The translations under genes were made by a program, and so were the position numbers. From Promethearchaeota archaeon (GTDB lineage: Archaea > Asgardarchaeota > Lokiarchaeia > Sigyniarchaeales > SOKP01): a stretch of DNA of 64,000 nucleotides. The stretch covers positions 1 to 64,000 of the forward strand of contig JAUVNS010000011.1 of the NCBI GenBank assembly GCA_030599585.1. Direction: 5' to 3'. Positions 1 to 64,000 of this stretch are shown piece after piece. The notes beneath the pieces are model-generated. The model was not told the origin of the DNA. It did not search any database and worked only from the letters and a program-made list of their open reading frames with translations. Numbering within the stretch: position 1 is the first letter of the stretch; each line of letters begins with the position of its first letter.

Positions 1-28
1 CCTGACATATCTGGGTCTCTGGAAAATC

Positions 29-532
29 TTGGCAACGTTTAGAGACGATTATACAACATGGATCTATCACAAAATGAGCGAACACGAATATAATAGAATG
101 AGATATAAGAAACATGGTAAAGCCGAGCTATCCTTTAATGTCGGTAATGAGTTAAGAGAATTATATAAAAAATATAACATATTTTTAGAAACATTTAAAA
201 AAATTAAAAGCCCGATAGAACGCTGGTTTTATACCTGGGCTTGGGATAAAATTAATGGATTGGAGAGGCAATATCCAATCAGTAATCTGCATGTTGATTT
301 TGCAATTCCAGAGTTAAAAATCGCAATAGAGTGCGATGGAAAAATGACGCATTCGAATGTGGCGGATAGAAATAGAGATAATAAACGCGACGCTTTTTTA
401 AACTCTCAGGGTTGGCAGGTCCAAAGATTTACGGGAAACCAAATTTATAACGACGTAGAAGACTGCGTTAATAGAGTATTGAAAATAATCGAAAATAAGA
501 AAGCGGGTAATATTTATGCTAAAAAGTCCTAA
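29..532 (+). CDS. DUF559/Vsr-like endonuclease domain protein (may start upstream of window)
   Basis: VDFAIPELKIAIECDG..H..RDNKRDAFLNSQGWQVQRFT motif; reading frame is open back to base 2. Confidence 0.8.
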   Translation: MATFRDDYTTWIYHKMSEHEYNRMRYKKHGKAELSFNVGNELRELYKKYNIFLETFKKIKSPIERWFYTWAWDKINGLERQYPISNLHVDFAIPELKIAIECDGKMTHSNVADRNRDNKRDAFLNSQGWQVQRFTGNQIYNDVEDCVNRVLKIIENKKAGNIYAKKS

Positions 533-1544
533 AATATATAACCGATTAGACCAAATCAGGAAAATATTAAATTCAAAGCAAGTAATTCTTGCACGAAAAG
601 ATGGTTTGCCACTTCAATGGGAGGGGAATTGGTACTCTATTTTAGAATTAATTAACACAAGCTACCACGCAGCACTTATTAATAAAAATTACTCTAATTT
701 TTTTTCAGAAGATATCAAATATATTCTTATTGCCGGAAAGAAAGAACGCTCCATTATTCTACCCTTGAGAGTTGAAAAAGATTTTAGAATTAATGAGACA
801 TATAGGAAATCGGAATTAATAAAGGAGAAATCTCTTTTTTTGGTATTTTTAAGGATAGAAAATAATAGAGGGGAAAATTCCTTATTTTTTATTGAAGGAG
901 TAATAAGAAAAACAGATTTTGAAACATTTAATTTTAAAGATAATTACCCTCAAATCACAATTCTACATCGAATTTTTAATAAAAGAAAGGAACGTTTAGA
1001 CCAGATATTCTTCTCAAAGCCTAAGTACGAAGCTCCAGAATTAAAAATTATGTGTTCTTTTTTTCAAAATCACTATTCAAAATACATAACCTCTGAATTA
1101 AGCAATGTCTTACAAAGAATGGGTTTAGAATACACTAATCTGATATATGCATTTATTGCTCTTGACGGAGGATTTATTGTAGATAAAATTGTTAGAAATG
1201 AAAAAATAAATAACTCTGAGTTGAGGGAGTTTTCCAACGTAATTGATCGAATCCTTTCTTTAGCAAAACGAAACTACTTCTATTCAAGTAAAGAATCTTT
1301 CGATTATATGGTTATTAAATGCGTATCTTCTTGCTTTTTCGTATTTAGATTAGGATATGGCTTTTTCTTTATCGAAATTAGAAATCCAAAGCATTTGTCT
1401 AAATCAATAGTAAGAAAAGCAAAGTCTTTAGAGAATTATAAAAAAACCTTACAAATTTTAGCTAAAAAATTAGATTATTTGATAAAATATACAATGGTTA
1501 ATTATAGGTTTGATAAAAATGAGAGAACTGGAACGAATAGATAG
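516..1544 (+). CDS. Divergent tandem roadblock/LC7-domain protein (paralog of 17297..18325)
   Basis: VILARKDGLPL and YAFIALDGGFIV roadblock-like strands; shares KYILIxGxK and YAFIxxxGGFI with 17297..18325. Confidence 0.6.
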   Translation: MLKSPKIYNRLDQIRKILNSKQVILARKDGLPLQWEGNWYSILELINTSYHAALINKNYSNFFSEDIKYILIAGKKERSIILPLRVEKDFRINETYRKSELIKEKSLFLVFLRIENNRGENSLFFIEGVIRKTDFETFNFKDNYPQITILHRIFNKRKERLDQIFFSKPKYEAPELKIMCSFFQNHYSKYITSELSNVLQRMGLEYTNLIYAFIALDGGFIVDKIVRNEKINNSELREFSNVIDRILSLAKRNYFYSSKESFDYMVIKCVSSCFFVFRLGYGFFFIEIRNPKHLSKSIVRKAKSLENYKKTLQILAKKLDYLIKYTMVNYRFDKNERTGTNR

Positions 1545-1983
1545 GATATGTAAATTATTAAAGGAAAAGTGGAAAAAAGTTCCTGATCAGAGATTAGGTC
1601 AGTTTTTGATAAATTATATCTTTGGATCTAATCCACACCATCCGCGTCACGATAGCTATATTTTTTTTAAGGAAGATGATGAAATTGAAGAACAATTGAG
1701 ATTGTTATGGTGTAAAATAATGGATATAAACCCTAAATTAAGAAAAATTGTAGATAAGATTGCTACCGAAATCAAAAGGGTGCGTCAAGGTAAGTTTGAC
1801 ACATCTTATGCTGATATTATTAATTATATTCTTGGTCATGGTGATTTGGCTTTCAATCTTCAAGACGAAAAAGGTCTAAGGCGCGGTGAATTAATTGGAG
1901 GTCTTTCTAAGGAAGAATTTAGAAAGACTATTGAATGGTGTTATCAAAAGATGGGAAATTATGAAAATTATAGAAAAATGTGA
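1510..1983 (+). CDS. Phage-like hypothetical protein; N-terminal YihD/DUF1040-like region, possibly a fusion of two small genes
   Basis: MRELERIDRICKLLKEKWKKVPDQRLGQFL resembles the MRDxxRIxxxLxxxWxxxPDxRLGQ phage family; an unrelated segment starts at MDINPKL. Confidence 0.45.
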   Translation: MIKMRELERIDRICKLLKEKWKKVPDQRLGQFLINYIFGSNPHHPRHDSYIFFKEDDEIEEQLRLLWCKIMDINPKLRKIVDKIATEIKRVRQGKFDTSYADIINYILGHGDLAFNLQDEKGLRRGELIGGLSKEEFRKTIEWCYQKMGNYENYRKM

Positions 1984-1989
1984 ATTATT

Positions 1990-2505
1990 TTGATTTTTTT
2001 TACAGCTGATTTTCATTTAGCACACAAAAATATATTAAAATATTGTAATCGACCCTTTGCTAACGTTAAAGAAATGAATGCTGCAATACTAAATAATCTT
2101 GAAGATAAAGTGAAACAAGGAGACATATTGTATTTTCTTGGTGATTTGTCATTTAAAAAAGATACAGCTCTTATGTTTTTTAAGAAATTTACTGATATCG
2201 AGATTCATTTTATTATCGGAAATCACGACCATACTGATGTAATTAAATTGGCAGAGAAATTTTGCGATTCTGTATCTCGGTTAAAGGAGATTCAAATAGA
2301 AGACCAATTAATAATTTTGTGTCATTATGCAATGAGAGTATGGAATAAAAGTAATTACCAAGCATGGCAATTACACGGTCATTCTCACGGAATCCTCGTT
2401 CCTTTTAATTTTCAGTACGATATAGGTGTAGATAACAATAATTTTTATCCTGTATCATACCAAGAACTTCTCGCAATTACGAGCGTCAAAAAGAATAACA
2501 TTTAA
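1990..2505 (+). CDS. Calcineurin-like metallophosphoesterase (phage-type, COG4186-like)
   Basis: DFH, GD, GNHD, HYAM and HGHSH motifs; NILKYCNRPF signature. Confidence 0.88.
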   Translation: MIFFTADFHLAHKNILKYCNRPFANVKEMNAAILNNLEDKVKQGDILYFLGDLSFKKDTALMFFKKFTDIEIHFIIGNHDHTDVIKLAEKFCDSVSRLKEIQIEDQLIILCHYAMRVWNKSNYQAWQLHGHSHGILVPFNFQYDIGVDNNNFYPVSYQELLAITSVKKNNI

Positions 2506-2703
2506 TTATAAAGAATTAAAAATCTTTATGGGTTCATGAAGACTATTTCTATGGGTATTAGGACGAAAGCTTACAATATTTTTTAAGGTATATTAAAATA
2601 AGGGAAATTATGCTTATTTACCATGAAATGTTTTAACTTTATAATTTAAATACTTAATTATCCTTATAAAAATTAGTAAAGATTATGAATTAGGAAATTT
2701 AAT

Positions 2704-3309
2704 ATGAGTTACCTTTTAGGAAAAGAAAAGGATAATAAATAAGGCAAAAGAAGATACTATAAAGCACTAAACTTACTCTTTAAATTAGAAGCAAGATCAA
2801 TTATAAGTCTAGGTGTTAATACTGAAGATTTTAAACTTTTAACTAAAACAATAAGGAAATTTAAAATAATCTGTAAGAAAAAGGATATAGATAATTATTG
2901 TAAGGAAGAATCATGCAAATATTTTAAAGACTTAAATATTTATAAAATATTCAGACAGTTCCTTTCTAATGATAGAAAAAGATTAGAGAATAATAAATTA
3001 GACATTTTAAATAACTTTAAGGGGCAAATTTTTCCTTTAATTTACAGGTCCTCTGAAAAAGATTATCTAAATAAAGTTTTTGATATATTTGAAAATTTAT
3101 TGTCATTCAATACTGATACGGAATTACGAGAATTTATAGATGACCGGCAGAATTATTACAATTTAATATACTACTATCCAAAATTTAAAAAATTTCCAAA
3201 AGATAATTATTATTCGTTAATCCTCATATTATTTTTAGAATTTATAAGGATCAAAGCTCGTGAAACAGATGTTCTTAATACAGTTAGAAGATTATTAGGA
3301 ATAAATTAA
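2704..3309 (+). pseudogene. Hypothetical gene with a single in-frame TAA at 2740-2742
   Basis: ATG at 2704, TAA at codon 13, then the same frame is open to 3309 (includes track ORF 3100..3309). Confidence 0.55.
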
Positions 3310-3432
3310 TTGCATTCCATATTCTATTAAATTATATCTTTCAAAAATGTAATCATTGCGTAGTGAAATGAGATATATCACTATTTTTAGTTTTGGAAGT
3401 ATTGTTTATATTTAGGCGGCCTTACCCTTCTC

Positions 3433-5298
3433 TTATTTATCAGCTAGTATTTTGTCAATTCGCGATGGATCCCAAATATATTCACAAATTTTACGATATA
3501 ACTTTTGTCTAATATCTAAATCTAGCTTTTTGAATTGAGGATGTGCCCTAAATGGTATAGCGTTTCTGTTCTTAAACTTAAGAAATGAAGGATTTCTTTC
3601 ATAACATCGTTCATGGAGCGATTTTGCTAGTAAATTCTGGCTAAAATAATGAACCAGTTTATTTTTATATGGATCCTTCCCATAGCTTTGGTTGAAACTT
3701 TTTGGTAATAATAAAAGACCACCTAATCGATCTCTATATTCTTCAAATTCTCTTTCATTTGAGAAATCATCTTTATATCGTTCATATTTATTAGCCCAAA
3801 TATGTTCTATTTCAAATGGATCTTTAATTTTATATGAGATGTAATCTTTAAAATTAGATATTAAACCAGTCTCTTTTTCAATACAATATGTAATTCTCGC
3901 TAATAAATAGCGGACTTTAAATTTATTGCGATTCCGAAGTGAGAAATTTAAGATTTCATCAAAATTTTCATCCATATCATCAATTTTTTTCTTGATTTCA
4001 TCAGCTAATTCAATTAGACTCAAATCCCTTATCTCTTTCATTAGATTAAACATTGTATACTTTATAGAAGAATATGCTAAAGTCCGCCTATTTGCCATTC
4101 TCCTTGCAATTAGAATATCAATATAGGCAGAAACGATCTGAATCTTTTTCTCTATTGTTTCTATGTCATCTGTAAGTTTGATTGATGCTAATATTAAAGG
4201 ATATTGTAGAGTAAAATGATTTAAAGCATTATAATAAATAAATTCATATTTTTCTCTAAAAATTTCTGCATAATTCCGAAGATCTAAATAAATCTGCGAG
4301 AACTTATCAAAATTTTTCATAATGAATTCTTTATAATTATTACTCTTTTTTAAACCCCATTTTCCATCATTTTCTCTAACCCATTTATGGGATTCTGATG
4401 CGATTCTTTCAAAATCTTTATTAGTCTCTCCTTTTTTTCCAATACGTATAGTCTGAGCATATTTTGCTCGAAACCATGCATGGAAAAATTTTAAATCACT
4501 ATCTTTATTGTCTAATTCTTTTAACTTCTGAATCCTTCTCTTCCAAAATTTGTTAGATTCCTCTCTGTCTTTCTCATTATCTATTTTAGTTAACAAATAA
4601 CCCTTCAACATTTCTGTTTGATTTAATCTTAAACCTCTATCATTCGTTGTTTCAAAAATTGTATAAGCTTCATCTTTTGAATAAGTCATTATTTGAACGA
4701 TCTCAACTTTACCTAAATACCAGTCAATAAAATATGGTAATGACTCGTCTTTTCTAGAGTCAGGAAATAATTTTTCAATATCATGGTACCTATCTATTAT
4801 ATTTTTTACAGATTCAGATTTACCAATAGGATCATAATCTCGATTGTGATATAAGGCGGCTATACACCCCTCCCAATCTGGATCATAAGGATCTTTAATA
4901 TTGTATGATTTATCACCAAATGCTACTGAATAAATCAATCGTTTTATATCAACTTTATCATCCTCAACAATCCCTAACTCATTTTGTAAATTTCTTAAAT
5001 ATATTAACAATAACGTGAAAGATGTTAAGCGTTGTTGCCCATCAATTATATAATTAATTCCTCCTTCTTTTGTTAATATAATAGTTCCTAAGAAATAGCG
5101 TCCATAGTTCTCCACATTTTTTCTTTCATGAGTTTTATCATAATAAAGTTCAAAATTAGAGTCTAAATCATCTATAAGCTCTTGAATATGATCCTCCTCC
5201 CATTTATATCCTCTTTGATAATAATCAATTGAATACTTACCATCACTTAATAATTGTTTAATAGTTTTAGTTTTTGGGTTAATCTCTGGTTCAATCAT
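3433..5298 (-). CDS. GmrSD-family type IV (modification-dependent) restriction endonuclease, DUF262 + DUF1524 HNH
   Basis: YQRGYKW, IIDGQQRLTS and FETTNDRG (DUF262); IEHIW and LGGLLLLPKSFNQS (DUF1524). Confidence 0.92.
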   Translation of the reverse strand: MIEPEINPKTKTIKQLLSDGKYSIDYYQRGYKWEEDHIQELIDDLDSNFELYYDKTHERKNVENYGRYFLGTIILTKEGGINYIIDGQQRLTSFTLLLIYLRNLQNELGIVEDDKVDIKRLIYSVAFGDKSYNIKDPYDPDWEGCIAALYHNRDYDPIGKSESVKNIIDRYHDIEKLFPDSRKDESLPYFIDWYLGKVEIVQIMTYSKDEAYTIFETTNDRGLRLNQTEMLKGYLLTKIDNEKDREESNKFWKRRIQKLKELDNKDSDLKFFHAWFRAKYAQTIRIGKKGETNKDFERIASESHKWVRENDGKWGLKKSNNYKEFIMKNFDKFSQIYLDLRNYAEIFREKYEFIYYNALNHFTLQYPLILASIKLTDDIETIEKKIQIVSAYIDILIARRMANRRTLAYSSIKYTMFNLMKEIRDLSLIELADEIKKKIDDMDENFDEILNFSLRNRNKFKVRYLLARITYCIEKETGLISNFKDYISYKIKDPFEIEHIWANKYERYKDDFSNEREFEEYRDRLGGLLLLPKSFNQSYGKDPYKNKLVHYFSQNLLAKSLHERCYERNPSFLKFKNRNAIPFRAHPQFKKLDLDIRQKLYRKICEYIWDPSRIDKILADK

Positions 5299-5495
5299 TT
5301 TAATCTACTAAATCATATAATTTAAACAATATAACTTTAATTCTCTTTTATATAATGATTAGAGAATTGATTTTTATATATTGATATTACTCTTAAGAAC
5401 CTATGAAAAGAATTAATAATTACTCTATTGCCAGTATAAACTAAACCTTGCTTAAAATCACCACATATAGATAAGAAGTAATAGAACGGATATTA

Positions 5496-5783
5496 TTAAA
5501 ACCAAGTTCCTTTTTTTTTGATTGATTCTATTATTTTAAAATTTTTCTTTTCTTTTAGTTCTATAATATCACCTTCAGGAGTTACTCTCCAAATTTTTCT
5601 CCCTCTTTGAATAAGTACTTTTTTATTATTATCTCTTGCCCATCCTTTAGCCCCTCCATCTTCAAATACATATTTTGACCCATAATAAAAAGTTCCCCCA
5701 TATTTGTTCTTAATCGACCCTTTTCCTTCATCTTCAAACCAGATAATAAATTTTTTATCAGAACTCTCTTTAAATTCTTTAAT
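5496..5783 (-). CDS. Small hypothetical protein (95 aa) missed by the ORF track; probable ATT start
   Basis: Open frame (I/M)KEFKESSDKKFIIWFEDEGKG...KKKGTWF*, preceded by a GGTGA SD-like motif 6 nt upstream of ATT. Confidence 0.5.
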   Translation of the reverse strand: MKEFKESSDKKFIIWFEDEGKGSIKNKYGGTFYYGSKYVFEDGGAKGWARDNNKKVLIQRGRKIWRVTPEGDIIELKEKKNFKIIESIKKKGTWF

Positions 5784-6015
5784 TTTTTCTCACCGTTCTT
5801 ATAAAAACATAACTTAATTGAATATTTAAGGGTAGTTGATTTTTATATTCAACTTAATTAGTCATCACTGAATTACCTTCTATTTATCATTTTTATTTAT
5901 ATGAATTCAAAAAAGATGTTGATAAAAATAAGGAAATCAAAGTTTCTCATTAGTATCAATAACAATTGCCATGCTACTAATTTATATTTGGGAAAATCTA
6001 AATTACGTGTTTAAA

Positions 6016-6582
6016 TTATAATTTAGGAAGGAGTTTTGGAATACCTTTTAATAATCTCTGATATATTTCAAAGAAAGCTTCTGCCTCTTGATTGATATAT
6101 TTTAAAAGATTCTCCCAATCTTCATCTTTAATGTAATTTCTCGCTAACAATCCATCTGTCCTCTTTTTAGAGAATTTATCAAAAGAAGATCCTATAAATT
6201 CACCTTTATTTGCCATTACCAGTATAGTTTTCAATTCCATTCTCGGAATCTTGTGAAAAAGAAAATTATATGGAATCTTAATATTTAATAGTTCTTTACT
6301 ACGATTCTTTATAATGATTAGATCATAGTCTAAATTAACACCTGCGGGGATAAAATCCCATATTCTACGAGGATCTTCCTTCCATCCTGTTATAATTAAA
6401 AATTCCTCGAGAATATCTTTTTCAGAAGATTCCCAGCTCTTTAATATCGTTATTGGTTTTTTTAGTTTTCCTGAATCGTCATAAAAAGGACAATATTGAA
6501 TGGTGGCAATTTTATCTTTTAAAGGATCAACGCCATCTCTTCCTTCTGTATTAGTTTCTATATCTAAATAATAATTTGGCAT
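6016..6582 (-). CDS. DnaQ/RNase H-like (DEDD) 3'-5' exonuclease
   Basis: YYLDIETN (Exo I), GVNLDYDL (Exo II), KYINQE (Exo III-like). Confidence 0.75.
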   Translation of the reverse strand: MPNYYLDIETNTEGRDGVDPLKDKIATIQYCPFYDDSGKLKKPITILKSWESSEKDILEEFLIITGWKEDPRRIWDFIPAGVNLDYDLIIIKNRSKELLNIKIPYNFLFHKIPRMELKTILVMANKGEFIGSSFDKFSKKRTDGLLARNYIKDEDWENLLKYINQEAEAFFEIYQRLLKGIPKLLPKL

Positions 6583-6769
6583 ACTTTATCATTTTTTATT
6601 TTTAGTTTATTTACTCTGATACCTCTGTTAAAATATAAAAATAAATACTGTCTAGTAATTTTCTATTAATTCTTACTGATAAAAATTTAATTTTAATGTT
6701 CCTTTACTTCTAAATACCCATATCTTACATAAGGATCATTTTCATTAAGTAATTTAACACTATATCTAT

Positions 6770-6835
6770 GTGAAAATATAACTATATTCTCGTGAAAATA
6801 TGACTATAAATTCGTGAATATATAACTATATTTTT
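6770..6835 (+). repeat. Three tandem 22-bp iteron-like repeats (GTGAAAATATAACTATATT core)
   Basis: gtgaaaatataactatattctc / gtgaaaatatgactataaattc / gtgaatatataactatattttt in an AT-rich intergenic region. Confidence 0.8.
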
Positions 6836-7506
6836 TTTTAGGTATTACACTATTTTTAGTATTCAAATGAATTAATTCTTATAATATGTATTTATGACAC
6901 TCACATTTAATATAAAGAGGAATAATATCAAAATTTAAACCAGATTTTAGTATAATTACCTGACTATATATTTTATCTTAATAAGATTTCTTCTAAGTAT
7001 TCATTGATGGCTGCATTAACCAGTCTAATCCAAAATATCTCGTAAGTTATAGATTTTAACTCCCTAAATTCGTTCTATAAGTGATTTTTGAACATTTTTG
7101 ATTAGCTTGGCTCATCCCTTCCAATAATTATTCTATTCGGAAATTGCTATGCAACATCTTCTAAATGAGTAATTAATGAATTTAAGGATAAAACACCTTA
7201 GAGGATCAAACTTCTAAGGATAAAAACGACTCAAATATTGATTTCAACACAAGGTGATTAAAATAAGAGATAAGTACTTTTTGGAGTTTTTTTTCTTTAT
7301 AAATTTTCAATAAGAATATGATCTAAATCCGAATGATATCAGATTGTTATTAAAATTGAAGGTAAGAAATTACTTAGAATTACTATCTAATGTGTTTATT
7401 TAGGAAATGTTCCATCCTCTTTATGAAAATATCTCTACTGGCAGGATTACGCCATTCATCTCCAGAGAAAAGTTCATTAGAAAAGGATTTTAGACAAATA
7501 GGACTA

Positions 7507-10056
7507 CTATTTGATTTTGTCAAAGTAAATATTTTGAATTTCTTCGATTTTATCTATTACATCAATAAAAATATTACTATTTATTAAATATCCGTCCTTA
7601 CTAATTGATTTAATATATTCTTGCATTCTTCTTTTACCAATTTCATAAAAGAGTGTTTTTAAAGAATATAATGCTTTTTGGATATTATCATTTAAATTCG
7701 GACGATATTCATTTTTATACCACCAAAATTTCTTGTTTTCAAGGATAGTAATAGCCGTTTTTAATAAAAATTCAGTCCGTGTGATATTAATTTTTAGTCG
7801 GTTAATATAATCACGATAAATCTTTTGGAAAAGATTTACTGCATCTTTGTATAATTTTTCTTTATTCTTTTCAAATCTTTTTTCTAAAATCTCTTCAAGG
7901 GTTCTATAAAACACCATTCCAATAAGATCGCTAGATAATTTCTCTTGGTTGGTTATAATTGTTGAAGTTTGCAGTCTTCTATGATGTCTAAGGGGTATTG
8001 TAACCTCGTAAATTTTCTTATTAAAAATATATTTGTTGATTATTGCCCAATTAAAATCGCTCCTTCTATGTACTAATTTTTTATTATCCTTAGATATATT
8101 TGCAATAAAATTTGGAATTTTAAGCATCTCAAGGTCATAAATAATTGTGTTTCCACCTCTATAAATTGATTCACCAATAATTGCACCCCAAGAATGATTC
8201 CTTAGTATTATAGGGCGAAAAACATTGGTTCCCTTACTTATTAATGAAATATCTTTAAGAAATACTTTAAATGCTTCAAAATTAGTATTACATTCTTCTT
8301 CAATTGGATACCACCAAAAAGGGCACTCAAGATGCTCATAGTGTTCACTTGATAAATCATAATAGAAATCTCGATTATTCTCAATAAAGGAGAGGTTATG
8401 ACGAATATTTCTATCAAATAACTTTTCGGGATTCTGACTCATAAACCATTTCAAGTTAAAAACTAAATCTAAAATTTGAGTTCGAAGAGAACTCAGAAAT
8501 GGCAGTGGAGGGGCATCAGTCACAGTTCCAAGAATAACATCAATTTTTTTATCATTATCCTTAAAATAAGATATTAGAGAGAGAAAATCTTGATTATGGA
8601 TTATCGTTTTACCATCTACATCGTCATAACTTAGATTATTAAACATATTGTCATCATCAATTATCCACGCAACGCAATTACTATTGAAAAACTCATTACT
8701 TCGATTGTAAACAATCCATTGTAAAAGAGAACGACTGAAAGCAATGGATTTTTTATTTATTTTTTCTTCTTCAAAAAAACAATGAAATGGATATGTTTTA
8801 TATATTTTTTTTTGCTGTTCTATCTCTATTAATTCTATTTTTATGCCTTTTTTATTCATAAAATAAGATATAATTGGTCTAATTTTGTATTCATTATCTG
8901 TATTTTCTAAAATTATAATCCTATAATCGTTCAGTAATTCCTTATTTGAAATATTATTAAAACTCTTAAGAAATTCTTTCAGCGTTTTTAATTCTGAAGA
9001 TATTACCCCTATTATTAAATTAAAAGGTTTGCCCTTAAATTCGTTGGATTCATAGAAGTTTTTAGGCTTTTGTTCTATCTCAACATAATCGTAATTAAAC
9101 AAATCTTTAGCTCTTTGAAGAGAGAGCTTTTTTACATCATCTGCCATTAGATGGATATATTTCCTATAAAAAAAATCTAATCCCATTTTTTTATTTTTAT
9201 ATATTGCTGTTATCCGATTTTCACTCTCAGCATGATGTATTACTAGAGGTTCTGCTATGAATTTGAATTTCGAATATTCAAGAGTATTTTTTAATTCAAT
9301 TAATCTTATAGCAACATCTCTATCCGTTGTACTCTTTAAACTCTCGTCAAAGCACCCTAACTTTAAAAATTCCCTTAATCGTATAAAAATATTTGAGCCT
9401 TGAAATCCTGGGTTACCAATATAAATATTATTTATCTTGAAATTATTTTCATTAATTTTCAGTAAAACATCTCTTTCTTTTTCTCGCCGATTAATGCAGG
9501 TGATAACTGCTAGAACAAACTCTTTGTTTGATTCTTTATTTTCTATTTTAGTTTCATCAAGACATCTCTTTAAATAATGCTCATTCCACTCATCATCATC
9601 ATCAAGAATTGCAATATAGTTATTTTTTCCATACCTAACTGATTGGTATATCGCAGTATTCCAAGCCCCAGTACCTGAATTTCCCTGAGTTCTTTTATTG
9701 GGTAAAACTGTCGTATGAAAATACCATTTTGGAACTGCCTCATCATTAAATATTTTTTTCAAAAATTCTTTTCTAAAGTTAAATACTCTCCATTTAATAT
9801 TATGATATTCTGTGGAGTAATAATCAGAACTATCCTTCTTTACATTATCATCAATAATAAAAATCTCTGTAGGATTTACATTCTTTTGCTGATAGACAGA
9901 ACGTAAAGACCTTTCAATTAATAAATCTGTTCTTTTCATAGATGTAGCAATTATAACAATAATTGGATCATAATATTGTTCTAAATTAATCCACCTCGAG
10001 AAGGAAAATAAGAAAATCTGAATAGAAAAGGTTTGGATTATCAAGATTTTCACCAA
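7507..10056 (-). CDS. Large glycosyltransferase: N-terminal GT2 (GT-A) domain plus a second GT-A-like domain; true start probably near 9990
   Basis: IIATSMKR..IIDDN..AWNTAI..ILDDDDEW..FDESLKSTTDRD (GT2); second DxD-type motif WIIDDDNMF and GGN/RRSD in the C-terminal half. Confidence 0.8.
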   Translation of the reverse strand: MVKILIIQTFSIQIFLFSFSRWINLEQYYDPIIVIIATSMKRTDLLIERSLRSVYQQKNVNPTEIFIIDDNVKKDSSDYYSTEYHNIKWRVFNFRKEFLKKIFNDEAVPKWYFHTTVLPNKRTQGNSGTGAWNTAIYQSVRYGKNNYIAILDDDDEWNEHYLKRCLDETKIENKESNKEFVLAVITCINRREKERDVLLKINENNFKINNIYIGNPGFQGSNIFIRLREFLKLGCFDESLKSTTDRDVAIRLIELKNTLEYSKFKFIAEPLVIHHAESENRITAIYKNKKMGLDFFYRKYIHLMADDVKKLSLQRAKDLFNYDYVEIEQKPKNFYESNEFKGKPFNLIIGVISSELKTLKEFLKSFNNISNKELLNDYRIIILENTDNEYKIRPIISYFMNKKGIKIELIEIEQQKKIYKTYPFHCFFEEEKINKKSIAFSRSLLQWIVYNRSNEFFNSNCVAWIIDDDNMFNNLSYDDVDGKTIIHNQDFLSLISYFKDNDKKIDVILGTVTDAPPLPFLSSLRTQILDLVFNLKWFMSQNPEKLFDRNIRHNLSFIENNRDFYYDLSSEHYEHLECPFWWYPIEEECNTNFEAFKVFLKDISLISKGTNVFRPIILRNHSWGAIIGESIYRGGNTIIYDLEMLKIPNFIANISKDNKKLVHRRSDFNWAIINKYIFNKKIYEVTIPLRHHRRLQTSTIITNQEKLSSDLIGMVFYRTLEEILEKRFEKNKEKLYKDAVNLFQKIYRDYINRLKINITRTEFLLKTAITILENKKFWWYKNEYRPNLNDNIQKALYSLKTLFYEIGKRRMQEYIKSISKDGYLINSNIFIDVIDKIEEIQNIYFDKIK

Positions 10057-11818
10057 TAGTTTGCTCCATGCGAACGATCTTCATATTGTGAGCTTGAAAT
10101 AACTTTTCGTAATACGAAATAGGTCTATGATAATCATATCTTATACCATTAGAAGATTTTACAAGTTTTTTAATTCTATTTTCTTTGAAATAATCAAAAT
10201 TATGTAGTAATGTTTTATTTTGTAGAGTTGATTTTAATTTAATAGTATATAGAGGATTACATATTGCTATTAATATATAATTTGAAGAAAGAGAAGTAAT
10301 ATCACTGAGTATTTTTTCTATTATTGTATTTCGTTCCTTTTCGTCAGGATGTAACGGATGACATAATACTAACGATAATAAAACACAATCAAATTTTTCA
10401 CCAGATTTAAGAAAATCCTTCATTGAATCTTTTGAAATGAATTCGATTCCGTTATAATATTTATTCTTATATTTCTCATAAAAATTAATATCGGGATCAT
10501 ACGCAATCACCTTAATTCCTAATTTCTTGATGCTGAATGCTATATCCCCGCTTCCCGAACCATAGTCAAATAAATTATTAATATCTGATGTTTCTTGAAT
10601 AATTTTCAATATTAAAGGATTCAAAACATCTTTTTTGTCTAATATCATTATTTTTTCATAAAATAAATTGAAATTTTCTTTAACAGTTCCGGGATCATGT
10701 CCATACTCCTTTAATCCAAGAAATTTTTCACTTGAATTAGTTTCAGTTAAAACAGATTTAATATTATCGAAATTTCCAACTAAGGAAGAAACATACATTC
10801 TCCGACACATTTTCCTAAAAAGGTTACTTGAATATGGTTCAAAACTATGTCCAATATCTATTATTGTAGGCAAATCGGTTTCTTTATGAATCCTTATATT
10901 TTTTGGTTGAAAATCTGTGATCACCCATCCAATCTTTTTTAATTCTTTCGCAAGTAAAATTAAATCTGTTTCATAACCACCCTCATAAGCTTTTGATTCG
11001 AAATGATCATAGGAAATAGCAAGTAAGTTTTCTTCATAATACACTTTAAAATTGATTAGATAATTTACAATTGAATTGTTTATATCTTCAGAGAGCGCAC
11101 TTAATCTCCAATACTGATTCAGTAAAAGCTCATCGTTGTTAAAAATTTTATACACTGTTCTTTCATCTTTAAAAACATACCCTTCTGCCCCTTTCCCTAA
11201 TAAGATTATTGCCCCTTTAAAATCAAATTTATTTTCTATAATAATTTTTGCATTATTAACTCCCAATCTTGCTTTCTTTACTCCTTTATAATTATTCTTA
11301 TAATTCTCAATATTTTCTTTAAGAATTTCTATTGCTCTTATCGCATTCTCCGCTTCAAATATTTTATCGAGCCTTCTTTTATCTAATTGCAAGGATTTAA
11401 GATTACCACTCCAACCATCAAGATCAATTGCTATTATCATTTTATTCATTTGCCAAGCTAAAGCAATCTCACTTAATGTACCAGATCCTCCACCTATAGC
11501 TATTATTGCGTCGCACATACTAACCAAAATAACATTTCGAGCAAGACCAAGGCCTGTCGGAATGAGGATATCCGCTTGAGAATTGCTCGAAGCCTTATTA
11601 TAATCGGGTAAAACTCCAATTGTCATCCCTTCTTTATATCTTACTGAAGATTTCGCACCTAGTACTGAAGCTTCCATAACGCCTCCCATTCCACCATTCG
11701 CCAAACGATATTCATTATCAATAAGAAGTTTTCCAACATCAAAGGCACATTTCCATTTGATATCATCCTTACTGAGATTTGCATCTCCAATAACTCCAAC
11801 AATTTTCTCAAGCGTCAT
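9986..11818 (-). CDS. Three-domain fusion: SLOG/LOG-like (TIGR00725) + protein-kinase-like + class I SAM methyltransferase
   Basis: GGMGGVMEAS..GVLP..TGLGLARN..GGGSGTLSEIALA (SLOG); LGKGAEGYV..YK..TDFQPKN..IIDIG (kinase fold); LFDYGSGSG..AYDPD (MTase). Confidence 0.82.
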   Translation of the reverse strand: MTLEKIVGVIGDANLSKDDIKWKCAFDVGKLLIDNEYRLANGGMGGVMEASVLGAKSSVRYKEGMTIGVLPDYNKASSNSQADILIPTGLGLARNVILVSMCDAIIAIGGGSGTLSEIALAWQMNKMIIAIDLDGWSGNLKSLQLDKRRLDKIFEAENAIRAIEILKENIENYKNNYKGVKKARLGVNNAKIIIENKFDFKGAIILLGKGAEGYVFKDERTVYKIFNNDELLLNQYWRLSALSEDINNSIVNYLINFKVYYEENLLAISYDHFESKAYEGGYETDLILLAKELKKIGWVITDFQPKNIRIHKETDLPTIIDIGHSFEPYSSNLFRKMCRRMYVSSLVGNFDNIKSVLTETNSSEKFLGLKEYGHDPGTVKENFNLFYEKIMILDKKDVLNPLILKIIQETSDINNLFDYGSGSGDIAFSIKKLGIKVIAYDPDINFYEKYKNKYYNGIEFISKDSMKDFLKSGEKFDCVLLSLVLCHPLHPDEKERNTIIEKILSDITSLSSNYILIAICNPLYTIKLKSTLQNKTLLHNFDYFKENRIKKLVKSSNGIRYDYHRPISYYEKLFQAHNMKIVRMEQTIGENLDNPNLFYSDFLIFLLEVD

Positions 11819-12653
11819 TCAAATCCCTCGATAATTCAGCTATATTTCTATTTATACAGTATCTTCCAATTTTATAAGGGTTATTTGGTGCATGATTTAT
11901 TGATAAACCAAATTTATATCCTGAATCTTTACACATCTGCCAAACCTCCTCATCATTTTTTCCTTCTGGATAGCAAAAAACATCAATTGGTTGATTACAT
12001 AATTGTTCAAGGTGTTTTTTGGAATTAAATATCTCTCTTTGTGAAAAACTTTTATGATATCTTAGATCTCGATGATATATTCCATGGCTAATAATATTGA
12101 ATAATTTTGACAATTCAATAACTTCCTGTTTATTTAAGAATTGATTTTTTAAAATTTCTTTATCAAATTTAAAAGAATTTTTGATGCTCTTTATTTCACT
12201 AATACTCTTTTTAATATATATTTCTTTGAGAAATTCAATATTACAATTCTTTTGATGATAAATAGATAAATAATTACATAGCTCTTCAATTGAATTATTT
12301 TGAATTATATTATAGATTAAATCCATTCCAGAAAATTCAGAAAATAATGAGTTCCCGATATTAATAGCAAAAGAGCAATATTCTTTTTTAAGCCCATACT
12401 CTTTTTTTAATTTTTTTGCAGCAGTTAGATGTTCTTTATAGCCATCATCAAAAGTAATATGTAAATGATTATTGGTTTCAATAGATTGTTTTAGGGTTCC
12501 AAAAGAATATTTCGATTTAAGAATAATATTAATAATTTCAATTAAATCATCTATTTTAACCACTAGATTTCTTTGGTAATAAGGGTCATTGATTGATGAA
12601 TCATTACACTCAATTCTGTGAACCATTATTATCATTGGCTTTTTCAAATACAT
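11808..12653 (-). CDS. Polysaccharide deacetylase (NodB/CE4 family)
   Basis: ITFDDGY, SHGIYH and FCYPEG motifs. Confidence 0.88.
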   Translation of the reverse strand: MYLKKPMIIMVHRIECNDSSINDPYYQRNLVVKIDDLIEIINIILKSKYSFGTLKQSIETNNHLHITFDDGYKEHLTAAKKLKKEYGLKKEYCSFAINIGNSLFSEFSGMDLIYNIIQNNSIEELCNYLSIYHQKNCNIEFLKEIYIKKSISEIKSIKNSFKFDKEILKNQFLNKQEVIELSKLFNIISHGIYHRDLRYHKSFSQREIFNSKKHLEQLCNQPIDVFCYPEGKNDEEVWQMCKDSGYKFGLSINHAPNNPYKIGRYCINRNIAELSRDLNDA

Positions 12654-12913
12654 TTTCTACTAAATTAATATTTATAGATTTTTTTAGTTGTTTTTTAATA
12701 TAACTTTTTTCTTCTAATTCTAAATATATTTGTTTATAAATAATTTTAATATGTATTGATGAAAAAAAATTAACCCATAATACCTTTCTTAATCATTAAT
12801 AATTAGATAGAGATAGTAAAATTTTATAAATAATAATTATTAAAATCCAAAGACATAATTTATCTTTAGAAAGTGAATTATATAATACAAATATTAACCT
12901 AAGAAGTAGTTTT

Positions 12914-13513
12914 ATGTCAATAAAAAAAAAATTCCTAAATCGTGATGAAGGAGAAGAAGCATTAGAAGTAATTAAACATTATATTAATCACGAGAAAGTA
13001 TATCCCAAACATTATCATGATTTTTTTTTACATTGGAGTCTTATTAACCCTTTATATAATGCATGCAGTAGGAACAAAAAGGAAGTATGTCGAGTTATAG
13101 ATTTTGGAAAAAAAATTGGAAATCTATGGGATGATAATATAAAATGTTTATCGAGAGAATTAGTGGCTCTTGAATGTGTAGGGAAGGGGAGAAACAGTGC
13201 ACAACCCAATAAGTATGTGAGATTAGCAACCCTCTATTTGAGAAAGGAATTTCAACTTAATTCTAATATATGCTCTAATTGCAAAAAAAAAGATCATTGT
13301 GAACGGGATGGGAATAATAATTTTCATAAAATGGATGCAATAATGAGGATACTTTACCAGATTAGATGCAATTTATTTCATGGTGATAAACCTGAACTAA
13401 TAGAATCTCAAGGAGTACGAAATAAAGAATTGGTTCGTATTGGCAATGAGATTTTAACTCACATTTTGCATCAACTTGCCCAAGATTTAGAATTTAATAC
13501 TAAAAACCATTGA
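12914..13513 (+). CDS. HEPN-domain (ApeA-like) putative RNase with a Cys-rich insert
   Basis: YQIRCNLFHGDK (RxxxxH) and N-terminal FLHWSLINPLY; CSNCxxxxxC insert. Confidence 0.75.
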   Translation: MSIKKKFLNRDEGEEALEVIKHYINHEKVYPKHYHDFFLHWSLINPLYNACSRNKKEVCRVIDFGKKIGNLWDDNIKCLSRELVALECVGKGRNSAQPNKYVRLATLYLRKEFQLNSNICSNCKKKDHCERDGNNNFHKMDAIMRILYQIRCNLFHGDKPELIESQGVRNKELVRIGNEILTHILHQLAQDLEFNTKNH

Positions 13514-14400
13514 GAATTTCATCTAGTCTACTGCACATTTGTCCACAAAATTGGCAACCCACATAATTTTCATATTGTTCTATTTGATTAATATTTTTTC
13601 TGTTTAAATTTTTAGATAAATAAATTTGACTATTTAAATAATCCAAATTTTCATATTCAGTTAATAATATAGGTTTGATCGGACTTTTTCTAGGATTTTC
13701 AGGATGGGAATACCATAATTCCAAATTTAATTTAATATTCTCTGGAAAATATTTTCTTGATAATTCTCCATAGATTTCCAATTGATTCGAATGACTCTCA
13801 TACTCATTCTTACCTGTTTTGATTTCAATCAATGTTATTGAAGAATTATCATAAGATATTATATCAATTTTCCCATATAAATAAATGATATTATAGTTCC
13901 AATTATTTTATATCCACATTTTTTATAAAGGCATACCGATTTCTATTGATATTTTTTAAAAAAGAGAGACATCCTAAGAGTTATCAGAAAATCAAATAGG
14001 ATTGTTAATTACAAAAATCTGAAGAGTTTTGGTATCAACATTCTAATAACGGAAATAAAATTCATAGAATTATCTTTTTTGTAAGTATTAATAAATTTTT
14101 AACAATCAATTTTAACTTCATAAAAAATGTATTGGGGAGTACAAAACTCAGTGAATTAATAAAATCTTAATTTCCAGAAAAAAACTGTTGTGTTTGTTTT
14201 TTCCTCAAATTTTCAAGTAGTTTATCAATATTATCTTCAATAGAAGTAGGTGGGTTTAAAAGATTTACTCCAGAAAGTATTCCTCGTTCTTCAAAACCAT
14301 AAGGTATGTGATAAGCTATATCCTTAATTTTATGTAATTTTTGTCTTGAATTAATATCAGGTTTATCAGTATGAAAGATTAGACTATCAAAAATTGATCT
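13500..14400 (-). pseudogene. Degraded Cas4/RecB-like PD-(D/E)XK nuclease
   Basis: Frame upstream of 13832 reads YGKIDIIS..LIEIKTGK; C-terminal CQFCGQMC Fe-S-like motif; upstream frames broken by stops and frameshifts. Confidence 0.6.
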
Positions 14401-14472
14401 TTAGTTTTTTAAACTAAATAACTAAAAATAGGTATAAAGGTTGTAAATTCAAATAATATTTTACGTAATTAT

Positions 14473-14616
14473 TCAAGATTTAGTAGTTTGAGAAGCTTTC
14501 TGGTCAAAATGCAGCAATAAAACATTGACTGCTTCAGAAAAGGTTTTACATCCTTCATTATCTTTGAACTTTTCCAACCTTTCTTTAACTTTCCGTGATA
14601 CATCAATACTCGGCAT
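14473..14616 (-). CDS. 47-aa ribbon-helix-helix (CopG/antitoxin-like) regulator missed by the ORF track
   Basis: MPSIDVSRKVKERLEKFKDNEGCKTFSEAVNVLL: strand-helix-G-x-x-T/S-helix RHH pattern; divergent from the RHH array. Confidence 0.7.
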   Translation of the reverse strand: MPSIDVSRKVKERLEKFKDNEGCKTFSEAVNVLLLHFDQKASQTTKS

Positions 14617-14895
14617 AATGTTTTATTATAATTTAATAATCAATTTAATTATAACTGTTGATTTTCTATTCATCATTTAATATGTTTGAAATCATATTTA
14701 AATAGTTATCGGATAATATTAACGATCAGATTTTAATAGTATTTAATGCGATATAGAATTGATACGGATATTATTCTGGTGATACTTAATTACTAATAAG
14801 ATAATATTTTTATACTGGTATGGTAATATTAATAATATAAAAGTATAAAAAAACAGATCAATAATTTAGCCTTTTTTGTTTAAAACACAGTTCTA

Positions 14896-15552
14896 ATGAA
14901 TAGAAATGGTGTATATACGATGAATGAAAATGTAAATTCCAATGCTTTAACAATAATAGAGAATAAAAAAAGAAATCAATTACAATTTGATGGGAATACG
15001 GTTAAAAATTCAAAGATTTTAAAAATATGTCTAAAACTACCAGAAACCCTCACCAAATCAATTGAATTTATAGTTTTTTTTACAAATAGAACACAAAACG
15101 AGCTTCTAACTGAATTTGTAGTATATCAGTTAGAATCTTATCTGTACGATCATAACTTAGTGATCTTATCCATTGTTGAAAAAAATGGTTTTTTAGAGCT
15201 TATAGGACATGGGCGAGACGAATATTTTGGATATGAACTTCAAGCAATACAAGAAAGCGATACTGTACCTAAGACTGAATTAATAAAATGGAAATCTATG
15301 AATCTTGAACTAAAATTAAATAAGAACATAATTGAATTCATTGAAAAATATTGTAGACTCTCCAATATGTCTAAAGCAGAATTTATAGCTCTCTTAATAA
15401 TAGATCGTTTAGATTGTATCCGCGCATGCCCAGAAATGATCCTTGATTATATGGGCAATAGCGACGAGTTTTTTAAAGATTTAAAAGAGGGAATAGATAA
15501 TTATTATGGAAAGACAATTATCCAAAAAGAAAAAGATAGCGAGGAGGTGTGA
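14896..15552 (+). CDS. Tandem ribbon-helix-helix-like protein (2 units)
   Basis: ICLKLPETLTKSIEFIVFFTNRTQNELL and LELKLNKNIIEFIEKYCRLSNMSKAEFI. Confidence 0.55.
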   Translation: MNRNGVYTMNENVNSNALTIIENKKRNQLQFDGNTVKNSKILKICLKLPETLTKSIEFIVFFTNRTQNELLTEFVVYQLESYLYDHNLVILSIVEKNGFLELIGHGRDEYFGYELQAIQESDTVPKTELIKWKSMNLELKLNKNIIEFIEKYCRLSNMSKAEFIALLIIDRLDCIRACPEMILDYMGNSDEFFKDLKEGIDNYYGKTIIQKEKDSEEV

Positions 15553-15869
15553 GAATCTTAGCAAAAACCACTACTGTTGTTAATAAAGAACGGGACAACA
15601 AGCAAAAAAAAGGATATGATTTTAATTCGTTAGAGATTTCTTTAAAACTTCCAAAAATTATAGAACCTGTTATAGATTCACTATGCAGAATTACCGACAA
15701 GGATCGCAATGATTTATGCTCTTTACTAATCATTGGTCAGCTCAATTATTTTAAGGACACACCTGAAGCCATACTGAGATTCGCGAAAGATTATTTTGTC
15801 TTTTCGGACAATTTATCTGAAGGTGTAAAACAATATTACCAATACAATACAGATCAAATGTTGAGGTGA
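15549..15869 (+). CDS. RHH-like protein (1 unit), paralogous to the second unit of the upstream gene
   Basis: ISLKLPKIIEPVIDSLCRITDKDRNDLCSLLII..PEAIL versus ..CRLSNMSKAEFIALLII..PEMIL. Confidence 0.55.
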   Translation: MRILAKTTTVVNKERDNKQKKGYDFNSLEISLKLPKIIEPVIDSLCRITDKDRNDLCSLLIIGQLNYFKDTPEAILRFAKDYFVFSDNLSEGVKQYYQYNTDQMLR

Positions 15870-15921
15870 GATAAGTATCGAGAAAGCAGTTGAGTTAGAT
15901 AATAATAACAACAGAAGTGAA

Positions 15922-16407
15922 ATGTTTCAAAATTTTTCTACGAAGAAACGCTACAAACTACATTTTGACGAAGATACAACCAAGAAGATTCGGGTATTTT
16001 GTGAAACCTATAGTATAGAATTGACCAAATTTGTTGTAAACACAGTTGGTTGCTATTTGTACGCTATTGAAGATGATATAGTATCTAATGAATGTGATTT
16101 AATTGGGGCATATTACGACGCATCAAAACTGATTGGTATTCAACCTACCAACAAAATCCAGAAAGAAGCTGGGAAAATAGAAGTAGTTGAAGTAGAATTT
16201 CCTCTTTTAATCTCAAACGCAATCGAATACATCTGTGATAAAATTCCCTTGACACCTGAAGAATTTATAGAAGATACTTTGAAGTGGTCGATAGACGATC
16301 TTTTGAACAACGTCAAAGATAGGGACTATGGTTTCCTTCTTAAGTATAAAGACTTTTCAAAAATAACTGAATCTATAAATAAAATCTATAAAGAGGGCAT
16401 AATTTAA
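15922..16407 (+). CDS. Tandem RHH-like protein (2 units); possible ATC start at 15877
   Basis: YKLHFDEDTTKKIRVFCETYSIELTKFV and VEVEFPLLISNAIEYICDKIPLTPEEFI. Confidence 0.5.
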   Translation: MFQNFSTKKRYKLHFDEDTTKKIRVFCETYSIELTKFVVNTVGCYLYAIEDDIVSNECDLIGAYYDASKLIGIQPTNKIQKEAGKIEVVEVEFPLLISNAIEYICDKIPLTPEEFIEDTLKWSIDDLLNNVKDRDYGFLLKYKDFSKITESINKIYKEGII

Positions 16408-16480
16408 ATCGAAATTAACGAGGTGTTTTATTATCAAGAAAGTAATCATTGCCAGAAATAAGGATGATAACTCTAAATTC

Positions 16481-16705
16481 GTGGTACAACTGTCGCGAGA
16501 TATCGCAAAAGCTCTAAATGTATATTGCGAAATTATTGAGATAGAACCAGAGCAGTTTATCAAAGATGCTATTGTGAAAGATTTAATCCAAACATCTGTA
16601 GATTTACAATCTGAAGAATATATATATGTAGGCGATAAATTCCCTGAAGTTAAAAAACCTTTGAAACCATTTTTTGAAGTTATGAAATTGACAATTGAAT
16701 TATAA
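16481..16705 (+). CDS. RHH-like protein; possible ATT/ATC start at 16430/16433
   Basis: VVQLSRDIAKALNVYCEIIEIEPEQFIKDAI. Confidence 0.5.
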   Translation: MVQLSRDIAKALNVYCEIIEIEPEQFIKDAIVKDLIQTSVDLQSEEYIYVGDKFPEVKKPLKPFFEVMKLTIEL

Positions 16706-16889
16706 AATGGAAGATAAAAAAGAAAAGTGGAAAAATGAGAATATAGAGGACTTTTAGCGATCTCTGTATATATTTTTTCGGTAACGCTCTTACTGATCGC
16801 ATGGGCGTTATTCGTTGCGTTGTACTTTGTAAAGGTTTTAACAAAAATAAGTCCACTTAAAAGAAATAGTAAAGAGGAGGTAAAAGGTA

Positions 16890-17300
16890 ATGAGACACGC
16901 TAATAAAACGCTGATTTTTAATAACCACGATATTAAAATTGACGAGGAAATCTACGACCAAGTAAAGTGGTTTAACGAAAATGGGTATATAACGGGTGAA
17001 TCGTGTCAAGGGGGCGAAAAACTACGGGGTGGAATAACCCCATTGTATATCGTATTTATTCGCTTAAATAAAAAGCAAAAACGCATTTTATCGAAAATAT
17101 GTAAAAATTTGAATATTACATTTCAAACCGCATATTTGTATGTAGTTACTTATCCTCACGGATGGAGTTGCCCTGTTGGAATGGAGATTTCAATACAGGA
17201 CGAAAAAAATCGAGTAGGGTTATTAAATAAAATAATTGCTCAGTTGGAGTATTTACAGTTGAATAATAGTTCTAATAAGGTGAGAGGCGATAATAAATGA
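16890..17300 (+). CDS. Phage-associated hypothetical protein with a Tyw3-like N-terminal motif
   Basis: IDEEIYDQVKWFNENGYITGESCQG resembles the D..I...V..LN..G..T..SC.G family; GAGGAGGT SD upstream. Confidence 0.45.
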   Translation: MRHANKTLIFNNHDIKIDEEIYDQVKWFNENGYITGESCQGGEKLRGGITPLYIVFIRLNKKQKRILSKICKNLNITFQTAYLYVVTYPHGWSCPVGMEISIQDEKNRVGLLNKIIAQLEYLQLNNSSNKVRGDNK

Positions 17301-18325
17301 AATTGAAAAATGAAGAGAGAAAGAGTATCGAAAGAAATAATCTTGTTCAATTTAAAGAAGAAATTAATATTTTTTTAGAGCAAATAAAGCAAGTTAAAGG
17401 CGTTGAAAACGTTGTATTTGCTCAGAGTGACGGGAATACAATTGAATCGGCGGGAGTATGGTTTTCCGTGGACGAAATCATTAACGTTAGTGAAGCGACA
17501 AGTGCAATATTCAACATGGGAAAATACCTTTATCCTAAAGATTTGAAGTATATCTTGATAGAAGGAAGAAAGGCAAAATTTTTAATCGCCCCTATAGACA
17601 ATCTTCTTGATAAAACAAACGATAGGATTTTAGTTGAGAAAGGTGTTTTAAACGATAAACCTGAATTCTTTATAGCAATTACGACACAACCAAATATCAA
17701 ATTAAAAAACTTATTTTTCCGAATTGAAAAATGGCGAAAAAAGATAAAAATGCCTTTAGAACTCTCCAAAGAATCTTTTAGACCGCTCCCTATTCGCTTC
17801 AAAAATCGTATATTTCGAAATGGAATAGTAAGAGTAAATACTAAAGAAAACGAAGGAGTCAGGTTTAAACAATCTCCTTATTCGTTAAATCTCGCAAACA
17901 CGTCTAAGGAACTAAATAAAATCATGTTTGATATTTCTCGCGTAATTCCTGAGTTAGAATATGCTTTTATATCAGTTGAGGGGGGTTTTATTGCTTCCAA
18001 CCTATTGATAAGTGTTGATATCACAATAGAAAAACTTGATAACATATCCGCAATGAGTTATTCTTTTTTTCAAACGGCGAATAGATGCGCTTGGTTTACG
18101 AAACAAATTGATGTTGATTGTATTTCCTGCTTAGGAACAAAGTTTTACGCTTTTATTTTTAATATAGAAAAAGCAATTTTTTCTGTTCGCGTTAAAAAAA
18201 TTGAAGTTAGCAGAGAAAATCCAAAAAGGACGCCGTTAAGATTTGATTTTTTGAGAGTCGTATTATCAGAGTTCTCAAAAAAAATTAATTTAATCTTTCA
18301 AGAAAATATCAAATTTAAGAAATAA
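17297..18325 (+). CDS. Tandem roadblock/LC7-domain protein (Asgard-type)
   Basis: IKQVKGVENVVFAQSDGNTI..SAIFNMG..KYILIEG (domain 1); IPELEYAFISVEGGFIAS..ISAMSYSFF (domain 2). Confidence 0.72.
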   Translation: MKLKNEERKSIERNNLVQFKEEINIFLEQIKQVKGVENVVFAQSDGNTIESAGVWFSVDEIINVSEATSAIFNMGKYLYPKDLKYILIEGRKAKFLIAPIDNLLDKTNDRILVEKGVLNDKPEFFIAITTQPNIKLKNLFFRIEKWRKKIKMPLELSKESFRPLPIRFKNRIFRNGIVRVNTKENEGVRFKQSPYSLNLANTSKELNKIMFDISRVIPELEYAFISVEGGFIASNLLISVDITIEKLDNISAMSYSFFQTANRCAWFTKQIDVDCISCLGTKFYAFIFNIEKAIFSVRVKKIEVSRENPKRTPLRFDFLRVVLSEFSKKINLIFQENIKFKK

Positions 18326-18379
18326 AAAAAGGAAGTAAGAACATTAGAAGATTCAAATTTTGAGATTGAGGAACAGAAA

Positions 18380-19042
18380 ATGAATTCGATTTATGTGGAA
18401 AAAACTATTAGAAAGCTTAGGAAAGAAGTTACCTGTAACAAAGAAGTATCTGAAATTCTAGTTAGGCAACCTTTATCTGATCTTTCTTATCCTACATTAT
18501 TTAAAAATGGGAATATGAGAGGAACTTTAGGGAATAGTGAAAGATCGGATATTTCTGCTCAAGAAGATTTAGAGCAATTGCTTAGAGATGTGATATTAGA
18601 ACACAAATATATCTTTGATACGTTTTCAATAAGTGAAAAAAGAAAGTTACAATCTGTTCAAGTTAGATGGAATAATGAACTTATTCATCACATTTTCTTG
18701 TCGAATGGAAGAACAATCATTTCATTTACAACAGGAATCGGTAGTTATCATTTTTCTAAAAATAAGATTTCAATCTCAATAGCTTTCAAATACACTCCAA
18801 TCTGTCTAATTAAATATGTTCTTTTTCATGAACTTCTACATATAAAATTCCTAGGTCATTCTAAAAAATTTCATTCATGTGAATGCCAATATGATAATTA
18901 TAATAGGGTACTAGAATTACTGGACAAAGTTCTTGAACACTATAATATTTCCAGACTTACGCTTTCTGATTTCAAGCGCTATTTAAACGAAAGCAAGTTA
19001 ATTATTGATCCTGAACAGTTTTTTTCCCAACATAAGAATTGA
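18380..19042 (+). CDS. YgjP/DUF45 (M48-like) zinc metallopeptidase domain protein
   Basis: KYVLFHELLH..GHSKKFH (HExxH..H). Confidence 0.78.
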   Translation: MNSIYVEKTIRKLRKEVTCNKEVSEILVRQPLSDLSYPTLFKNGNMRGTLGNSERSDISAQEDLEQLLRDVILEHKYIFDTFSISEKRKLQSVQVRWNNELIHHIFLSNGRTIISFTTGIGSYHFSKNKISISIAFKYTPICLIKYVLFHELLHIKFLGHSKKFHSCECQYDNYNRVLELLDKVLEHYNISRLTLSDFKRYLNESKLIIDPEQFFSQHKN

Positions 19043-19065
19043 GAGATGATTTGAAATGAATCACA

Positions 19066-20121
19066 TTACCTTGAGATTGGAGGATCATGGGAATAATAAA
19101 TTTTTTTGCCAAAGAGATTTAATTGTACTGGTTTTTTCCTTTTATTTTCAATTGTACTTTTCTTTTTGACTTTCTTTATGAGTTCTACTGTCGTCGTACT
19201 AATGAATTTCGATCTAACATCTGTCAAAATGTTAAATAATTGATGTTCTATCTTAAATAAATTATCCCTTTCTATTATAAATAATTTAGAATTGAAAGAA
19301 AAGAATAAAAAGTTTATAAGATGAATAAAATCAATAGATTTTAAGAGATCTTTATTTAACTCTCTAAAATTATTGTTAGTTTTAAATAAGATGAATAAAT
19401 TAAATAATTGTTTTATAAAATCACAAATTAGGAGAAATTCTTCAGAGTTCTTATACGAAGTATCAAGAAATACTTGTGTTATTTTATTTCTAAATTTTGA
19501 TTGCTCCATTAAAACATAATAAAAAAAAGTTCCAAATGATAAAACAATAGCCTCAGCAATATGAATGATGAAATATAAAGGATTATTTTCTTTTTGATTA
19601 AAGAATTGTGAATATGGGACATAATTCATTTTATTACGAATATAAGCACCAAAAAATTTTAGAATTCTTAACGAATTCTCATTTAGAGATAAATTCATAG
19701 AATTTTTATTAAGTTGTAATCCGCAAGTATCGAAAAGATATTCTATAATTAATTCTTTAGTGAGAATATCTTGTATATCGCAATTCTCAATGAATTTTTC
19801 TATGTTTATTTCAGCATCTAGCTGATTTAAAAAAATGCAGAACTTCAAACAAATTTCATTTAAAATAATAATTATTTCTAGTCCAAATTTCTTAGATAAT
19901 ATACTATTATTCTTTAATATATATTCAAATGTTAGAATAAGAAGATTAAGTAGTGAAGAATTTTGTTCAGAATTCAATAATCTAATTGGTTTTTCAAGTT
20001 TTTTCTTTTCTCTCGTTAGATAATTACATACATAATTAATTAATGATAAAAAATCATTTTGATTAGAGATTTCATCTTTAAAAATTGAAAAATTAATATC
20101 CAATCTTTCTAATTCTTCCAA
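19066..20121 (-). CDS. Hypothetical helical protein, last gene of the SMC operon; C-terminal QLNLF motif
   Basis: Leu/Ile/Phe-rich amphipathic helices; ends KPVQLNLFGKK; co-oriented with the SMC operon. Confidence 0.6.
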   Translation of the reverse strand: MEELERLDINFSIFKDEISNQNDFLSLINYVCNYLTREKKKLEKPIRLLNSEQNSSLLNLLILTFEYILKNNSILSKKFGLEIIIILNEICLKFCIFLNQLDAEINIEKFIENCDIQDILTKELIIEYLFDTCGLQLNKNSMNLSLNENSLRILKFFGAYIRNKMNYVPYSQFFNQKENNPLYFIIHIAEAIVLSFGTFFYYVLMEQSKFRNKITQVFLDTSYKNSEEFLLICDFIKQLFNLFILFKTNNNFRELNKDLLKSIDFIHLINFLFFSFNSKLFIIERDNLFKIEHQLFNILTDVRSKFISTTTVELIKKVKKKSTIENKRKKPVQLNLFGKKIYYSHDPPISR

Positions 20122-20221
20122 TTTATTAAATAAGTTATATAATAGCTCCTTTTTTTTATTTAATAAATGTTCAGTTTGAGTTCCTATTTTCTCAATTGTT
20201 ACCTCCCCCTTCTATTATATA

Positions 20222-20794
20222 TTATTTGTATAATTTGTCTTCTAAAAATTCTCCGAGTTCATTTTTTGCCTTATTTGATATGATGACTTTTCCTATATTT
20301 CCTAACATATAGGTTTGTTCACTTGAATCGTAATCAAGTAAATCCATCATTATTAAAAATTTTAAAGCATTATATATTCTACTTTTCTTTTTACTTAATT
20401 CTTTATTTTTTTCAAATAATTCCATTAATTCAATTTTTTTTATTTTTCCTTTCGATAATTGTATCAATCCTATGATTGTCCCAAATAATCCTGCAGTAAA
20501 ATTGTCTAATTCAAGCCCACCAGAATTTGATTCTGAAGCAACAAGATATCTAATTTCCTTATGATTTAAGAAAGGAATTATTTTTTTACCAGTTAAGGCT
20601 AAAAAATTATTTAAATTAGAAATAAGAGATTCCTGATTAATCTTTAATTTTTTAGCATAATCGTTAAAAATAGTTTCTGAACAGCCAAATATAAATTTAT
20701 TTTTTGTACTTGACCATTGAATTTTTTCTAATTTACCAATTATCTCAATGTAAAATTTAGATTTGTCCAAATTTATAATATTATTATCATCCAA
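20222..20794 (-). CDS. KITE subunit (tandem winged helix), MAGE/Nse3-Nse1-like
   Basis: LISNLNNFLALTGKKII..RYLVA..AGLFGTIIGLIQLSKGKIKKIELMELF..YMLGNIG parallels the MAGE/Nse3 pattern (GLLxxILxLIxxxG..ExxLxxxL..YxxGPR); ~190 aa; follows the kleisin-like gene. Confidence 0.62.
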   Translation of the reverse strand: MDDNNIINLDKSKFYIEIIGKLEKIQWSSTKNKFIFGCSETIFNDYAKKLKINQESLISNLNNFLALTGKKIIPFLNHKEIRYLVASESNSGGLELDNFTAGLFGTIIGLIQLSKGKIKKIELMELFEKNKELSKKKSRIYNALKFLIMMDLLDYDSSEQTYMLGNIGKVIISNKAKNELGEFLEDKLYK

Positions 20795-20811
20795 TTTATT
20801 GTATCCTCTTA

Positions 20812-21681
20812 TTATAACTTATTGTAAGTGCTAATTACTAATGATCTGGGATGAGATTTTCTATTCCAATTCTTATAATTTGTTTTAATTTTTAATAAAC
20901 TCCCATCTTTGATTAGTTGTATCCGACCTTCTTTTTCTAAAAAACTAATTGCTTCTGCTTTTTTTATCCGTTCATAGGAATTTTCTGATTTTAAAAACGT
21001 TTTTAATAGACAATTATTGGCAATAAGACTAAAAATTTTTTTTCTTTCACTTAATAAATCTAAATTTAACAATTCAATCCAATCTTCTTTTGTTTCTTCT
21101 TCAAAAATAATATCTGTATTGAATTCCTCTTTGTATTCACTTGAGTTTTCTTTTCTAAAATATCTTTCAATGAAAATTTTGGTTTGAGGTAAAATTTTTT
21201 TAATTATATTTGTAGAAAATGTGAAATTAACATTTGAGATAAAATTAAGAAAAATATTTCCCCATGATTCAATATCTACCTCAGGGATAAAATCTTTTAA
21301 ATCCTCCATATAACTATATTTTAAGTATGAATCTTGGATATCTCTTATTTCAGAAAATAATGCAAAAGTTTCTGATTCAATAATTCTTTCTTGAATTGAT
21401 TGGAGCATATTGTGATAATTAAAAACATCAAAATTATCTAATAATCTTAAAGAAAATGGGTGAAAATCTCCCTTAATAATTTGGTTTGCTTTAATATGAA
21501 GTTTTAAATGATGATCAATTGCCTTTTGCCTATTATCAAGATTAACATAATCAATTGGATCTTCCATTAGATTTATTTTTTTGAAATTAATAAATTTATA
21601 ATTTTTTGGATGTTTTAATATGGGAATTGGAAGTTCTAATATATTTCCTTTAAAAACTCTTCCTTTTCGAAAAAAATTCAA
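20812..21681 (-). CDS. Kleisin (ScpA/Nse4-like)
   Basis: N-terminal EDPIDYVNL..LKLHIKANQII (ScpA-like helix); C-terminal AISFLEKEGRIQLIKD matches the kleisin C-terminal winged helix (SFLxxEGRxxL). Confidence 0.6.
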   Translation of the reverse strand: MNFFRKGRVFKGNILELPIPILKHPKNYKFINFKKINLMEDPIDYVNLDNRQKAIDHHLKLHIKANQIIKGDFHPFSLRLLDNFDVFNYHNMLQSIQERIIESETFALFSEIRDIQDSYLKYSYMEDLKDFIPEVDIESWGNIFLNFISNVNFTFSTNIIKKILPQTKIFIERYFRKENSSEYKEEFNTDIIFEEETKEDWIELLNLDLLSERKKIFSLIANNCLLKTFLKSENSYERIKKAEAISFLEKEGRIQLIKDGSLLKIKTNYKNWNRKSHPRSLVISTYNKL

Positions 21682-22547
21682 CTTGTTTCCTCTTTTAAAT
21701 CAATTAATTCTTGTATATGCTTTAATATTTTCCCTCGTACATTTGGAACTGAATTGCTATATTTACTTAATAAGACATTAGAAACTATTATTATATCTAA
21801 TGTTAATTGATATTGTTCTGTTAGATTGTTAGAAAAAACAATTTTTTTATTCTCTGATAGATTAATAAGTTGTTTTTTTCCCATTCTCTTAACAACTCTT
21901 AAAACTGTATCTCTTGGAAGAAATAAACTTTTACACATATTTGTAATTGTTGTTCTCCCCAACTCTTCATGTCGTAATAGATGTAATATACCCGCTTCAA
22001 CTAGATTGTTTATTATAAGATAATGAATTATTGGTAATCCATGTTTAAAATTCGAATTTTCATATAAAATATCTGAAATATTATCAATAGTTTGCCAAAA
22101 TTGCCTTCCTTTCTTAGAGAATTCTAGAAGCCCGTTATTTTTTCTTAAGAATCCTAAATTTAAAATATTTTCTATATGTTTTAATACTGTTTTTCTCGAA
22201 AAATATAGATTATTTAACAACTCTACTGAATTGATTTGATTATTATTTAATTTACTGAAGAATTGAATTATTTCGATATCGATTTTATTCAATGATTTTA
22301 TCTCAGTAGTATAGGAGTGAATCCTTTCAAATATTTGATTTCCTATTTCTGTAAATTCCACAATATTCTTATAATTTTTATGATCTTCTTTCATTTTAAT
22401 TAATCCTGCTTGAATTCCAATTCTTAAAGAATAGTAGAGCTCTTTTTTTTTTGTTTTATAATAGTCGGCTTCTTCTGAATAAATTTTATATAATAGATCT
22501 AATAGACCTTTTCTTCTAAGAGTTTTAATTAAAAATATTTCTAACAA
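21678..22547 (-). CDS. Triple winged-helix protein
   Basis: Three wHTH-like units: ..AGLIKM..EFTEIG; SRKTVLKHIENILNLGFLRK..EFSKKG; PRDTVLRVVKRMGKKQLI. Confidence 0.65.
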   Translation of the reverse strand: MLEIFLIKTLRRKGLLDLLYKIYSEEADYYKTKKKELYYSLRIGIQAGLIKMKEDHKNYKNIVEFTEIGNQIFERIHSYTTEIKSLNKIDIEIIQFFSKLNNNQINSVELLNNLYFSRKTVLKHIENILNLGFLRKNNGLLEFSKKGRQFWQTIDNISDILYENSNFKHGLPIIHYLIINNLVEAGILHLLRHEELGRTTITNMCKSLFLPRDTVLRVVKRMGKKQLINLSENKKIVFSNNLTEQYQLTLDIIIVSNVLLSKYSNSVPNVRGKILKHIQELIDLKEETS

Positions 22548-22558
22548 TCAGGAAACCT

Positions 22559-25500
22559 CTATAAATTTTCTATTATTATATTCGGCTTTGTTGTACTAAC
22601 GGCAACATGGTTAAATTCATAATTTATTTTCAAATTAGAAATTTCAGGAGTAACGATTATAAATTGGGGGAGAAAATAAGAGGAATTATTATTTTGATTA
22701 TCTTTTATCCTTTCATATTGATCAATAATCATATTAATTATTTGTTTTTGATTAAGACTGTCTAATCTTTGAGTAAATTCATCAATTATTTTCAATGGAG
22801 TTTTTCTAAGAGCTTGTAAACTAAGCAAAAATGATATTACAGTTAAAGCCGTTTGACCCGCACTTAATTTAGTTAAATCCAGGGGTCTATTATCAAAAGC
22901 AGCAAAGATTTCAAGAGAAGTTTCTTCAACATTATTAATTCTCTTAATTTTTATTTCTCCAAAATATGGAATTAATAATCTTTTAAATTCTAAATTTATT
23001 ATCTTTAAGTTTCTTCTTATATCATTTTTATAAGTAGTAAATAACTCAAATTGAATGTTTTTAAGTTCTTCTATCTCTGTATTTCTAATTTCCACTTCGA
23101 GGATATATTTTTCAACTTTCTTTTTTTGCTTTTTAAACATTTCTAATATATTCTCATTAATATCCATAGTTGAAATAAGTGTCTCTGCTTCAGTTTTAAG
23201 AGAGATTAAAGTTGCTGAATCTCTAATTTTTGGAGGTCTAGAACCATATTCCCTTGCTTGTCTTATTAGCTTTATTCTCTTCTCAGCGATTAATTCTAAT
23301 CTAATTTTATAATCAGAGATATCATCATTAAAAATATTTATCTCTCCTTTTAATTGATCAATTTTATTTTGAAATTTACCAAATTTAATATCAAGAGTAC
23401 TAGCCTTATTATTTAGTTGGTCTAAATCAAATTGTTTCTTTTTTAATTCATTATCAAGATACAAAAGTTTTTTATCAAAAGTATTAAATTTTCCATTAAT
23501 ACTTTCTAATCTTTCATTATACTCTTTTAGTTTTAAAATAAGCTCATCGTTTTCTTTCTCAGTAATCATTTTTTCTCGTTCAATTTTTATATTATCATCT
23601 TCTTTAATCAACTCAATAGCTTTTACTAATTTAAATTTCTCATTTTCCTTATTATCATATCTTTTTCTAATACTTTTTAATTCCTGCTCCATTATTTCTC
23701 TCTTTTTCTCAATTTCAATCAATTTTTTTGTAAAATCTTCTATTTTTTGTTCATATTCTTCAAGAATACCAATATCCAAAGAATTAATCCCTATAATCTC
23801 TCGAATTTTGCCTTTTTTAGGACTTCTATAAGAAGGTAAATATCTAAATCCATCGGATGTAAATATATTCATTTTATATTTCTTAGATAACTTAAATAGT
23901 TTGTTTGCATCATCAAAATCAGAGAGTAAGCCATTTCGGTGTTTATTAATATAATTTAATACAATTTGATTTCCTTCTAAGGTATTGATAATTTCTGATT
24001 GAATTGGGGGTGAATAATAATTATCACCTCTCCTTCTTCTGGTTTCATTTTTATCTAAGTAACCCAAACTTACATTAAATTGATTTGTTCTTCTTATTTT
24101 ATCTAATATATTCAAAGAATTTTCATCTAGAGCGATTATATCTTCAGTAATACCACTTAATGAAGCATTAATAGCCTTTGACCATTTTTTGAATAAAGCT
24201 TTAATTGTAATTTCAGTACAAACAGGTCCTACAAAGGAGATATGTTGTATTTTCTGAGTTTTATTAATTTCTTTCAATATTTTTAAAGTATCCTGAGAGA
24301 GTAAAGATGATGTTCCATTTTTTTTTATATTTTCTATTGAATTCTTGTAGCAATTAATATCATTTGTTAATCGCCTTATTTGATAATTAAAATCAGTTAT
24401 TTGTTGATTTAAATCAAATTTTTTTTCATTTAATTGATTTATTTCTTGATGGATTTTTTTAATCTGACCGTCCAATTCCTTAAAATATTCTGTTGAGGTT
24501 GTTATTTTAGTTTCTTTGAGCTTTTTATTTAAAAAATCTATCTTCTTTCTTAAATTTTTAATCCGATTTTCTTTATCTTTCTTTTTAAATGATATTTTTT
24601 GTTGTTCTCTTTTTAAAGATTCAATAATACTTCTATAATCAGAATATTGAACAGATAATGTTGATACTTCATTATTTTCTAAGGATTGGATTTTTTTAAT
24701 TTCTTCTTTTTGTTTTATTATATCTTGTATTTCCCTTTCAAGTTTAATCTTTTCATTTGCTTTTTGATGCAATTCTCTTTCTTTATATTTTAAAGAAGAT
24801 CTTAAAATTTTTTCTTCTTTTTCAATATCAACCACGGGAACCCAGAATAACTCTAACCTCAGATTTTTTAATGTGTCCATTAAATGAATTTTATTTTCAT
24901 AACGATTTTTTTGCTCTTCTAATTTATTAAGATAACCTTCTTCTGTTGCTAACTTTTCAAACCAAAAGCTTTTTTCTCCTTCCAACTTTTTAATCTTTTC
25001 TCTTCCAATTATCATTTTTTTCCTATATTCTTCTAATCCGGTAGCTCCAGCAAAAGTAGTAAAAAGATCCCTTTTATTGGTATTTAATAATGAGTCAGGA
25101 GTATGCTGAGACATAAAAATAAATTCATTATTAGGTTCTATATTCATTAGAGCAACAATCTTGTCTAATTGGGCTTTTTTTATTCTTCGATTAGCAATCT
25201 TCCAATAATTCATCTTTTTCTTGATAATTCGATGAATTGTAAAGGTCTCATTATTAATTAAATCATAAAGAGGTGATTCTGGAGGTAAATTGATTAATCT
25301 CCTTCCATTGATTCTTGGATTACAAATTTTTAAAGATATTTCAGATTTTTGTTTTCCTTCCATTATTACTTCAGATATGGATTTTAAATTTGGAAAAATT
25401 AAACTTGAAGCCCCTAGACATATTTGAATTGATTGTATTAAAATAGACTTTCCAGCACCATTTGGCCCTGTAATAATTGTTAAACCATATTTAAATTCAA

Positions 25501-25606
25501 TTTCAATGTCTTCATACCGGATAAAATTTAATAACCTTAAGGATTTAATAATTCCTACATTTAATTTGTTTTTCAAATTACCTTTTCCCCTTTTTTGTTT
25601 TCTCAA
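22559..25606 (-). CDS. Smc5/6-like SMC ATPase (start may be TTG at 25576)
   Basis: NFIRYE, Walker A GPNGAGKS, MNIEPNNEFIFMSQ Q-loop, coiled coils, hinge VGPVCTEITIK..KWSKAINASL, signature LSAGQ, Walker B PLKIIDEFTQRLD, QFIIVTP; head and hinge resemble eukaryotic Smc5/6. Confidence 0.88.
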   Translation of the reverse strand: MRKQKRGKGNLKNKLNVGIIKSLRLLNFIRYEDIEIEFKYGLTIITGPNGAGKSILIQSIQICLGASSLIFPNLKSISEVIMEGKQKSEISLKICNPRINGRRLINLPPESPLYDLINNETFTIHRIIKKKMNYWKIANRRIKKAQLDKIVALMNIEPNNEFIFMSQHTPDSLLNTNKRDLFTTFAGATGLEEYRKKMIIGREKIKKLEGEKSFWFEKLATEEGYLNKLEEQKNRYENKIHLMDTLKNLRLELFWVPVVDIEKEEKILRSSLKYKERELHQKANEKIKLEREIQDIIKQKEEIKKIQSLENNEVSTLSVQYSDYRSIIESLKREQQKISFKKKDKENRIKNLRKKIDFLNKKLKETKITTSTEYFKELDGQIKKIHQEINQLNEKKFDLNQQITDFNYQIRRLTNDINCYKNSIENIKKNGTSSLLSQDTLKILKEINKTQKIQHISFVGPVCTEITIKALFKKWSKAINASLSGITEDIIALDENSLNILDKIRRTNQFNVSLGYLDKNETRRRRGDNYYSPPIQSEIINTLEGNQIVLNYINKHRNGLLSDFDDANKLFKLSKKYKMNIFTSDGFRYLPSYRSPKKGKIREIIGINSLDIGILEEYEQKIEDFTKKLIEIEKKREIMEQELKSIRKRYDNKENEKFKLVKAIELIKEDDNIKIEREKMITEKENDELILKLKEYNERLESINGKFNTFDKKLLYLDNELKKKQFDLDQLNNKASTLDIKFGKFQNKIDQLKGEINIFNDDISDYKIRLELIAEKRIKLIRQAREYGSRPPKIRDSATLISLKTEAETLISTMDINENILEMFKKQKKKVEKYILEVEIRNTEIEELKNIQFELFTTYKNDIRRNLKIINLEFKRLLIPYFGEIKIKRINNVEETSLEIFAAFDNRPLDLTKLSAGQTALTVISFLLSLQALRKTPLKIIDEFTQRLDSLNQKQIINMIIDQYERIKDNQNNNSSYFLPQFIIVTPEISNLKINYEFNHVAVSTTKPNIIIENL

Positions 25607-26558
25607 TTTCTTGTTTTAAGAGATCAGATATAGATAATGACTTAGTTTCTTGATCTTGTATTACTTTTTCGCTTTGTTTATCTAAATTACTTAATTCCAT
25701 ATGTTTTTGCGTACCTCCAATATAGAGTATTGTTGATACAGCTTTTTCATTATCAATAATGAATTTATCTCTGGTTGGGGAAGATAAATATTCAATATAA
25801 ATGCTTCTAACAAGGCGTTCTATATCTGAGGGACTAAAACCTTCTAACTGTTTTGTTATTACATTAAAATCTAAATCTAAAACAATGTTAGGTTCAATAT
25901 TTTCTAATTTTTTCGAGAAGTATTTTAAGATATCAAATCGTTCTTTAAAATCAGGTAATGGAAAATGTATATGATATAAGAATCTCCTCCAAGCAGCGGA
26001 ATCTAATGTAGATTCATGATTAGTTGCTGCAATAATAACTAAAGGATGGACTCCATACATTAAAGAATCAATGCCTCTCAATAATTCATTTACTGCTCTT
26101 TTCATCTCACCAATTTCAGTGGGATCAGCCCTTTCTCTTGCTAAAGAATCAAATTCATCAATAAATAATACAGTTGGCTTACCTTCTTTAAACCTTAGAT
26201 TTGCATATTCACCAATATGAGTAAAAAGTGAATTTATATTTTTTAAAGTCTCTCCAAAATGTGATTCAAAAATTGTAGACGGTTGAATCTCTATTAAAAT
26301 TGTATTTTTTTTCCGACAAATCGCTCTAGTAAGAAGAGTTTTTCCTACACCTGGAAAACCATAAAGTAATGCTGAAAGGTTAGAATTCAATCCTGCTTTT
26401 TCTAATTTTGAAAAATTTTTTGCTGCAACTATAATATTTTGTAGGATTTTTTTTTGAATTTCTAATCCAATTATCTCTGATATATTCTCTTTAATCTCAT
26501 CAGGAGATCTAATGATGCAATATTTTAGAATCTCTTTTTCTAAATCTTCTATCTTCAT
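25578..26558 (-). CDS. Classical AAA+ ATPase (IetA-like clade)
   Basis: GFPGVGKT, LFIDEFDSLARER..GEMKRAVNELL, AATNHESTLDSAAWRRF (second region of homology). Confidence 0.9.
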   Translation of the reverse strand: MKIEDLEKEILKYCIIRSPDEIKENISEIIGLEIQKKILQNIIVAAKNFSKLEKAGLNSNLSALLYGFPGVGKTLLTRAICRKKNTILIEIQPSTIFESHFGETLKNINSLFTHIGEYANLRFKEGKPTVLFIDEFDSLARERADPTEIGEMKRAVNELLRGIDSLMYGVHPLVIIAATNHESTLDSAAWRRFLYHIHFPLPDFKERFDILKYFSKKLENIEPNIVLDLDFNVITKQLEGFSPSDIERLVRSIYIEYLSSPTRDKFIIDNEKAVSTILYIGGTQKHMELSNLDKQSEKVIQDQETKSLSISDLLKQEIEKTKKGKR

Positions 26559-26621
26559 TTTATATTTTGATTTTTTTTTTTTTGCTAAAGTTTATATATA
26601 AATAATGCATATTATGATATA

Positions 26622-26669
26622 AAAAGTTAACTCAAAAGTTAACTCAAAAGTTAATTGAAAAGTTAAATA
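26622..26669 (+). promoter_or_regulatory. Four tandem 12-bp repeats (AAAAGTTAAyTs) in the divergent promoter region
   Basis: aaaagttaactc aaaagttaactc aaaagttaattg aaaagttaaata, between the AAA-SMC operon and the HD operon; TATA-like tttatatata just upstream. Confidence 0.7.
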
Positions 26670-26690
26670 AAAACCAACCTTGTAGAAAAA

Positions 26691-27752
26691 ATGTCAAATT
26701 TAGAAATAACAAAAATCCAGAAAGAAAAAATAGAACAATTATTAGTTAAATTAAATCGTAATGTTAAAAATTTCGAGGAAAACACAAACATAGATATAGG
26801 ACTTATTAAAGAAGATATTTTAAATCAAATTAATAATTGTATATTGCTAATCTCTAATTATATTGAGCTAGTACATAGAGTTGGAACTGGTGAATCTTTT
26901 AGACAACAAATATTGCGGTTAATGGGTAAATCTAAAATCGCAGATCTTTATATTAAAGCAATAGTACAACCTGATTGGGTTAGCGTTAAAGATCCTATAA
27001 ACAAAAAATCAAGTGAAATTGAGGAATTTTCACCAGCTTGGATTACACGAATTCAAGATTTATTTGTTCTATTTCAAGATAAAGGAGAAAATGAGGAAAT
27101 TATGCTTTTTGATTATTTATCTTATAATTTAGGAGAAAAAAAAAATGTCATAAATCATAGAACGGAAACTTTCGCTAAGTTTTGTAAATTATGTGGGTTG
27201 AATGTGGATATTAATGAAGATGGTTGGCCTTCACGATTGGCACCTGTTATGATTGAAATAAAAAGGTATAATAATAATTTATGGGATAAAAATATCAGAC
27301 TTGTTCCATTTTTATCTTTATTAAAGCACAGTATGGATTTTGATAGTTCTAAAACTTTATCTTATAAATTTTCGATACTAATCTCGTTAATTTTTATTAT
27401 TTTTTATATATCAAATCATTCTAATCCCAAAACTTGCAAGGCAATGAATGATATATTGAGAAGTACAGATACTTATTTAGATGAAAAATTTAATTTACAA
27501 ACAGACTTAGATCTTTTTATTGAGATTGTTGCGACTTTTGGAAGAATGATATGTATAATTTTATATGGTAATGATGATGGATTTTACCCTACAGAAAAAC
27601 AACTTGAATATAAAACTTATCGGTCTCAAATTACGGTTATCCTTCTAAAATTAACAAATGAATTATTTAATTTTACCCAGAATGGTATTACTCTTACTGA
27701 TCATCCAATAGTTAATCTAATTCATGATTTACGAGTATCTCTTAATTTGTAA
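26691..27752 (+). CDS. Hypothetical protein (353 aa), first gene of the HD operon
   Basis: Long ORF, no recognised motif. Confidence 0.7.
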   Translation: MSNLEITKIQKEKIEQLLVKLNRNVKNFEENTNIDIGLIKEDILNQINNCILLISNYIELVHRVGTGESFRQQILRLMGKSKIADLYIKAIVQPDWVSVKDPINKKSSEIEEFSPAWITRIQDLFVLFQDKGENEEIMLFDYLSYNLGEKKNVINHRTETFAKFCKLCGLNVDINEDGWPSRLAPVMIEIKRYNNNLWDKNIRLVPFLSLLKHSMDFDSSKTLSYKFSILISLIFIIFYISNHSNPKTCKAMNDILRSTDTYLDEKFNLQTDLDLFIEIVATFGRMICIILYGNDDGFYPTEKQLEYKTYRSQITVILLKLTNELFNFTQNGITLTDHPIVNLIHDLRVSLNL

Positions 27753-27762
27753 TCGAAGGTGA

Positions 27763-28869
27763 ATGTTATTGTCAGAAATGAATAGAGAATTATTACAACA
27801 ATTATACAATATTGCAATATCAAGAAACCCAATCCTTTTCTTATATACAATAAAAAAATTAGATAAAGAAAGACCTTTTCTGAAAAAAATCCAAGAAAAA
27901 GGATATTTTACTATTAAAGAATCAGACGATAAAGAGATTCTAAAAATAATCAAATTTTTTGATAAATATCCTGATGAAGAAAGATATAGTATGGCAAAAT
28001 CATTTATTAAAAAACTAACTTTATTAGGGATTTCCTATAAATTAGGAGAAGGAAAGTACAGTATTGAAAATCAATTAAATATTAATTTTGAAAAAGGCGG
28101 TGCATCATTAAAACAAATCCATAAGAGTGTTGGAGGCGGATATACTAAATCTTATGTTCAGAAAGTTATAGTTGGTAAGCTAAAACATCCAAGATCCCCT
28201 AATGATGGAAAGATTTATCCCATAATTAATTCTGAATCAATTCCAAATCAGAAATCTAAGCTTTTTACACTTGATGAGATAGTATATAATGCCATTGAGA
28301 ATGAAGAAAAGAATTTAAAAGGAGTGATTTCAGAATTATTTTTCTATGAATTAGAATTAAGACAATATTTTGAGGAAATTCTGAATAAAAGAAAGAAATT
28401 ATCTCAGATACAAGTACAATTAGAAAATTTCGATAAAGAAATTGAGGTTTTAAAATCAGAACATAACCAAATAAATAAAATAAATGAAGCTATCAAGAAA
28501 AATCAAGATTTTCAAGAAAAATTTGAATTATTAATAGAATCTATGAAAGAAATACAGAATAAAAGAAAAAGAATAAGTAAGTTAATCAGAGAATGTTCAA
28601 ATTTTAAGGTTCAGGTTGAGAACTTCTTGAAAAAAATAAATAGATTATCATTCGCAGAATTACAATCATTTTTTGGAATTTTTACAGAGTCAATTTCACA
28701 TTTTAACAACAAGAATATCAATCTTTTTCAAATACTAGATAAATTGATTCATAATTCTAAGATTATTATTAATGAGATGTCTACAGATAAAATTTCTGAA
28801 ATAAAATATGATTATCAAGCAAAAAATCTTCAATATATAAATTTAAAGAATAAAGTTCAATCGTATTAA
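27763..28869 (+). CDS. Hypothetical protein with a wHTH-like segment and a long C-terminal coiled coil
   Basis: GASLKQIHKSV..TKSYVQKVI..KLFTL (wHTH-like); heptad-rich C-terminal half. Confidence 0.6.
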   Translation: MLLSEMNRELLQQLYNIAISRNPILFLYTIKKLDKERPFLKKIQEKGYFTIKESDDKEILKIIKFFDKYPDEERYSMAKSFIKKLTLLGISYKLGEGKYSIENQLNINFEKGGASLKQIHKSVGGGYTKSYVQKVIVGKLKHPRSPNDGKIYPIINSESIPNQKSKLFTLDEIVYNAIENEEKNLKGVISELFFYELELRQYFEEILNKRKKLSQIQVQLENFDKEIEVLKSEHNQINKINEAIKKNQDFQEKFELLIESMKEIQNKRKRISKLIRECSNFKVQVENFLKKINRLSFAELQSFFGIFTESISHFNNKNINLFQILDKLIHNSKIIINEMSTDKISEIKYDYQAKNLQYINLKNKVQSY

Positions 28870-28903
28870 TCATTTTATTTTATAAAAGGGTTGGAAAAAT
28901 TAT

Positions 28904-30451
28904 ATGGTCATAGAATATAATGATATTACTAAAAGATTAAGTGAGATTTGGAGATCAGGTAAACCCAATTTAATTGCTCAACCTGAATATCTTATGATTC
29001 GTGATCCAATTCATGGAATGGTTAAACTAGAATGGTATCAAAAATATTTAATTGATCAACCTTTCTTTCAGAGACTAAGAGGAATCTCTCAGTTAGGATT
29101 TACCTATCTTATATATCCTGGAGCAATTCATACTAGATTTGAACATAGCATCGGTGTCTCTTATCTAGCAGAAAAAGTTTTTACTGTTTTAAATGAATTT
29201 GATCCTATGTTAGATGAATATGATATTACATTAACTAAATCTGATTTAATTCATATCAAATTAGCTTCATTATTGCACGATATTGGACATTTACCGATGT
29301 CTCATTCGTCAGAAATTATATTCAATAGACTTAATTCAGAGAGAGAAAAAATTGATATAATCAAAAAAGACTTAATAGGAAATGCAAATCATAATGTGGC
29401 ACCTCACGAAATATTATCCGCCTGGTTAGTCTCGACAGATTATGTTAAAGAAGTTTTAAATGAAATAGAACAAAAACTAAATAAAGAATTAGAATCTGAT
29501 AAAGTAAAAATAAATCCAGATGATATTAAGTCAATGATTTTAGGATTACCAACTAGAGATATCAAAAAGTATTTTCTTTCGAATATAATTCATGGTGAAC
29601 TAGATGTTGATAGAATCGATTATTTATTAAGAGATGCTCATCACACAGGTGTTCCCCATGGTCAAGTTGATTTAACTTATTTATTATCAACAATATGTTT
29701 AATTCCAGATAAAGAAAATGATGGTTTGTTAAAAATTGGTATTAAACGTAAGGGATTACAATCTGTTATTGCCCTTTTATTATCAAGAGCAACAATGTAT
29801 CCAACAGTATATTTACATCATACGAGCAGAATTGCTGAAGAAATGTATTTGAGAGCACTCTATCATGCTATAATTAAAAATAATTTTGAAAGTCTTAATT
29901 TATTACATTTTAATAATAGTCAAATTCTTGAATATTTAAGAACGCTCCCAGGAATTCCAAATCAAATGATAGAAAGAATAATGCGAAGGGATTTGTACAA
30001 ACGTGTAAATTCATTTCGTTTCAATTCGGAAATTATTAAAAGAAATATTCGGAATAATCAATTTACCATTTCATTGCACTTGGAAACAGAATTCTTAGAT
30101 TATAAATTCTATAATGATTTTTCTGATCTTATTAAGTTAGAAAATGATATTGCAAATATAAGTAATGTAGATTCTGATGAAATAATTATAATTAACTTGT
30201 CAAAAATACCTCAAATCTCCGATATTAATAAAAAATATAATATTTATATTAAAGAACAAGATGAATCTGTATATTCACATATTTCAGATTCTTCCTTCTT
30301 GATTTCGGCAACCCAAATGGAAGATTTTCAAAATTGGGAACTCCAAATCTGCTGTCCTGAAAAATCTAAAGAGGATGTTAAAAGGTATTTTAAAGAGAAA
30401 TGCCCTTTTCCTATTCTAAACTCCAAATCTATTTCAATTGTAGATTTTTAA
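28904..30451 (+). CDS. HD-domain dNTP triphosphohydrolase (SAMHD1/COG1078 family)
   Basis: IRDPIHG, FQRLRGISQLG, YPGAIHTRFEHSIG, LLHDIGHLPMSH, ELDVDRIDYLLRD, RATMYPTVYLH. Confidence 0.92.
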   Translation: MVIEYNDITKRLSEIWRSGKPNLIAQPEYLMIRDPIHGMVKLEWYQKYLIDQPFFQRLRGISQLGFTYLIYPGAIHTRFEHSIGVSYLAEKVFTVLNEFDPMLDEYDITLTKSDLIHIKLASLLHDIGHLPMSHSSEIIFNRLNSEREKIDIIKKDLIGNANHNVAPHEILSAWLVSTDYVKEVLNEIEQKLNKELESDKVKINPDDIKSMILGLPTRDIKKYFLSNIIHGELDVDRIDYLLRDAHHTGVPHGQVDLTYLLSTICLIPDKENDGLLKIGIKRKGLQSVIALLLSRATMYPTVYLHHTSRIAEEMYLRALYHAIIKNNFESLNLLHFNNSQILEYLRTLPGIPNQMIERIMRRDLYKRVNSFRFNSEIIKRNIRNNQFTISLHLETEFLDYKFYNDFSDLIKLENDIANISNVDSDEIIIINLSKIPQISDINKKYNIYIKEQDESVYSHISDSSFLISATQMEDFQNWELQICCPEKSKEDVKRYFKEKCPFPILNSKSISIVDF

Positions 30452-30518
30452 TAACTTAATAATCGTATTATTAAGAAATAAAAAAAAATTACATGAAAAA
30501 GCCATTGGACAGACAATA

Positions 30519-30836
30519 ATGAGAACAAGACAGAAGAATAACAATAAATTTGACATAATAAATCAGGTATTATTTAATAATGAAAAGAGTTATGAAGAAT
30601 TGGAAAAAATTTTTAAGACTCCTACAGTTATTGATAGATTATTAAAGGAATTTAGAGATTCAGGAGCAATAATAGAGATTCCAAGATATAATATGATTGA
30701 AAAAGAAGCTAGAAGAATAAGTAATCCCGAATTAATATAACCAATAGATTCTGATGAATATAAAAAATGAGAAAAAGAAATAAAGGAATATCTTGAAAAA
30801 CAATTTGAAGAAAAAGGAAAATCTAAGAAAAATTAA
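30519..30836 (+). pseudogene. Small wHTH-like gene remnant with in-frame stops at 30738 (TAA) and 30768 (TGA)
   Basis: Frame continues as PIDSDEYKK*EKEIKEYLEKQFEE..* after the track ORF 30519..30740. Confidence 0.4.
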
Positions 30837-30847
30837 AGTTTTAAAAA

Positions 30848-31105
30848 TTATTCTTTAGCAACTTTTCTAACTATATCTGCTATATTACCCCTTTTCTTAT
30901 ATTGCCATTTTCTTATCCTTTGCCCTCGATATTTATCATTTTTTTTAAGCCATCTCAGCCAAGTTAGAAGAGTCTTATCTGCTTTTGATCTGTTACATGC
31001 TTGACATGCGTTCACTGTAGTAACCCCTCCTTTACTTTTAGGTTTAATATGTTCCTTTTCTATTTTCCAAGAACTCCCACAGTATTTACAAACTTTTTCT
31101 ATCAT
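30848..31105 (-). CDS. Small HNH endonuclease
   Basis: CKYCG..EHIKPKSKGG..NACQACNRSK. Confidence 0.85.
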   Translation of the reverse strand: MIEKVCKYCGSSWKIEKEHIKPKSKGGVTTVNACQACNRSKADKTLLTWLRWLKKNDKYRGQRIRKWQYKKRGNIADIVRKVAKE

Positions 31106-31551
31106 CTGTTCTTTTCACGATTTTTATATTTTAATATGATTAGCTTGAAAGCATTTCTAAGGTGTTTAGGTTCCACTATAACCAATTTATTATCAAGTTC
31201 TTTTCTAAACTGCTTGAAATTTTCTACTTCAATGATTTGATTTTTCTCCCATATATGATTTTCCAATAATAATTCAATTCTAAAAATAGTTTTATTATCC
31301 TTAGAATATATCTCTAATATTTTAAAGGGAGAATCTAAAATTCGTTCCCAACCGCCTAGATTACCTTTTGGCGTGTAAAAAGTTTTTATAAGACCATATT
31401 CACCCATCTCAAAGAAATGTTTCCAACTATTATTATCTTTAAATAGAACTTTTAATTTGGTAGTTACTGCTAAGATTTTTTTAAATTCACTAAGAGGTTT
31501 TTCGAAAGAACTCGGAAATAGATAAATCTCTTTATTTACTTCATTATGCAT
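31102..31551 (-). CDS. Hypothetical protein
   Basis: ORF overlapping the HNH start (ATGA-type coupling). Confidence 0.55.
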   Translation of the reverse strand: MHNEVNKEIYLFPSSFEKPLSEFKKILAVTTKLKVLFKDNNSWKHFFEMGEYGLIKTFYTPKGNLGGWERILDSPFKILEIYSKDNKTIFRIELLLENHIWEKNQIIEVENFKQFRKELDNKLVIVEPKHLRNAFKLIILKYKNREKNR

Positions 31552-31632
31552 TAATAAACACCCATTTTTCTTTATTTTTTGTTTAATTTATTTTTAGTCT
31601 TTATTATTAATATAAAGCAATTTTGTTAAGTT

Positions 31633-32719
31633 TTTTGAGATCAATTTTATTAAATCATAAATAGTTAATAGTAGTATAAAGTAATTTAAGACAAATTATG
31701 TTACTATGAAGGTAAACGAGTTATTGGATGATATAGAAGAAGAACATTATAATATATTAATATGATATTTAGATTTATCGAAATTAAAAGGCATCAAATC
31801 TAATAAAATTATTCCTGAAAAAAACTACTGCAAATAAAGCCCATGCCCCTTTAAAAGTCTGAATTCTTTTTTTTTCGGTTCGTTAATTATAAACTTCGTA
31901 AACTAATATTTATATATAGTAAAAACAGAATTATTTATCATCAGATTGGTGCCTTAGAGTCGAACACCCCCCTTTTCAAGAGCTCGTTCACGACGTCTGC
32001 AGTCCCTTTTCTAAACGCACAATGAAAATGAAAACAAATGTAGTGTGTGTCGCCTTTTGTCCACAAAATAAAGTGATCGGGAGAAGAAGGGTTTTCAATT
32101 ATTTTTTCGCACAACACACACTCTAACAGTTTTTTTTTAAAATAATCCTCGTCGGGGCGGTAATTTGACAAATCCCGAACCAAATTCCGAACATCCGAAT
32201 TAAATAAGTCGTATATATCCGCATGGTCAACCTCTTGGATTTTCTCGCCTTTAATTAATAATTGATTCATAATTTTTGTCTACTATTATTTTTGTAGGTA
32301 TCGTATTTAAGTCTATTGTAACCGAAATATGGGGTTTTAAATGTCCTAATTGAACCTTTATGATTTTTCATATCGTCTCGGTTAAATCGTGCCTGAAATA
32401 CGGTCTAAAAAAAATTATAAAAAATCCACTATTTTTGTATTCGCAAAGTGAGATTACACGACGATTTATCGGTAAAAACTAAGCTCTGTCAAATCGTCAA
32501 TTACTCCCTCTCTACTATCGTTTCGCGAGGAGAAAAAATCTTGATAATTTTAAGGTGTATTTTTGTACTAACGAAAAAGATTGCTATTTTTAGGGTTTAA
32601 AGTGTAAACGAAATAAAAATCAATTCTTCAGGGTATTTTTCAAAAAATATTTCATTATTAATTTTCTTTAAAGTTTTTGAGATTGATTTCTGTAGAACAA
32701 AAATAGTAAACAGTAGTAT
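31633..32719 (+). repeat. Imperfect 45-bp direct repeats (31633-31677 and 32675-32719) flanking a small Zn-finger-like gene
   Basis: ttttgagatcaattttattaaatcataaatagttaatagtagtat versus ttttgagattgatttctgtagaacaaaaatagtaaacagtagtat (35/45 identical by manual alignment). Confidence 0.5.
31941..32270 (-). CDS. Small putative Zn-binding protein
   Basis: CVLC...HFHC motif; locally more GC/CpG-rich than neighbours. Confidence 0.55.
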   Translation of the reverse strand: MNQLLIKGEKIQEVDHADIYDLFNSDVRNLVRDLSNYRPDEDYFKKKLLECVLCEKIIENPSSPDHFILWTKGDTHYICFHFHCAFRKGTADVVNELLKRGVFDSKAPI

Positions 32720-32970
32720 TCACTATTCAAGGGATAATACCATTTATAAACTTTACGCAAAGTTTAAATACTAAATGTTAAATGAACATTTTAAGTTATT
32801 TATAAAGGCAAAATTCTCTACATGGAGAAAGCAAGAATATATAAATCTGAAATTTTATTTACCTAAATAGAGTTTCGAGGATAGTTTTTTGCTACATATT
32901 TAAATAGATTATAATAAAAATAATTTTGAAATTAAAGAACTTTATATAATAAAAATGGAATTAGAATAAA

Positions 32971-34980
32971 ATGGGTAGCATGAAAGAAGAGATCAAAAAA
33001 GAAATTATAAGTAGATTTGAACAAGAAATTGAAAAGTTTAATCTTGGTGAGCCCCATAAATCTGTCTCACAGATACATGAAGAGTTTAAAGAGCATTTTA
33101 GTGATAAAACAATCCAAAACATTGGTAAAACCTACTTTCCTGAAGATTATAAAATAATATATAGTAAACCTAAAGTATCACAAGAAGTGTATAGGGATAT
33201 AAAAGTAAGAATTGCTATTGAAATTGATAGATTTTATTCAGGCTATTCAGCAACTCCTCTTGAACAGATTTATAAAGAATTTAAAAATGTTATAAATTCT
33301 GTAGATACAATTTATTACATTGGGAAGAAAGAATTTCTTGATGAATATAATGAAATTTGGGCAAGACAACCTCTTCCAGATGAAGTCATGAGAGAAATAA
33401 TAAATATTTTAAAAAAAGAGATTTTAAACTATAAGAATGGAATAAAACCGAAATCAATAAGTCGAATTCACAAGGACTTTCAAGAAAAAGTAAAATCTTC
33501 TTCTGTTATTGCAAAGATAGCTAGAGGGAACTTTCCAAAATACTACTATGAAATATGGACTAAAGTTAAGATAACACCTGAAATTAAAGATAAAGCAATA
33601 AAGAGAATAAAAAGAGAAATAGATTTTTATAAAAGTGGTCATGAACCCTTGTCAATACGAGATATATGGAAAGAGGACTTTCAGCCTTATATGTCAGAGG
33701 GTCAGCTTGGTGAGATTGGAAGAAAAGCCTACCCGGAAGATTATGAACTTATTTGGGGTGCTTATAGAATACCTGTCGAGGTTAAAGAATATTTGATTAA
33801 AACTATAAATAATGAGATTTCTAAATATGATTCAGGAAAAACACCAGATTCCATACGCCAAATTCAACAGAAATTTGGTAAATGGGTTAAATCAAAAGAT
33901 CATATAATTTCCATAGCAAAAAATGTGAACTCTGAAAAATATGACGAAATATGGAGTATCCCTCGTATTCCAGAACATATTAAAATTCAGGTAATAGAAG
34001 TAATAAGAAATGAAATTGCTAAATATAAAGACGGCTTAGAACCAAGAAATATTAAAGAAATTTGGGAAGATAATTTTATTCAAGTTATTAAAACTAGAGA
34101 TACGATTAGTGATATAGCAAAAAAAGCATTTCCAAATGAATATGATCTTATTTGGGGGAAAGAAATCCCTGATGATAAAAGAATAGGAATTATTCAAGAT
34201 ATCCTTGATTATGGTAATCCTAATGTTAGAACAATAGGACAAATTGCACATAAATATGGAGTAAGCAATACTACAGTTATTCGCATTTCAGTAAACGAAG
34301 TGAAGGGTTGCTACACCTCTTTTAGTCACGAAGAGCGATTTCCACAAGATTTTTTCGCAGCATTAGGAACTATTTTACATAATATAATTAAATATTTAAT
34401 CACAGCTCATTTTTGGAGGAAAAATTCAAAAGCTTACTCAGAGATAATTGTAGATTTCAACACCCGTGTTTTAATTGATAATTTTTTCCTTAATGTCAAA
34501 TCTCATAACTATTTATATAAAGTATTAGAATGTAATAGATATTTAGTAAAAGAAATGCATTTAGATATCGATGAAACAAGAAATATAAATGGTTTTATGT
34601 TTGATTACACTAATGATGTTTCAGAAAAAAATATAAGAAAAAAGGGTAAAAAATATCAAAAAAAAGACAAGTTACTATTCATTGTAGGGACGAGATGGCC
34701 TAGGAAATATAAAAAGAGAATTATTGAAACAAGCTTTAAAAACATAAGGATAATCAAGCATGACTTGTTTGCTGAATTTATTGGGATAGATGGTAAAATA
34801 TTAGATATATTTAATTATGCTATTGGACTAAATTATATATTTGATCTAAATGCTTTAAAAGAAACTTTAATGGGTATTGAGAATAATTTTCTAAAGAAAT
34901 TTGGTAGAGATTTATTTAAAAATGATGACCTTAAAAAAGATCTTGAAAAAAAAGGCATAAGATATGATGATTTTTTTTGA
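32971..34980 (+). CDS. Protein with six ~66-aa HTH-like repeats, a seventh HTH and a C-terminal putative PD-(D/E)XK nuclease domain
   Basis: Repeats ..EI..Y..G..P.SI..I..F...S...I..I.K..FP..Y..IW; IGQIAHKYGVSNTTVIRI HTH; GTILH..YSE..IDN..FDYT..KKYQ nuclease-like region. Confidence 0.7.
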   Translation: MGSMKEEIKKEIISRFEQEIEKFNLGEPHKSVSQIHEEFKEHFSDKTIQNIGKTYFPEDYKIIYSKPKVSQEVYRDIKVRIAIEIDRFYSGYSATPLEQIYKEFKNVINSVDTIYYIGKKEFLDEYNEIWARQPLPDEVMREIINILKKEILNYKNGIKPKSISRIHKDFQEKVKSSSVIAKIARGNFPKYYYEIWTKVKITPEIKDKAIKRIKREIDFYKSGHEPLSIRDIWKEDFQPYMSEGQLGEIGRKAYPEDYELIWGAYRIPVEVKEYLIKTINNEISKYDSGKTPDSIRQIQQKFGKWVKSKDHIISIAKNVNSEKYDEIWSIPRIPEHIKIQVIEVIRNEIAKYKDGLEPRNIKEIWEDNFIQVIKTRDTISDIAKKAFPNEYDLIWGKEIPDDKRIGIIQDILDYGNPNVRTIGQIAHKYGVSNTTVIRISVNEVKGCYTSFSHEERFPQDFFAALGTILHNIIKYLITAHFWRKNSKAYSEIIVDFNTRVLIDNFFLNVKSHNYLYKVLECNRYLVKEMHLDIDETRNINGFMFDYTNDVSEKNIRKKGKKYQKKDKLLFIVGTRWPRKYKKRIIETSFKNIRIIKHDLFAEFIGIDGKILDIFNYAIGLNYIFDLNALKETLMGIENNFLKKFGRDLFKNDDLKKDLEKKGIRYDDFF

Positions 34981-35035
34981 TTCCTAAATGTTTGCAACTT
35001 TTCATATTAGTCAATAGTAACTAAAAAAAGGATTA

Positions 35036-35779
35036 TTATGGTAATGAAATTGCAGATTGTTCTTCTCCAATAATGAAAGTATAGCTATATAAAGTTTCAG
35101 TATGACTCCCATTATGTTGAATCGAAACTGTGCTAGCTTTAGGGCCAAACCGTTTAAGTATACTAATTATCTTCCCCATATGACCAATGTTTTTTCCAGA
35201 TACAATAATTGCTAGGTGACCTTCTTTAAATTTTAGATGCTTTATAATCTGTTGATCTGGAATACTGATGCTCAAGACATCCATGCACCGATACACATCT
35301 TCTTTAGGATTTTTCGGATCTTTAACACTGATAAAAATATTCCTTCCATCGTGCAAGTTTAATTGTATATTTCCCCCTTTTAAGGTAGTCTTTTGCGTTA
35401 TTCTGCATAGTTTGAATGTGCTTTCTGCTTCAGGAATTTCGTGTAAAATTAATCCATGATGTGAGTCAGGTAAAACGCGAAAATGTGTGTTTGTTTTTAC
35501 GATACTTAGTACATCCATTAATCCAACTGGAAATGTTTTATCCTTAACAACCTTTCCATCGACTTTAAAATTCCCTAAACCTATTAACTTTTTTGCTTCT
35601 CTGTGGTTATCAACAATCTCAAAAAGATCTCTCACGATATGTAATAAAGGCAAGCAAAATCTACTCGGATGAGGTCCCGGTGAAGGGGTTATAAAGAATT
35701 TACCATGCTTTCTTTTTATCTGTAAGAATTTAGGTGTGTTCAGTCTTTTTAGCGATCTTGAACCTCCATGCCTCGTCAT
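35036..35779 (-). CDS. rps4e: 30S ribosomal protein S4e (eS4)
   Basis: LKRLNTP..PSPGPH..FPVGLMDV..QLNLHDGRN. Confidence 0.96.
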   Translation of the reverse strand: MTRHGGSRSLKRLNTPKFLQIKRKHGKFFITPSPGPHPSRFCLPLLHIVRDLFEIVDNHREAKKLIGLGNFKVDGKVVKDKTFPVGLMDVLSIVKTNTHFRVLPDSHHGLILHEIPEAESTFKLCRITQKTTLKGGNIQLNLHDGRNIFISVKDPKNPKEDVYRCMDVLSISIPDQQIIKHLKFKEGHLAIIVSGKNIGHMGKIISILKRFGPKASTVSIQHNGSHTETLYSYTFIIGEEQSAISLP

Positions 35780-36211
35780 TTAATCCTTTTCCTCCTCTTT
35801 TTGTTTTTTTGGACCTGTTAGGCCCTCTTCTCTGAATCCAAAGACCGCTTTTCTTTCAATCATACTCGCTCTCCATGGATCCATTTTTTTCTCTTTCTGG
35901 AATTTTGTTATAACCATTTTTGAGATGTGGATAGCGGGGTGAAATTGAGTCCCATCAGTTTTATCAAAAGTAGCTTCTTTGATTTTTGCTCGCTGATTTT
36001 TAGTGATTTCGATGACCTCTCCTTCAAAATCCTTGAATTCACCTCTTATTATTCTGACTCCATCTCCCACTCTTAGGGGAAGTGTTTTAATTCCGTACTC
36101 TTCTCGTACGAAATCAGCTACTCTTACAGTTAATAATTTTGACCTCTGATGGTTTTTATATCTATACAATGATTTTCTTTGCTTTCGAGGTTGTTTCGAT
36201 TTTACTTTCAT
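35780..36211 (-). CDS. rpl24: 50S ribosomal protein L24 (uL24)
   Basis: SKQPRKQRK..LRVGDGVRIIRGEFK (KOW). Confidence 0.95.
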   Translation of the reverse strand: MKVKSKQPRKQRKSLYRYKNHQRSKLLTVRVADFVREEYGIKTLPLRVGDGVRIIRGEFKDFEGEVIEITKNQRAKIKEATFDKTDGTQFHPAIHISKMVITKFQKEKKMDPWRASMIERKAVFGFREEGLTGPKKQKEEEKD

Positions 36212-36237
36212 TTCTCTTATCTCTTTATCCTGATTTT

Positions 36238-36663
36238 TTAAATGATTAACGATGAAATTGATGCTAAACGCGGAAATAATTCTGCTGCTTCTCTTGCAAT
36301 AGGCCCACGAATTTCGGTTGCTTTGGGGTCGCCTTCCTTAGTTATTATTACACCAGCATTATCCTCAAAACATAATCTCGTGCCATCTACTCTCCTATAA
36401 ATCATTTTTTGTCTTACGATTACAGCTTTAACAATATTTCCCCGTAAATCTGGTCGACCTTTTTTAACAGTTACTGTACAGACTGACCCTACTGATGCTT
36501 TTGGTAATCTTCTCAATCGTGTTTTGGAACCGTCGACATTAATAATTTGAGCGATTTTTGCTCCAGAATTATCAGTAATAAAAATTCTCGTACCGTTTTG
36601 GACACCATAACTAGTTCTAGGTTTTGATAAGGTTTTTCTTCCAAGTTTTCTTCTTGTCCCCAT
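36238..36663 (-). CDS. rpl14: 50S ribosomal protein L14 (uL14)
   Basis: DNSGAK..VKKGRPDLR..FEDNAGVI..GPIAREAAE. Confidence 0.97.
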   Translation of the reverse strand: MGTRRKLGRKTLSKPRTSYGVQNGTRIFITDNSGAKIAQIINVDGSKTRLRRLPKASVGSVCTVTVKKGRPDLRGNIVKAVIVRQKMIYRRVDGTRLCFEDNAGVIITKEGDPKATEIRGPIAREAAELFPRLASISSLII

Positions 36664-37017
36664 TTAATTCTCAGCTCCTGCTTTTATTTTATCTAAGACG
36701 ATAAACGCTTTAGTTTTTGATAGTTTTCTACTTTCTCCTACTCGGACTAGATCCCCAACTTCAATATCATTCTTTAAACATTCAGGAAGATGACATGATA
36801 GACGCGAATTTCGTCTTTCATAACGTTGATATTTCTTAACAAATTGAACATAATCCTGTCTAATTACAACTGTGTTTTTGGATTTTTTATTAACGACGAC
36901 TCCTTGAGTAATTTTACCTCTAATTCGTGTATTCCCATGAAAAGGACAATCTTTATCATTACATTCACGATTTGATGGAGGATTAACTCCTGGAATGCCA
37001 ATATTTCTAACGCTCAT
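36664..37017 (-). CDS. rps17: 30S ribosomal protein S17 (uS17)
   Basis: DKDCPFHG..KKYQRYERR..GESRKLSKTKAF. Confidence 0.96.
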   Translation of the reverse strand: MSVRNIGIPGVNPPSNRECNDKDCPFHGNTRIRGKITQGVVVNKKSKNTVVIRQDYVQFVKKYQRYERRNSRLSCHLPECLKNDIEVGDLVRVGESRKLSKTKAFIVLDKIKAGAEN

Positions 37018-37021
37018 TTTA

Positions 37022-37312
37022 TTATCTCGACCACTTCTTTTTCTTTAAACTTCTCAACCTATTTTCTGGAATGCCTACAATTTTCGATCCGTTAACCTCT
37101 AACATTCCATTATCAAGTGTAAATCTAAAAATATAATCTTTCTTGATGTATTTTTTTATTTCATTATTTTTTTCTGATATTAACATATTTTGAGTATCAT
37201 CAATTACAACGCCCACATCCATAAATTTAGAATGAGTTGGCTTCGATTTAAGTTTAGCTTGGGCTCTAAAACCTATTAAATCGTGGTAGATCAGATACTT
37301 TGGACTAATCAT
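37022..37312 (-). CDS. rnp1: Ribonuclease P protein subunit 1 (Rpp29/POP4)
   Basis: HDLIG..GVVIDDTQNML..VNGSKIVGIPENR; canonical position between L29 and S17. Confidence 0.9.
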   Translation of the reverse strand: MISPKYLIYHDLIGFRAQAKLKSKPTHSKFMDVGVVIDDTQNMLISEKNNEIKKYIKKDYIFRFTLDNGMLEVNGSKIVGIPENRLRSLKKKKWSR

Positions 37313-37521
37313 TATAATTTCAACAATTTCTCTTCATTTTTTACTGTAAGAATCCTTGCGATTTGTTTTCTCAGTATTTTCGCTTTCGCAGGATTATCTG
37401 CAATACCGCCACCAGTTTGTTGGCTGTATAACATCATCAATTCTTCTCTTAGGGTTATTAAACTTCTTTCTCTTTCTCTTTCATCCATTTCCCGGACTTT
37501 ATTTGCGGTTATTATATCCAT
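37312..37521 (-). CDS. rpl29: 50S ribosomal protein L29 (uL29)
   Basis: VREMD..LREEL..NPAKAKILRKQIARILT. Confidence 0.94.
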   Translation of the reverse strand: MDIITANKVREMDERERERSLITLREELMMLYSQQTGGGIADNPAKAKILRKQIARILTVKNEEKLLKL

Positions 37522-37558
37522 TTTTTAGTCGCTCTCCATATTTTTATTTCATATTATA

Positions 37559-38380
37559 TTATTCGTCACTTTTTTCATCTGTATCTACTTCTGGCTCCAG
37601 AGAAATTTCAGAAATTTCTTCCTCTTCAACTTCTTCGAACAGGTCTTTTTCTTCTTCGGTTGGTTCTCTTGTTTCTTCACTTATCTCGAGGTCTTTTTCC
37701 ACTTTTGTTTTACGTAACTCGGCTTCTATTTTTGCTTGAACTTTAGCTAATTCTTCGTGGTTTACTACGATTGTATCCCCCATTCTTATATCAGCGTGCA
37801 TGATTTTCACAATTATCCCTAAAGTTCCTGACTTCATAACACACTGAGCTACTCCTTTATCTACTCCTTCTTGAGCAGGTTGACCTGATTTTTTCATTGT
37901 ACCGGCCCTAAATACGGTCGTCCGGGCTCTCTGTGAAGTAACCTTACCCGAAACGATAATTTCTGTACCTCTAGCTCCAGAATCCATGATTTTACGTAAT
38001 ATATAATAACCTGCTCTTCTGTAATGTCTTCCTCGATCTAGCGAATACGCTAAACGTTCCGCCATAATCTGTGCGTTCAAATCCGGGTTTTCTACCTCCT
38101 CGACTTCGATTTGGGGCAATTAGCTTAAGGGAAAAATTTTCCCCTAATTTTCTAGCTCAAATCGTTCTTGAAGGATATCCGTGATCTCTTGAATACGCTT
38201 TCCGCCTTTTCCTATTACAAGGCCTGGGCGGGACGTACGAAGAGTGATTCTAACGCCAAGCGGGGTTTTCTGTATATCAACGCCAGCAAACCCAGCCCGA
38301 ACCAGTTCAGATCTCAGGTATTCGTTTATTTGCATTAATTTGATTCCTTGTTCAATAAAATGTTTTGCTAATGGGCTCAT
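37559..38380 (-). CDS. rps3: 30S ribosomal protein S3 (uS3), interrupted by a 30-nt in-frame insertion with two stops; joined product 263 aa
   Basis: 38144..38380 is the KH part (RPGLVIGKGG..ERFELE); 37559..38119 continues directly (PQIEVEEVENPDLNAQ..GARGTEIIVSGK); both parts are in the same frame. Confidence 0.93.
38119..38148 (-). other. Candidate 30-nt bulge-helix-bulge (archaeal-type) mRNA intron in rps3
   Basis: Exon helix CGAUUUG/CAAAUCG plus GC/GC, 3-nt bulge AUU, central helix UAGA/GCUA (3 bp + A.G), 3-nt bulge AAA, intron stem UUAGGGGAA/UUCCCUUAA; canonical cuts give CUA GAA AUG CCC CAA (LEMPQ). Confidence 0.7.
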
Positions 38381-38424
38381 ATTTACTACTTTTTTTTATA
38401 ATTTTAATTTTCTTTAATTTAATT

Positions 38425-38904
38425 TTAACTTGGAAATTCGTACACTACAATTTCCACATGACTTAAATGCCCAAACTTCGGAGAAGATCGACCGTGAGCT
38501 CGTTGAATATAGCGCTTTATTATTCTTCCTCGATGTGTTGCTGCGTGAATAATTCTACACTGTTCAGTGTCTAATCCTTTAAACTCAGCATTTGATTCAA
38601 CGGAAGTGAGAATTTCATAGATTCTAGCAGCGGTTTTTTGGGGGAATCTACCTGCATACCAGTTATACTGTTTCAAGTCTTTTCTGTGAGCTTGTTTCTT
38701 TTTATGTCTTCTAAATGGTACGGATTGCTTGAGTTGAATAACTTTCTCTAGATACCTTTTGGCTTGCTCTAGCTTCATACCTTTAATTACAGCACAAACT
38801 TCTCTTGCAGGTTTTGGTTTTATTCGTAAATCTCTACCCGAAGCTTTAGCCAACCTGTCTGCGTCATATTTTTGCTCTACGAAAGAATAACCCCAGTTAG
38901 GCAT
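38425..38904 (-). CDS. rpl22: 50S ribosomal protein L22 (uL22)
   Basis: DLRIKPKPAREVC..AGRFPQK..SNAEFKGLD..RAHGRSSPK. Confidence 0.96.
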   Translation of the reverse strand: MPNWGYSFVEQKYDADRLAKASGRDLRIKPKPAREVCAVIKGMKLEQAKRYLEKVIQLKQSVPFRRHKKKQAHRKDLKQYNWYAGRFPQKTAARIYEILTSVESNAEFKGLDTEQCRIIHAATHRGRIIKRYIQRAHGRSSPKFGHLSHVEIVVYEFPS

Positions 38905-38931
38905 TTTATTTCATCTCTTATATTATTGTAA

Positions 38932-39465
38932 TTATTTTAATGGAACATACTTACTTGAACGTGTGGCTCCAATTCCTGGCGACCCATGCTGAACATGTCT
39001 TCTAGTTTGTGAGAATTCTCCTAGATAATGACCAATCATTTCAGGTTTTACTTCTACTATTTCGTAGGTTTTCCCGTTATAGACGCCTATTTGCAAACCA
39101 ACCATTTCTGGGAAGATTAACATATCTCTAACATGCGTCCGGGTAAGAATATCCTTTCCTCTTTTCTTAGCTCTATACGCCCTTCTTAACCTTTCAAGAA
39201 GTTTTTTTTGTCTGGGAGGAAGTCCTCTTCTTAACGATCTTCGCGCTCTCGCGGGTAGTAGTCGGACGAACTCGTCCATATTCATCTTCTTTAATTCCTC
39301 TAAGGTGTGGCCTCTATAATGAAATTTGAGGCGATCTCTTTCTTTTTTTAAGTCTAATTCTTTATCGTTTGTTTCTTCATCAGTTTCTTCTGAAGGTTTT
39401 TCAGTAGTTTCATCCGGTGTCATTTCTTTTTGTTCTTCATTGTCCCGTTCTTCATTTGGAGCCAT
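38932..39465 (-). CDS. rps19: 30S ribosomal protein S19 (uS19) with an acidic N-terminal extension
   Basis: [46 protein letters not shown]. Confidence 0.96.
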
Positions 39466-39700
39466 AATTCCACCAATCTATTTGTTCCATTCAATATTTT
39501 ATGTTTATTTTTTACGCTATTTGTAACACGTGTAATGAAATTAGTTATCTATCAAATTTGAATTTTATTAAAACCAGAGAACCAAAAACCAAAAACTTAA
39601 AAGGTTGCTATGTGACCTTCGAGGAAAATTGTATTATCTCTAAATCTCAATTTTTATCGATGTAGTTAAGTGGAGAATTTCAAGTTTCGTTCACGATTGT

Positions 39701-40375
39701 TTAGGAATAATTATTTGGATTATATACTCTAACAATATCTTCTTCATTAAAATTTCCACTCCATCGTTCTTCAACAATCACAAATTGTTCAGGATCGTTA
39801 GTAGGATTCAGTATCGAATGGTACATCAATTTATCGTTTATAAATTTCGTTCCCGTCTCAACAAAATAATACACTTTGTTCGCATTTATGATTATTGGCT
39901 TACCTTTTAGAATTCGCCATATTTCGCTCCTGAATTTGTGTGTTTGAATTGATATACCTATCCCTGGTTTAATATATATTAAACTATAGTCTGAATAGGT
40001 GAATTTAATGCTATACCATTTATTTAATACATCAAGGAATCCATTTGGAACATTATACTTCTTCTTGAATAGTATTGGGTCAATTTTTGCTTTTTCAGAT
40101 AACTCAAATTTATAGGGATCATATATCGTTCTGTGATTAGAAACATCGTTATTATAGTTAAATTCTATTTCCTCATCACATTTATTTATCAACATGTAAC
40201 AATCGTTTGGTTTTACAATCAAATTAACTATTGTTAAATTTTGAGAGTAAAAATTAATGCCATTTATTAGAAAAATGTTATCCAGATGATTAGAATCTAG
40301 GATTATCTTAAGTTCTTTCTGGTCGTTTTTTCTAAGGATTGTTCCTCTACCCGGATGAATAATTTCTTCCTTCAC
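39701..40375 (-). CDS. Cupin-domain protein (mannose-6-phosphate isomerase type II C-terminal-like)
   Basis: ISIQTHKFRSEIWRILKG..HSILNP..EEDIVR. Confidence 0.65.
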   Translation of the reverse strand: MKEEIIHPGRGTILRKNDQKELKIILDSNHLDNIFLINGINFYSQNLTIVNLIVKPNDCYMLINKCDEEIEFNYNNDVSNHRTIYDPYKFELSEKAKIDPILFKKKYNVPNGFLDVLNKWYSIKFTYSDYSLIYIKPGIGISIQTHKFRSEIWRILKGKPIIINANKVYYFVETGTKFINDKLMYHSILNPTNDPEQFVIVEERWSGNFNEEDIVRVYNPNNYS

Positions 40376-40393
40376 ATAACCAACCTTTGACTT

Positions 40394-41356
40394 TTATATT
40401 CTACTATATTCTTTAAAACGCTCCGTAATTTCGTTTAAATACGGTAATGATGCTTGCGCTCCTTTTCGAGTAACTGATATAGAAGCAGCAGCCGATGCAT
40501 ATTTTACAGATGTTATTAAATTCTCGCCTTGGTTTAACATACTTGCTAATACGCCATTAAAACAATCACCAGCACCAACGGTATCGACTGCTTGAACTTT
40601 TAAGGCAGGAATAGCTGTAATTCTATCTTTTTTTGCATCATAGATTAAAGATCCCTTGCTCCCCAGTGTTGTTATGATTACATCCACGCCATATTCTGAA
40701 ATATCTCTGGAAGCCTGAATTATTCGTTCTTTTTTCTCACCTTTTAGATTTTTAAGGTTCAATAATGAATGTAAACGCAATAGTTCTCCCTCGTTAGGGA
40801 TTAAGATATCTACATTACTTAATATTGAATGACTAATAGGTTTTAAAGGCGCAGGATTAAGAATTTTTATACAGTTACCTTGAGCTGCCATTTTAAAAAT
40901 TTCTTCAATTGTTGCTGATGGTATTTCCATCTGAACAACTAAAGATTTCGCATTTCTAATAATCTCATTGTTTGCTTTAACATCATCAGGTGTTAAATTG
41001 AAATTAGCTCCTGGTGCTACGCTAATCATATTTTCACCAGTTTTATCGATCAAAATAAAGGCAACACCACTTGATTCGTGGGAATCCCTAACAATGTATT
41101 TAAGATTAATTCCTTCAGATTTCAATTGCGAAATCATTTGGTCTCCAAATGCGTCTGTCCCAATTTTGCCAATAAAAGTTGTTTTGGAACCAGACCTAGC
41201 AGAAGCAACTGCCTGATTCGCACCCTTTCCTCCTAAGAATTGCTTAAAAATACCTCCAGTTACCGTTTCTCCGGGATTTGGGAACCTTTCTGAGTAAATA
41301 TTTAAATCCATGTTGCTGGAGCCGACGATAAGAACATAGCGATCGAGATTTGACAT
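40394..41356 (-). CDS. rbsK: Ribokinase (PfkB family)
   Basis: GSSNMDL, GGKGANQAVA, NPAP, PNEGE, DTVGAGDCFNG. Confidence 0.93.
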   Translation of the reverse strand: MSNLDRYVLIVGSSNMDLNIYSERFPNPGETVTGGIFKQFLGGKGANQAVASARSGSKTTFIGKIGTDAFGDQMISQLKSEGINLKYIVRDSHESSGVAFILIDKTGENMISVAPGANFNLTPDDVKANNEIIRNAKSLVVQMEIPSATIEEIFKMAAQGNCIKILNPAPLKPISHSILSNVDILIPNEGELLRLHSLLNLKNLKGEKKERIIQASRDISEYGVDVIITTLGSKGSLIYDAKKDRITAIPALKVQAVDTVGAGDCFNGVLASMLNQGENLITSVKYASAAASISVTRKGAQASLPYLNEITERFKEYSRI

Positions 41357-41570
41357 GGTTTCGCTTCTATAAAAACGATTCTTTAAATCATAATTTCTTT
41401 TATAATATCAAATTATGGATCATCACAATTAAAACCAAATGATCCTTAACGAATGGTTTTAATTTAATATAAATTTAAAAACAATAATAAGCAAAAGTAA
41501 CCTTGCTTGAATAAGCAATATAACCTAGCTTAAAAATATTAAAAAAAAAATACATCTGAAATTCATAAAG

Positions 41571-41900
41571 GTGTTTAATATGGCAAAAGATAAGATAATT
41601 GGAGCAGTCGTTATGATTCTTGGCATCCTAATCGCTATTATCTATACCATGGGAAGTGTCGTGGATTTATGGTTTGAAACGCTGGGTAAAAACCCAGATT
41701 GGGACCTTCCCTTCAGGTTTATATTTGGTATCGATTGGCTCGACTACAGATTATTTACCGTTCTACCGCTCTGGATTATGGTCCTTCTAATAGCGATAAT
41801 TGCTATTTGGATTGGTTACAGCATGCTCACTACTCCAGCACCCGTTCCATTAGAGGAATTGGAAGAGGAATTAGCTGCTGAAGAAGAATCTGGAGAGTAG
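41571..41900 (+). CDS. Small two-TM membrane protein (DPM2-like archaeal family)
   Basis: Two hydrophobic helices; WIGYSMLTTPAPVPLEELEEEL tail. Confidence 0.55.
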   Translation: MFNMAKDKIIGAVVMILGILIAIIYTMGSVVDLWFETLGKNPDWDLPFRFIFGIDWLDYRLFTVLPLWIMVLLIAIIAIWIGYSMLTTPAPVPLEELEEELAAEEESGE

Positions 41901-41955
41901 AAAGAGAATTATTTACAATTTTTATTTTTTTTATTTTATTATTAAGGATATGATT

Positions 41956-42696
41956 CTAAAAGTTTAATTTCGTAAAGTTCGTGTCCAAATTTGCTAAGTT
42001 TATTTGAATTAGAGAATAATTAGGAATTTCTTTGGCGTTTTTAGTAAGGGGGGTTGTACTTACGATGATTTCGTTGCTATTTCGACTTATAAACAAAGTA
42101 TGGTGCCGACCGTTAAAATTCGTATTATGATTAGTGATCACATTACACGTCTGGGAATTGAAGAGAAAAGCGTTAGCACCGGCACCTATTTCAATTTTCT
42201 TGAAAACAAATTCCAACGCACTCTCTAAATCTTTTTTTTCTTGTATTTGGTCAATTATGGAACATAAATACTTTCGAGTATCTAAGCCTGTTTCCTTATA
42301 AATTCTATTCAATTTAGGAGTATTTAGTTTTTTTTCAGGAAAATTTTTAATTATGCCGTTATGAGTAATTAGGTACTTCTCACCAATGTCTATAGGGTGT
42401 ACGTTTTCAAATTTCCTTTTCCAAGGTAGAGTTTTCCTTGCGTGAACTAAAAGAAATCGAGTTTTAATTTTGGTAAGGCTTTTCCAATCAGCGTGGTAAA
42501 TTGGGTTAATATCACGCTTAATTACGAGTTCATTATTATTTTCTGAGAGATAAGCAAACCCCCAACCTAGGCTATGATGTCCAAATATGTCATACCTCCT
42601 AAAATAGCGCCAGTGACATGTTGCAAGAAAGCGTTTTAGAATTGTGTAATCGATATTGAATGGCTCAAGAGAGCACTTAAAGAACATGCGACACAT
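41956..42696 (-). CDS. Class II glutamine amidotransferase (YafJ/EgtC-like)
   Basis: N-terminal MCRM, GWG, HARK, NVHP, HNG. Confidence 0.88.
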   Translation of the reverse strand: MCRMFFKCSLEPFNIDYTILKRFLATCHWRYFRRYDIFGHHSLGWGFAYLSENNNELVIKRDINPIYHADWKSLTKIKTRFLLVHARKTLPWKRKFENVHPIDIGEKYLITHNGIIKNFPEKKLNTPKLNRIYKETGLDTRKYLCSIIDQIQEKKDLESALEFVFKKIEIGAGANAFLFNSQTCNVITNHNTNFNGRHHTLFISRNSNEIIVSTTPLTKNAKEIPNYSLIQINLANLDTNFTKLNF

Positions 42697-42734
42697 AATC
42701 TATCCTTTAGATGTAATATATTTGTATATCAAAA

Positions 42735-43856
42735 TTAATTCTCACCTAAAAAGTACGCGAATAAAGAACCGTCGTCGTGACAAGTTATTAGAGTTTTGGT
42801 ATCTAAATCGAATTTTGCGTCATTAACACAAGATTCCTTTTTAATTTCTGCTAGGATTTTACCAGTAGTATCTTCAATGAGTAGTGTTTTTCCCCTAGTT
42901 GTACCAATTATAAAAAATTTATGTCCTTTAAAGATAATGTGTGATACTGTTTCCACATTTACGTTAGTGATTTCCCAAATAATTACTAAATCTTGGTTGA
43001 AACACATCATTTTAGAATTTAACTCGAGATCATCGATGTTTATCAAACTATCAAAAAAATCAAAAGAGTATGTGCTAACAAGTAGATTATAATTATTCAT
43101 AGATTCAAATTGAGAACATTTCCACACGTACTCTTGGCATTGAACTGTTTTTATTTCATCGTGAGACCTTTTTTCAATGAAGTGAAGCATCTTATCGTCT
43201 CCTCCACACACAATAAATTCGTTTGTATTTGATATAAAGAGGGAAACGCATCGAATTTTATCAGTGAATCGCTTAAACCACGATAAGGCGCCGTTAATTC
43301 CTTTAAATATTCTAACTGTACCATCATTTCCCGTAGCAATTACTTCTTTCAGAGTGGGTTCTGAAGGATCTTGCCAAACTATAGCGTCCCCAATTCCATC
43401 CTCAAACAATTGTCCCCAAATTAAGGATCCATCTAAAGGATTTAAAACTCTCAAACTTTTGTCTATTGAGTACGCAATGATTTCATTCAGCTTATCATTA
43501 TTTATATCAAATAATAAAAATCCACTAATAGATGCTCCAAATTGATGTTTCCAAAATATTTCCAATTCGTAGGAGGTATTACATTTAAAAACCCTTAATA
43601 ATCCGTCCAATCCGGCTAAAATTGTTTCATTTTTATTGTCATTATCTATATCTTCCACTTCTACTTTCCAAATTGATGATTTTTCCGTTATTTTTTTATC
43701 TGCTAAAACTTTTCCGGTTAAAGAAAGAATCAAAAGTCTACCTGATTTTGAAGCTGCTATAATTTCATTTTGACCATTATTATTCACATCTCCAATTTCA
43801 ATTTGTAGAATAGGTTCTTCAATTTGAAAATGCCACTTTTCTTCTAAATCAATCAT
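42735..43856 (-). CDS. Beta-propeller (FG-GAP/WD40-like) repeat protein
   Basis: Repeated DxxxDxxxEII motifs (DVNNNGQNEII, DIDNDNKNETI, DINNDKLNEII) and DGxxR/W blades. Confidence 0.8.
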   Translation of the reverse strand: MIDLEEKWHFQIEEPILQIEIGDVNNNGQNEIIAASKSGRLLILSLTGKVLADKKITEKSSIWKVEVEDIDNDNKNETILAGLDGLLRVFKCNTSYELEIFWKHQFGASISGFLLFDINNDKLNEIIAYSIDKSLRVLNPLDGSLIWGQLFEDGIGDAIVWQDPSEPTLKEVIATGNDGTVRIFKGINGALSWFKRFTDKIRCVSLFISNTNEFIVCGGDDKMLHFIEKRSHDEIKTVQCQEYVWKCSQFESMNNYNLLVSTYSFDFFDSLINIDDLELNSKMMCFNQDLVIIWEITNVNVETVSHIIFKGHKFFIIGTTRGKTLLIEDTTGKILAEIKKESCVNDAKFDLDTKTLITCHDDGSLFAYFLGEN

Positions 43857-43996
43857 TTGTATATTCTTTGATTTATTATTGCTTAATTATTCCAAAATAT
43901 CGATATAATCAATTATGATAAATAAGATATAATTATAAATAAAAATAAATTAATTTCTATTTAATTACTTAAATTTCGGTTTAAAAGTGATATAAT

Positions 43997-44419
43997 ATGT
44001 CAGAAGAAAGAAATATAGATCCTTTTTCGTTATTGATTTTAGTTCTTAGTATCATCGCAATTGTAACGGAACTAATAGGTCCCTTCGCAGGTTTCTACTT
44101 AGGTAGTGGAAACTATAGATATTCGTGTTTGGATTGTGAATATAGTACAGGTGTTGACATAATACTTCAATACATAATTCTAATACTACTAGTGATTCAA
44201 GTAATCATTGTTTTGAACGAATTGCTACCTAGTAAGTTCATTCCTTTGGATGTTAACAAGTACGGCATGTTTTTGGCAATTTTAACATGGATCTTTGCTG
44301 TTATTGGACTTGCCTCTTTTGGAATAACCTATGGTAATTATGAATGGTGGCCCGAATTAGGCTTTTATGGAATCGTAGTCGGTGGACTTCTTAAAATAAA
44401 TAATTCTTTTTTTTTTTAA
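43997..44419 (+). CDS. Hypothetical membrane protein
   Basis: Three to four hydrophobic helices; WWPELGFYG. Confidence 0.7.
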   Translation: MSEERNIDPFSLLILVLSIIAIVTELIGPFAGFYLGSGNYRYSCLDCEYSTGVDIILQYIILILLVIQVIIVLNELLPSKFIPLDVNKYGMFLAILTWIFAVIGLASFGITYGNYEWWPELGFYGIVVGGLLKINNSFFF

Positions 44420-44525
44420 TCGGCAAATTAAAATCTTTTACACAATTCTCATAAACAAAGGTAATTATTTTATCAATTCGATAATTACTAAATTACGAAA
44501 AAAAATAGATAAGGAGTCGAAAACA

Positions 44526-44723
44526 ATGAGCTTTCAAATCAAGCTAAATTTAGATGGTTGCACTGGTTGTGGAACTTGCTACGAAGTCTGCCCAAGTGAA
44601 TGTTTCGGGGAACCAGAAGGCGGAAAGGTAAATATAATCGATGACAATAGAGATGATTGTGTCGGTTGCCGAGCATGTGAAACCCAGTGTCCCGAAGAAG
44701 TAATCGAGATTATTGAGGAATAA
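44526..44723 (+). CDS. 2[4Fe-4S] ferredoxin
   Basis: CTGCGTCYEVCP and CVGCRACETQCP. Confidence 0.95.
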   Translation: MSFQIKLNLDGCTGCGTCYEVCPSECFGEPEGGKVNIIDDNRDDCVGCRACETQCPEEVIEIIEE

Positions 44724-44830
44724 GTATTACAAAACCTCTTAGATATTTTAGCGCTTTTTTTTTTTTTAATTATTTTACATTACTTTTAACTTATTTATTT
44801 GATATTGTACTGCTTTTTTAAGGAATAAGA

Positions 44831-44852
44831 TCGTGAAACCGGCCTTTCACGA
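44831..44852. terminator. Perfect 8-bp inverted repeat between convergent genes (terminator or binding site)
   Basis: tcgtgaaa-ccggcc-tttcacga. Confidence 0.3.
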
Positions 44853-44965
44853 AAATTTGTATATATTACAGAAATATGCTAAGATATATCGGTGTAATAC
44901 ATTCTAAATGAAAAATAATTTTTATAGAAGCATAGGAAGAATAAAAAAAGATGTAAGGTTATCGA

Positions 44966-46252
44966 TTATAAGTCAGCGCAGAGAAAAACAATGAGTTCCT
45001 TTATGTAAGTTTTGACTTCTTTAAATCTAATATTTTCGTTTACTGCGTGGTTACCAGAACCAGCATTTCCTACTCCATGAAAGATAATATCTTTAGTATT
45101 TAGAATTTCAGAGACATAACCCATATCACTACTTCCAGCCAATCCGATCGCCATTATTTTATTTTCTGATACTTTTTGGACTTCCATCATAACTTTCTTC
45201 ATCCGAGTTATATCGGGAGCGTTTATATCTGCAATCATAGGTGGGTAATCGTAAATAAAAGTAGTTTTAACATCTAGTAACTTGCTTTTTTCTTTTCCTC
45301 TTTCAATCGCTTCAGAAATTTCTTTCTTAACATCTTCGAGATTTTCGTCAGGGATTACTCTTCGGTTAATAGTTAAAGTACATAAACCCGGTACGATATT
45401 CGTTTTAGTTCCTGAATGTATAATGTCTAGGTTGAACATGGGTGTCATATTACGATTTTCGCCCGTTCCAAATCTAGGGAATCCTGGAATGTTTTTACTT
45501 TCGCGAGCTTCGACAATTTTTTTTAATTTCATTAATTCTACTAAGATTGTAACAGTTTCTTCTAACGCATTTATTCCTAAAAAGTTCATTCCAGAATGGC
45601 AACTTCTTCCAAAAGATTCAACTATAACATTTAAGGCCCCCGCTGTTCCGATAGGGATTATTGGATTAATTACACCTTCCATACAAAACACCGTTCCTTT
45701 AACGTATCCTTTTTCTGCAAGATATCGAATTCCGGGCCATACACCGATTTCTTCGTCAGTACAATTCATTACATTGATATTATATTTTGGCGTTAATTTT
45801 AGTTCTTCAATTATGTTAAGAGGTAAAATCAGACAGACCATAGCACCTTTCATGTCAGAAGTTCCCCGACCATATATCTTTCCACTATTAATCATAGTTG
45901 CTTCAAATGGTGGGAAACGCCATTTTTTTTCTCCATCATTCGGAGCTGGTACAACATCCATGTGTCCATAAAAGCTGATATCTTTATCTCGTCCGAAATC
46001 TTTTGTAGCAACAAGATTAATCCGAGGTCCTTCTAAAGGATATGGCATCAGTTTTACCAATTCTTCTGGTATAACAACTTCTTCTAACGAGTAATTTAAA
46101 TTTCTGAAAAAGGGGATTAAAGCATCCACATATTGGCGATATGCATTTCCAGGGGGGACTGAAGTATTAATATTGATAAAAGTTCTCATAACGCTCATTA
46201 CTTTTTCCCTATCTAAATTATCTACGGTGTTATAAATTTGCTCTAGGTTCAT
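44966..46252 (-). CDS. M20 family metallopeptidase/deacylase (ArgE/DapE-like)
   Basis: GHMDVVP, YGRGTSDMKG, DEE, GRSCHSG, NHAVNE. Confidence 0.92.
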   Translation of the reverse strand: MNLEQIYNTVDNLDREKVMSVMRTFININTSVPPGNAYRQYVDALIPFFRNLNYSLEEVVIPEELVKLMPYPLEGPRINLVATKDFGRDKDISFYGHMDVVPAPNDGEKKWRFPPFEATMINSGKIYGRGTSDMKGAMVCLILPLNIIEELKLTPKYNINVMNCTDEEIGVWPGIRYLAEKGYVKGTVFCMEGVINPIIPIGTAGALNVIVESFGRSCHSGMNFLGINALEETVTILVELMKLKKIVEARESKNIPGFPRFGTGENRNMTPMFNLDIIHSGTKTNIVPGLCTLTINRRVIPDENLEDVKKEISEAIERGKEKSKLLDVKTTFIYDYPPMIADINAPDITRMKKVMMEVQKVSENKIMAIGLAGSSDMGYVSEILNTKDIIFHGVGNAGSGNHAVNENIRFKEVKTYIKELIVFLCADL

Positions 46253-46342
46253 AATCTTAAATTCCCTTAAATTAGAATATATATTGAAAAATAAGTAATG
46301 GAATAAAATATTTCTGAATGAAAATTTTACTTAACACACAAT

Positions 46343-47452
46343 TTACCAAAGTAAAATTTTTCCACAATTTTTGCACGTACCTTCGTTAATTTGTATGTTG
46401 AGACAATTTTCGTGATATGTAGTACCACACGATTGGCATTTATAAATTTTCCCTGTGTATTCGCCATAATCGTATCCACAATAACTACATTTATCTCCAA
46501 ATGAGAAGTCAGAGCCATTTACATCAACTTCAACTATTTGGGCCGTACCCGTTAAACCCATATTTGAACTAGAGGGATTTAAATATTGATCATTTTGTGC
46601 ATAAGAGGTTTGCTGTTGAGGTTGAGTGTAAGTTTGAGGTTGTTCCCAATCTGAAACATACCCTTTAGCAGGTTTTTTTGCAATTCCCATTTTGGTAGAT
46701 ACTTTTTCATCTAATATATTGGTTAAAATTAAGGCTGAAGCGTATTTACCTTTTGCTCCTCCTTTCTGTAAGTGCGTATGGGAAATTATATGAATAACAC
46801 GCCCTCCTGCGTTCCCATGATCAAAATAACACAATACAGGACCCTCGCCCCATTTCTTTTGTATCTGATAAGACTGGATTAGGACACGAACTGCAGGACT
46901 AAGAACCTGAATAGGAAAAGACCTATTTTCAAGCCACCACTTAAATTCAGCTTTCTTTGTATCTTTAGCTGTCTTTTTTTGCCATTTAGCTTGTGATATT
47001 TCGCTTAATACACCGTCTAAGAAAGGATGATCGGGTTCAACAATTTGACACGCCACGACAGCATCAGCAGTCTTTTGTCCGTTCCACCGAATATAACCGG
47101 GAAAAATATTTTCAACTATATGTTTTATTGCCCAATCAGTCGTTATTAACCAACCTCCTTTTAGAGACACAAACTCACTGATTTTTGGGAAAGCTGAATG
47201 CGGAATTTTGTCCCCCGGGCATCCGATCAAAACAACATCGTAATCGCTTAAATTATGTTTCATTATATCATTTGGTTTAATAGTTATATGTTTTGCGGCA
47301 TACATGTGATCTATCACCTTTCTAGGGCGTTCGTAGCGACCTTCAACCGCAAGGATTCTACCGTGCTTCTCAACCGCTTTTACAACATCTTTTTTACCAA
47401 GTGCTTCCATTTTGCGCCGTTTAACCTCGGAATAAAGATCCTTTTCACTCAA
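46343..47452 (-). CDS. Class I GATase-like domain protein with a C-terminal C4HC3 RING/PHD-like zinc finger
   Basis: YDVVLIGCPG..FVSLKGGWLITTDW; CSYC..CQSC.HENC..CKNC. Confidence 0.65.
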   Translation of the reverse strand: MSEKDLYSEVKRRKMEALGKKDVVKAVEKHGRILAVEGRYERPRKVIDHMYAAKHITIKPNDIMKHNLSDYDVVLIGCPGDKIPHSAFPKISEFVSLKGGWLITTDWAIKHIVENIFPGYIRWNGQKTADAVVACQIVEPDHPFLDGVLSEISQAKWQKKTAKDTKKAEFKWWLENRSFPIQVLSPAVRVLIQSYQIQKKWGEGPVLCYFDHGNAGGRVIHIISHTHLQKGGAKGKYASALILTNILDEKVSTKMGIAKKPAKGYVSDWEQPQTYTQPQQQTSYAQNDQYLNPSSSNMGLTGTAQIVEVDVNGSDFSFGDKCSYCGYDYGEYTGKIYKCQSCGTTYHENCLNIQINEGTCKNCGKILLW

Positions 47453-47535
47453 TTTTATCCACTATTACAATTGTTATAAGTAATTAAATATTATTTTGTA
47501 TAAGTAATAAAAAATAATTCATATTAATATTTGCA

Positions 47536-49050
47536 TTGGAAGCGATAATTATGGAAGATTTAAAAGATTTTGGCGAACCTTCGGAATTTTGGCAATATTT
47601 TTACGAAATAACTAAAATTCCTCGATGTTCGACCCATGAAGATAAGATTAGAGAATATATTAGAGAGGAAGCTGAGAAATTGGGCTATCAAACTGAAATT
47701 GATGCAATTAAAAATTTAGTTGTTCGAATTCCTTCAAGCAGAGACTCTGGAGGTAATAAAATAGGAGTTGTCCTACAAAGCCACATGGATATGGTGTGTG
47801 AAAAAAATGAAAATATACACCACGATTTTTCAATAGATCCTTTAAAATTAAAGACGATTGAAATTGATAACGAAAAATGGTTAACTGCTGAAGGTACGAC
47901 ATTGGGAGCGGATAATGGAGTTGGTATTGCATATCAGCTTGCGATTATGAAAAAAATACATGATGGAAGCCTAAATTTTGATGACCTTGATCTAGATTTA
48001 TTCTTCACTGTTGATGAGGAGAGAGGACTTTCTGGAGCAAGTCAAATGGATAAAAATTTGATAAGTGGAAAATATTTGTTAAATCTTGATTCAGAAGAAG
48101 ACGACAGATTTACTATTGGATGTGCTGGAGGAAGAGTCTTTAGAGCGGAAGTAAATTGCGAGAAAAAATTAATAAGCAACCCAAATTTAAGAGCGGTAAA
48201 AATCTCCATCTCGGGGCTATTTGGTGGGCATTCAGGGACAGATATAAACAAAAATAGAGGGAACGCTTTAAAAATATTAACTGAAATAATTTGGAAATTA
48301 AACTCGAACTTTAATATTTTACTTAATTCCCTAGAAGGAGGAAACTTAACTAATGCGATTCCTAGGGAGGCTCATGCTATTTTCTTTATAGAACAGAGCC
48401 AAAAGAATGAACTTGAAACATTTTTAGAAGATTTAATCCCTAAAATTAAGATTCTTTATGAAGGAACAGATTCGAACTTAAATATTTCAATATATCTACT
48501 GAAAGATTTCACTGATAAAACAACATTTTCAAAGGATTTCCAAAATAAATTAGTTGATCTCTTTTATTTAATGCCAAATGGACCTATTTCTTTACACCCT
48601 ACAAGTGTAGGCTTAGTGCATACATCACTGAATTTTGCAGTAGTGCACACTTTGGAAAACAAAATCGAATTCAAAGTTAGTACTCGAAGTTTAACGCAAT
48701 ATGATAAAGATACTTTATTTGAGAAGCTAAAGTTACTCTTAAAAACATCTGGGTTAGACATAAACATTGAGATAATTACTCTCTATCCAAGTTGGCCACC
48801 AATTTTTGATTCAAAGTTAACTGAAATATCTAAGCAAGTGTATAAAAATACTTTTAATGAAGATGTAATTATCCAGGCGATTCATGCCGGATTGGAATGT
48901 GCTTTTTTTAGCCATTATTATCCTGATATGGAGATGATTTCATTAGGCCCAGATGTACTTGGCGGTCATTCTCCCGACGAGAGGCTAAACATAAGAAGCG
49001 TATCGAAAATATGGAAATTTCTTTTGGCTTTGCTCAAAAATTTAGCTTAA
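47536..49050 (+). CDS. pepD: Aminoacyl-histidine dipeptidase (M20C)
   Basis: LQSHMDMVCEK, TTLGADNG, DEE, NLDSEE, GGHSG, IHAGLEC, HSPDE. Confidence 0.93.
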   Translation: MEAIIMEDLKDFGEPSEFWQYFYEITKIPRCSTHEDKIREYIREEAEKLGYQTEIDAIKNLVVRIPSSRDSGGNKIGVVLQSHMDMVCEKNENIHHDFSIDPLKLKTIEIDNEKWLTAEGTTLGADNGVGIAYQLAIMKKIHDGSLNFDDLDLDLFFTVDEERGLSGASQMDKNLISGKYLLNLDSEEDDRFTIGCAGGRVFRAEVNCEKKLISNPNLRAVKISISGLFGGHSGTDINKNRGNALKILTEIIWKLNSNFNILLNSLEGGNLTNAIPREAHAIFFIEQSQKNELETFLEDLIPKIKILYEGTDSNLNISIYLLKDFTDKTTFSKDFQNKLVDLFYLMPNGPISLHPTSVGLVHTSLNFAVVHTLENKIEFKVSTRSLTQYDKDTLFEKLKLLLKTSGLDINIEIITLYPSWPPIFDSKLTEISKQVYKNTFNEDVIIQAIHAGLECAFFSHYYPDMEMISLGPDVLGGHSPDERLNIRSVSKIWKFLLALLKNLA

Positions 49051-49134
49051 TTTAACGAATAATAAATTCTTTTATGACAAAATTTTAATTTAAAAAAAAT
49101 TTATAAATCAAAGTAAAGAAATTTCGAGATTGCT

Positions 49135-49665
49135 ATGCAAGAGGAAAGAAGAAATAAAACGAAAGCAGCTAAAGATGAAGTATTAGGCTCGGAGACTGTA
49201 TTTGAAAAAATTAGAGGTAGAACTCCATGGGTTTTTGGCAACGCATTCAGAAAACCAAAGATTTTGTCCCCAAAATTAAAAATAACCAGAAGGGGAATTC
49301 CTCTTCCAGGTAAATCTCTCGCAGTAATAGGAGTTTACATTATTCTTTTCCTTTTGCAGACTGGAATAGTTTATATAGTATTTAGAGAAGTTCCTGCTTT
49401 GGGTACTAATCCATCAGATGGTACTCCCATGTTTCTATATCCTGATATAAACGAGTCGTTCATAATCGAAGGTATAGTTGCTTCCATTTTTATTTTTTTG
49501 TGTTCTATTGGCTTTATTTTGTTATACCAAGCATCCAAATTCGTATACAATAAGAGTGTAGCAGTTAGATATTTAGCCGTAGGTATTCTTCTTATATTGG
49601 CTTCCTTTATTACATTACAGGCAATGATTACGATTAAACTAGGTCAAAAATTATTTAATGTGTAA
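49135..49665 (+). CDS. Oligosaccharyltransferase accessory subunit OSTC/DC2 (Ost3/Ost6 family)-like
   Basis: FLLQTGIVY..PALG..FLYP.INESFIIEGIVAS..GFILL matches the OSTC TM core. Confidence 0.75.
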   Translation: MQEERRNKTKAAKDEVLGSETVFEKIRGRTPWVFGNAFRKPKILSPKLKITRRGIPLPGKSLAVIGVYIILFLLQTGIVYIVFREVPALGTNPSDGTPMFLYPDINESFIIEGIVASIFIFLCSIGFILLYQASKFVYNKSVAVRYLAVGILLILASFITLQAMITIKLGQKLFNV

Positions 49666-49850
49666 TAAAATTTGTGTATTGGAGGATCTTTCTATTTATC
49701 TAGTCACGAGAGTGTAAATTAGCAGTCAATAGATAGGTTGTTGATTATATAAATTCTAAACTTCTAAAAAATTTAAAATTCCTCGTAGATAGAAGTATAA
49801 ATAAAAAAAATAAAAATTAGTTAAATATCTTTTAAGCTTTAAAATTTAAT

Positions 49851-50252
49851 TTAACTGAGGGATGCAATAAAGGAATTATAAGCGGCTTCATCCAATAAAT
49901 TACCTTTCTCGGCATCCCAATTGGAAGCGTTAATCTTAAATAACCAAGCAGTAAGCGCATTTTCGTTTATTTTTTCAGGTTCGTCCATTAAATCGCTATT
50001 TACCGCACTAACTGTACCTGATACAGGACAATAAACATCTCCAACTGCTTTGCTTGATTCCACTGTAGCGTCGATAGGGTCTGAGGAAGGTTCGCCTCCA
50101 TCCATCGTTACTTGAGAAAGTTCAGCACCTTCAAGGGCATCTACATCCACAAACGAAATTTCACCTAATTGCTCAGCGGCATAAGGAGTAAGTCCTACTT
50201 CACCAGTTTCATCATTATACCATTGATGGGTTTTAGTATACCAAATTGCCAT
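49851..50252 (-). CDS. gcvH: Glycine cleavage system H protein
   Basis: YTKTHQW, AAEQLGEI, VESSKAVGDVYCPVSG (lipoyl Lys), AWLFK. Confidence 0.92.
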   Translation of the reverse strand: MAIWYTKTHQWYNDETGEVGLTPYAAEQLGEISFVDVDALEGAELSQVTMDGGEPSSDPIDATVESSKAVGDVYCPVSGTVSAVNSDLMDEPEKINENALTAWLFKINASNWDAEKGNLLDEAAYNSFIASLS

Positions 50253-50386
50253 GCTTTATACAACTCTTAGCTCTAATTTTAATATTTTATATAATATCGA
50301 ATTTAATGATATTATAAAGTTAATTATATCATTGATTTAAAATTTATTTATTGAGAAATATTTTATAAAAGTAAACAACGATATAT

Positions 50387-51217
50387 ATGAAGAATTCACT
50401 TAAGACTCAAATCGAATCTCATATTGAATTTAGAGCGTGGTATCGTAAGATAGTAAATGATTTTAATTTTGATCTTCAAAAAGATCGAAAGGCAAGAGAT
50501 TTATTATCTCATATTTTAGAAAAGAAACCCTCCTCGTATAACCTTGAGGAGATTTTGCTTTCTTTTAAAGAAAATATCCAAAAAAAAGAATGTATTTGTG
50601 TTTATGGTTGTGGTCCTTCATTAGAAGAATCAGTTGATTTTATATTAAGTAATTTAGGAAAAAGCTTTTTTAGTAACTGTGTGAATTTAGCTGCTGATGG
50701 AGCTGCTAGATTGCTGAATGAGAAAACCATACCGATTGATGGTATTATAACTGATTTAGATGGTATCACTAAAAACGATTTCTCCAAGGCGAAATTTGTG
50801 ATCGTCCATGCACATGGAGACAATAATCATCTTTTAGAGCGTTTTAAAAACGCGATTATTAAATTCACAAAAATAATCGGGACAACTCAAGCAGAATCAA
50901 CTTATAATCTAGTTAATCCCGGTGGGTTTACTGATGGAGACCGGATTTTAACCTTTATAATATCTTTTTTATTACCTCATCAAGAACTATATTTAATTGG
51001 TATGGATTTCAAAGATATTGTGGGAATTTATAGTAAACTAAATCATGAAAAGAATTATTTAGCTGATCCAATTAAGTTTAAAAAGTTACAATATGCATTG
51101 CAGATAATCGAGTGGTTAATACCCAAAATTAAGATACCTTTGTATTTAATTAACACGACACCGATTTCAGATAAATTAAATTATTTGACACTTGAAGCTT
51201 TTAAAGAAAGATTTTAA
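50387..51217 (+). CDS. mptE: 6-hydroxymethyl-7,8-dihydropterin pyrophosphokinase (MptE/DUF115)
   Basis: GCGPSL, AADGA, TDLDG, HAHGDN, GTTQ, GGFTDGDR, GMDF. Confidence 0.88.
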   Translation: MKNSLKTQIESHIEFRAWYRKIVNDFNFDLQKDRKARDLLSHILEKKPSSYNLEEILLSFKENIQKKECICVYGCGPSLEESVDFILSNLGKSFFSNCVNLAADGAARLLNEKTIPIDGIITDLDGITKNDFSKAKFVIVHAHGDNNHLLERFKNAIIKFTKIIGTTQAESTYNLVNPGGFTDGDRILTFIISFLLPHQELYLIGMDFKDIVGIYSKLNHEKNYLADPIKFKKLQYALQIIEWLIPKIKIPLYLINTTPISDKLNYLTLEAFKERF

Positions 51218-51221
51218 GAAA

Positions 51222-51998
51222 TTACACTTTAAAATCTTCTATCCCTCGCTTAGTAATAGAATAAACAATTTTTTTCTCAGGAAGCATATGAGAATTTACC
51301 ATATGAATATAAATCATGTCCTTCTCCTTATAGCTTAAATACAATGCTTCTGAGAAAAAATGATTTAAATATTGAATTCCAACGGGAAACTCTTTAACAA
51401 CAGCGTCTTCAATAAAATTTGGAGCTACTTGAGCTGTTAAAATTGTAATTAATTGAAACCTTAGAGTTAAATTGTATATTTTTTCTAAAATTTTAAAGAA
51501 TGTAGTCTTTGCCTTTAAAAATGATATTTCTTTATCACTACGCTCAAATCTGAAAAAATTATTAATAGAGTCGATTATAAGTAGTTTTACATTATTGAAT
51601 TTGACTATAGAATCCAATTCGTTAAGTTTTAATAAAAGAGCATTGTTACTCATGATTTTTGACACATAAATATTCTTTAATGTCTTTTCACTGTTAAATT
51701 TGTTGTATTCTGCTAACTCTCGAACTCTTTCGGGACGGAAGGTGTTTTCTGTATCTAAATAAACAACTTTAATGGAATTTTCAAACGCTTGCACTGATAA
51801 TTGATGACAAATCTGAGTTTTCCCTGTTTTGTTAGCTCCAAAAACTACATACGCTTTACCTGAAAAGAATCCACCCCCAATTGCTTTATTGAAATTATTG
51901 GAACCAGTTGAAATCAAGGTTTTTTCATGTTTTATTCTTTCAATTTCACTAATGATTTTTTTCTTATCGATTATATTAGATTCAAATATTTCTCCCAT
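51222..51998 (-). CDS. RadA/Rad51 paralog lacking the N-terminal domain
   Basis: ISTGS, GANKTGKTQICHQL, YLDTENTFRPER, LLIIDS. Confidence 0.85.
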   Translation of the reverse strand: MGEIFESNIIDKKKIISEIERIKHEKTLISTGSNNFNKAIGGGFFSGKAYVVFGANKTGKTQICHQLSVQAFENSIKVVYLDTENTFRPERVRELAEYNKFNSEKTLKNIYVSKIMSNNALLLKLNELDSIVKFNNVKLLIIDSINNFFRFERSDKEISFLKAKTTFFKILEKIYNLTLRFQLITILTAQVAPNFIEDAVVKEFPVGIQYLNHFFSEALYLSYKEKDMIYIHMVNSHMLPEKKIVYSITKRGIEDFKV

Positions 51999-52196
51999 AA
52001 TATTTCAGTCTCTTAACATTCCTACAAATAATTATTTTGAATCAATAAATAAACAATAAAAACTTAATTAGGGAATACTTATTTTTATTGATATTAAATC
52101 GTAAAATTAATTTTTGATTAAATATTGACTATTATTTATATTAATTTTAACATTTGTTTTTATATAATTAGATAATAATTTTTTCATCCTCTAAAA

Positions 52197-52799
52197 ATGG
52201 CAAAAAAAAAGAAAGAAGTATGTCCGTATTGCGGAAATAGTTTTGCGTATCTCAGCCGACATAAGTGCAAAGTAAAGGAGAGAGTTGAAGGCACGGAAGA
52301 AGAAGGAAAATCTGACACTGAACGAAGATTGGAAAGAATAGCAGAAAGAAAAAAAGAAGAGGGGCGTAGTTTAAGAAAGGATGAGCGAATAGTTCTCAAT
52401 ATTATCTCACGAGAAAAGGATATTTATTTTGATGAACTATTAGAGCTAACTAAGAAGGAACGAATCGATCTCGATAAAATTCTAAATACTCTATCACTTC
52501 AATCAAAAATACATGTAGATCGAGAGTTAATGGAGGCCTCGTGGACAAAACACATAATTCTAAGTGAATCGTACGATGTAAAAATTAAAGATTTGAATAT
52601 TGACAGAAATAAACCTGATTTCATTTTGGATGTTTTTTCACGCCAACCATGTTTAATCTGTCCTTTTGCGAGTAAATGTAATAATACTAACCTTGATCAA
52701 TATAATCCAAAACATTGCCCTTGGTTTTCAGATTGGATAAATATTTCTTTAGAAGGGAAGATTTATAATATAAATTTTGAGGTTACTAAAGATAAGTGA
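52197..52799 (+). CDS. C34/TFEbeta-like protein: Zn finger + wHTH + 4Fe-4S domain
   Basis: CPYC..HKC; central wHTH; C-terminal PCLICPFASKC..NPKHCPWFSDW matches the Rpc34/TFEbeta Fe-S motif. Confidence 0.7.
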   Translation: MAKKKKEVCPYCGNSFAYLSRHKCKVKERVEGTEEEGKSDTERRLERIAERKKEEGRSLRKDERIVLNIISREKDIYFDELLELTKKERIDLDKILNTLSLQSKIHVDRELMEASWTKHIILSESYDVKIKDLNIDRNKPDFILDVFSRQPCLICPFASKCNNTNLDQYNPKHCPWFSDWINISLEGKIYNINFEVTKDK

Positions 52800-52803
52800 T
52801 CTG

Positions 52804-53442
52804 CTAATACTTCTTCTTTAAACCAATTAAATAGATTTCGTTACTTTTTTTATTACTGCTTTTAGGCTTTAGACTTCTCACAACCATAAAATGTTGTTTC
52901 ATCTTTTTGTAGAAATTCTCGAAATCAGCTCCTTGAAATACTTTAACTAAGAAATTTCCTTTGATTTTGAGGTTTTCAGTAAGTTCAAGGATGTTGAGGC
53001 ATAGTTTAATTTGCCTAGCTTGATCACTAAATTTATTACCTGATTTGTTAATACTAGCATCAGAAAGAATGAGATCAAGTTTTTCTCCTTCGAAATAATT
53101 ATTAATTTCCACTTGAAACTCGGGAGATGTAAAATCCATTTTAACTATTTTTATATCTTCAATAGGGGATAATCTCTTGAGATCTACTCCCATAATTTTG
53201 TAATGGTGGCGGTGATAATATTTGTCGTTATGTTTTGTTAAATTTAATTCTGCATATTTTTTAGCTACTTGTAACCACGAACCCGGAGTACTACCTAAAT
53301 CTAATATATAAAACGCTCTTTTAAAAATACTGTACCTATTTTGAATGTCCAGTAACTTAAAAGCTGACCTGGCCCTATACCCTTCACGTTTAGCTTTCTT
53401 ATAAGTGGCATCTTTTCTATGTTCTTCTGCATCTTTTGGCAT
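52804..53442 (-). CDS. rlmE: 23S rRNA Um2552 methyltransferase RlmE/FtsJ
   Basis: GYRARSAFKL, LDLGSTPGSWLQ, LSD, KVFQG, KPKSS..SNEIY. Confidence 0.93.
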   Translation of the reverse strand: MPKDAEEHRKDATYKKAKREGYRARSAFKLLDIQNRYSIFKRAFYILDLGSTPGSWLQVAKKYAELNLTKHNDKYYHRHHYKIMGVDLKRLSPIEDIKIVKMDFTSPEFQVEINNYFEGEKLDLILSDASINKSGNKFSDQARQIKLCLNILELTENLKIKGNFLVKVFQGADFENFYKKMKQHFMVVRSLKPKSSNKKSNEIYLIGLKKKY

Positions 53443-53452
53443 GGTCTTTATA

Positions 53453-54682
53453 CTAATTTAATTTTTCATTTTGTTTTAGAACTTTTTTTAATTCGTCAAT
53501 TTTCATGTCCGTTTTAATCGAAATAAAATCGAAGTGAGTCCTTGAGGCTTTATAACCTTTCTCCTCAATTATTTTAATTATATCTTCAAGTTTGGGGATA
53601 GATGAAAGTTTTAATTGCTGAGATATTTTATGAATGTTATAATATGAAATAGGCATATTTATTTCATTAAGTGCGAATTTAAGGACCTTTCTTATTCTAT
53701 TTTTATTCTTAAAATTGAATTTCTCATTTAAAATATCTAGCTCTTCTACATATGATTTTTGATGCAACTCACCGACCCATAAAGGCCCAGAATATGATAA
53801 ATGTTTTTCGCTTAAGCATATTGGGCATTTTTGAGGAACTTTTAAGAGATTCTCAATAATTATTGAACGATCTCCGCAATTATTACAATGAATAATATAT
53901 CCATAACTTTTTGGTAAATCCTTTAATATCTTTGACTTCCCTTTGAAACTCATTGCAAAAATTCTTATGAAATGGTTAGAATAGAATGTTAGAAGTGGTA
54001 TTATGCCTAAATTGTTTATATGAGCAATTCTTGAGATAAAAGATATTAATATTCGCGCCCCAATTTCCTTGCAATAATCTGTGTGAAGCGGTTTACTCAT
54101 ATATTTTCTAATACAAGCCTTTGGTTTAACTCCAAATAACACTGCTGTATCTGTTGCTGTTATACATAACAACCCGTTATCTTTTTTGATCGCTTTAAAG
54201 GCGGAATCAACAAAAAAATTTGGAGTGCCAAATGGATCGATTGAAATAACATCTGGCAAGACAGAATTTCGAGAAATTTCGGAAAATAATAGGTTAGCGT
54301 CTTTATTTAATACTTCCGCTTGTTCTGGATCAATTTTATTAAATTCTAAATTGTTTTTAATTAGCTCAACTGCTATGGGATTTAAGTCATTTAAATATAT
54401 TTTTTCAACATTACTTGTATTTTTTAACAATCTTATTGAACCAATGCCCGAAGCCGCCATTGAATCTACTACTACTAACGGTGTTTGGCTTATGGTTTTA
54501 TTATATGCTATAATAGCTAAGATTGAAATATCCCTGTTTATCTCCATTCTTTCATTATAAAAAACATTCATAGATTTAGAGGGGATAGCATTATTATCTG
54601 TCTCGTGTAAAAAGAATTTCACAGAACCTTCTTGTTTTGTAATGTACTTATTTTTACCAAAATCTTGGTTTTCAGTTTTCAT
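53453..54682 (-). CDS. trm1: tRNA (guanine26-N2)-dimethyltransferase
   Basis: VFYNERMEINRDIS, ASGIGSIR, IDPFGTP, TATDTA, EIGARIL, GPLW, SRTHF. Confidence 0.93.
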   Translation of the reverse strand: MKTENQDFGKNKYITKQEGSVKFFLHETDNNAIPSKSMNVFYNERMEINRDISILAIIAYNKTISQTPLVVVDSMAASGIGSIRLLKNTSNVEKIYLNDLNPIAVELIKNNLEFNKIDPEQAEVLNKDANLLFSEISRNSVLPDVISIDPFGTPNFFVDSAFKAIKKDNGLLCITATDTAVLFGVKPKACIRKYMSKPLHTDYCKEIGARILISFISRIAHINNLGIIPLLTFYSNHFIRIFAMSFKGKSKILKDLPKSYGYIIHCNNCGDRSIIIENLLKVPQKCPICLSEKHLSYSGPLWVGELHQKSYVEELDILNEKFNFKNKNRIRKVLKFALNEINMPISYYNIHKISQQLKLSSIPKLEDIIKIIEEKGYKASRTHFDFISIKTDMKIDELKKVLKQNEKLN

Positions 54683-54709
54683 TTTGTCTTCTACTTATTA
54701 ACTAGTTAA

Positions 54710-55705
54710 TTAGGTTGTTGAGAAAAAGAGGGCTACTGGCTTTTCGCTACCTAACAAGCCACCAGAAGTTCTCATATGAATCTCATTAACATTATCTACT
54801 GTCAAAGGTTCAATATGTTCCATTTTTTTAACCTCATCTGTGTTTTCGGGGCTGCCAATAATTAAAAAAATTCCTTTTAACGTTTCTATGATAAAAGCTA
54901 AAGGAAGCCATTCATAATATATGCGTATTTTAGCTTTTGGTGAAGGAAAATATGAATATATTCCACCATAAGTTAATATTGCATGAAGATCCCCAACAAA
55001 ACTTCCACTGTAGCGATTTTTGAAATTTCGATTAATTAACGCTTGTTCGTAAGCCTTACATCTATCAGACCACTTTGTTGAATCTCCTCCAAGGCACCTT
55101 ATACCTCCTTCTACAATATTAGGTAATTTTTTTAATTCTTGATAAATATAATGATAAAAAGTCATACTATATGGGGACGTATCCAGAATGAATTCTGCAA
55201 CTTTACCATTAAGAGCTAAAACAAGGTTAGTATAAATCCCATAAAGAATATAGAAACTACAAATAATAGTTCCCACTTCATTAAATATTCCCACTATCGT
55301 TCCTACGGTTCTATTAACTATAACATTAGATGAACCATCTACGGGATCTATTGTAATACCAAACTTCCCACTACCGAGAACAGGTTCAGCTTCTTCAGAA
55401 GCAACAAATAGAAAATTGACATCGCTTTCTTGGAGCGCTTTTAGGATAATGCTATGAGTTAATATATCCTCGTGAATTTGGTATTCCCCATAAAGATTGA
55501 TAGCTTGCTTTTCAACATTTTTAATTTTCATTCTTTGTTCGATTTCGCGTGAAGTTATTCCCCTTTCTAGCAAACCTCTTATGGGAATCGTTGCTTCAGC
55601 AATTGTTTCAATAATTTCAATTAATTCGTCTCTATCTGAAAACGAATGTGGAATATCATTATCTAACCATTTTGATAATTTTATATTTTCTTTTCTCTCA
55701 CTCAT
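54710..55705 (-). CDS. fbp: Fructose-1,6-bisphosphatase class I-like
   Basis: ASEE, IDPVDGSSN, VGTIVG, RYSGSFVGDLH, KIRIYYEWLPLAFIIE. Confidence 0.82.
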   Translation of the reverse strand: MSERKENIKLSKWLDNDIPHSFSDRDELIEIIETIAEATIPIRGLLERGITSREIEQRMKIKNVEKQAINLYGEYQIHEDILTHSIILKALQESDVNFLFVASEEAEPVLGSGKFGITIDPVDGSSNVIVNRTVGTIVGIFNEVGTIICSFYILYGIYTNLVLALNGKVAEFILDTSPYSMTFYHYIYQELKKLPNIVEGGIRCLGGDSTKWSDRCKAYEQALINRNFKNRYSGSFVGDLHAILTYGGIYSYFPSPKAKIRIYYEWLPLAFIIETLKGIFLIIGSPENTDEVKKMEHIEPLTVDNVNEIHMRTSGGLLGSEKPVALFFSTT

Positions 55706-55786
55706 TAAAACAACTCATTTAATATTTCTAAATTTTAATTCTAGAATTAAAATAATGAGCTATAATTGATAATCTTTTATAATTTT

Positions 55787-56479
55787 TTATTCAAAACCAC
55801 ATTTCGTTAACATAGAATTTAGTAGAAATGTATTATCATCATTTCCTCTATGTAAAATAAACCTTCGATTGTTTGCTACATCTGTTCGTTCGATTTTAAT
55901 AGAATTTGTCACCCAATATTGCATTACATTACCACCGCTTTCAACCGCGTAAGTTTGCCCCTCTTGAGTTCTTCTACTGACTTCATTTACAACTAAAATA
56001 CCGACCTCATATTTTTGTTTTAAATTAATCAAAGTAGCTAATAATTGATTTAGTCGATAATTCAGAATAACATTTTTTTCTTTTTTCTCATGATTTAATT
56101 CTAATCGATATAAATCCGTCATAGAATCAATAATTATTAAATGAAATGTCCCACTCTTAGTTTTTAAATCATTTAGAACGGCAAATTCCAAATTAAAAAC
56201 AAAATTGAATATCTCGTCAAAATTCGTGGTATGGATAAATAAAATATTTTCTAAAACATCCTCTAAATTGTTTTCGAATACAGTATTAATTTTTCTAGAT
56301 GGAAAATTTGGTTTTGTATAGATGTAAAGCACTTTTTTTTTATTTAACGCATATAAATTAGCTGTTTGAAGTGATAATGTAGTTTTCCCAACACCAAAGT
56401 CCCCCCATAATGAAGTTATTCCCTCTTTGGTGCCATTAGATTTAAAGAACTCATTTACTTTAGTTAGAGGAAATTGCAT
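55787..56479 (-). CDS. radB: RadB-like RecA-family protein
   Basis: GDFGVGKT, IIIDS, VVNEV, GGNVMQYW. Confidence 0.7.
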   Translation of the reverse strand: MQFPLTKVNEFFKSNGTKEGITSLWGDFGVGKTTLSLQTANLYALNKKKVLYIYTKPNFPSRKINTVFENNLEDVLENILFIHTTNFDEIFNFVFNLEFAVLNDLKTKSGTFHLIIIDSMTDLYRLELNHEKKEKNVILNYRLNQLLATLINLKQKYEVGILVVNEVSRRTQEGQTYAVESGGNVMQYWVTNSIKIERTDVANNRRFILHRGNDDNTFLLNSMLTKCGFE

Positions 56480-56521
56480 AAATAAAAATTTTTAATTGTT
56501 TCTTTAATTTCTATAATTAAT

Positions 56522-57370
56522 TTGAGAAATCAACCTTTATATATCTTAACAGAGGATTTAAATTTCTTTTATATAATTAAGAGTGAGTTAGATAAGTATA
56601 AAATTTATTTTCAAATCCTAAATTTGGATTCTAAAATTCCCGATATTCCGTCAATCATCCTTACTACTTCCAATGATTTTGAAAAACTTGGAAATAAAAA
56701 TCGTGTTAATTTTCTTGTGTATTCAAAAAATAATGATTTTGGTAAGTATTTCTTACATGTTCTTGCTGCTGTGAGAATTGGATATAAGAAATATTATTCT
56801 ACATTAACTTTTTCTATCGATCCCGGTAAAAAACTAGGTTTAATGGTTTTTTTAGATGATTATTATCTAGATTCATATTGTTGTTTTGAAAATAGTGAAT
56901 TCTTTGCTATTATTCATAAGTATGTAGCCATATTTGATGAAGATAATGCAACTCTGATGAAATTAAACTTCAAATTGGGGCGAGGTGTTCTTGACATCAC
57001 TTATGATTTAGTAAAGCAAATTTACATCATGTTTCAGAATCGGAAGTATATCAGAGTATGTTTAATCGATGAGTTTAAATCGTCGCAATTTAAATTATCA
57101 AAAAATACAATTGGCAAAAAGTTTACAAAAGATGAAATTTCCGCTTTGATATTAGCGTTTAGACTTGGAATCGATGTTAGATTTGATAATTATGACGATA
57201 TTTTTAAACAGTTAAGGATGAAAAAAATATTTATCAGAAAAAATAACACAGAGAAATCTAAAAATCATGACGAACCCTTATTATCATTAGAGGAAATAGT
57301 AGTGAATATTTTGAATGGGAAGTTATCTCTCAGTAATGCTATAGAAATTATATCCGTCAATAATGGATAA
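56522..57370 (+). CDS. Protein with an RNase H-like (YqgF/RuvC-like) domain
   Basis: SIDPGKKLGL..LIDEFKS..DEISALILA. Confidence 0.6.
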   Translation: MRNQPLYILTEDLNFFYIIKSELDKYKIYFQILNLDSKIPDIPSIILTTSNDFEKLGNKNRVNFLVYSKNNDFGKYFLHVLAAVRIGYKKYYSTLTFSIDPGKKLGLMVFLDDYYLDSYCCFENSEFFAIIHKYVAIFDEDNATLMKLNFKLGRGVLDITYDLVKQIYIMFQNRKYIRVCLIDEFKSSQFKLSKNTIGKKFTKDEISALILAFRLGIDVRFDNYDDIFKQLRMKKIFIRKNNTEKSKNHDEPLLSLEEIVVNILNGKLSLSNAIEIISVNNG

Positions 57371-57511
57371 TAAAAAAATATTTATCTTTTTTACAATTTA
57401 ATATTAATAAGACCGATAAAAGCATATTACTTTTTTCACAGAGATGCAAAAATATATTTTCTTGATGAGAATGCATTTTACATTCCTGTCGTTTAGGGGA
57501 TATTTAGAATT

Positions 57512-58609
57512 ATGAAAAGGTTTAGAAGTATTGATATCTTCAGAGGTATTTGCATATTCTATATGACTTTTGGGCACATGGTTAATTGGTGGATTTCTCA
57601 AGGAGATTTCTGGTTGTATGAGATTATTTGGAATTATGGTGCTCCAGTAGGAGGCGGTGGATTTTTATTGGTTTCAGGCATGAGTGCTTCATTATCCTAT
57701 AAGAGGGATCAGCTGAAAGCTCAAAGTTCTCAAGAATTTAATATGAAACGAGCTAGGAATGTTTATATGGTGAGGAGTTTGCTCATCTTCTTAATTTCGT
57801 TACTATGGAATTTCATCGGTACACTTTTCATGGGGCTTTCAGGAGTATGGCTATGGTTTGTAATACAAACAATTTCAATATCTTTGTTAATGGCTTGGCC
57901 GTTTTTAAAAACATCCAGAATTTTTAGATTGTCCATGTGTTTTGTATTTTGGATAGGTAACGAATTTGTTTTCTATTGGTTGGCTCCATACAGTAATTCG
58001 CAAAACATATTAGGATATCTTTTCTATTTTCTTTACAATTCTCCTGATCAAAATGTCATTTTGGGTTATTTTCCTTTTCTTCTTTTAGGAACAGTATTCG
58101 GTGATGTTTTCTCTGAATCCAGCGGCATTGACAATCTAATCGAAAGAAGATTGTTCCTAAAGAAAAAGCTTTTTAGAAATGGTCTATTATGTGGAGTTTT
58201 TCTGATAGCATTTGGATTGGTATACAATTTTCCAGATTTCTCGAATAAATCAACCTTTGCTTCTCATATGTTTATAGTTGGGATTGAACTTATATTGATG
58301 GCACTATTGGTTTATATTAAAGAGATTAGGGTAATTAGTTTCCAAAAAAGGTATAGATTCTTTGAAATTTATTCTTTTTATTCTTTTACTATGTTCCTTG
58401 CACATGAGGCTCTTTTCATCCTATTTCAACCTATTTTTAATTTTATTAACATTTGGTTTGTAATTGTCCCCATTTTAATTGCGTGGACTTCTCTATTTAG
58501 GTTTATCTACAAAAAATGGGATAGAAGCGCTTCACTAAAATTCCTACTTAATAAAATAGCTATCGAATTAGCTGATAGAATTGAAATTGTTAAATTAAGG
58601 AACCAATAA
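57512..58609 (+). CDS. DUF1624/HGSNAT-like membrane acyltransferase
   Basis: RFRSIDIFRG..MTFGH..FLLVSGMS; multiple TM helices. Confidence 0.8.
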   Translation: MKRFRSIDIFRGICIFYMTFGHMVNWWISQGDFWLYEIIWNYGAPVGGGGFLLVSGMSASLSYKRDQLKAQSSQEFNMKRARNVYMVRSLLIFLISLLWNFIGTLFMGLSGVWLWFVIQTISISLLMAWPFLKTSRIFRLSMCFVFWIGNEFVFYWLAPYSNSQNILGYLFYFLYNSPDQNVILGYFPFLLLGTVFGDVFSESSGIDNLIERRLFLKKKLFRNGLLCGVFLIAFGLVYNFPDFSNKSTFASHMFIVGIELILMALLVYIKEIRVISFQKRYRFFEIYSFYSFTMFLAHEALFILFQPIFNFINIWFVIVPILIAWTSLFRFIYKKWDRSASLKFLLNKIAIELADRIEIVKLRNQ

Positions 58610-58881
58610 CATTATAACTCCTTAATAACTATTACAGATAAATCAGAGTTTAAACAGCTTCCGTGGTTCTAACCTCCGTTTTATTAGAGAATTAGAAAAT
58701 AGTAATAGCTCGTAAAAGTGTAAATCAAACTTTTATATAAAATGTTGAATTTTAATCTTTAAATTTACATTCCTAGGTTTAATTATATATAATTTCAAAC
58801 CAAATTGTCTGAATCTGAAATCGTCGAATATCTTACATTCCTTAAAATCCTTAAATAATAGTTATTAGAATACTGATCATT

Positions 58882-59979
58882 ATGGAGAGACTAAAAAGTA
58901 TTGATATATTTCGCGGATTATGTATGAGCTGGATGTTTCTCGGTCATTTAATAGAATGGTGGATTAATCCAAATTATCTTTGGTTAAGAACAATTACTTT
59001 TTATATCTTTGATCCCATTGGAGCCGGCGGATTCTTATTCATTTCGGGTGTTAGTATTACCTTATCTTACCGTAAGCGATTATCTAAGGTTGAGGAATTT
59101 AAAAACATAAGCTATTCAAGAATAAAGATGTCTTATTTTTTACGAGCGTTTTTTTTGCTGATAATAGCAATGATCTATAATACTGCAATAGCTCTTACAA
59201 TGGGTTGGTTATCATGGATTTGGACATGGTTTGTTCTTATGACTGCTGCTTTTTCACTGTTTATAATGTGGCCATTGTTTAAACTTTCAAAAATAACAAG
59301 AGTTTTAATTGGCGTTATAATTTGGTTTATCAGTCAATATCTTTATGCACTACTCTCTCCATATCAAGATCAACTAAACCTTCAAGGCATATTTTATCAC
59401 ATTTTTTACAACGATTATGGTCAAGATCCTTTATTAATTTTTTTTTCATTCTTTCTTTTTGGAACTGTAATTGGCGATATGATGAATGATATAAATAACA
59501 ACAACAATCCTGAACTTAGGAGAAAACAATTAAAAAAGAAAATGTTGGTTCAAATATGTCTTGTTAGTCTAGGATTAATTACATTTGGTGTATTGTTTAA
59601 CTTTCCATCATTTTTAAGCAGGAACAGTCTTTCTTGGCTATTTTACGCAATAGGTTTCGATTTATTAGTGTTATTGATCTTAATAGTTCTTGAGGAATAT
59701 GGTATATTTAACACAAAGAAAAGTTACCGCGTATTTTTCTATTTCTCGTATTATTCATTTACAGTCTATTTAGGGCATAATTTCTTATATTTCATATTTT
59801 ATGAAATACTAGACTTGGTAACTATTTGGATTGCGGTAATATTAACATTTCTAGTTTTTAGTTTGATTCTTAGACAAGTATATAAAATGTGGGGTTGGAA
59901 AGCGTCGTTAAAGACAATATTAGGGAAATTAAGTTTCGAACTAGCATATAGAATTGAAGAAAAGAAAAGAAGGGATTAA
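58882..59979 (+). CDS. DUF1624/HGSNAT-like membrane acyltransferase (tandem paralog)
   Basis: RLKSIDIFRG..MFLGH..FLFISGVS; same length (365 aa) as the upstream paralog. Confidence 0.8.
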   Translation: MERLKSIDIFRGLCMSWMFLGHLIEWWINPNYLWLRTITFYIFDPIGAGGFLFISGVSITLSYRKRLSKVEEFKNISYSRIKMSYFLRAFFLLIIAMIYNTAIALTMGWLSWIWTWFVLMTAAFSLFIMWPLFKLSKITRVLIGVIIWFISQYLYALLSPYQDQLNLQGIFYHIFYNDYGQDPLLIFFSFFLFGTVIGDMMNDINNNNNPELRRKQLKKKMLVQICLVSLGLITFGVLFNFPSFLSRNSLSWLFYAIGFDLLVLLILIVLEEYGIFNTKKSYRVFFYFSYYSFTVYLGHNFLYFIFYEILDLVTIWIAVILTFLVFSLILRQVYKMWGWKASLKTILGKLSFELAYRIEEKKRRD

Positions 59980-59998
59980 ATTTGGGATTTTATTTTAT

Positions 59999-60508
59999 TC
60001 ATATGTATGTAAGGCTACATCTTAACTCCAACGGTATGCTTCCAGTTTTTTTAACAGGATTTTTAAATGATATATAGTTCTTAAATAGATAGTTTACGGT
60101 TTTTATATATTTGCCTTCTTTTCCAACAGCAACGGCTCTATCTTTATTACTTAATAATAATATATCTATGACATTTCTTTTTTGATTTTCGTTCTTTCGT
60201 AAATTGTGAATATAGATATCGTCAAAAAAGCTGAAAATTAATTTAATTAATATAGTTTCAGCTCTAATGACTAAAATTTTTCTATTTTTGAGAATATGTC
60301 GTAATTTCTTTATATGAGATTTAGCTGTGAAGTAGTCTTCAGGTTTCACAAAAAAGAAAACAAATTTATCTGTGTGTATAACACTAACGGGAAAGATGTT
60401 TGTCTTCTCAAAGAATAGTTGCGTTAATTTTAATTCTGTATTGAAGAACTTCTTTCTAATATTTATAACTTGACTGAAAAAAAAGTTTTCAGCTAAGGAA
60501 GAATACAT
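59999..60508 (-). CDS. NusA-like KH-domain protein (archaeal NusA paralog)
   Basis: FFEKTNIFPVSV..DRAVAVGKEGKYIK (KH GxxG). Confidence 0.65.
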   Translation of the reverse strand: MYSSLAENFFFSQVINIRKKFFNTELKLTQLFFEKTNIFPVSVIHTDKFVFFFVKPEDYFTAKSHIKKLRHILKNRKILVIRAETILIKLIFSFFDDIYIHNLRKNENQKRNVIDILLLSNKDRAVAVGKEGKYIKTVNYLFKNYISFKNPVKKTGSIPLELRCSLTYI

Positions 60509-60628
60509 GGATAATTAATTTCTTACTTTAAGAATTTAAATCTCATTATTTTTAAAGAATCAATATTACTAGATTTATAGGCAATCTCATTATTTAGATT
60601 AATGGTTTGATAAACTGAGATTAGAGAA

Positions 60629-61441
60629 ATGAAAGAACGCTTAGATGTCATATTAGTGGAAAGGAGATTAGTCGAAAGTAGGACAAAAGCACAGTGGTTA
60701 ATAAAGAGCGGTTTTGCTCTTGTAGATGATATAAAAATTCTAAAATCTAGCAAGAGGATTGATAATAACTCAAAAATTAAACTTACTAAAAAATATCCTT
60801 ATGTTGGAAGGGGTGGTCTAAAATTAGAAGCTGCTCTTAAAAGTTTTGTTGTTGATGTTAAGAGAAAAATTTGCGTCGATATAGGGGCATCAGTTGGAGG
60901 ATTTACAGATTGCTTGCTGCAACACGGCGCGTTAAAAGTTTATACAGTTGATACTGCAACGAATTTACTTCATCCTTCTTTGACATGTAAAGATGATAAG
61001 ATTGTAGAACTCTTTGGTGTTGATGCAAGGGAAATGACATCCTTACCAGAGGAAGTAGATATTGCTACTGTAGATGTAACCTTCTCTTCGCTTAGGTCAG
61101 TTCTTCCAAACATTAAAAATTATTTGAAGCAAGATGGACATATAATAGTTCTTGTTAAACCTCTTTTTGAAACCGATTTTCATCAAGAAAAAAAATTTAA
61201 AATAATTACCGATTTGGCAATGCTTAAGAGAATTTTAAGAGAATTCATAGAATGGAGCAAATTGAACTCACTATATCCGAACGGTTTAATCGCTTCTCCT
61301 TTGCTAGGGAAAGGAGGATCGATTGAATTTTTGGCACATATTCAGATTGATAAGGAAATTGTTTTTAAAGCCGATATTAATATTAATGAAGTCTTAAAGG
61401 ATGTTAAGGAATTAAATTCTAATCCTTTGGATAGGTTTTAA
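60629..61441 (+). CDS. tlyA: TlyA family rRNA 2'-O-methyltransferase (S4 + FtsJ)
   Basis: ERLDVILVER..SRTKA; YVGRGGLKL; DIGASVGGFTDCLLQHGA; LVKPLFE. Confidence 0.9.
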   Translation: MKERLDVILVERRLVESRTKAQWLIKSGFALVDDIKILKSSKRIDNNSKIKLTKKYPYVGRGGLKLEAALKSFVVDVKRKICVDIGASVGGFTDCLLQHGALKVYTVDTATNLLHPSLTCKDDKIVELFGVDAREMTSLPEEVDIATVDVTFSSLRSVLPNIKNYLKQDGHIIVLVKPLFETDFHQEKKFKIITDLAMLKRILREFIEWSKLNSLYPNGLIASPLLGKGGSIEFLAHIQIDKEIVFKADININEVLKDVKELNSNPLDRF

Positions 61442-62588
61442 AAAGGTTTCCCCACGATGTGTCAAAGAATTTTTTAATTCTTTTCTTTCCGATCGTTGGA
61501 TACCATAGCATATCATGAAATACTAAAGATCCTAAAATTGGTAATGTAAAAAAGATTTTATTATGTAGTAAAGGATTTAAAAATTTTAAGGATCCTTTTC
61601 TAACCATCTGATCTCCCCATATTATTATACTTCGCTTAACTTTGAAATTCCAATTTATTCCCGATACATCCTCTCCAATAATCTCAATATCCTCGAAATC
61701 ACCACATCCCAATCCTTCTTCGTGAGCTAATTTAATAGCGGGGAGCTTTAATGGCTCGAATCCTAACATTTTTGCTACTACAGTATCAACAGCAACTTGG
61801 TCATATCCGGCGAGGAGATAATTTTTAATCCGAGGAATCATTGTTCTTGGTCCAGCGCCATCTCCACAAACTGTTCCATCTACTATAGCCATTATGTTTG
61901 GGTGAATTTGTTTTTGAATGATTAATAAATCTACTAGAACTTCAGACATAAATTGATGGCTAAAATGCCTTCTTTTGGTCAACAAACCCCCAAAAGCATT
62001 TTTCATAGCGCATGTTATCCCTCCATTCTTTGATTCTTCCTTGGTCTGTTTTAAGGAACCTCCAATCGCTCCAGTATGACCGTGAGTTTTCATTGTGGGC
62101 AAATGAATTATTGACTTTCCTATGTAAAATTCTGGAATCTTAAATCCTCCTGGAAATATTTTCGAATCTAAAACGTGCAATTTCTTGTTTTTTAAGGCAA
62201 TAAAACGGTGTTTTTGGGACTCATACGGTACAAAAGGAATTCTAGTTAAAGGTACAAATCTTACTCCATATTTATTTATAATAGGACCCCACTTATTTCC
62301 TTTTAATCCTTTTTCTATATTGGTCACAACTGTCCGATTCTCAGCGGTAAAGAGGTTTTTTGGCTCGTAACCATCGTCCAACATGGTTTTAATGACACCT
62401 TCTACTTGCCAAGGAGGGCTAGAACATGATGGAAAAAATTTTGACCAGCTTAAATTTAATTTAAGTATGTTTTTAGATTTTTTATCGTAATACTTACTAT
62501 ATTCTGCTAAATGCATTAATTTCTTATAATCCTCAAGAATTGTTTTAGGAGAAGTTTTTACTACGAAAATCTGAGATGTATTAGACAT
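61419..62588 (-). CDS. DUF362 domain protein
   Basis: LKLNLSW, LPTMKTHGH, AMKNAFG, DGTVCGDGAGP, DQVAVD. Confidence 0.85.
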   Translation of the reverse strand: MSNTSQIFVVKTSPKTILEDYKKLMHLAEYSKYYDKKSKNILKLNLSWSKFFPSCSSPPWQVEGVIKTMLDDGYEPKNLFTAENRTVVTNIEKGLKGNKWGPIINKYGVRFVPLTRIPFVPYESQKHRFIALKNKKLHVLDSKIFPGGFKIPEFYIGKSIIHLPTMKTHGHTGAIGGSLKQTKEESKNGGITCAMKNAFGGLLTKRRHFSHQFMSEVLVDLLIIQKQIHPNIMAIVDGTVCGDGAGPRTMIPRIKNYLLAGYDQVAVDTVVAKMLGFEPLKLPAIKLAHEEGLGCGDFEDIEIIGEDVSGINWNFKVKRSIIIWGDQMVRKGSLKFLNPLLHNKIFFTLPILGSLVFHDMLWYPTIGKKRIKKFFDTSWGNLFKTYPKD

Positions 62589-62728
62589 GATTAGTTACTA
62601 AAAGAATGGACATTTTATTTTTTTTACGCAATTTGTGAAGTTAGAAATGAAATAATCAAGTATCGGTAAAAATGAAAATAAACAAAATAAAAAATAATAC
62701 GGTGCTTTTTACTACTAAAAAAGTCTAA

Positions 62729-63838
62729 TTAGTCAGAAATATATTCCATTCCTTTAAACGACTTTGCTTTTTCACTTAAGGGAGCACACATCATGTAATG
62801 TTCACCCTCTAGATCGACCCTTACGGGTTTGTTTGCATCGCATCCTACATGATTTCCTTTCTCGTAACATCTTGGGTGAAAAGAACATCCACTTGGAGGA
62901 TTTACTGGGCTAGGAACATCGCCTTCTAAAATAACTCTTTTTGATATTGAGCCCGGATCGAAGGTTGGTCTTGCGGAGAGTAAAGCTTTAGTATATGGAT
63001 GAGTTGGGTTGTAAAATACTTCATCTATAGTTCCTCCTTCGACGAACTTACCTAAATACATTACTTGAATTCGATCAGCGATGTGTTGAATAACACTTAA
63101 ATCGTGGGTAATGAATAAGTATGACAAACTAAATCTTCTTTGAAGTTCTTTTAATAAATTTAAAATCTGTGCTTGAACTGATACATCTAACGCTGATGTA
63201 GGTTCATCCAGAATAATTAATTCAGGATTACAGGCTAAAGCTCTGGCAATCACTATCCTTTGTTTTTGTCCGCCTGAAAATTCATGAGCGTATCTATCTA
63301 AGTGTTCTGCTTTCATTGAAACGGTTTCTAACAGTTCAAGAACTCTCCTTCTAATTTCTCTCTTCTTTTTTACACCTAATAATATTTTAAGAGGTTCACC
63401 AATAATGTTAACAATCTTCCAACGAGGATTTAAAGAAGAATCGGGATCTTGAAATACCATTTGAATCTTTTTACGAATTTTACTATTGAATGGAACATCG
63501 TTCGCAGTCTCACTTGATTCTTTCCTCTGGAATTTAGCTATTAACCCTTTAGATTTTGTTAATCTTTGGTTTTTAAAAAATATTTCTCCTGACTCAGGTT
63601 CAACCAAATTCAAAAGCGTATTTCCAATTGTGGTTTTACCGCATCCACTCTCTCCTACTAATCCAATAGTTTCATTCTTATGAATATCAAAACTGACTCC
63701 ATCGACAGCTTTAACTACACCTATTTTTCTCTTAAACATTCCTCCTAATATTGGAAAGTAAGTTTTTAGGTTCCTTACTGAGAGAAGGATTTCTTCGTCT
63801 ACACGTCTTGCATCCATTTTTTCTTCAATTTCTGTCAT
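62729..63838 (-). CDS. oppF: Oligopeptide/dipeptide ABC transporter ATP-binding protein (OppF/DppF)
   Basis: GESGCGKT, FSGGQKQR, LDEPTSALDVSVQAQ, HPYT, PSGCSFHPRC. Confidence 0.93.
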   Translation of the reverse strand: MTEIEEKMDARRVDEEILLSVRNLKTYFPILGGMFKRKIGVVKAVDGVSFDIHKNETIGLVGESGCGKTTIGNTLLNLVEPESGEIFFKNQRLTKSKGLIAKFQRKESSETANDVPFNSKIRKKIQMVFQDPDSSLNPRWKIVNIIGEPLKILLGVKKKREIRRRVLELLETVSMKAEHLDRYAHEFSGGQKQRIVIARALACNPELIILDEPTSALDVSVQAQILNLLKELQRRFSLSYLFITHDLSVIQHIADRIQVMYLGKFVEGGTIDEVFYNPTHPYTKALLSARPTFDPGSISKRVILEGDVPSPVNPPSGCSFHPRCYEKGNHVGCDANKPVRVDLEGEHYMMCAPLSEKAKSFKGMEYISD

Positions 63839-63875
63839 TTTTAATACCTTTATCTGATTTATATTATTCTGTTAA

Positions 63876-64000
63876 TTAAAGTTGAAACGAGGCATTACCC
63901 TCTTTCTCAGACTGTACATATTTGGGGGAATTTTTATATTCGTCATTGAATAAATGGCACGCGACAAAATACTTTTCTCCTATTTCATTGAGTTTTGGTT
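63876..64000 (-). CDS. C-terminus of an oligopeptide ABC ATPase (OppD/DppD), partial
   Basis: Frame reads PKLNEIGEKYFVACHLF..FQL*, directly upstream of oppF. Confidence 0.75.
   Translation of the reverse strand, partial: PKLNEIGEKYFVACHLFNDEYKNSPKYVQSEKEGNASFQL

Follow-up and report, generated by a model that had tools for sequence, protein, structure and literature searches.

Immunity based on SMC complexes is represented by Wadjet, Lamassu and human Smc5/6, and depletion of dNTPs by bacterial dGTPases, Clover and human SAMHD1. The two are known as separate strategies, and in eukaryotes today Smc5/6 and SAMHD1 restrict viruses separately. Because defence genes cluster, neighbouring systems can be carried together. 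In Clover, according to the accessible part of its description, the dNTPase CloA is the effector and its toxicity is gated by CloB, an accessory nucleotidyltransferase encoded in the same operon (PMC12265719). Operons of SMC, kleisin and kite genes related to SMC5/6 occur in TACK and Asgard archaea, as stated in the available portion of a preprint (bioRxiv 10.1101/2024.01.07.573240). The literature yielded no description of an SMC complex combined with a SAMHD1-family HD protein, and the main texts of two papers on the Asgard defensome do not mention SMC, 'HD domain', dGTPase, Wadjet or Lamassu.

Here we describe a nine-gene cassette in a window of 64,000 nucleotides (the whole stretch of DNA that was analysed) from a Lokiarchaeia genome, in which an AAA+/SMC operon and an operon for a SAMHD1-family enzyme are transcribed back-to-back (Table 1). 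The affiliation has indirect support from cluster mates of the window's S4e, L14 and ribokinase proteins (>= 90% identity), which their sources label Promethearchaeota or Candidatus Lokiarchaeota archaeon. The cassette combines known parts in a new way, and its function is predicted. We tentatively read it as a single sensor-effector defence module directed against episomes or viruses, at slightly less than even probability.

Table 1. Position of the cassette in the window and of the features within it
Feature	Position	Strand	Description
Nine-gene cassette	19091..30452	both strands	11.4 kb; delimited by homology
g351	19066..20121	-	last gene of minus operon; no known family
g190	20222..20794	-	small subunit
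g289b	20812..21681	-	289 aa; no known family; 92% identical to L006 orthologue
g289a	21678..22547	-	289 aa; weak winged-helix signal
SMC1015	22559..25606	-	SMC-superfamily ATPase; Pfam SMC_N
AAA326	25578..26558	-	classic-clade AAA+ ATPase, IetA-like; first gene of minus operon
Divergent spacer	26559..26690	.	132 bp between AAA326 and U353
U353	26691..27752	+	353 aa; orphan; first gene of plus operon
U368	27763..28869	+	368 aa; orphan; winged helix + long-helix bundle/coiled coil
HD515	28904..30451	+	515 aa; SAMHD1/EF1143-type (COG1078) HD phosphohydrolase; third gene of plus operon

Extent and transfer of the cassette

The borders were defined by comparison with a metagenome locus, L006. Positions 2407-13756 of this locus aligned to the window as a single blastn match (11,373 columns, 90.8% identical), with 19091 as the first and 30452 as the last homologous position of the window. 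All nine genes (9/9) were colinear in L006, with 74-96% amino-acid identity, and the remaining ORFs of L006 had no match in the window. The flanks of L006 were unrelated to those of the window and mapped to other contigs of the window's own genome. Contigs from three sequencing runs of three studies also matched the window only from 19091 onward, and the read depth of the bin 18320-18983 was ~0 in 4/4 runs. An earlier sequence-only reading had proposed that the nine genes may form one sensor-effector system. The sharp borders, and the finding that the nine genes and nothing else are common to both loci, support this in so far as the two operons are one heritable unit. The full nine-gene linkage is found in two sequence lineages with 91% identical DNA and in near-identical strains, which amounts to little evolutionary depth. 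Against their L006 orthologues all nine genes gave dN/dS values of 0.16-0.35; the nine ORFs are real genes under purifying selection.

The cassette moves between genomic contexts and is rare and transferable. Both of its contexts resemble defence islands: in L006 the cassette has SIR2_2 proteins on either side, and the window also encodes GmrSD, a SLOG-methyltransferase, a YgjP-like peptidase and an HNH gene. The nine-gene set was not covered by any PADLOC system model. Multi-copy sequences occur on both sides of the cassette within the window.

The HD phosphohydrolase

The three ORFs of the plus operon were found at exactly the coordinates claimed for them and on the plus strand, separated by gaps of 10 and 34 bp. 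HD515 scored above the cut-offs of two Pfam families, HD (31.6 bits, cut-off 22) and HD_assoc_2 (107 bits, cut-off 23.1), the latter over residues 279-375 and ~405-497; the second of these stretches corresponds to 30116-30394. In a PDB search residues 25-318 aligned to SAMHD1 chains (E ~5e-27), with the motifs HTRFEH, HDIGH..SH and DVDRIDY aligned, and other matches were 2hek (4.6e-32), EF1143 (2o6i, 2.7e-23), 2q14 and 9mr6. The metal-binding and catalytic residues H81, H125, D126 and D236, together with R78, H129, H134, D239 and D244, were invariant in 40 aligned members, and the motifs of the SAMHD1 family are thus intact as claimed. An FQRLR motif at residues 55-59, which from work on SAMHD1 we take to be allosteric, is also conserved. 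The enzyme is predicted to be a dNTP triphosphohydrolase.

HD515 resembles the SAMHD1/EF1143/Aq_1910-type HD proteins (COG1078) in both Pfam domains, the alignment of the catalytic core, the H..HD..D ligands and the Arg and His residues next to them. It differs in being encoded behind two orphan genes inside a mobile cassette and in lacking a SAM domain; Pfam gives only HD and HD_assoc_2, and the core alignment starts from about residue 25. The description as a homologue of a human antiviral factor therefore holds at the family level, and fails beyond it, since prokaryotic COG1078 structures are at least as close to HD515 as SAMHD1 is, and one of them, 2hek, matches better. Assignment to the Dgt branch of anti-phage dGTPases was rejected because the match to NCBIfam NF041026 is local (residues 76-143) and, at 22.6 bits, far below the cut-off of 400, and because the protein belongs to the COG1078 branch. 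The PADLOC dGTPase model matched residues 73-145 (6.8e-8).

Relatives of HD515 were searched for in 41 congeneric genomes. The family was found in none of them, either by protein search (0/41 at E <= 1e-10) or by PF19276 (0/41, with 9/14 control genomes positive), and no DNA match longer than ~220 nt fell inside the cassette. In the Asgard phylum overall the family occurs in 252/400 genomes; many of the other Asgard families have it almost without exception (31/31, 12/12 and 12/12 in three of them), and in most it also has housekeeping roles. HD515 is not a housekeeping copy of its host lineage, because the family was not found in any of the congeners. In the tree it falls in a separate clade of five entries (SH-aLRT 100, stem 0.95) and does not join the HD copies from its own family. 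Distribution and tree both mark the gene as accessory. None of the best 20 other HD loci in the phylum included U353, U368 or the SMC gene. A search for SMC1015 itself at E <= 1e-30 gave no match in the 134 genomes from its own family (0/134).

These distributions bear on a reading in which the cassette serves ordinary DNA metabolism, HD515 being a horizontally acquired regulator of the nucleotide pool and the SMC complex a second one for chromosome maintenance. We consider this very improbable. The near-universal COG1078 enzymes of other Asgard families fit it, as does the view, taken in the accessible part of the preprint, that Smc5/6-related operons of TACK and Asgard archaea are chromosomal machinery (bioRxiv 10.1101/2024.01.07.573240). 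It is opposed by the failure to find the cassette in 41/41 congeners or the SMC protein in 134/134 genomes of the same family, by the extreme rarity of the cassette worldwide, by its mobility between contexts and its position among defence genes, and by the hypervariability of the central pair U353/U368.

The orphan pair and the three-gene module

U353 and U368 had no Pfam, NCBIfam, PHROG or meaningful PADLOC match, so that both are indeed of no known family in these collections. No Pfam match at E <= 1, nucleotidyltransferases included, recurred among their members. For this reason the three-gene operon was rejected as a Clover system; the concept of an HD dNTPase effector with accessory genes in the same operon is common to both, and Clover, in the part of its description accessible, provides a precedent for the cassette (PMC12265719). 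U353 is mostly helical, with conserved hydrophobic stretches at ~220-245 and 272-294 in hydropathy analysis; conservation is highest in its C-terminal third. Its predicted structure was poor (pLDDT 51.8). The AlphaFold model of U368 (pLDDT 76) has a winged-helix region at ~1-190 and a long-helix bundle or coiled coil at ~190-368, and together with structural matches it agrees with the earlier description as a wHTH plus coiled coil. The top structural match of the N-terminal winged helix was a JetABC entry, tied with generic winged-helix proteins.

Both families are small. Among 5.8 billion proteins U353 formed 6 clusters and U368 7 clusters, and a U353 profile found 6 matches among 1.84 billion representatives. 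In 60 related genomes there was no relative of U353 (0/60) and none of U368 (0/60) save for one marginal coiled-coil match (E 7.9e-4). In several lineages, members of the HD clade and of the U353 and U368 clusters lie on contigs of matching length (12303; 12830; and 15979, 15992, 16032, 14427, 13559 and 7794), and at NCBI a U353 fragment and an HD protein have locus tags two apart (ES705_03820 and ES705_03822). The three genes travel together as a module in no fewer than four sequence lineages; identity in the diverged trios is 40-66%.

The contig sizes could point to a replicon. The cassette would then be the cargo of a plasmid-like or virus-like element of ~16 kb, integrated or captured in the window, and would serve that element, for example with the SMC complex providing partition or compaction and HD515 excluding competitors or controlling the host nucleotide pool. 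Contigs with diverged trios are near-equal across sources (15979 in Logan, 15992 in JGI, 16032 in ENA/Logan), as a small complete replicon would give, but flanking repeats could also yield equal sizes. The transfer of the cassette and the multi-copy sequences that flank it in the window fit an element of this kind, yet none of the genes in or beside the cassette could be recognised as coding for an integrase, a replication protein or a capsid, and the genes that adjoin it are of cellular or defence type both in L006 and in the window. Neither the U353 nor the U368 profile matched any of 2.9 million viral contigs, and plasmid and phage collections also yielded no relatives. We regard this explanation as improbable.

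The AAA-SMC operon

AAA326 overlaps the start of SMC1015 by 29 bp. It matched Pfam AAA (5.3e-27) and PADLOC IetA (1.8e-55), and its score of 162.6 bits with NCBIfam IteA was below the cut-off of 510. Because of this score and since no IetS-like serine protease domain was found in the cassette, IetAS was rejected as an identity, the match of AAA326 to IetA being the likeness. SMC1015 has recognisable Walker A, signature and Walker B motifs. Its best five PDB sequences were Smc6 chains (2.3e-15 to 1e-10), followed by prokaryotic Smc, Smc5 and Rad50; this ranking of solved relatives is consistent with the label 'Smc5/6-like' given earlier. The remaining genes provided few clues. g289a gave weak helix-turn-helix signals only (HTH_24 1.2e-4, Csa3-like 2.8e-6) and is 91% identical to its L006 orthologue, g351 is 81% identical (dS 0.36) and had no nuclease signature, and, beyond the weak signal of g289a, Pfam gave no match for g289a, g289b, g190 or g351, the Nse and Scp models included.

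With Wadjet and SMC-based immunity at large, to which the restriction of episomes by Smc5/6 belongs, the cassette shares an SMC ATPase with small partners, encoded by a locus that is accessory and transferable and lies among defence genes. It differs by an extra AAA+ ATPase and by having an HD phosphohydrolase as the sole recognisable enzyme that is not an ATPase. Only local JetC matches were obtained with SMC1015 (best 1e-11), and neither the 15 proteins scanned nor the U368 family matched JetA, JetB or the Toprim nuclease JetD; Wadjet (JetABCD) was rejected on these grounds. Lamassu was also rejected, as SMC1015 had local matches to LmuB (2.6e-18) and the LmuA and LmuC models matched nothing.

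Distant homologues of SMC1015, at 22-26% identity, were present in 31/399 other genomes of the phylum. Full-length relatives (~1000 aa) in other Asgard families were followed by three small ORFs in 18/19 loci, and g190 is related to the second of these over ~100 residues (hhalign probability 82%, E 1e-5). These operons, which share the g190 homologue, are candidates for the archaeal SMC5/6-related operons treated in the accessible part of the preprint (bioRxiv 10.1101/2024.01.07.573240). Unlike the cassette they have four genes in housekeeping-like surroundings, and in 0/20 loci were HD, AAA, U353, U368 or g351 found within ~8.5 kb. An HD partner is thus no general requirement of the SMC family. 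Given their four-gene layout and surroundings, these operons may represent a different complex. Of the two expectations attached to the earlier proposal, co-occurrence of SMC and HD failed at 20/20 distant loci of 22-26% identity, while the expectation that HD515 would not group with housekeeping copies was supported.

One system or two

Divergence within the cassette was strongly uneven. Compared with L006, U353 and U368 each had a dS of 0.685 (dN/dS 0.16 for U353), the SMC core 0.11-0.15 and HD515, which is 96% identical as a protein, 0.095. Nucleotide identity was 71-85% in 26549-28948 and 95-98% in the HD gene. The pair forms a hot segment of recombination at the centre of a divergence mosaic, and such hypervariability is as expected of a specificity-determining or antagonist-exposed part.

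The mosaic means that segments of the cassette recombine separately, which also suits the main rival of a single module, namely two independent neighbour systems that moved together in a defence island. U353 and U368 would then sense infection and gate HD515 in a three-gene dNTPase system, and the six-gene AAA+/SMC operon would have an unrecognised effector of its own, which g351 and g289b, of no known family, could hide. Distant SMC operons without the trio (20/20 loci) and the conservation of the trio in four lineages, with SMC linkage seen in two, argue in the same direction, as do the single-gene and two-gene dNTPase defence systems described in the accessible parts of two reports (PMC12265719, PMC13519002). 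Against this, the conserved block ends at the outer gene ends, with no conserved inter-operon junction that would mark two insertions, and both operons are read from a single 132-bp spacer in which one TATA-like box is conserved. Among 400 genomes from the phylum and the protein clusters seen, neither half was found by itself, the cluster evidence being limited by short contigs. We judge two systems to be unlikely.

In the single-module reading that we prefer, the SMC complex would recognise foreign DNA, U368 with its winged helix and coiled coil would couple or gate the response together with U353, and HD515 as the effector would lower dNTP pools and so block replication of the invader. We infer the defence role, the contact between products of both operons and the direction of signalling; HD515 would take the place of JetD as effector, as had been supposed. 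A more specific version, which we hold to be improbable, has U368 as a kleisin-like adaptor that with U353 docks HD515 on a Smc6-like ring, so that recognition of small or foreign DNA would lead to dNTP depletion and not to cleavage. If that version is true, it would represent nuclease-free SMC immunity in the closest archaeal lineage to eukaryotes. The single module, if real, would be the first case of a Smc6-like complex and a SAMHD1-family enzyme uniting both strategies in one system, and a tractable model for an SMC complex signalling to a non-nuclease effector. Its Lokiarchaeia host would give it a bearing on the origin of eukaryotic restriction factors at the family level only, as HD515 is not a specific ancestor of SAMHD1. 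Even with independent halves, the trio would constitute a new dNTPase system, whose two partner proteins are orphans and recombine rapidly.

The divergent spacer

The 132-bp distance between the oppositely oriented operons agrees with the earlier measurement and follows from the position of the AAA326 gene on the minus strand. Judged from its elements, the spacer probably acts as a promoter region. Its TATA-like box (~26584-26606) is near-palindromic and is conserved in L006. A 12-bp unit, which shows no enrichment in the rest of the window, forms a tandem repeat of 3.8 copies at 26622-26666 (Tandem Repeats Finder), between the TATA-like box and the U353 start codon.

Organization of the cassette

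The nine-gene cassette comprises two divergent operons. The minus-strand operon encodes an AAA+ ATPase (AAA326), an SMC protein (SMC1015) and the smaller proteins g289a, g289b, g190 and g351. The plus-strand operon, here called the trio, encodes the orphan proteins U353 and U368 followed by HD515, an HD phosphohydrolase of the SAMHD1/EF1143 type. The ORF coordinates agree with the sequence-only reading, which had placed two unknown genes and an HD gene 132 bp from the AAA-SMC operon on the opposite strand. The spacer between the first genes of both operons has features of a shared bidirectional promoter and probably acts as one. A near-palindromic TATA-like box (~26584-26606) and the next 23 nt are kept in the alignment with the second cassette copy, found at metagenome locus L006. 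A 12-bp tandem repeat (3.8 copies, 26622-26666) lies between this box and the U353 start codon; L006 conserves it in part, retaining only the first unit.

Features of the cassette and its neighbourhood in the window (cassette genes from the ORF list)
Feature	Coordinates	Strand	Length	Remark
GmrSD-type restriction endonuclease	3433-5298			defence-like, same variable region
SLOG (LDcluster4)-methyltransferase fusion	9986-11818			defence-like, same variable region
YgjP-like peptidase	18380-19042			cassette neighbourhood
g351	19066-20121	-	351 aa	cassette
g190	20222-20794	-	190 aa	cassette
g289b	20812-21681	-	289 aa	cassette
g289a	21678-22547	-	289 aa	cassette
SMC1015	22559-25606	-	1015 aa	cassette
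AAA+ gene (AAA326)	25578-26558	-	326 aa	cassette
Divergent spacer	26559-26690		132 bp	between first genes of both operons
U353	26691-27752	+	353 aa	cassette
U368	27763-28869	+	368 aa	cassette
HD515	28904-30451	+	515 aa	cassette
HNH gene	30848-31105			cassette neighbourhood

Transfer and distribution

The nine genes make up a single transferable unit. When JGI metagenome contigs were scanned with a U353 profile, a single locus, L006, was recovered, and it carries all nine genes in unchanged order. Protein identities between the two copies were 96% for HD515, 92% for g289b, 91% for g289a and SMC1015 and 90% for g190, and lower for AAA326 (86%), g351 (81%), U353 (80%) and U368 (74%). The DNA aligned in one piece over 11,373 columns with 90.8% identity, covering window positions 19091-30452; this span begins in the 3' end of g351 and closes with the HD515 stop codon. 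Beyond the nine genes no L006 ORF of at least 70 aa matched any window ORF (E <= 1e-5), and for the L006 flanking genes the top matches lay elsewhere in the window's genome, on other contigs. The borders were examined with Logan contigs from four sequencing runs of four studies, placed on window 15000-34900. In three of the four runs (X2, X3, X5) a contig match started exactly at 19091 with unlike sequence beyond, and the depth in bin 18320-18983 was 0, 0, 0.05 and 0.63 compared to 9-50 within the cassette. On the right side one X2 contig extended to 31557 and one X3 contig to 30868. Since these runs represent near-identical strains, they confirm the left border and add little evolutionary depth.

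The cassette is also rare and accessory. U353 had no match in 60 relatives, including 36 congeners, and U368 had none in 60 save for one marginal coiled-coil match; the cassette SMC gave no match at E <= 1e-30 across the 134 genomes of its own family. In a DNA search of window 13000-32900 against 41 congeners all cassette matches were ~220 nt or shorter. Among 5.8 billion proteins U353 and U368 gave six and seven clusters, respectively, and a profile run against 1.84 billion representatives returned six proteins. Runs containing the stretch came from 11 studies and represent marine sediment, cold seep and subsurface samples. A housekeeping role of the cassette fits this distribution poorly and is very improbable.

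The window sits in a 201-kb contig of a 4.85-Mb, 52-contig assembly, and a ribosomal-protein cluster lies ~4.5 kb from the cassette. For S4e, L14 and the ribokinase encoded in the window, proteins with at least 90% identity carry the source names Promethearchaeota or Candidatus Lokiarchaeota archaeon. The L006 copy is flanked by a SIR2_2 protein (362 aa) on one side and a SIR2_2-TPR protein on the other. No viral or plasmid hallmark was recognised in the cassette context and no relatives were found among viral contigs, plasmids or phages.

Several smaller elements surround the cassette. A two-gene unit on the minus strand (30848-31551) encodes a 149-aa protein without known family and an HNH protein of 85 aa with an HNH similar to the one in IscB/Cas9d (NCBIfam, 1e-6); the unit is present in the near-identical strains to 31557 and absent from L006. 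Just left of the cassette lies a multi-copy sequence (15857-18126) with genes of 161, 136 and 342 aa that belong to no known family. Further copies occur on contigs C15 and C3 of this genome and, frequently at the ends of contigs, in many congeners, and the sequence may be an unrecognised mobile element. Copies of a ~130-nt repeat (32430-32567) with 85-93% identity occur on C39 and, twice, on C32; C15 has a partial match next to it (82%), and several congeners also carry copies. Contig depth in the Logan runs was elevated at 32264-32927.

Mosaic divergence

For all nine genes dN/dS between the window and L006 was 0.16-0.35, so all are under purifying selection. The dS values spanned a sevenfold range, being low for HD515 (0.095), g289b (0.109), g289a (0.113), g190 (0.118) and SMC1015 (0.147), and higher for AAA326 (0.28), g351 (0.36), U353 (0.685) and U368 (0.685). 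In 300-nt windows the nucleotide identity was 71-85% over 26549-28948 and rose sharply to 95-98% where the HD gene begins; in the SMC core it was 92-97%. This pattern of dS and identity indicates that the spacer, U353 and U368 were exchanged by recombination in an otherwise conserved frame. At least three U368 alleles (100%, 73% and 68%) occur inside the 90% HD cluster. In the distant U368 clade the winged-helix half is 55-57% conserved versus 35% for the helical half, and conservation in U353 is highest in the last third. We infer that the U353/U368 pair is the specificity-determining or antagonist-exposed part of the cassette.

The HD phosphohydrolase

HD515 scored above the Pfam cut-offs for both HD and HD_assoc_2. 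A second HD_assoc_2 stretch spans its C-terminus, which leaves the protein without an extra domain. At E <= 0.01 it matched 30 distinct solved-structure sequences, headed by 2hek (4.6e-32), 2q14 and 9mr6; many SAMHD1 entries matched residues 25-318 with E ~5e-27, and EF1143 (2o6i) matched at 2.7e-23. The motifs HTRFEH, HDIGHxPxSH and DVDRIDYxxRD face the corresponding SAMHD1 motifs in alignments, and residues H76, R78, E80, H81, H125, D126, H129, H134, D234, D236, D239, R243, D244 and H305 are invariant across 40 aligned family members. These residues correspond to the metal and substrate sites of SAMHD1. The alignment and the invariant residues bear out the earlier claim that the SAMHD1-family motifs are intact.

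With HD515 as query, relatives at E <= 1e-10 were found in 252 of 400 genomes of the phylum. They are near-universal in several Asgard families (31/31 in f13, 12/12 in f15, 12/12 in f18, 18/19 in f19) and occur in 22 of the 134 genomes of the window's own family. None of the 41 congeners had a relative at this threshold by protein search, and none matched PF19276, compared to 9 of 14 control genomes. The closest non-self match in the 400 genomes had 40-42% identity. HD515 is not a housekeeping copy. A quick maximum-likelihood tree of 62 rows placed HD515 and proteins P0004 to P0007 in one clade (SH-aLRT 100, stem 0.95), apart from the HD copies of the window's family and with a provisional sister placement (support 81). 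Around the top 20 HD loci in the phylum, U353, U368 and the cassette SMC were absent within ±8-10 kb (tblastn, HMM); one had an unrelated tandem AAA gene 5 kb off.

The sole other HD_assoc_2 protein of the genome (contig C37, L002:286-2967) has 893 aa and joins a Ser/Thr protein kinase domain to an HD core of the SAMHD1 type. Another genus of the same family has a 786-aa counterpart (L100:8554-10911), and both proteins, although on long branches, cluster in the HD tree with an SH-aLRT of 97.

The trio and a possible defence module

The trio forms a separate module. Its linkage was read from cluster tables, in which members of the HD clade and the orphan families occur on equally long contigs. 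A contig size of 12,303 bp was common to HD (95%) and U368 (73%) members, and one of 12,830 bp to HD (66%), U368 (51%, partial) and U353 members; equal sizes suggest that these members share one contig. The NCBI locus tags ES705_03820 (a U353 fragment) and ES705_03822 (HD) are two apart. According to the main rival explanation the trio and the SMC operon are two neighbouring systems, which we consider unlikely.

A more distant trio lineage (HD 57%, U353 39-40%, U368 44-46%) occurs on contigs of 15,979, 15,992, 16,032, 14,427, 13,559 and 7,794 bp. The first three, almost equal in length, come from three sources and carry the HD 57%, U353 40% and U368 44% members. Such ~16-kb contigs could be small replicons recovered whole, or an element with repeats at its ends. 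Their recurrence suggests a mobile-element function of the cassette, which is nevertheless improbable.

The closest solved relatives of SMC1015 are Smc6 chains (2.3e-15), followed by prokaryotic Smc, Smc5 and Rad50. The best-supported but tentative reading, to which we give nearly even chances, is that the cassette is one defence module. The Smc6-like complex would recognise foreign DNA, the AAA+ ATPase would load or remodel it, U368 and U353 would couple or gate the response, and HD515 would deplete dNTPs. The sensor side has analogues in Wadjet, Lamassu and Smc5/6, and the gated dNTPase effector in Clover or dGTPases (PMC12265719, PMC13519002); the cassette has the defining gene set of none of these. 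Full-text searches, at the level of titles and abstract starts, gave no description of an SMC operon linked with a dNTPase of the HD type. The terms SMC, 'HD domain', dGTPase, Wadjet and Lamassu are absent from the main texts of the Asgard defensome papers PMC11291487 and PMC13700489.

Distant SMC relatives

Among 399 other genomes of the phylum, 31 carry full-length relatives of SMC1015 (22-26% identity, ~1000 aa), and none of the 31 belongs to its own family. In 20 of these 31 loci, fetched for gene content, no other cassette gene was found by tblastn, no COG1078 HD gene was present, and U353 and U368 were likewise absent by HMM. Homologous SMC operons lacking the HD gene, named beforehand as evidence against a joint system, were thus found among distant homologues; the sole close one, L006, retains it. 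Of the 19 loci where the SMC ORF is complete, 18 have three small ORFs (~260, 210 and 155 aa) after it, and in five loci scanned with Pfam the neighbours resemble ordinary metabolism and transport. The second of the three small ORFs is a homologue of g190 (hhalign 82%, E 1e-5); the remaining small cassette proteins showed no detectable kinship to these ORFs. The preprint 10.1101/2024.01.07.573240 describes SMC5/6-related operons of SMC, kleisin and kite in TACK and Asgard archaea, and the distant operons may be the same. The cassette seems to be a mobile offshoot of this family, to which the AAA+ gene, g351 and the trio were added.

In 10 of the 20 distant loci, JAB deubiquitinase-like and ThiF/E1-like genes lie within ~5 kb of the Smc6-like operon. 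They were found in f18 (3/3) and f19 (7/7) and not in f13 (0/9), and in f18 they are directly downstream of the three small ORFs. This linkage may merit attention because eukaryotic Smc5/6 has ubiquitin and SUMO ligase subunits.

What the first reader, a model, noticed from the sequence alone, without database searches (positions are those of the whole stretch)
38107..38164. 30-nt bulge-helix-bulge intron candidate in the essential ribosomal protein S3 mRNA
Seen: rps3 is interrupted between ..RFELE and PQIEV.. by exactly 10 extra codons containing TAG and TAA. The pre-mRNA folds as exon helix CGAUUUG/CAAAUCG (7 bp) plus GC/GC, a 3-nt bulge AUU, a 4-nt central helix UAGA/GCUA (one A.G mismatch), a 3-nt bulge AAA and a 9-bp intron stem UUAGGGGAA/UUCCCUUAA. 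Cutting after the second nucleotide of each bulge (the established EndA rule) removes 38119-38148 and gives CUA GAA AUG CCC CAA = L-E-M-P-Q. That product is in frame, loses both stops and is colinear with the usual archaeal S3 ..LExPQIEV motif. Known: BHB introns in archaeal mRNAs are rare (cbf5 of Crenarchaeota is the classic case); eukaryotes use endonuclease plus tRNA-ligase splicing for the HAC1/XBP1 regulatory introns. Inference: a BHB mRNA intron in an Asgard r-protein gene could tie ribosome synthesis to tRNA-splicing activity, and more such introns may hide in apparently split Asgard genes.
Basis: partly seen in the sequence, partly recalled or inferred. Interest (0 to 1): 0.9.

Follow-up and report, generated by a model that had tools for sequence, protein, structure and literature searches.

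The report
tRNA-type mini-intron in Asgard uS3 gene
The only gene for ribosomal protein uS3 in this Asgard (Promethearchaeota) archaeon is broken by a 30-base insert shaped like the introns archaea cut out of tRNAs. Related genomes show it almost certainly has to be spliced out of the mRNA, which the papers I could search report inside an archaeal coding sequence only for cbf5.

Summary
The single rps3 gene (minus strand, 38380-37559) carries a 30-nt insert at 38148-38119 with TAG and TAA in frame.

Eight other Promethearchaeota genomes have a diverged 30-nt insert at the same codon.
- In those nine sequences the bulge-helix-bulge (BHB) fold is 91% paired.
- Eight of nine inner-stem pairs show compensatory changes.
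- One central-helix pair covaries between an exon codon and the intron.

Relatives have two more rps3 insert sites, at codons 9 and 57, usually 31 nt and therefore frameshifting. The 60-nt micro-exon between codons 57 and 77 stays protein-conserved, with no start codon in five of six genomes. So these inserts must be removed from the RNA.

The genome encodes alpha and beta splicing-endonuclease subunits and RtcB. uL11 and elf1 carry similar inserts that are present or absent among congeners.

No transcript data could be obtained, so splicing is inferred, not seen. The regulatory idea is untested.

This scan noted the same kind of uS3 intron earlier on other genomes. I found no paper describing it.

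Verdict: a real, very probably spliced BHB mRNA intron; a new member of a known kind, of high interest.

The parts
38149..38380 (-). rps3 (uS3) exon 1: ATG at 38380, KH_2 domain, ends ...CUAGAAA
   Evidence: PF07650, E 1.3e-15. 98% protein identity to the intact uS3 of G004 across both exons.
38119..38148 (-). 30-nt BHB mini-intron (RNA AUUAGGGG...GCUAAU) with in-frame TAG and TAA
   Evidence: It is a gap of exactly these coordinates against four relatives. Homologous 30-nt inserts occur in 8 other genomes. It is single-copy in this genome.
37559..38118 (-). rps3 exon 2: starts UGCCCCAAAUCG, S3_C domain and acidic tail, includes the stop codon
   Evidence: PF00189, E 2.4e-21. It is the only S3_C match in the genome.
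38148..38150 (-). 5' bulge AAA; the predicted cut after its 2nd nucleotide falls between 38149 and 38148
   Evidence: Read from the sequence. The position is invariant (AAA) in all 9 site-B alleles.
38151..38154 (-). Central helix, 5' strand UAGA (exon 1)
   Evidence: Pairs with 38121-38124. The pair at alignment columns 16-47 covaries (GC 6, AU 2, GU 1). The pair at columns 18-45 is always A.G.
38121..38124 (-). Central helix, 3' strand GCUA (intron)
38118..38120 (-). 3' bulge AUU; the predicted cut after its 2nd nucleotide falls between 38119 and 38118
   Evidence: Read from the sequence. The resulting junction equals that of the intron-less relatives.
38125..38147 (-). Intron hairpin: inner helix UUAGGGGAA(A)/(U)UUCCCUUAA with a 3-5 nt loop
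   Evidence: Fold. 8 of 9 pairs show changes on both sides and 96% of cells are paired across 9 genomes.
38155..38164 (-). Exon-1 strand of the outer helices (CGAUUUG, unpaired A, GC)
   Evidence: the pair at columns 6-61 covaries. Intron-bearing alleles in the set keep 7/7 distal and 2/2 proximal pairs, against means of 5.4/7 and 0.8/2 in 57 intron-less alleles.
38107..38117 (-). Exon-2 strand of the outer helices (GC, unpaired CC, CAAAUCG)

Best explanation
The 30 nt at 38148-38119 are a bulge-helix-bulge (BHB) intron in the uS3 pre-mRNA.

Proposed mechanism:
- Exon 1 and the 3' end of the intron form a short central helix (3 Watson-Crick pairs plus a conserved A.G).
- Two 3-nt bulges flank it. 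An exon-exon helix closes the outside and an intron hairpin closes the inside.
- The heteromeric (alpha-beta)2 splicing endonuclease cuts after the second nucleotide of each bulge.
- RtcB joins the exons to give ...CUA GAA AUG CCC CAA..., that is L-E-M-P-Q, an intact 265-residue uS3. The intron is probably released as a small circle.

Shown here: the insert, its fold, the covariation, the exact colinearity with intron-less alleles, the need for RNA-level removal in relatives, and the presence of the enzymes.

Inferred: cleavage by EndA, ligation by RtcB, and the spliced mRNA itself.
For: 1. Junction. More than 30 congeners and about 150 genomes of the class have no insert. The closest ones read CTAGAAATGCCCC, which is the predicted ligation product.

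2. Homologous inserts. Nine genomes in two genera carry an insert of exactly 30 nt at this codon, with diverged sequence. On that alignment the BHB structure is 90.9% paired. Sliding the partners by one column gives 50-52%. No shuffle in 500 reached the observed pairing or covariation score. Ten pairs change on both sides. These include the central pair that links the Leu codon (CUA or CUG) to intron position 27 (U or C), and an exon-exon pair.

3. Exon constraint. Intron-bearing alleles keep the exon-exon helices; intron-less alleles do not.

4. RNA-level removal is required in relatives.
- A second site at codon 57 (the GKGG loop of the KH domain) carries 31-nt, frameshifting inserts in five genomes and a 30-nt insert in one.
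- A third site at codon 9 carries 31-nt inserts in three genomes and a 30-nt insert in one.
- Site A also fits a BHB: 94.9% paired, with the central pair AU or UA covarying with an Ile codon.
- The 60-nt micro-exon between sites A and B encodes GGKRIQEITD(I/V)LQ(E/D)(R/K)FGLE in all six genomes. Most differences are synonymous, and five of six have no in-frame ATG, GTG or TTG.

5. Gene status. rps3 is single-copy here and 98% identical in protein to an intact orthologue.

6. Machinery. There is a catalytic EndA alpha (C24, Y/H/K motifs present), an EndA beta that lacks the His (C35), and RtcB (C32). This matches the (alpha-beta)2 type with a broad-specificity loop reported for Asgard archaea (PMC5829648).

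7. Same genome, other genes. uL11 (28 nt) and elf1 (30 nt) carry inserts with the same geometry. Congeners either have them or are shorter by exactly that length.

8. Not an assembly error. The insert recurs in nine independent assemblies.
Against: - No RNA evidence.
- The central helix is weak: 3 pairs plus A.G here, and only 2 pairs in four of the nine alleles. It is absent from the minimum-free-energy fold, so this is a relaxed BHB, not a canonical one.
- In this genome the insert lies at a domain boundary, keeps the frame, and is followed by an in-frame TTG. Two separate polypeptides are therefore not formally excluded for this genome alone.
Confidence: 0.85

Rival explanations
1. Split gene. 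The insert is a tolerated DNA insertion at the KH/S3_C domain boundary. The cell makes two polypeptides, an N fragment ending ...RFELEN and a C fragment started at TTG 38119, and they assemble on the 30S subunit without any splicing.
For: The insert keeps the frame, carries stop codons, lies between two Pfam domains, and is followed by an in-frame TTG here and an ATG in G014.
Against: A split gene gives no reason for exon-intron and exon-exon covariation in BHB geometry, for a fixed 30-nt length, or for tighter exon complementarity only in insert-bearing alleles. The homologous insert in six relatives sits beside a codon-57 insert that frameshifts in five of them. The 20-codon micro-exon between the two has no start codon in five of six yet stays protein-conserved, which a split gene cannot deliver.
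Confidence: 0.07
2. The insert is removed or skipped by a route other than EndA/RtcB, for example programmed ribosomal bypassing as in T4 gene 60 or the mitochondrial 'byp' elements, or another RNA-processing activity.
For: It is a short hairpin insert with a stop codon right after a possible take-off codon (AAU UAG).
Against: No landing triplet matches in frame. Landing on the AAU near the 3' end would continue as UGC CCC AAA, which is out of frame, in both G000 and G014 (sequence). The conserved parts are those that define a BHB.
Confidence: 0.04
3. Pseudogene or assembly artefact: the gene is dead, or the 30 nt are not in the real chromosome.
For: The genome is a draft of 52 contigs with 8.9% estimated contamination.
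Against: This is the only rps3 in a genome scored 100% complete. Both exons are 98% identical in protein to an intact orthologue. The same insert site recurs in nine independent assemblies.
Confidence: 0.02

Closest known systems
BHB intron in the cbf5 (pseudouridine synthase) pre-mRNA of Desulfurococcales and Sulfolobales (Watanabe 2002; Yoshinari 2006; Yokobori 2009, PMC2738675)
   Same: A short intron inside an archaeal coding sequence, with BHB-type boundaries, in a lineage with a hetero-oligomeric splicing endonuclease, and gained or lost among related species.
   Different: Different phylum (Asgard/Promethearchaeota) and a different gene (essential ribosomal protein uS3). There are at least three intron sites in the one gene across relatives, and up to three in one allele. 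Similar inserts occur in other genes of the same genome. The central helix is relaxed, with a conserved A.G. Splicing of cbf5 was shown experimentally; here it is inferred.
Archaeal tRNA and rRNA BHB introns, including the heavily interrupted tRNA genes of Asgard archaea (bioRxiv 10.64898/2026.10.13.758758; PMC5829648)
   Same: The same motif geometry (helix, 3-nt bulge, 4-bp helix, 3-nt bulge, helix), the same presumed enzymes, and a similar small size.
   Different: The host RNA is a messenger, so removal must restore a reading frame. The exon part of the motif is built from codons and covaries through synonymous sites.
BHB intron in the 5' UTR of Haloferax volcanii HVO_1309 mRNA (PMC7714728)
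   Same: An mRNA substrate of the archaeal splicing endonuclease.
   Different: That one lies in an untranslated leader. This one interrupts the coding sequence.
HAC1/XBP1 unconventional cytoplasmic mRNA splicing in eukaryotes (PMC2965688)
   Same: mRNA cut by a protein endonuclease at stem-loops and rejoined by the tRNA ligase (RtcB in metazoa), with no spliceosome.
   Different: The endonuclease is Ire1, not the tRNA-splicing endonuclease, and that splicing is a regulated stress switch. No regulation is shown here.

Membership tests
Archaeal BHB (splicing-endonuclease) intron | Two 3-nt bulges on opposite strands separated by a 4-bp central helix | tested here: met
   Bulges AAA (38150-38148) and AUU (38120-38118). 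The central helix UAGA/GCUA has 3 standard pairs plus a conserved A.G. This is a relaxed form; four of the nine alleles have only 2 standard central pairs.
Archaeal BHB (splicing-endonuclease) intron | Flanking helices: an exon-exon helix outside and an intron helix inside | tested here: met
   GC/GC plus a 7-bp distal exon helix, and a 9-10 bp inner helix. They are 97-100% and 96% paired across 9 genomes.
Archaeal BHB (splicing-endonuclease) intron | Cutting after the 2nd nucleotide of each bulge gives a product colinear with uninterrupted homologues | tested here: met
   The predicted product CTAGAAATGCCCC equals the sequence of intron-less congeners. It is the unique best BHB register.
Archaeal BHB (splicing-endonuclease) intron | Structure conserved through compensatory change | tested here: met
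   10 of 22 pairs change on both sides. Covariation score 0.51 against 0.20 in shuffles, with 0 of 500 as high. Site A behaves likewise.
Archaeal BHB (splicing-endonuclease) intron | Host encodes the splicing endonuclease and an RtcB-type ligase | tested here: met
   PF01974 matches twice, an alpha subunit with Y/H/K and a beta subunit without the His. PF01139 matches once, E 3e-170.
Archaeal BHB (splicing-endonuclease) intron | Spliced RNA or a circular intron observed; cleavage by EndA in vitro | not testable with these tools
Programmed translational bypass (T4 gene 60 / byp elements) | Matching take-off and landing codons that restore the frame | tested here: not met
   Landing on the only AAU near the 3' end reads UGC CCC AAA, which is out of frame, in G000 and G014.
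Group I / group II intron | Ribozyme core of hundreds of nucleotides | tested here: not met
   The insert is 30 nt. No Rfam family matches 37800-38500 up to E = 1.
Split gene encoding two polypeptides | Each piece has its own start and stop, and no RNA-level joining is needed | tested here: inconclusive
   A TTG at 38119 exists. But in relatives the homologous insert flanks a micro-exon with no start codon in five of six genomes, which needs joining.

The most novel reading that the evidence does not exclude
These mini-introns may be a mobile population that spreads between alleles, re-entering the same codon by exchange of short DNA patches or by reverse splicing. By sitting in ribosomal-protein and transcription-factor mRNAs they may make ribosome production depend on the capacity of the tRNA-splicing enzymes. 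That would be an HAC1-like control layer in the closest archaeal relatives of eukaryotes.

The patchy distribution fits mobility. At least 6 gains or losses are needed on the rps3 tree. G000 is nested among 7 intron-less close relatives.
Probability: 0.2. Interest if true: 0.9.

Novelty: new member of a known kind. Interest (0 to 1): 0.75.

Why it matters
The papers I could search document archaeal introns of this enzyme-cut type inside a coding sequence only for cbf5 of Crenarchaeota (PMC2738675, PMC7714728). Here an essential ribosomal-protein mRNA of an Asgard archaeon needs the same treatment. The gene has three such sites across the family, and other genes of this genome carry similar inserts.

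If confirmed at the RNA level:
- Protein-enzyme mRNA splicing would be routine in the lineage closest to eukaryotes.
- Gene callers would be shown to mis-annotate these genes as fragments.
- There would be a tractable system for asking how introns enter, persist in and leave coding genes without a spliceosome.

Tried and rejected
- Genome-wide census from structure alone. Two BHB scans, each followed by an ORF-restoration filter, gave almost as many hits on the antisense control as on the sense strand: 1304 against 1134, and 434 against 357. AT-rich hairpins between genes swamp the signal, so no count of introns in this genome is claimed.
- Blind BHB prediction. It recovers the true junction for 5 of 9 site-B alleles, 3 of 4 site-C alleles and 2 of 6 site-A alleles (one of these was scored as a miss only through a slip in my script). 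It fails for alleles with a 2-bp central helix or an asymmetric inner stem. The motif is therefore relaxed in many alleles.
- An alternative register (AGCU/AGCU central helix with 6- and 8-nt bulges) fits 8 of 9 alleles but is not a BHB. I could not exclude it as a competing conformer (reasoning).
- Rfam gave no match. The intron is not a repeat in this genome.
- Ribosomal bypass, intein, group I/II intron, recoded stop codons and pseudogene were considered and rejected; see the rival explanations and the membership test.
- Co-conversion of flanking exon sequence as evidence for lateral transfer. The 16 nt upstream of the insert in G000 are identical to those of intron-bearing G014 and differ from G010 and G004, two close intron-less relatives. 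But the tract overlaps the exon helix and a polymorphism already present in the clade, so the result is inconclusive.

Full report
**What is there**

The window carries a ribosomal-protein operon on the minus strand. rps3 (uS3) starts at 38380. After ...QERFELE it runs into AAU UAG, then eight more codons and UAA, and then continues in the same frame as PQIEVEE... down to 37559. The N part is a KH_2 domain and the C part is Ribosomal_S3_C. The genome is 4.85 Mb in 52 contigs and is scored 100% complete. It has no other S3. Related contigs are labelled Promethearchaeota, that is Lokiarchaeota or Asgard.

**Is the insert real, and where exactly?**

BLAST of the window against four close congeners (87-93% identical over about 10 kb of the operon) gives one clean coding gap in this genome, at 38119-38148. 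More than twenty congeners read CTAGAAATGCCCC or a synonymous variant across the site.

Of 42 genomes of the genus, only this one and G014 are interrupted here. Of 161 genomes of the class, seven more are interrupted, all in a second genus. All nine inserts are exactly 30 nt long. Their ends are conserved (AU[UC]... and ...[AG]AGC[CU]NNN) and their middles are very different. Nine independent assemblies rule out an assembly artefact.

**Structure**

- A 7-bp exon-exon helix.
- GC/GC.
- A central helix UAGA/GCUA with one A.G.
- Bulges AAA and AUU.
- A 9-10 bp intron hairpin.

The layout of the bulges is that of archaeal pre-tRNA: the 5' bulge lies next to the intron helix and the 3' bulge next to the exon helix.

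Across the nine alleles this structure is 90.9% paired. Sliding the partners by one column gives about 50%.
- Eight of nine inner-helix pairs change on both sides.
- The central pair that joins the third base of the Leu codon (CUA or CUG) to an intron base is GC in six alleles, AU in two and GU in one.
- An exon-exon pair also covaries.
- The A.G juxtaposition is invariant.

Exon complementarity also differs between the two kinds of allele. In the set, insert-bearing alleles keep all distal and proximal exon-exon pairs. The 57 insert-less alleles average 5.4 of 7 and 0.8 of 2.

A BHB of this score occurs at 1.4e-5 of random position-length choices in this genome. Around the site it is the single best solution, and it equals the junction defined by homology.

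**Why removal must happen at the RNA level**

Relatives have two further insert sites in rps3.
- Site A, in the GKGG loop at codon 57, is 31 nt in G014, G153, G105, G137 and G116, and 30 nt in G104.
- Site C, at codon 9, is 31 nt in G106, G132 and G102, and 30 nt in G014.

The 31-nt inserts shift the frame. Site A also fits a BHB, with a 4-bp central helix whose outer pair flips between AU and UA together with the Ile codon. Site C has a perfect CACU/AGUG central helix (read by eye).

All six site-A genomes also carry the site-B insert. The exon between the two sites is 60 nt and encodes the same 19-20 residues in all six, and most differences are synonymous. Five of the six have no in-frame start codon. 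A split-gene model cannot express that piece.

Ribosomal hopping does not restore the frame at site B either.

**Machinery**

The genome encodes two splicing-endonuclease homologues.
- One has the catalytic Tyr/His/Lys context.
- The other lacks the His, as expected of a structural beta subunit.

It also encodes RtcB. Asgard archaea are reported to have the (alpha-beta)2 enzyme with the loop that confers broad substrate range (PMC5829648).

ARAGORN finds only 21 tRNA genes in the whole genome. That fits the report of heavily interrupted tRNA genes in Asgard archaea (bioRxiv 10.64898/2026.10.13.758758).

**Other genes**

I followed leads from earlier notes of this scan. A 28-nt insert lies in uL11 (C28:32730-32757) and a 30-nt insert in elf1 (C32:69753-69782), both with the same geometry. 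In the genus, some species carry diverged inserts at those codons and others are shorter by exactly the insert length. The shorter alleles read GGCATAAATATCAAAGAC and TGCCCAAATTGCGGTG.

**Distribution**

On an rps3 exon tree the site-B insert needs at least six gains or losses. This genome sits inside a well-supported group of eight in which the other seven lack the insert. The choice is between many independent losses and re-entry at the same site. I could not decide between them.

**What is not shown**

No RNA data could be reached. Splicing, the cut positions and the ligase are inferences. The proposed regulatory coupling has no evidence for or against it. For this genome alone, two polypeptides (with a TTG start at 38119) remain formally possible.

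**Literature**

Searches found BHB introns in archaeal mRNA only for cbf5 (coding sequence) and HVO_1309 (5' UTR) (PMC2738675, PMC7714728). They found nothing on Asgard protein-coding genes.

Earlier follow-ups of this scan reported the same kind of uS3 intron on other genomes. I re-derived the evidence independently.

**Verdict**

This is a real insert, and very probably a relaxed BHB intron spliced by EndA and RtcB (confidence 0.85). It is a new member of a known kind, and of high interest because of the gene, the lineage and the number of sites.

Noticed in passing
L055 (G014:C122:13200-16800; contig of 47,783 bases, the length of JABXKD010000020.1, isolate Hel_238_bin105): This allele of rps3 has inserts at all three sites (codons 9, 57 and 77). 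In addition, about 2.6 kb is inserted after the first 11 codons. The original start (MSPLAKHFIEQ) is fused to an unrelated 102-aa ORF, followed by 424-aa and 142-aa ORFs. The gene resumes from a GTG start with a duplicated PLAKHFI. No Rfam match.
   Followed up: partly
G000:C28:32730-32757 (L142) and G000:C32:69753-69782 (L143): uL11 carries a 28-nt frameshifting insert with a perfect GCAU/AUGC central helix. elf1 carries a 30-nt insert splitting the first CxxC of its zinc ribbon. Both are present in some species of the genus and precisely absent in others.
   Followed up: partly
whole genome G000: ARAGORN detects only 21 tRNA genes, 11 of them with reported introns and some of those implausibly long. 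This is far fewer than a complete genome needs, so most tRNA genes are probably interrupted at positions the program cannot model.
   Followed up: no
window 44394-44431: This genome lacks 28 + 65 nt of AT-rich sequence that three relatives (G002, G010, G014) have at this point; G004 and G048 also have extra sequence in the neighbourhood. I did not check whether it is intergenic or part of a small gene or RNA.
   Followed up: no
L130 (DATKTW010000178.1): A contig labelled 'Candidatus Nanopelagicaceae bacterium' carries a Promethearchaeota rps3 that is 92% identical to this one. It is probably a mis-binned contig.
   Followed up: no
L026 (G003), L015 (G006), L067 (G127): The uS3 matches in these genomes stop early or start late: residues 3-104, 1-171 and 95-208. 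G003 runs straight into rps17-like sequence. These may be rearrangements, further interruptions or assembly joins.
   Followed up: no
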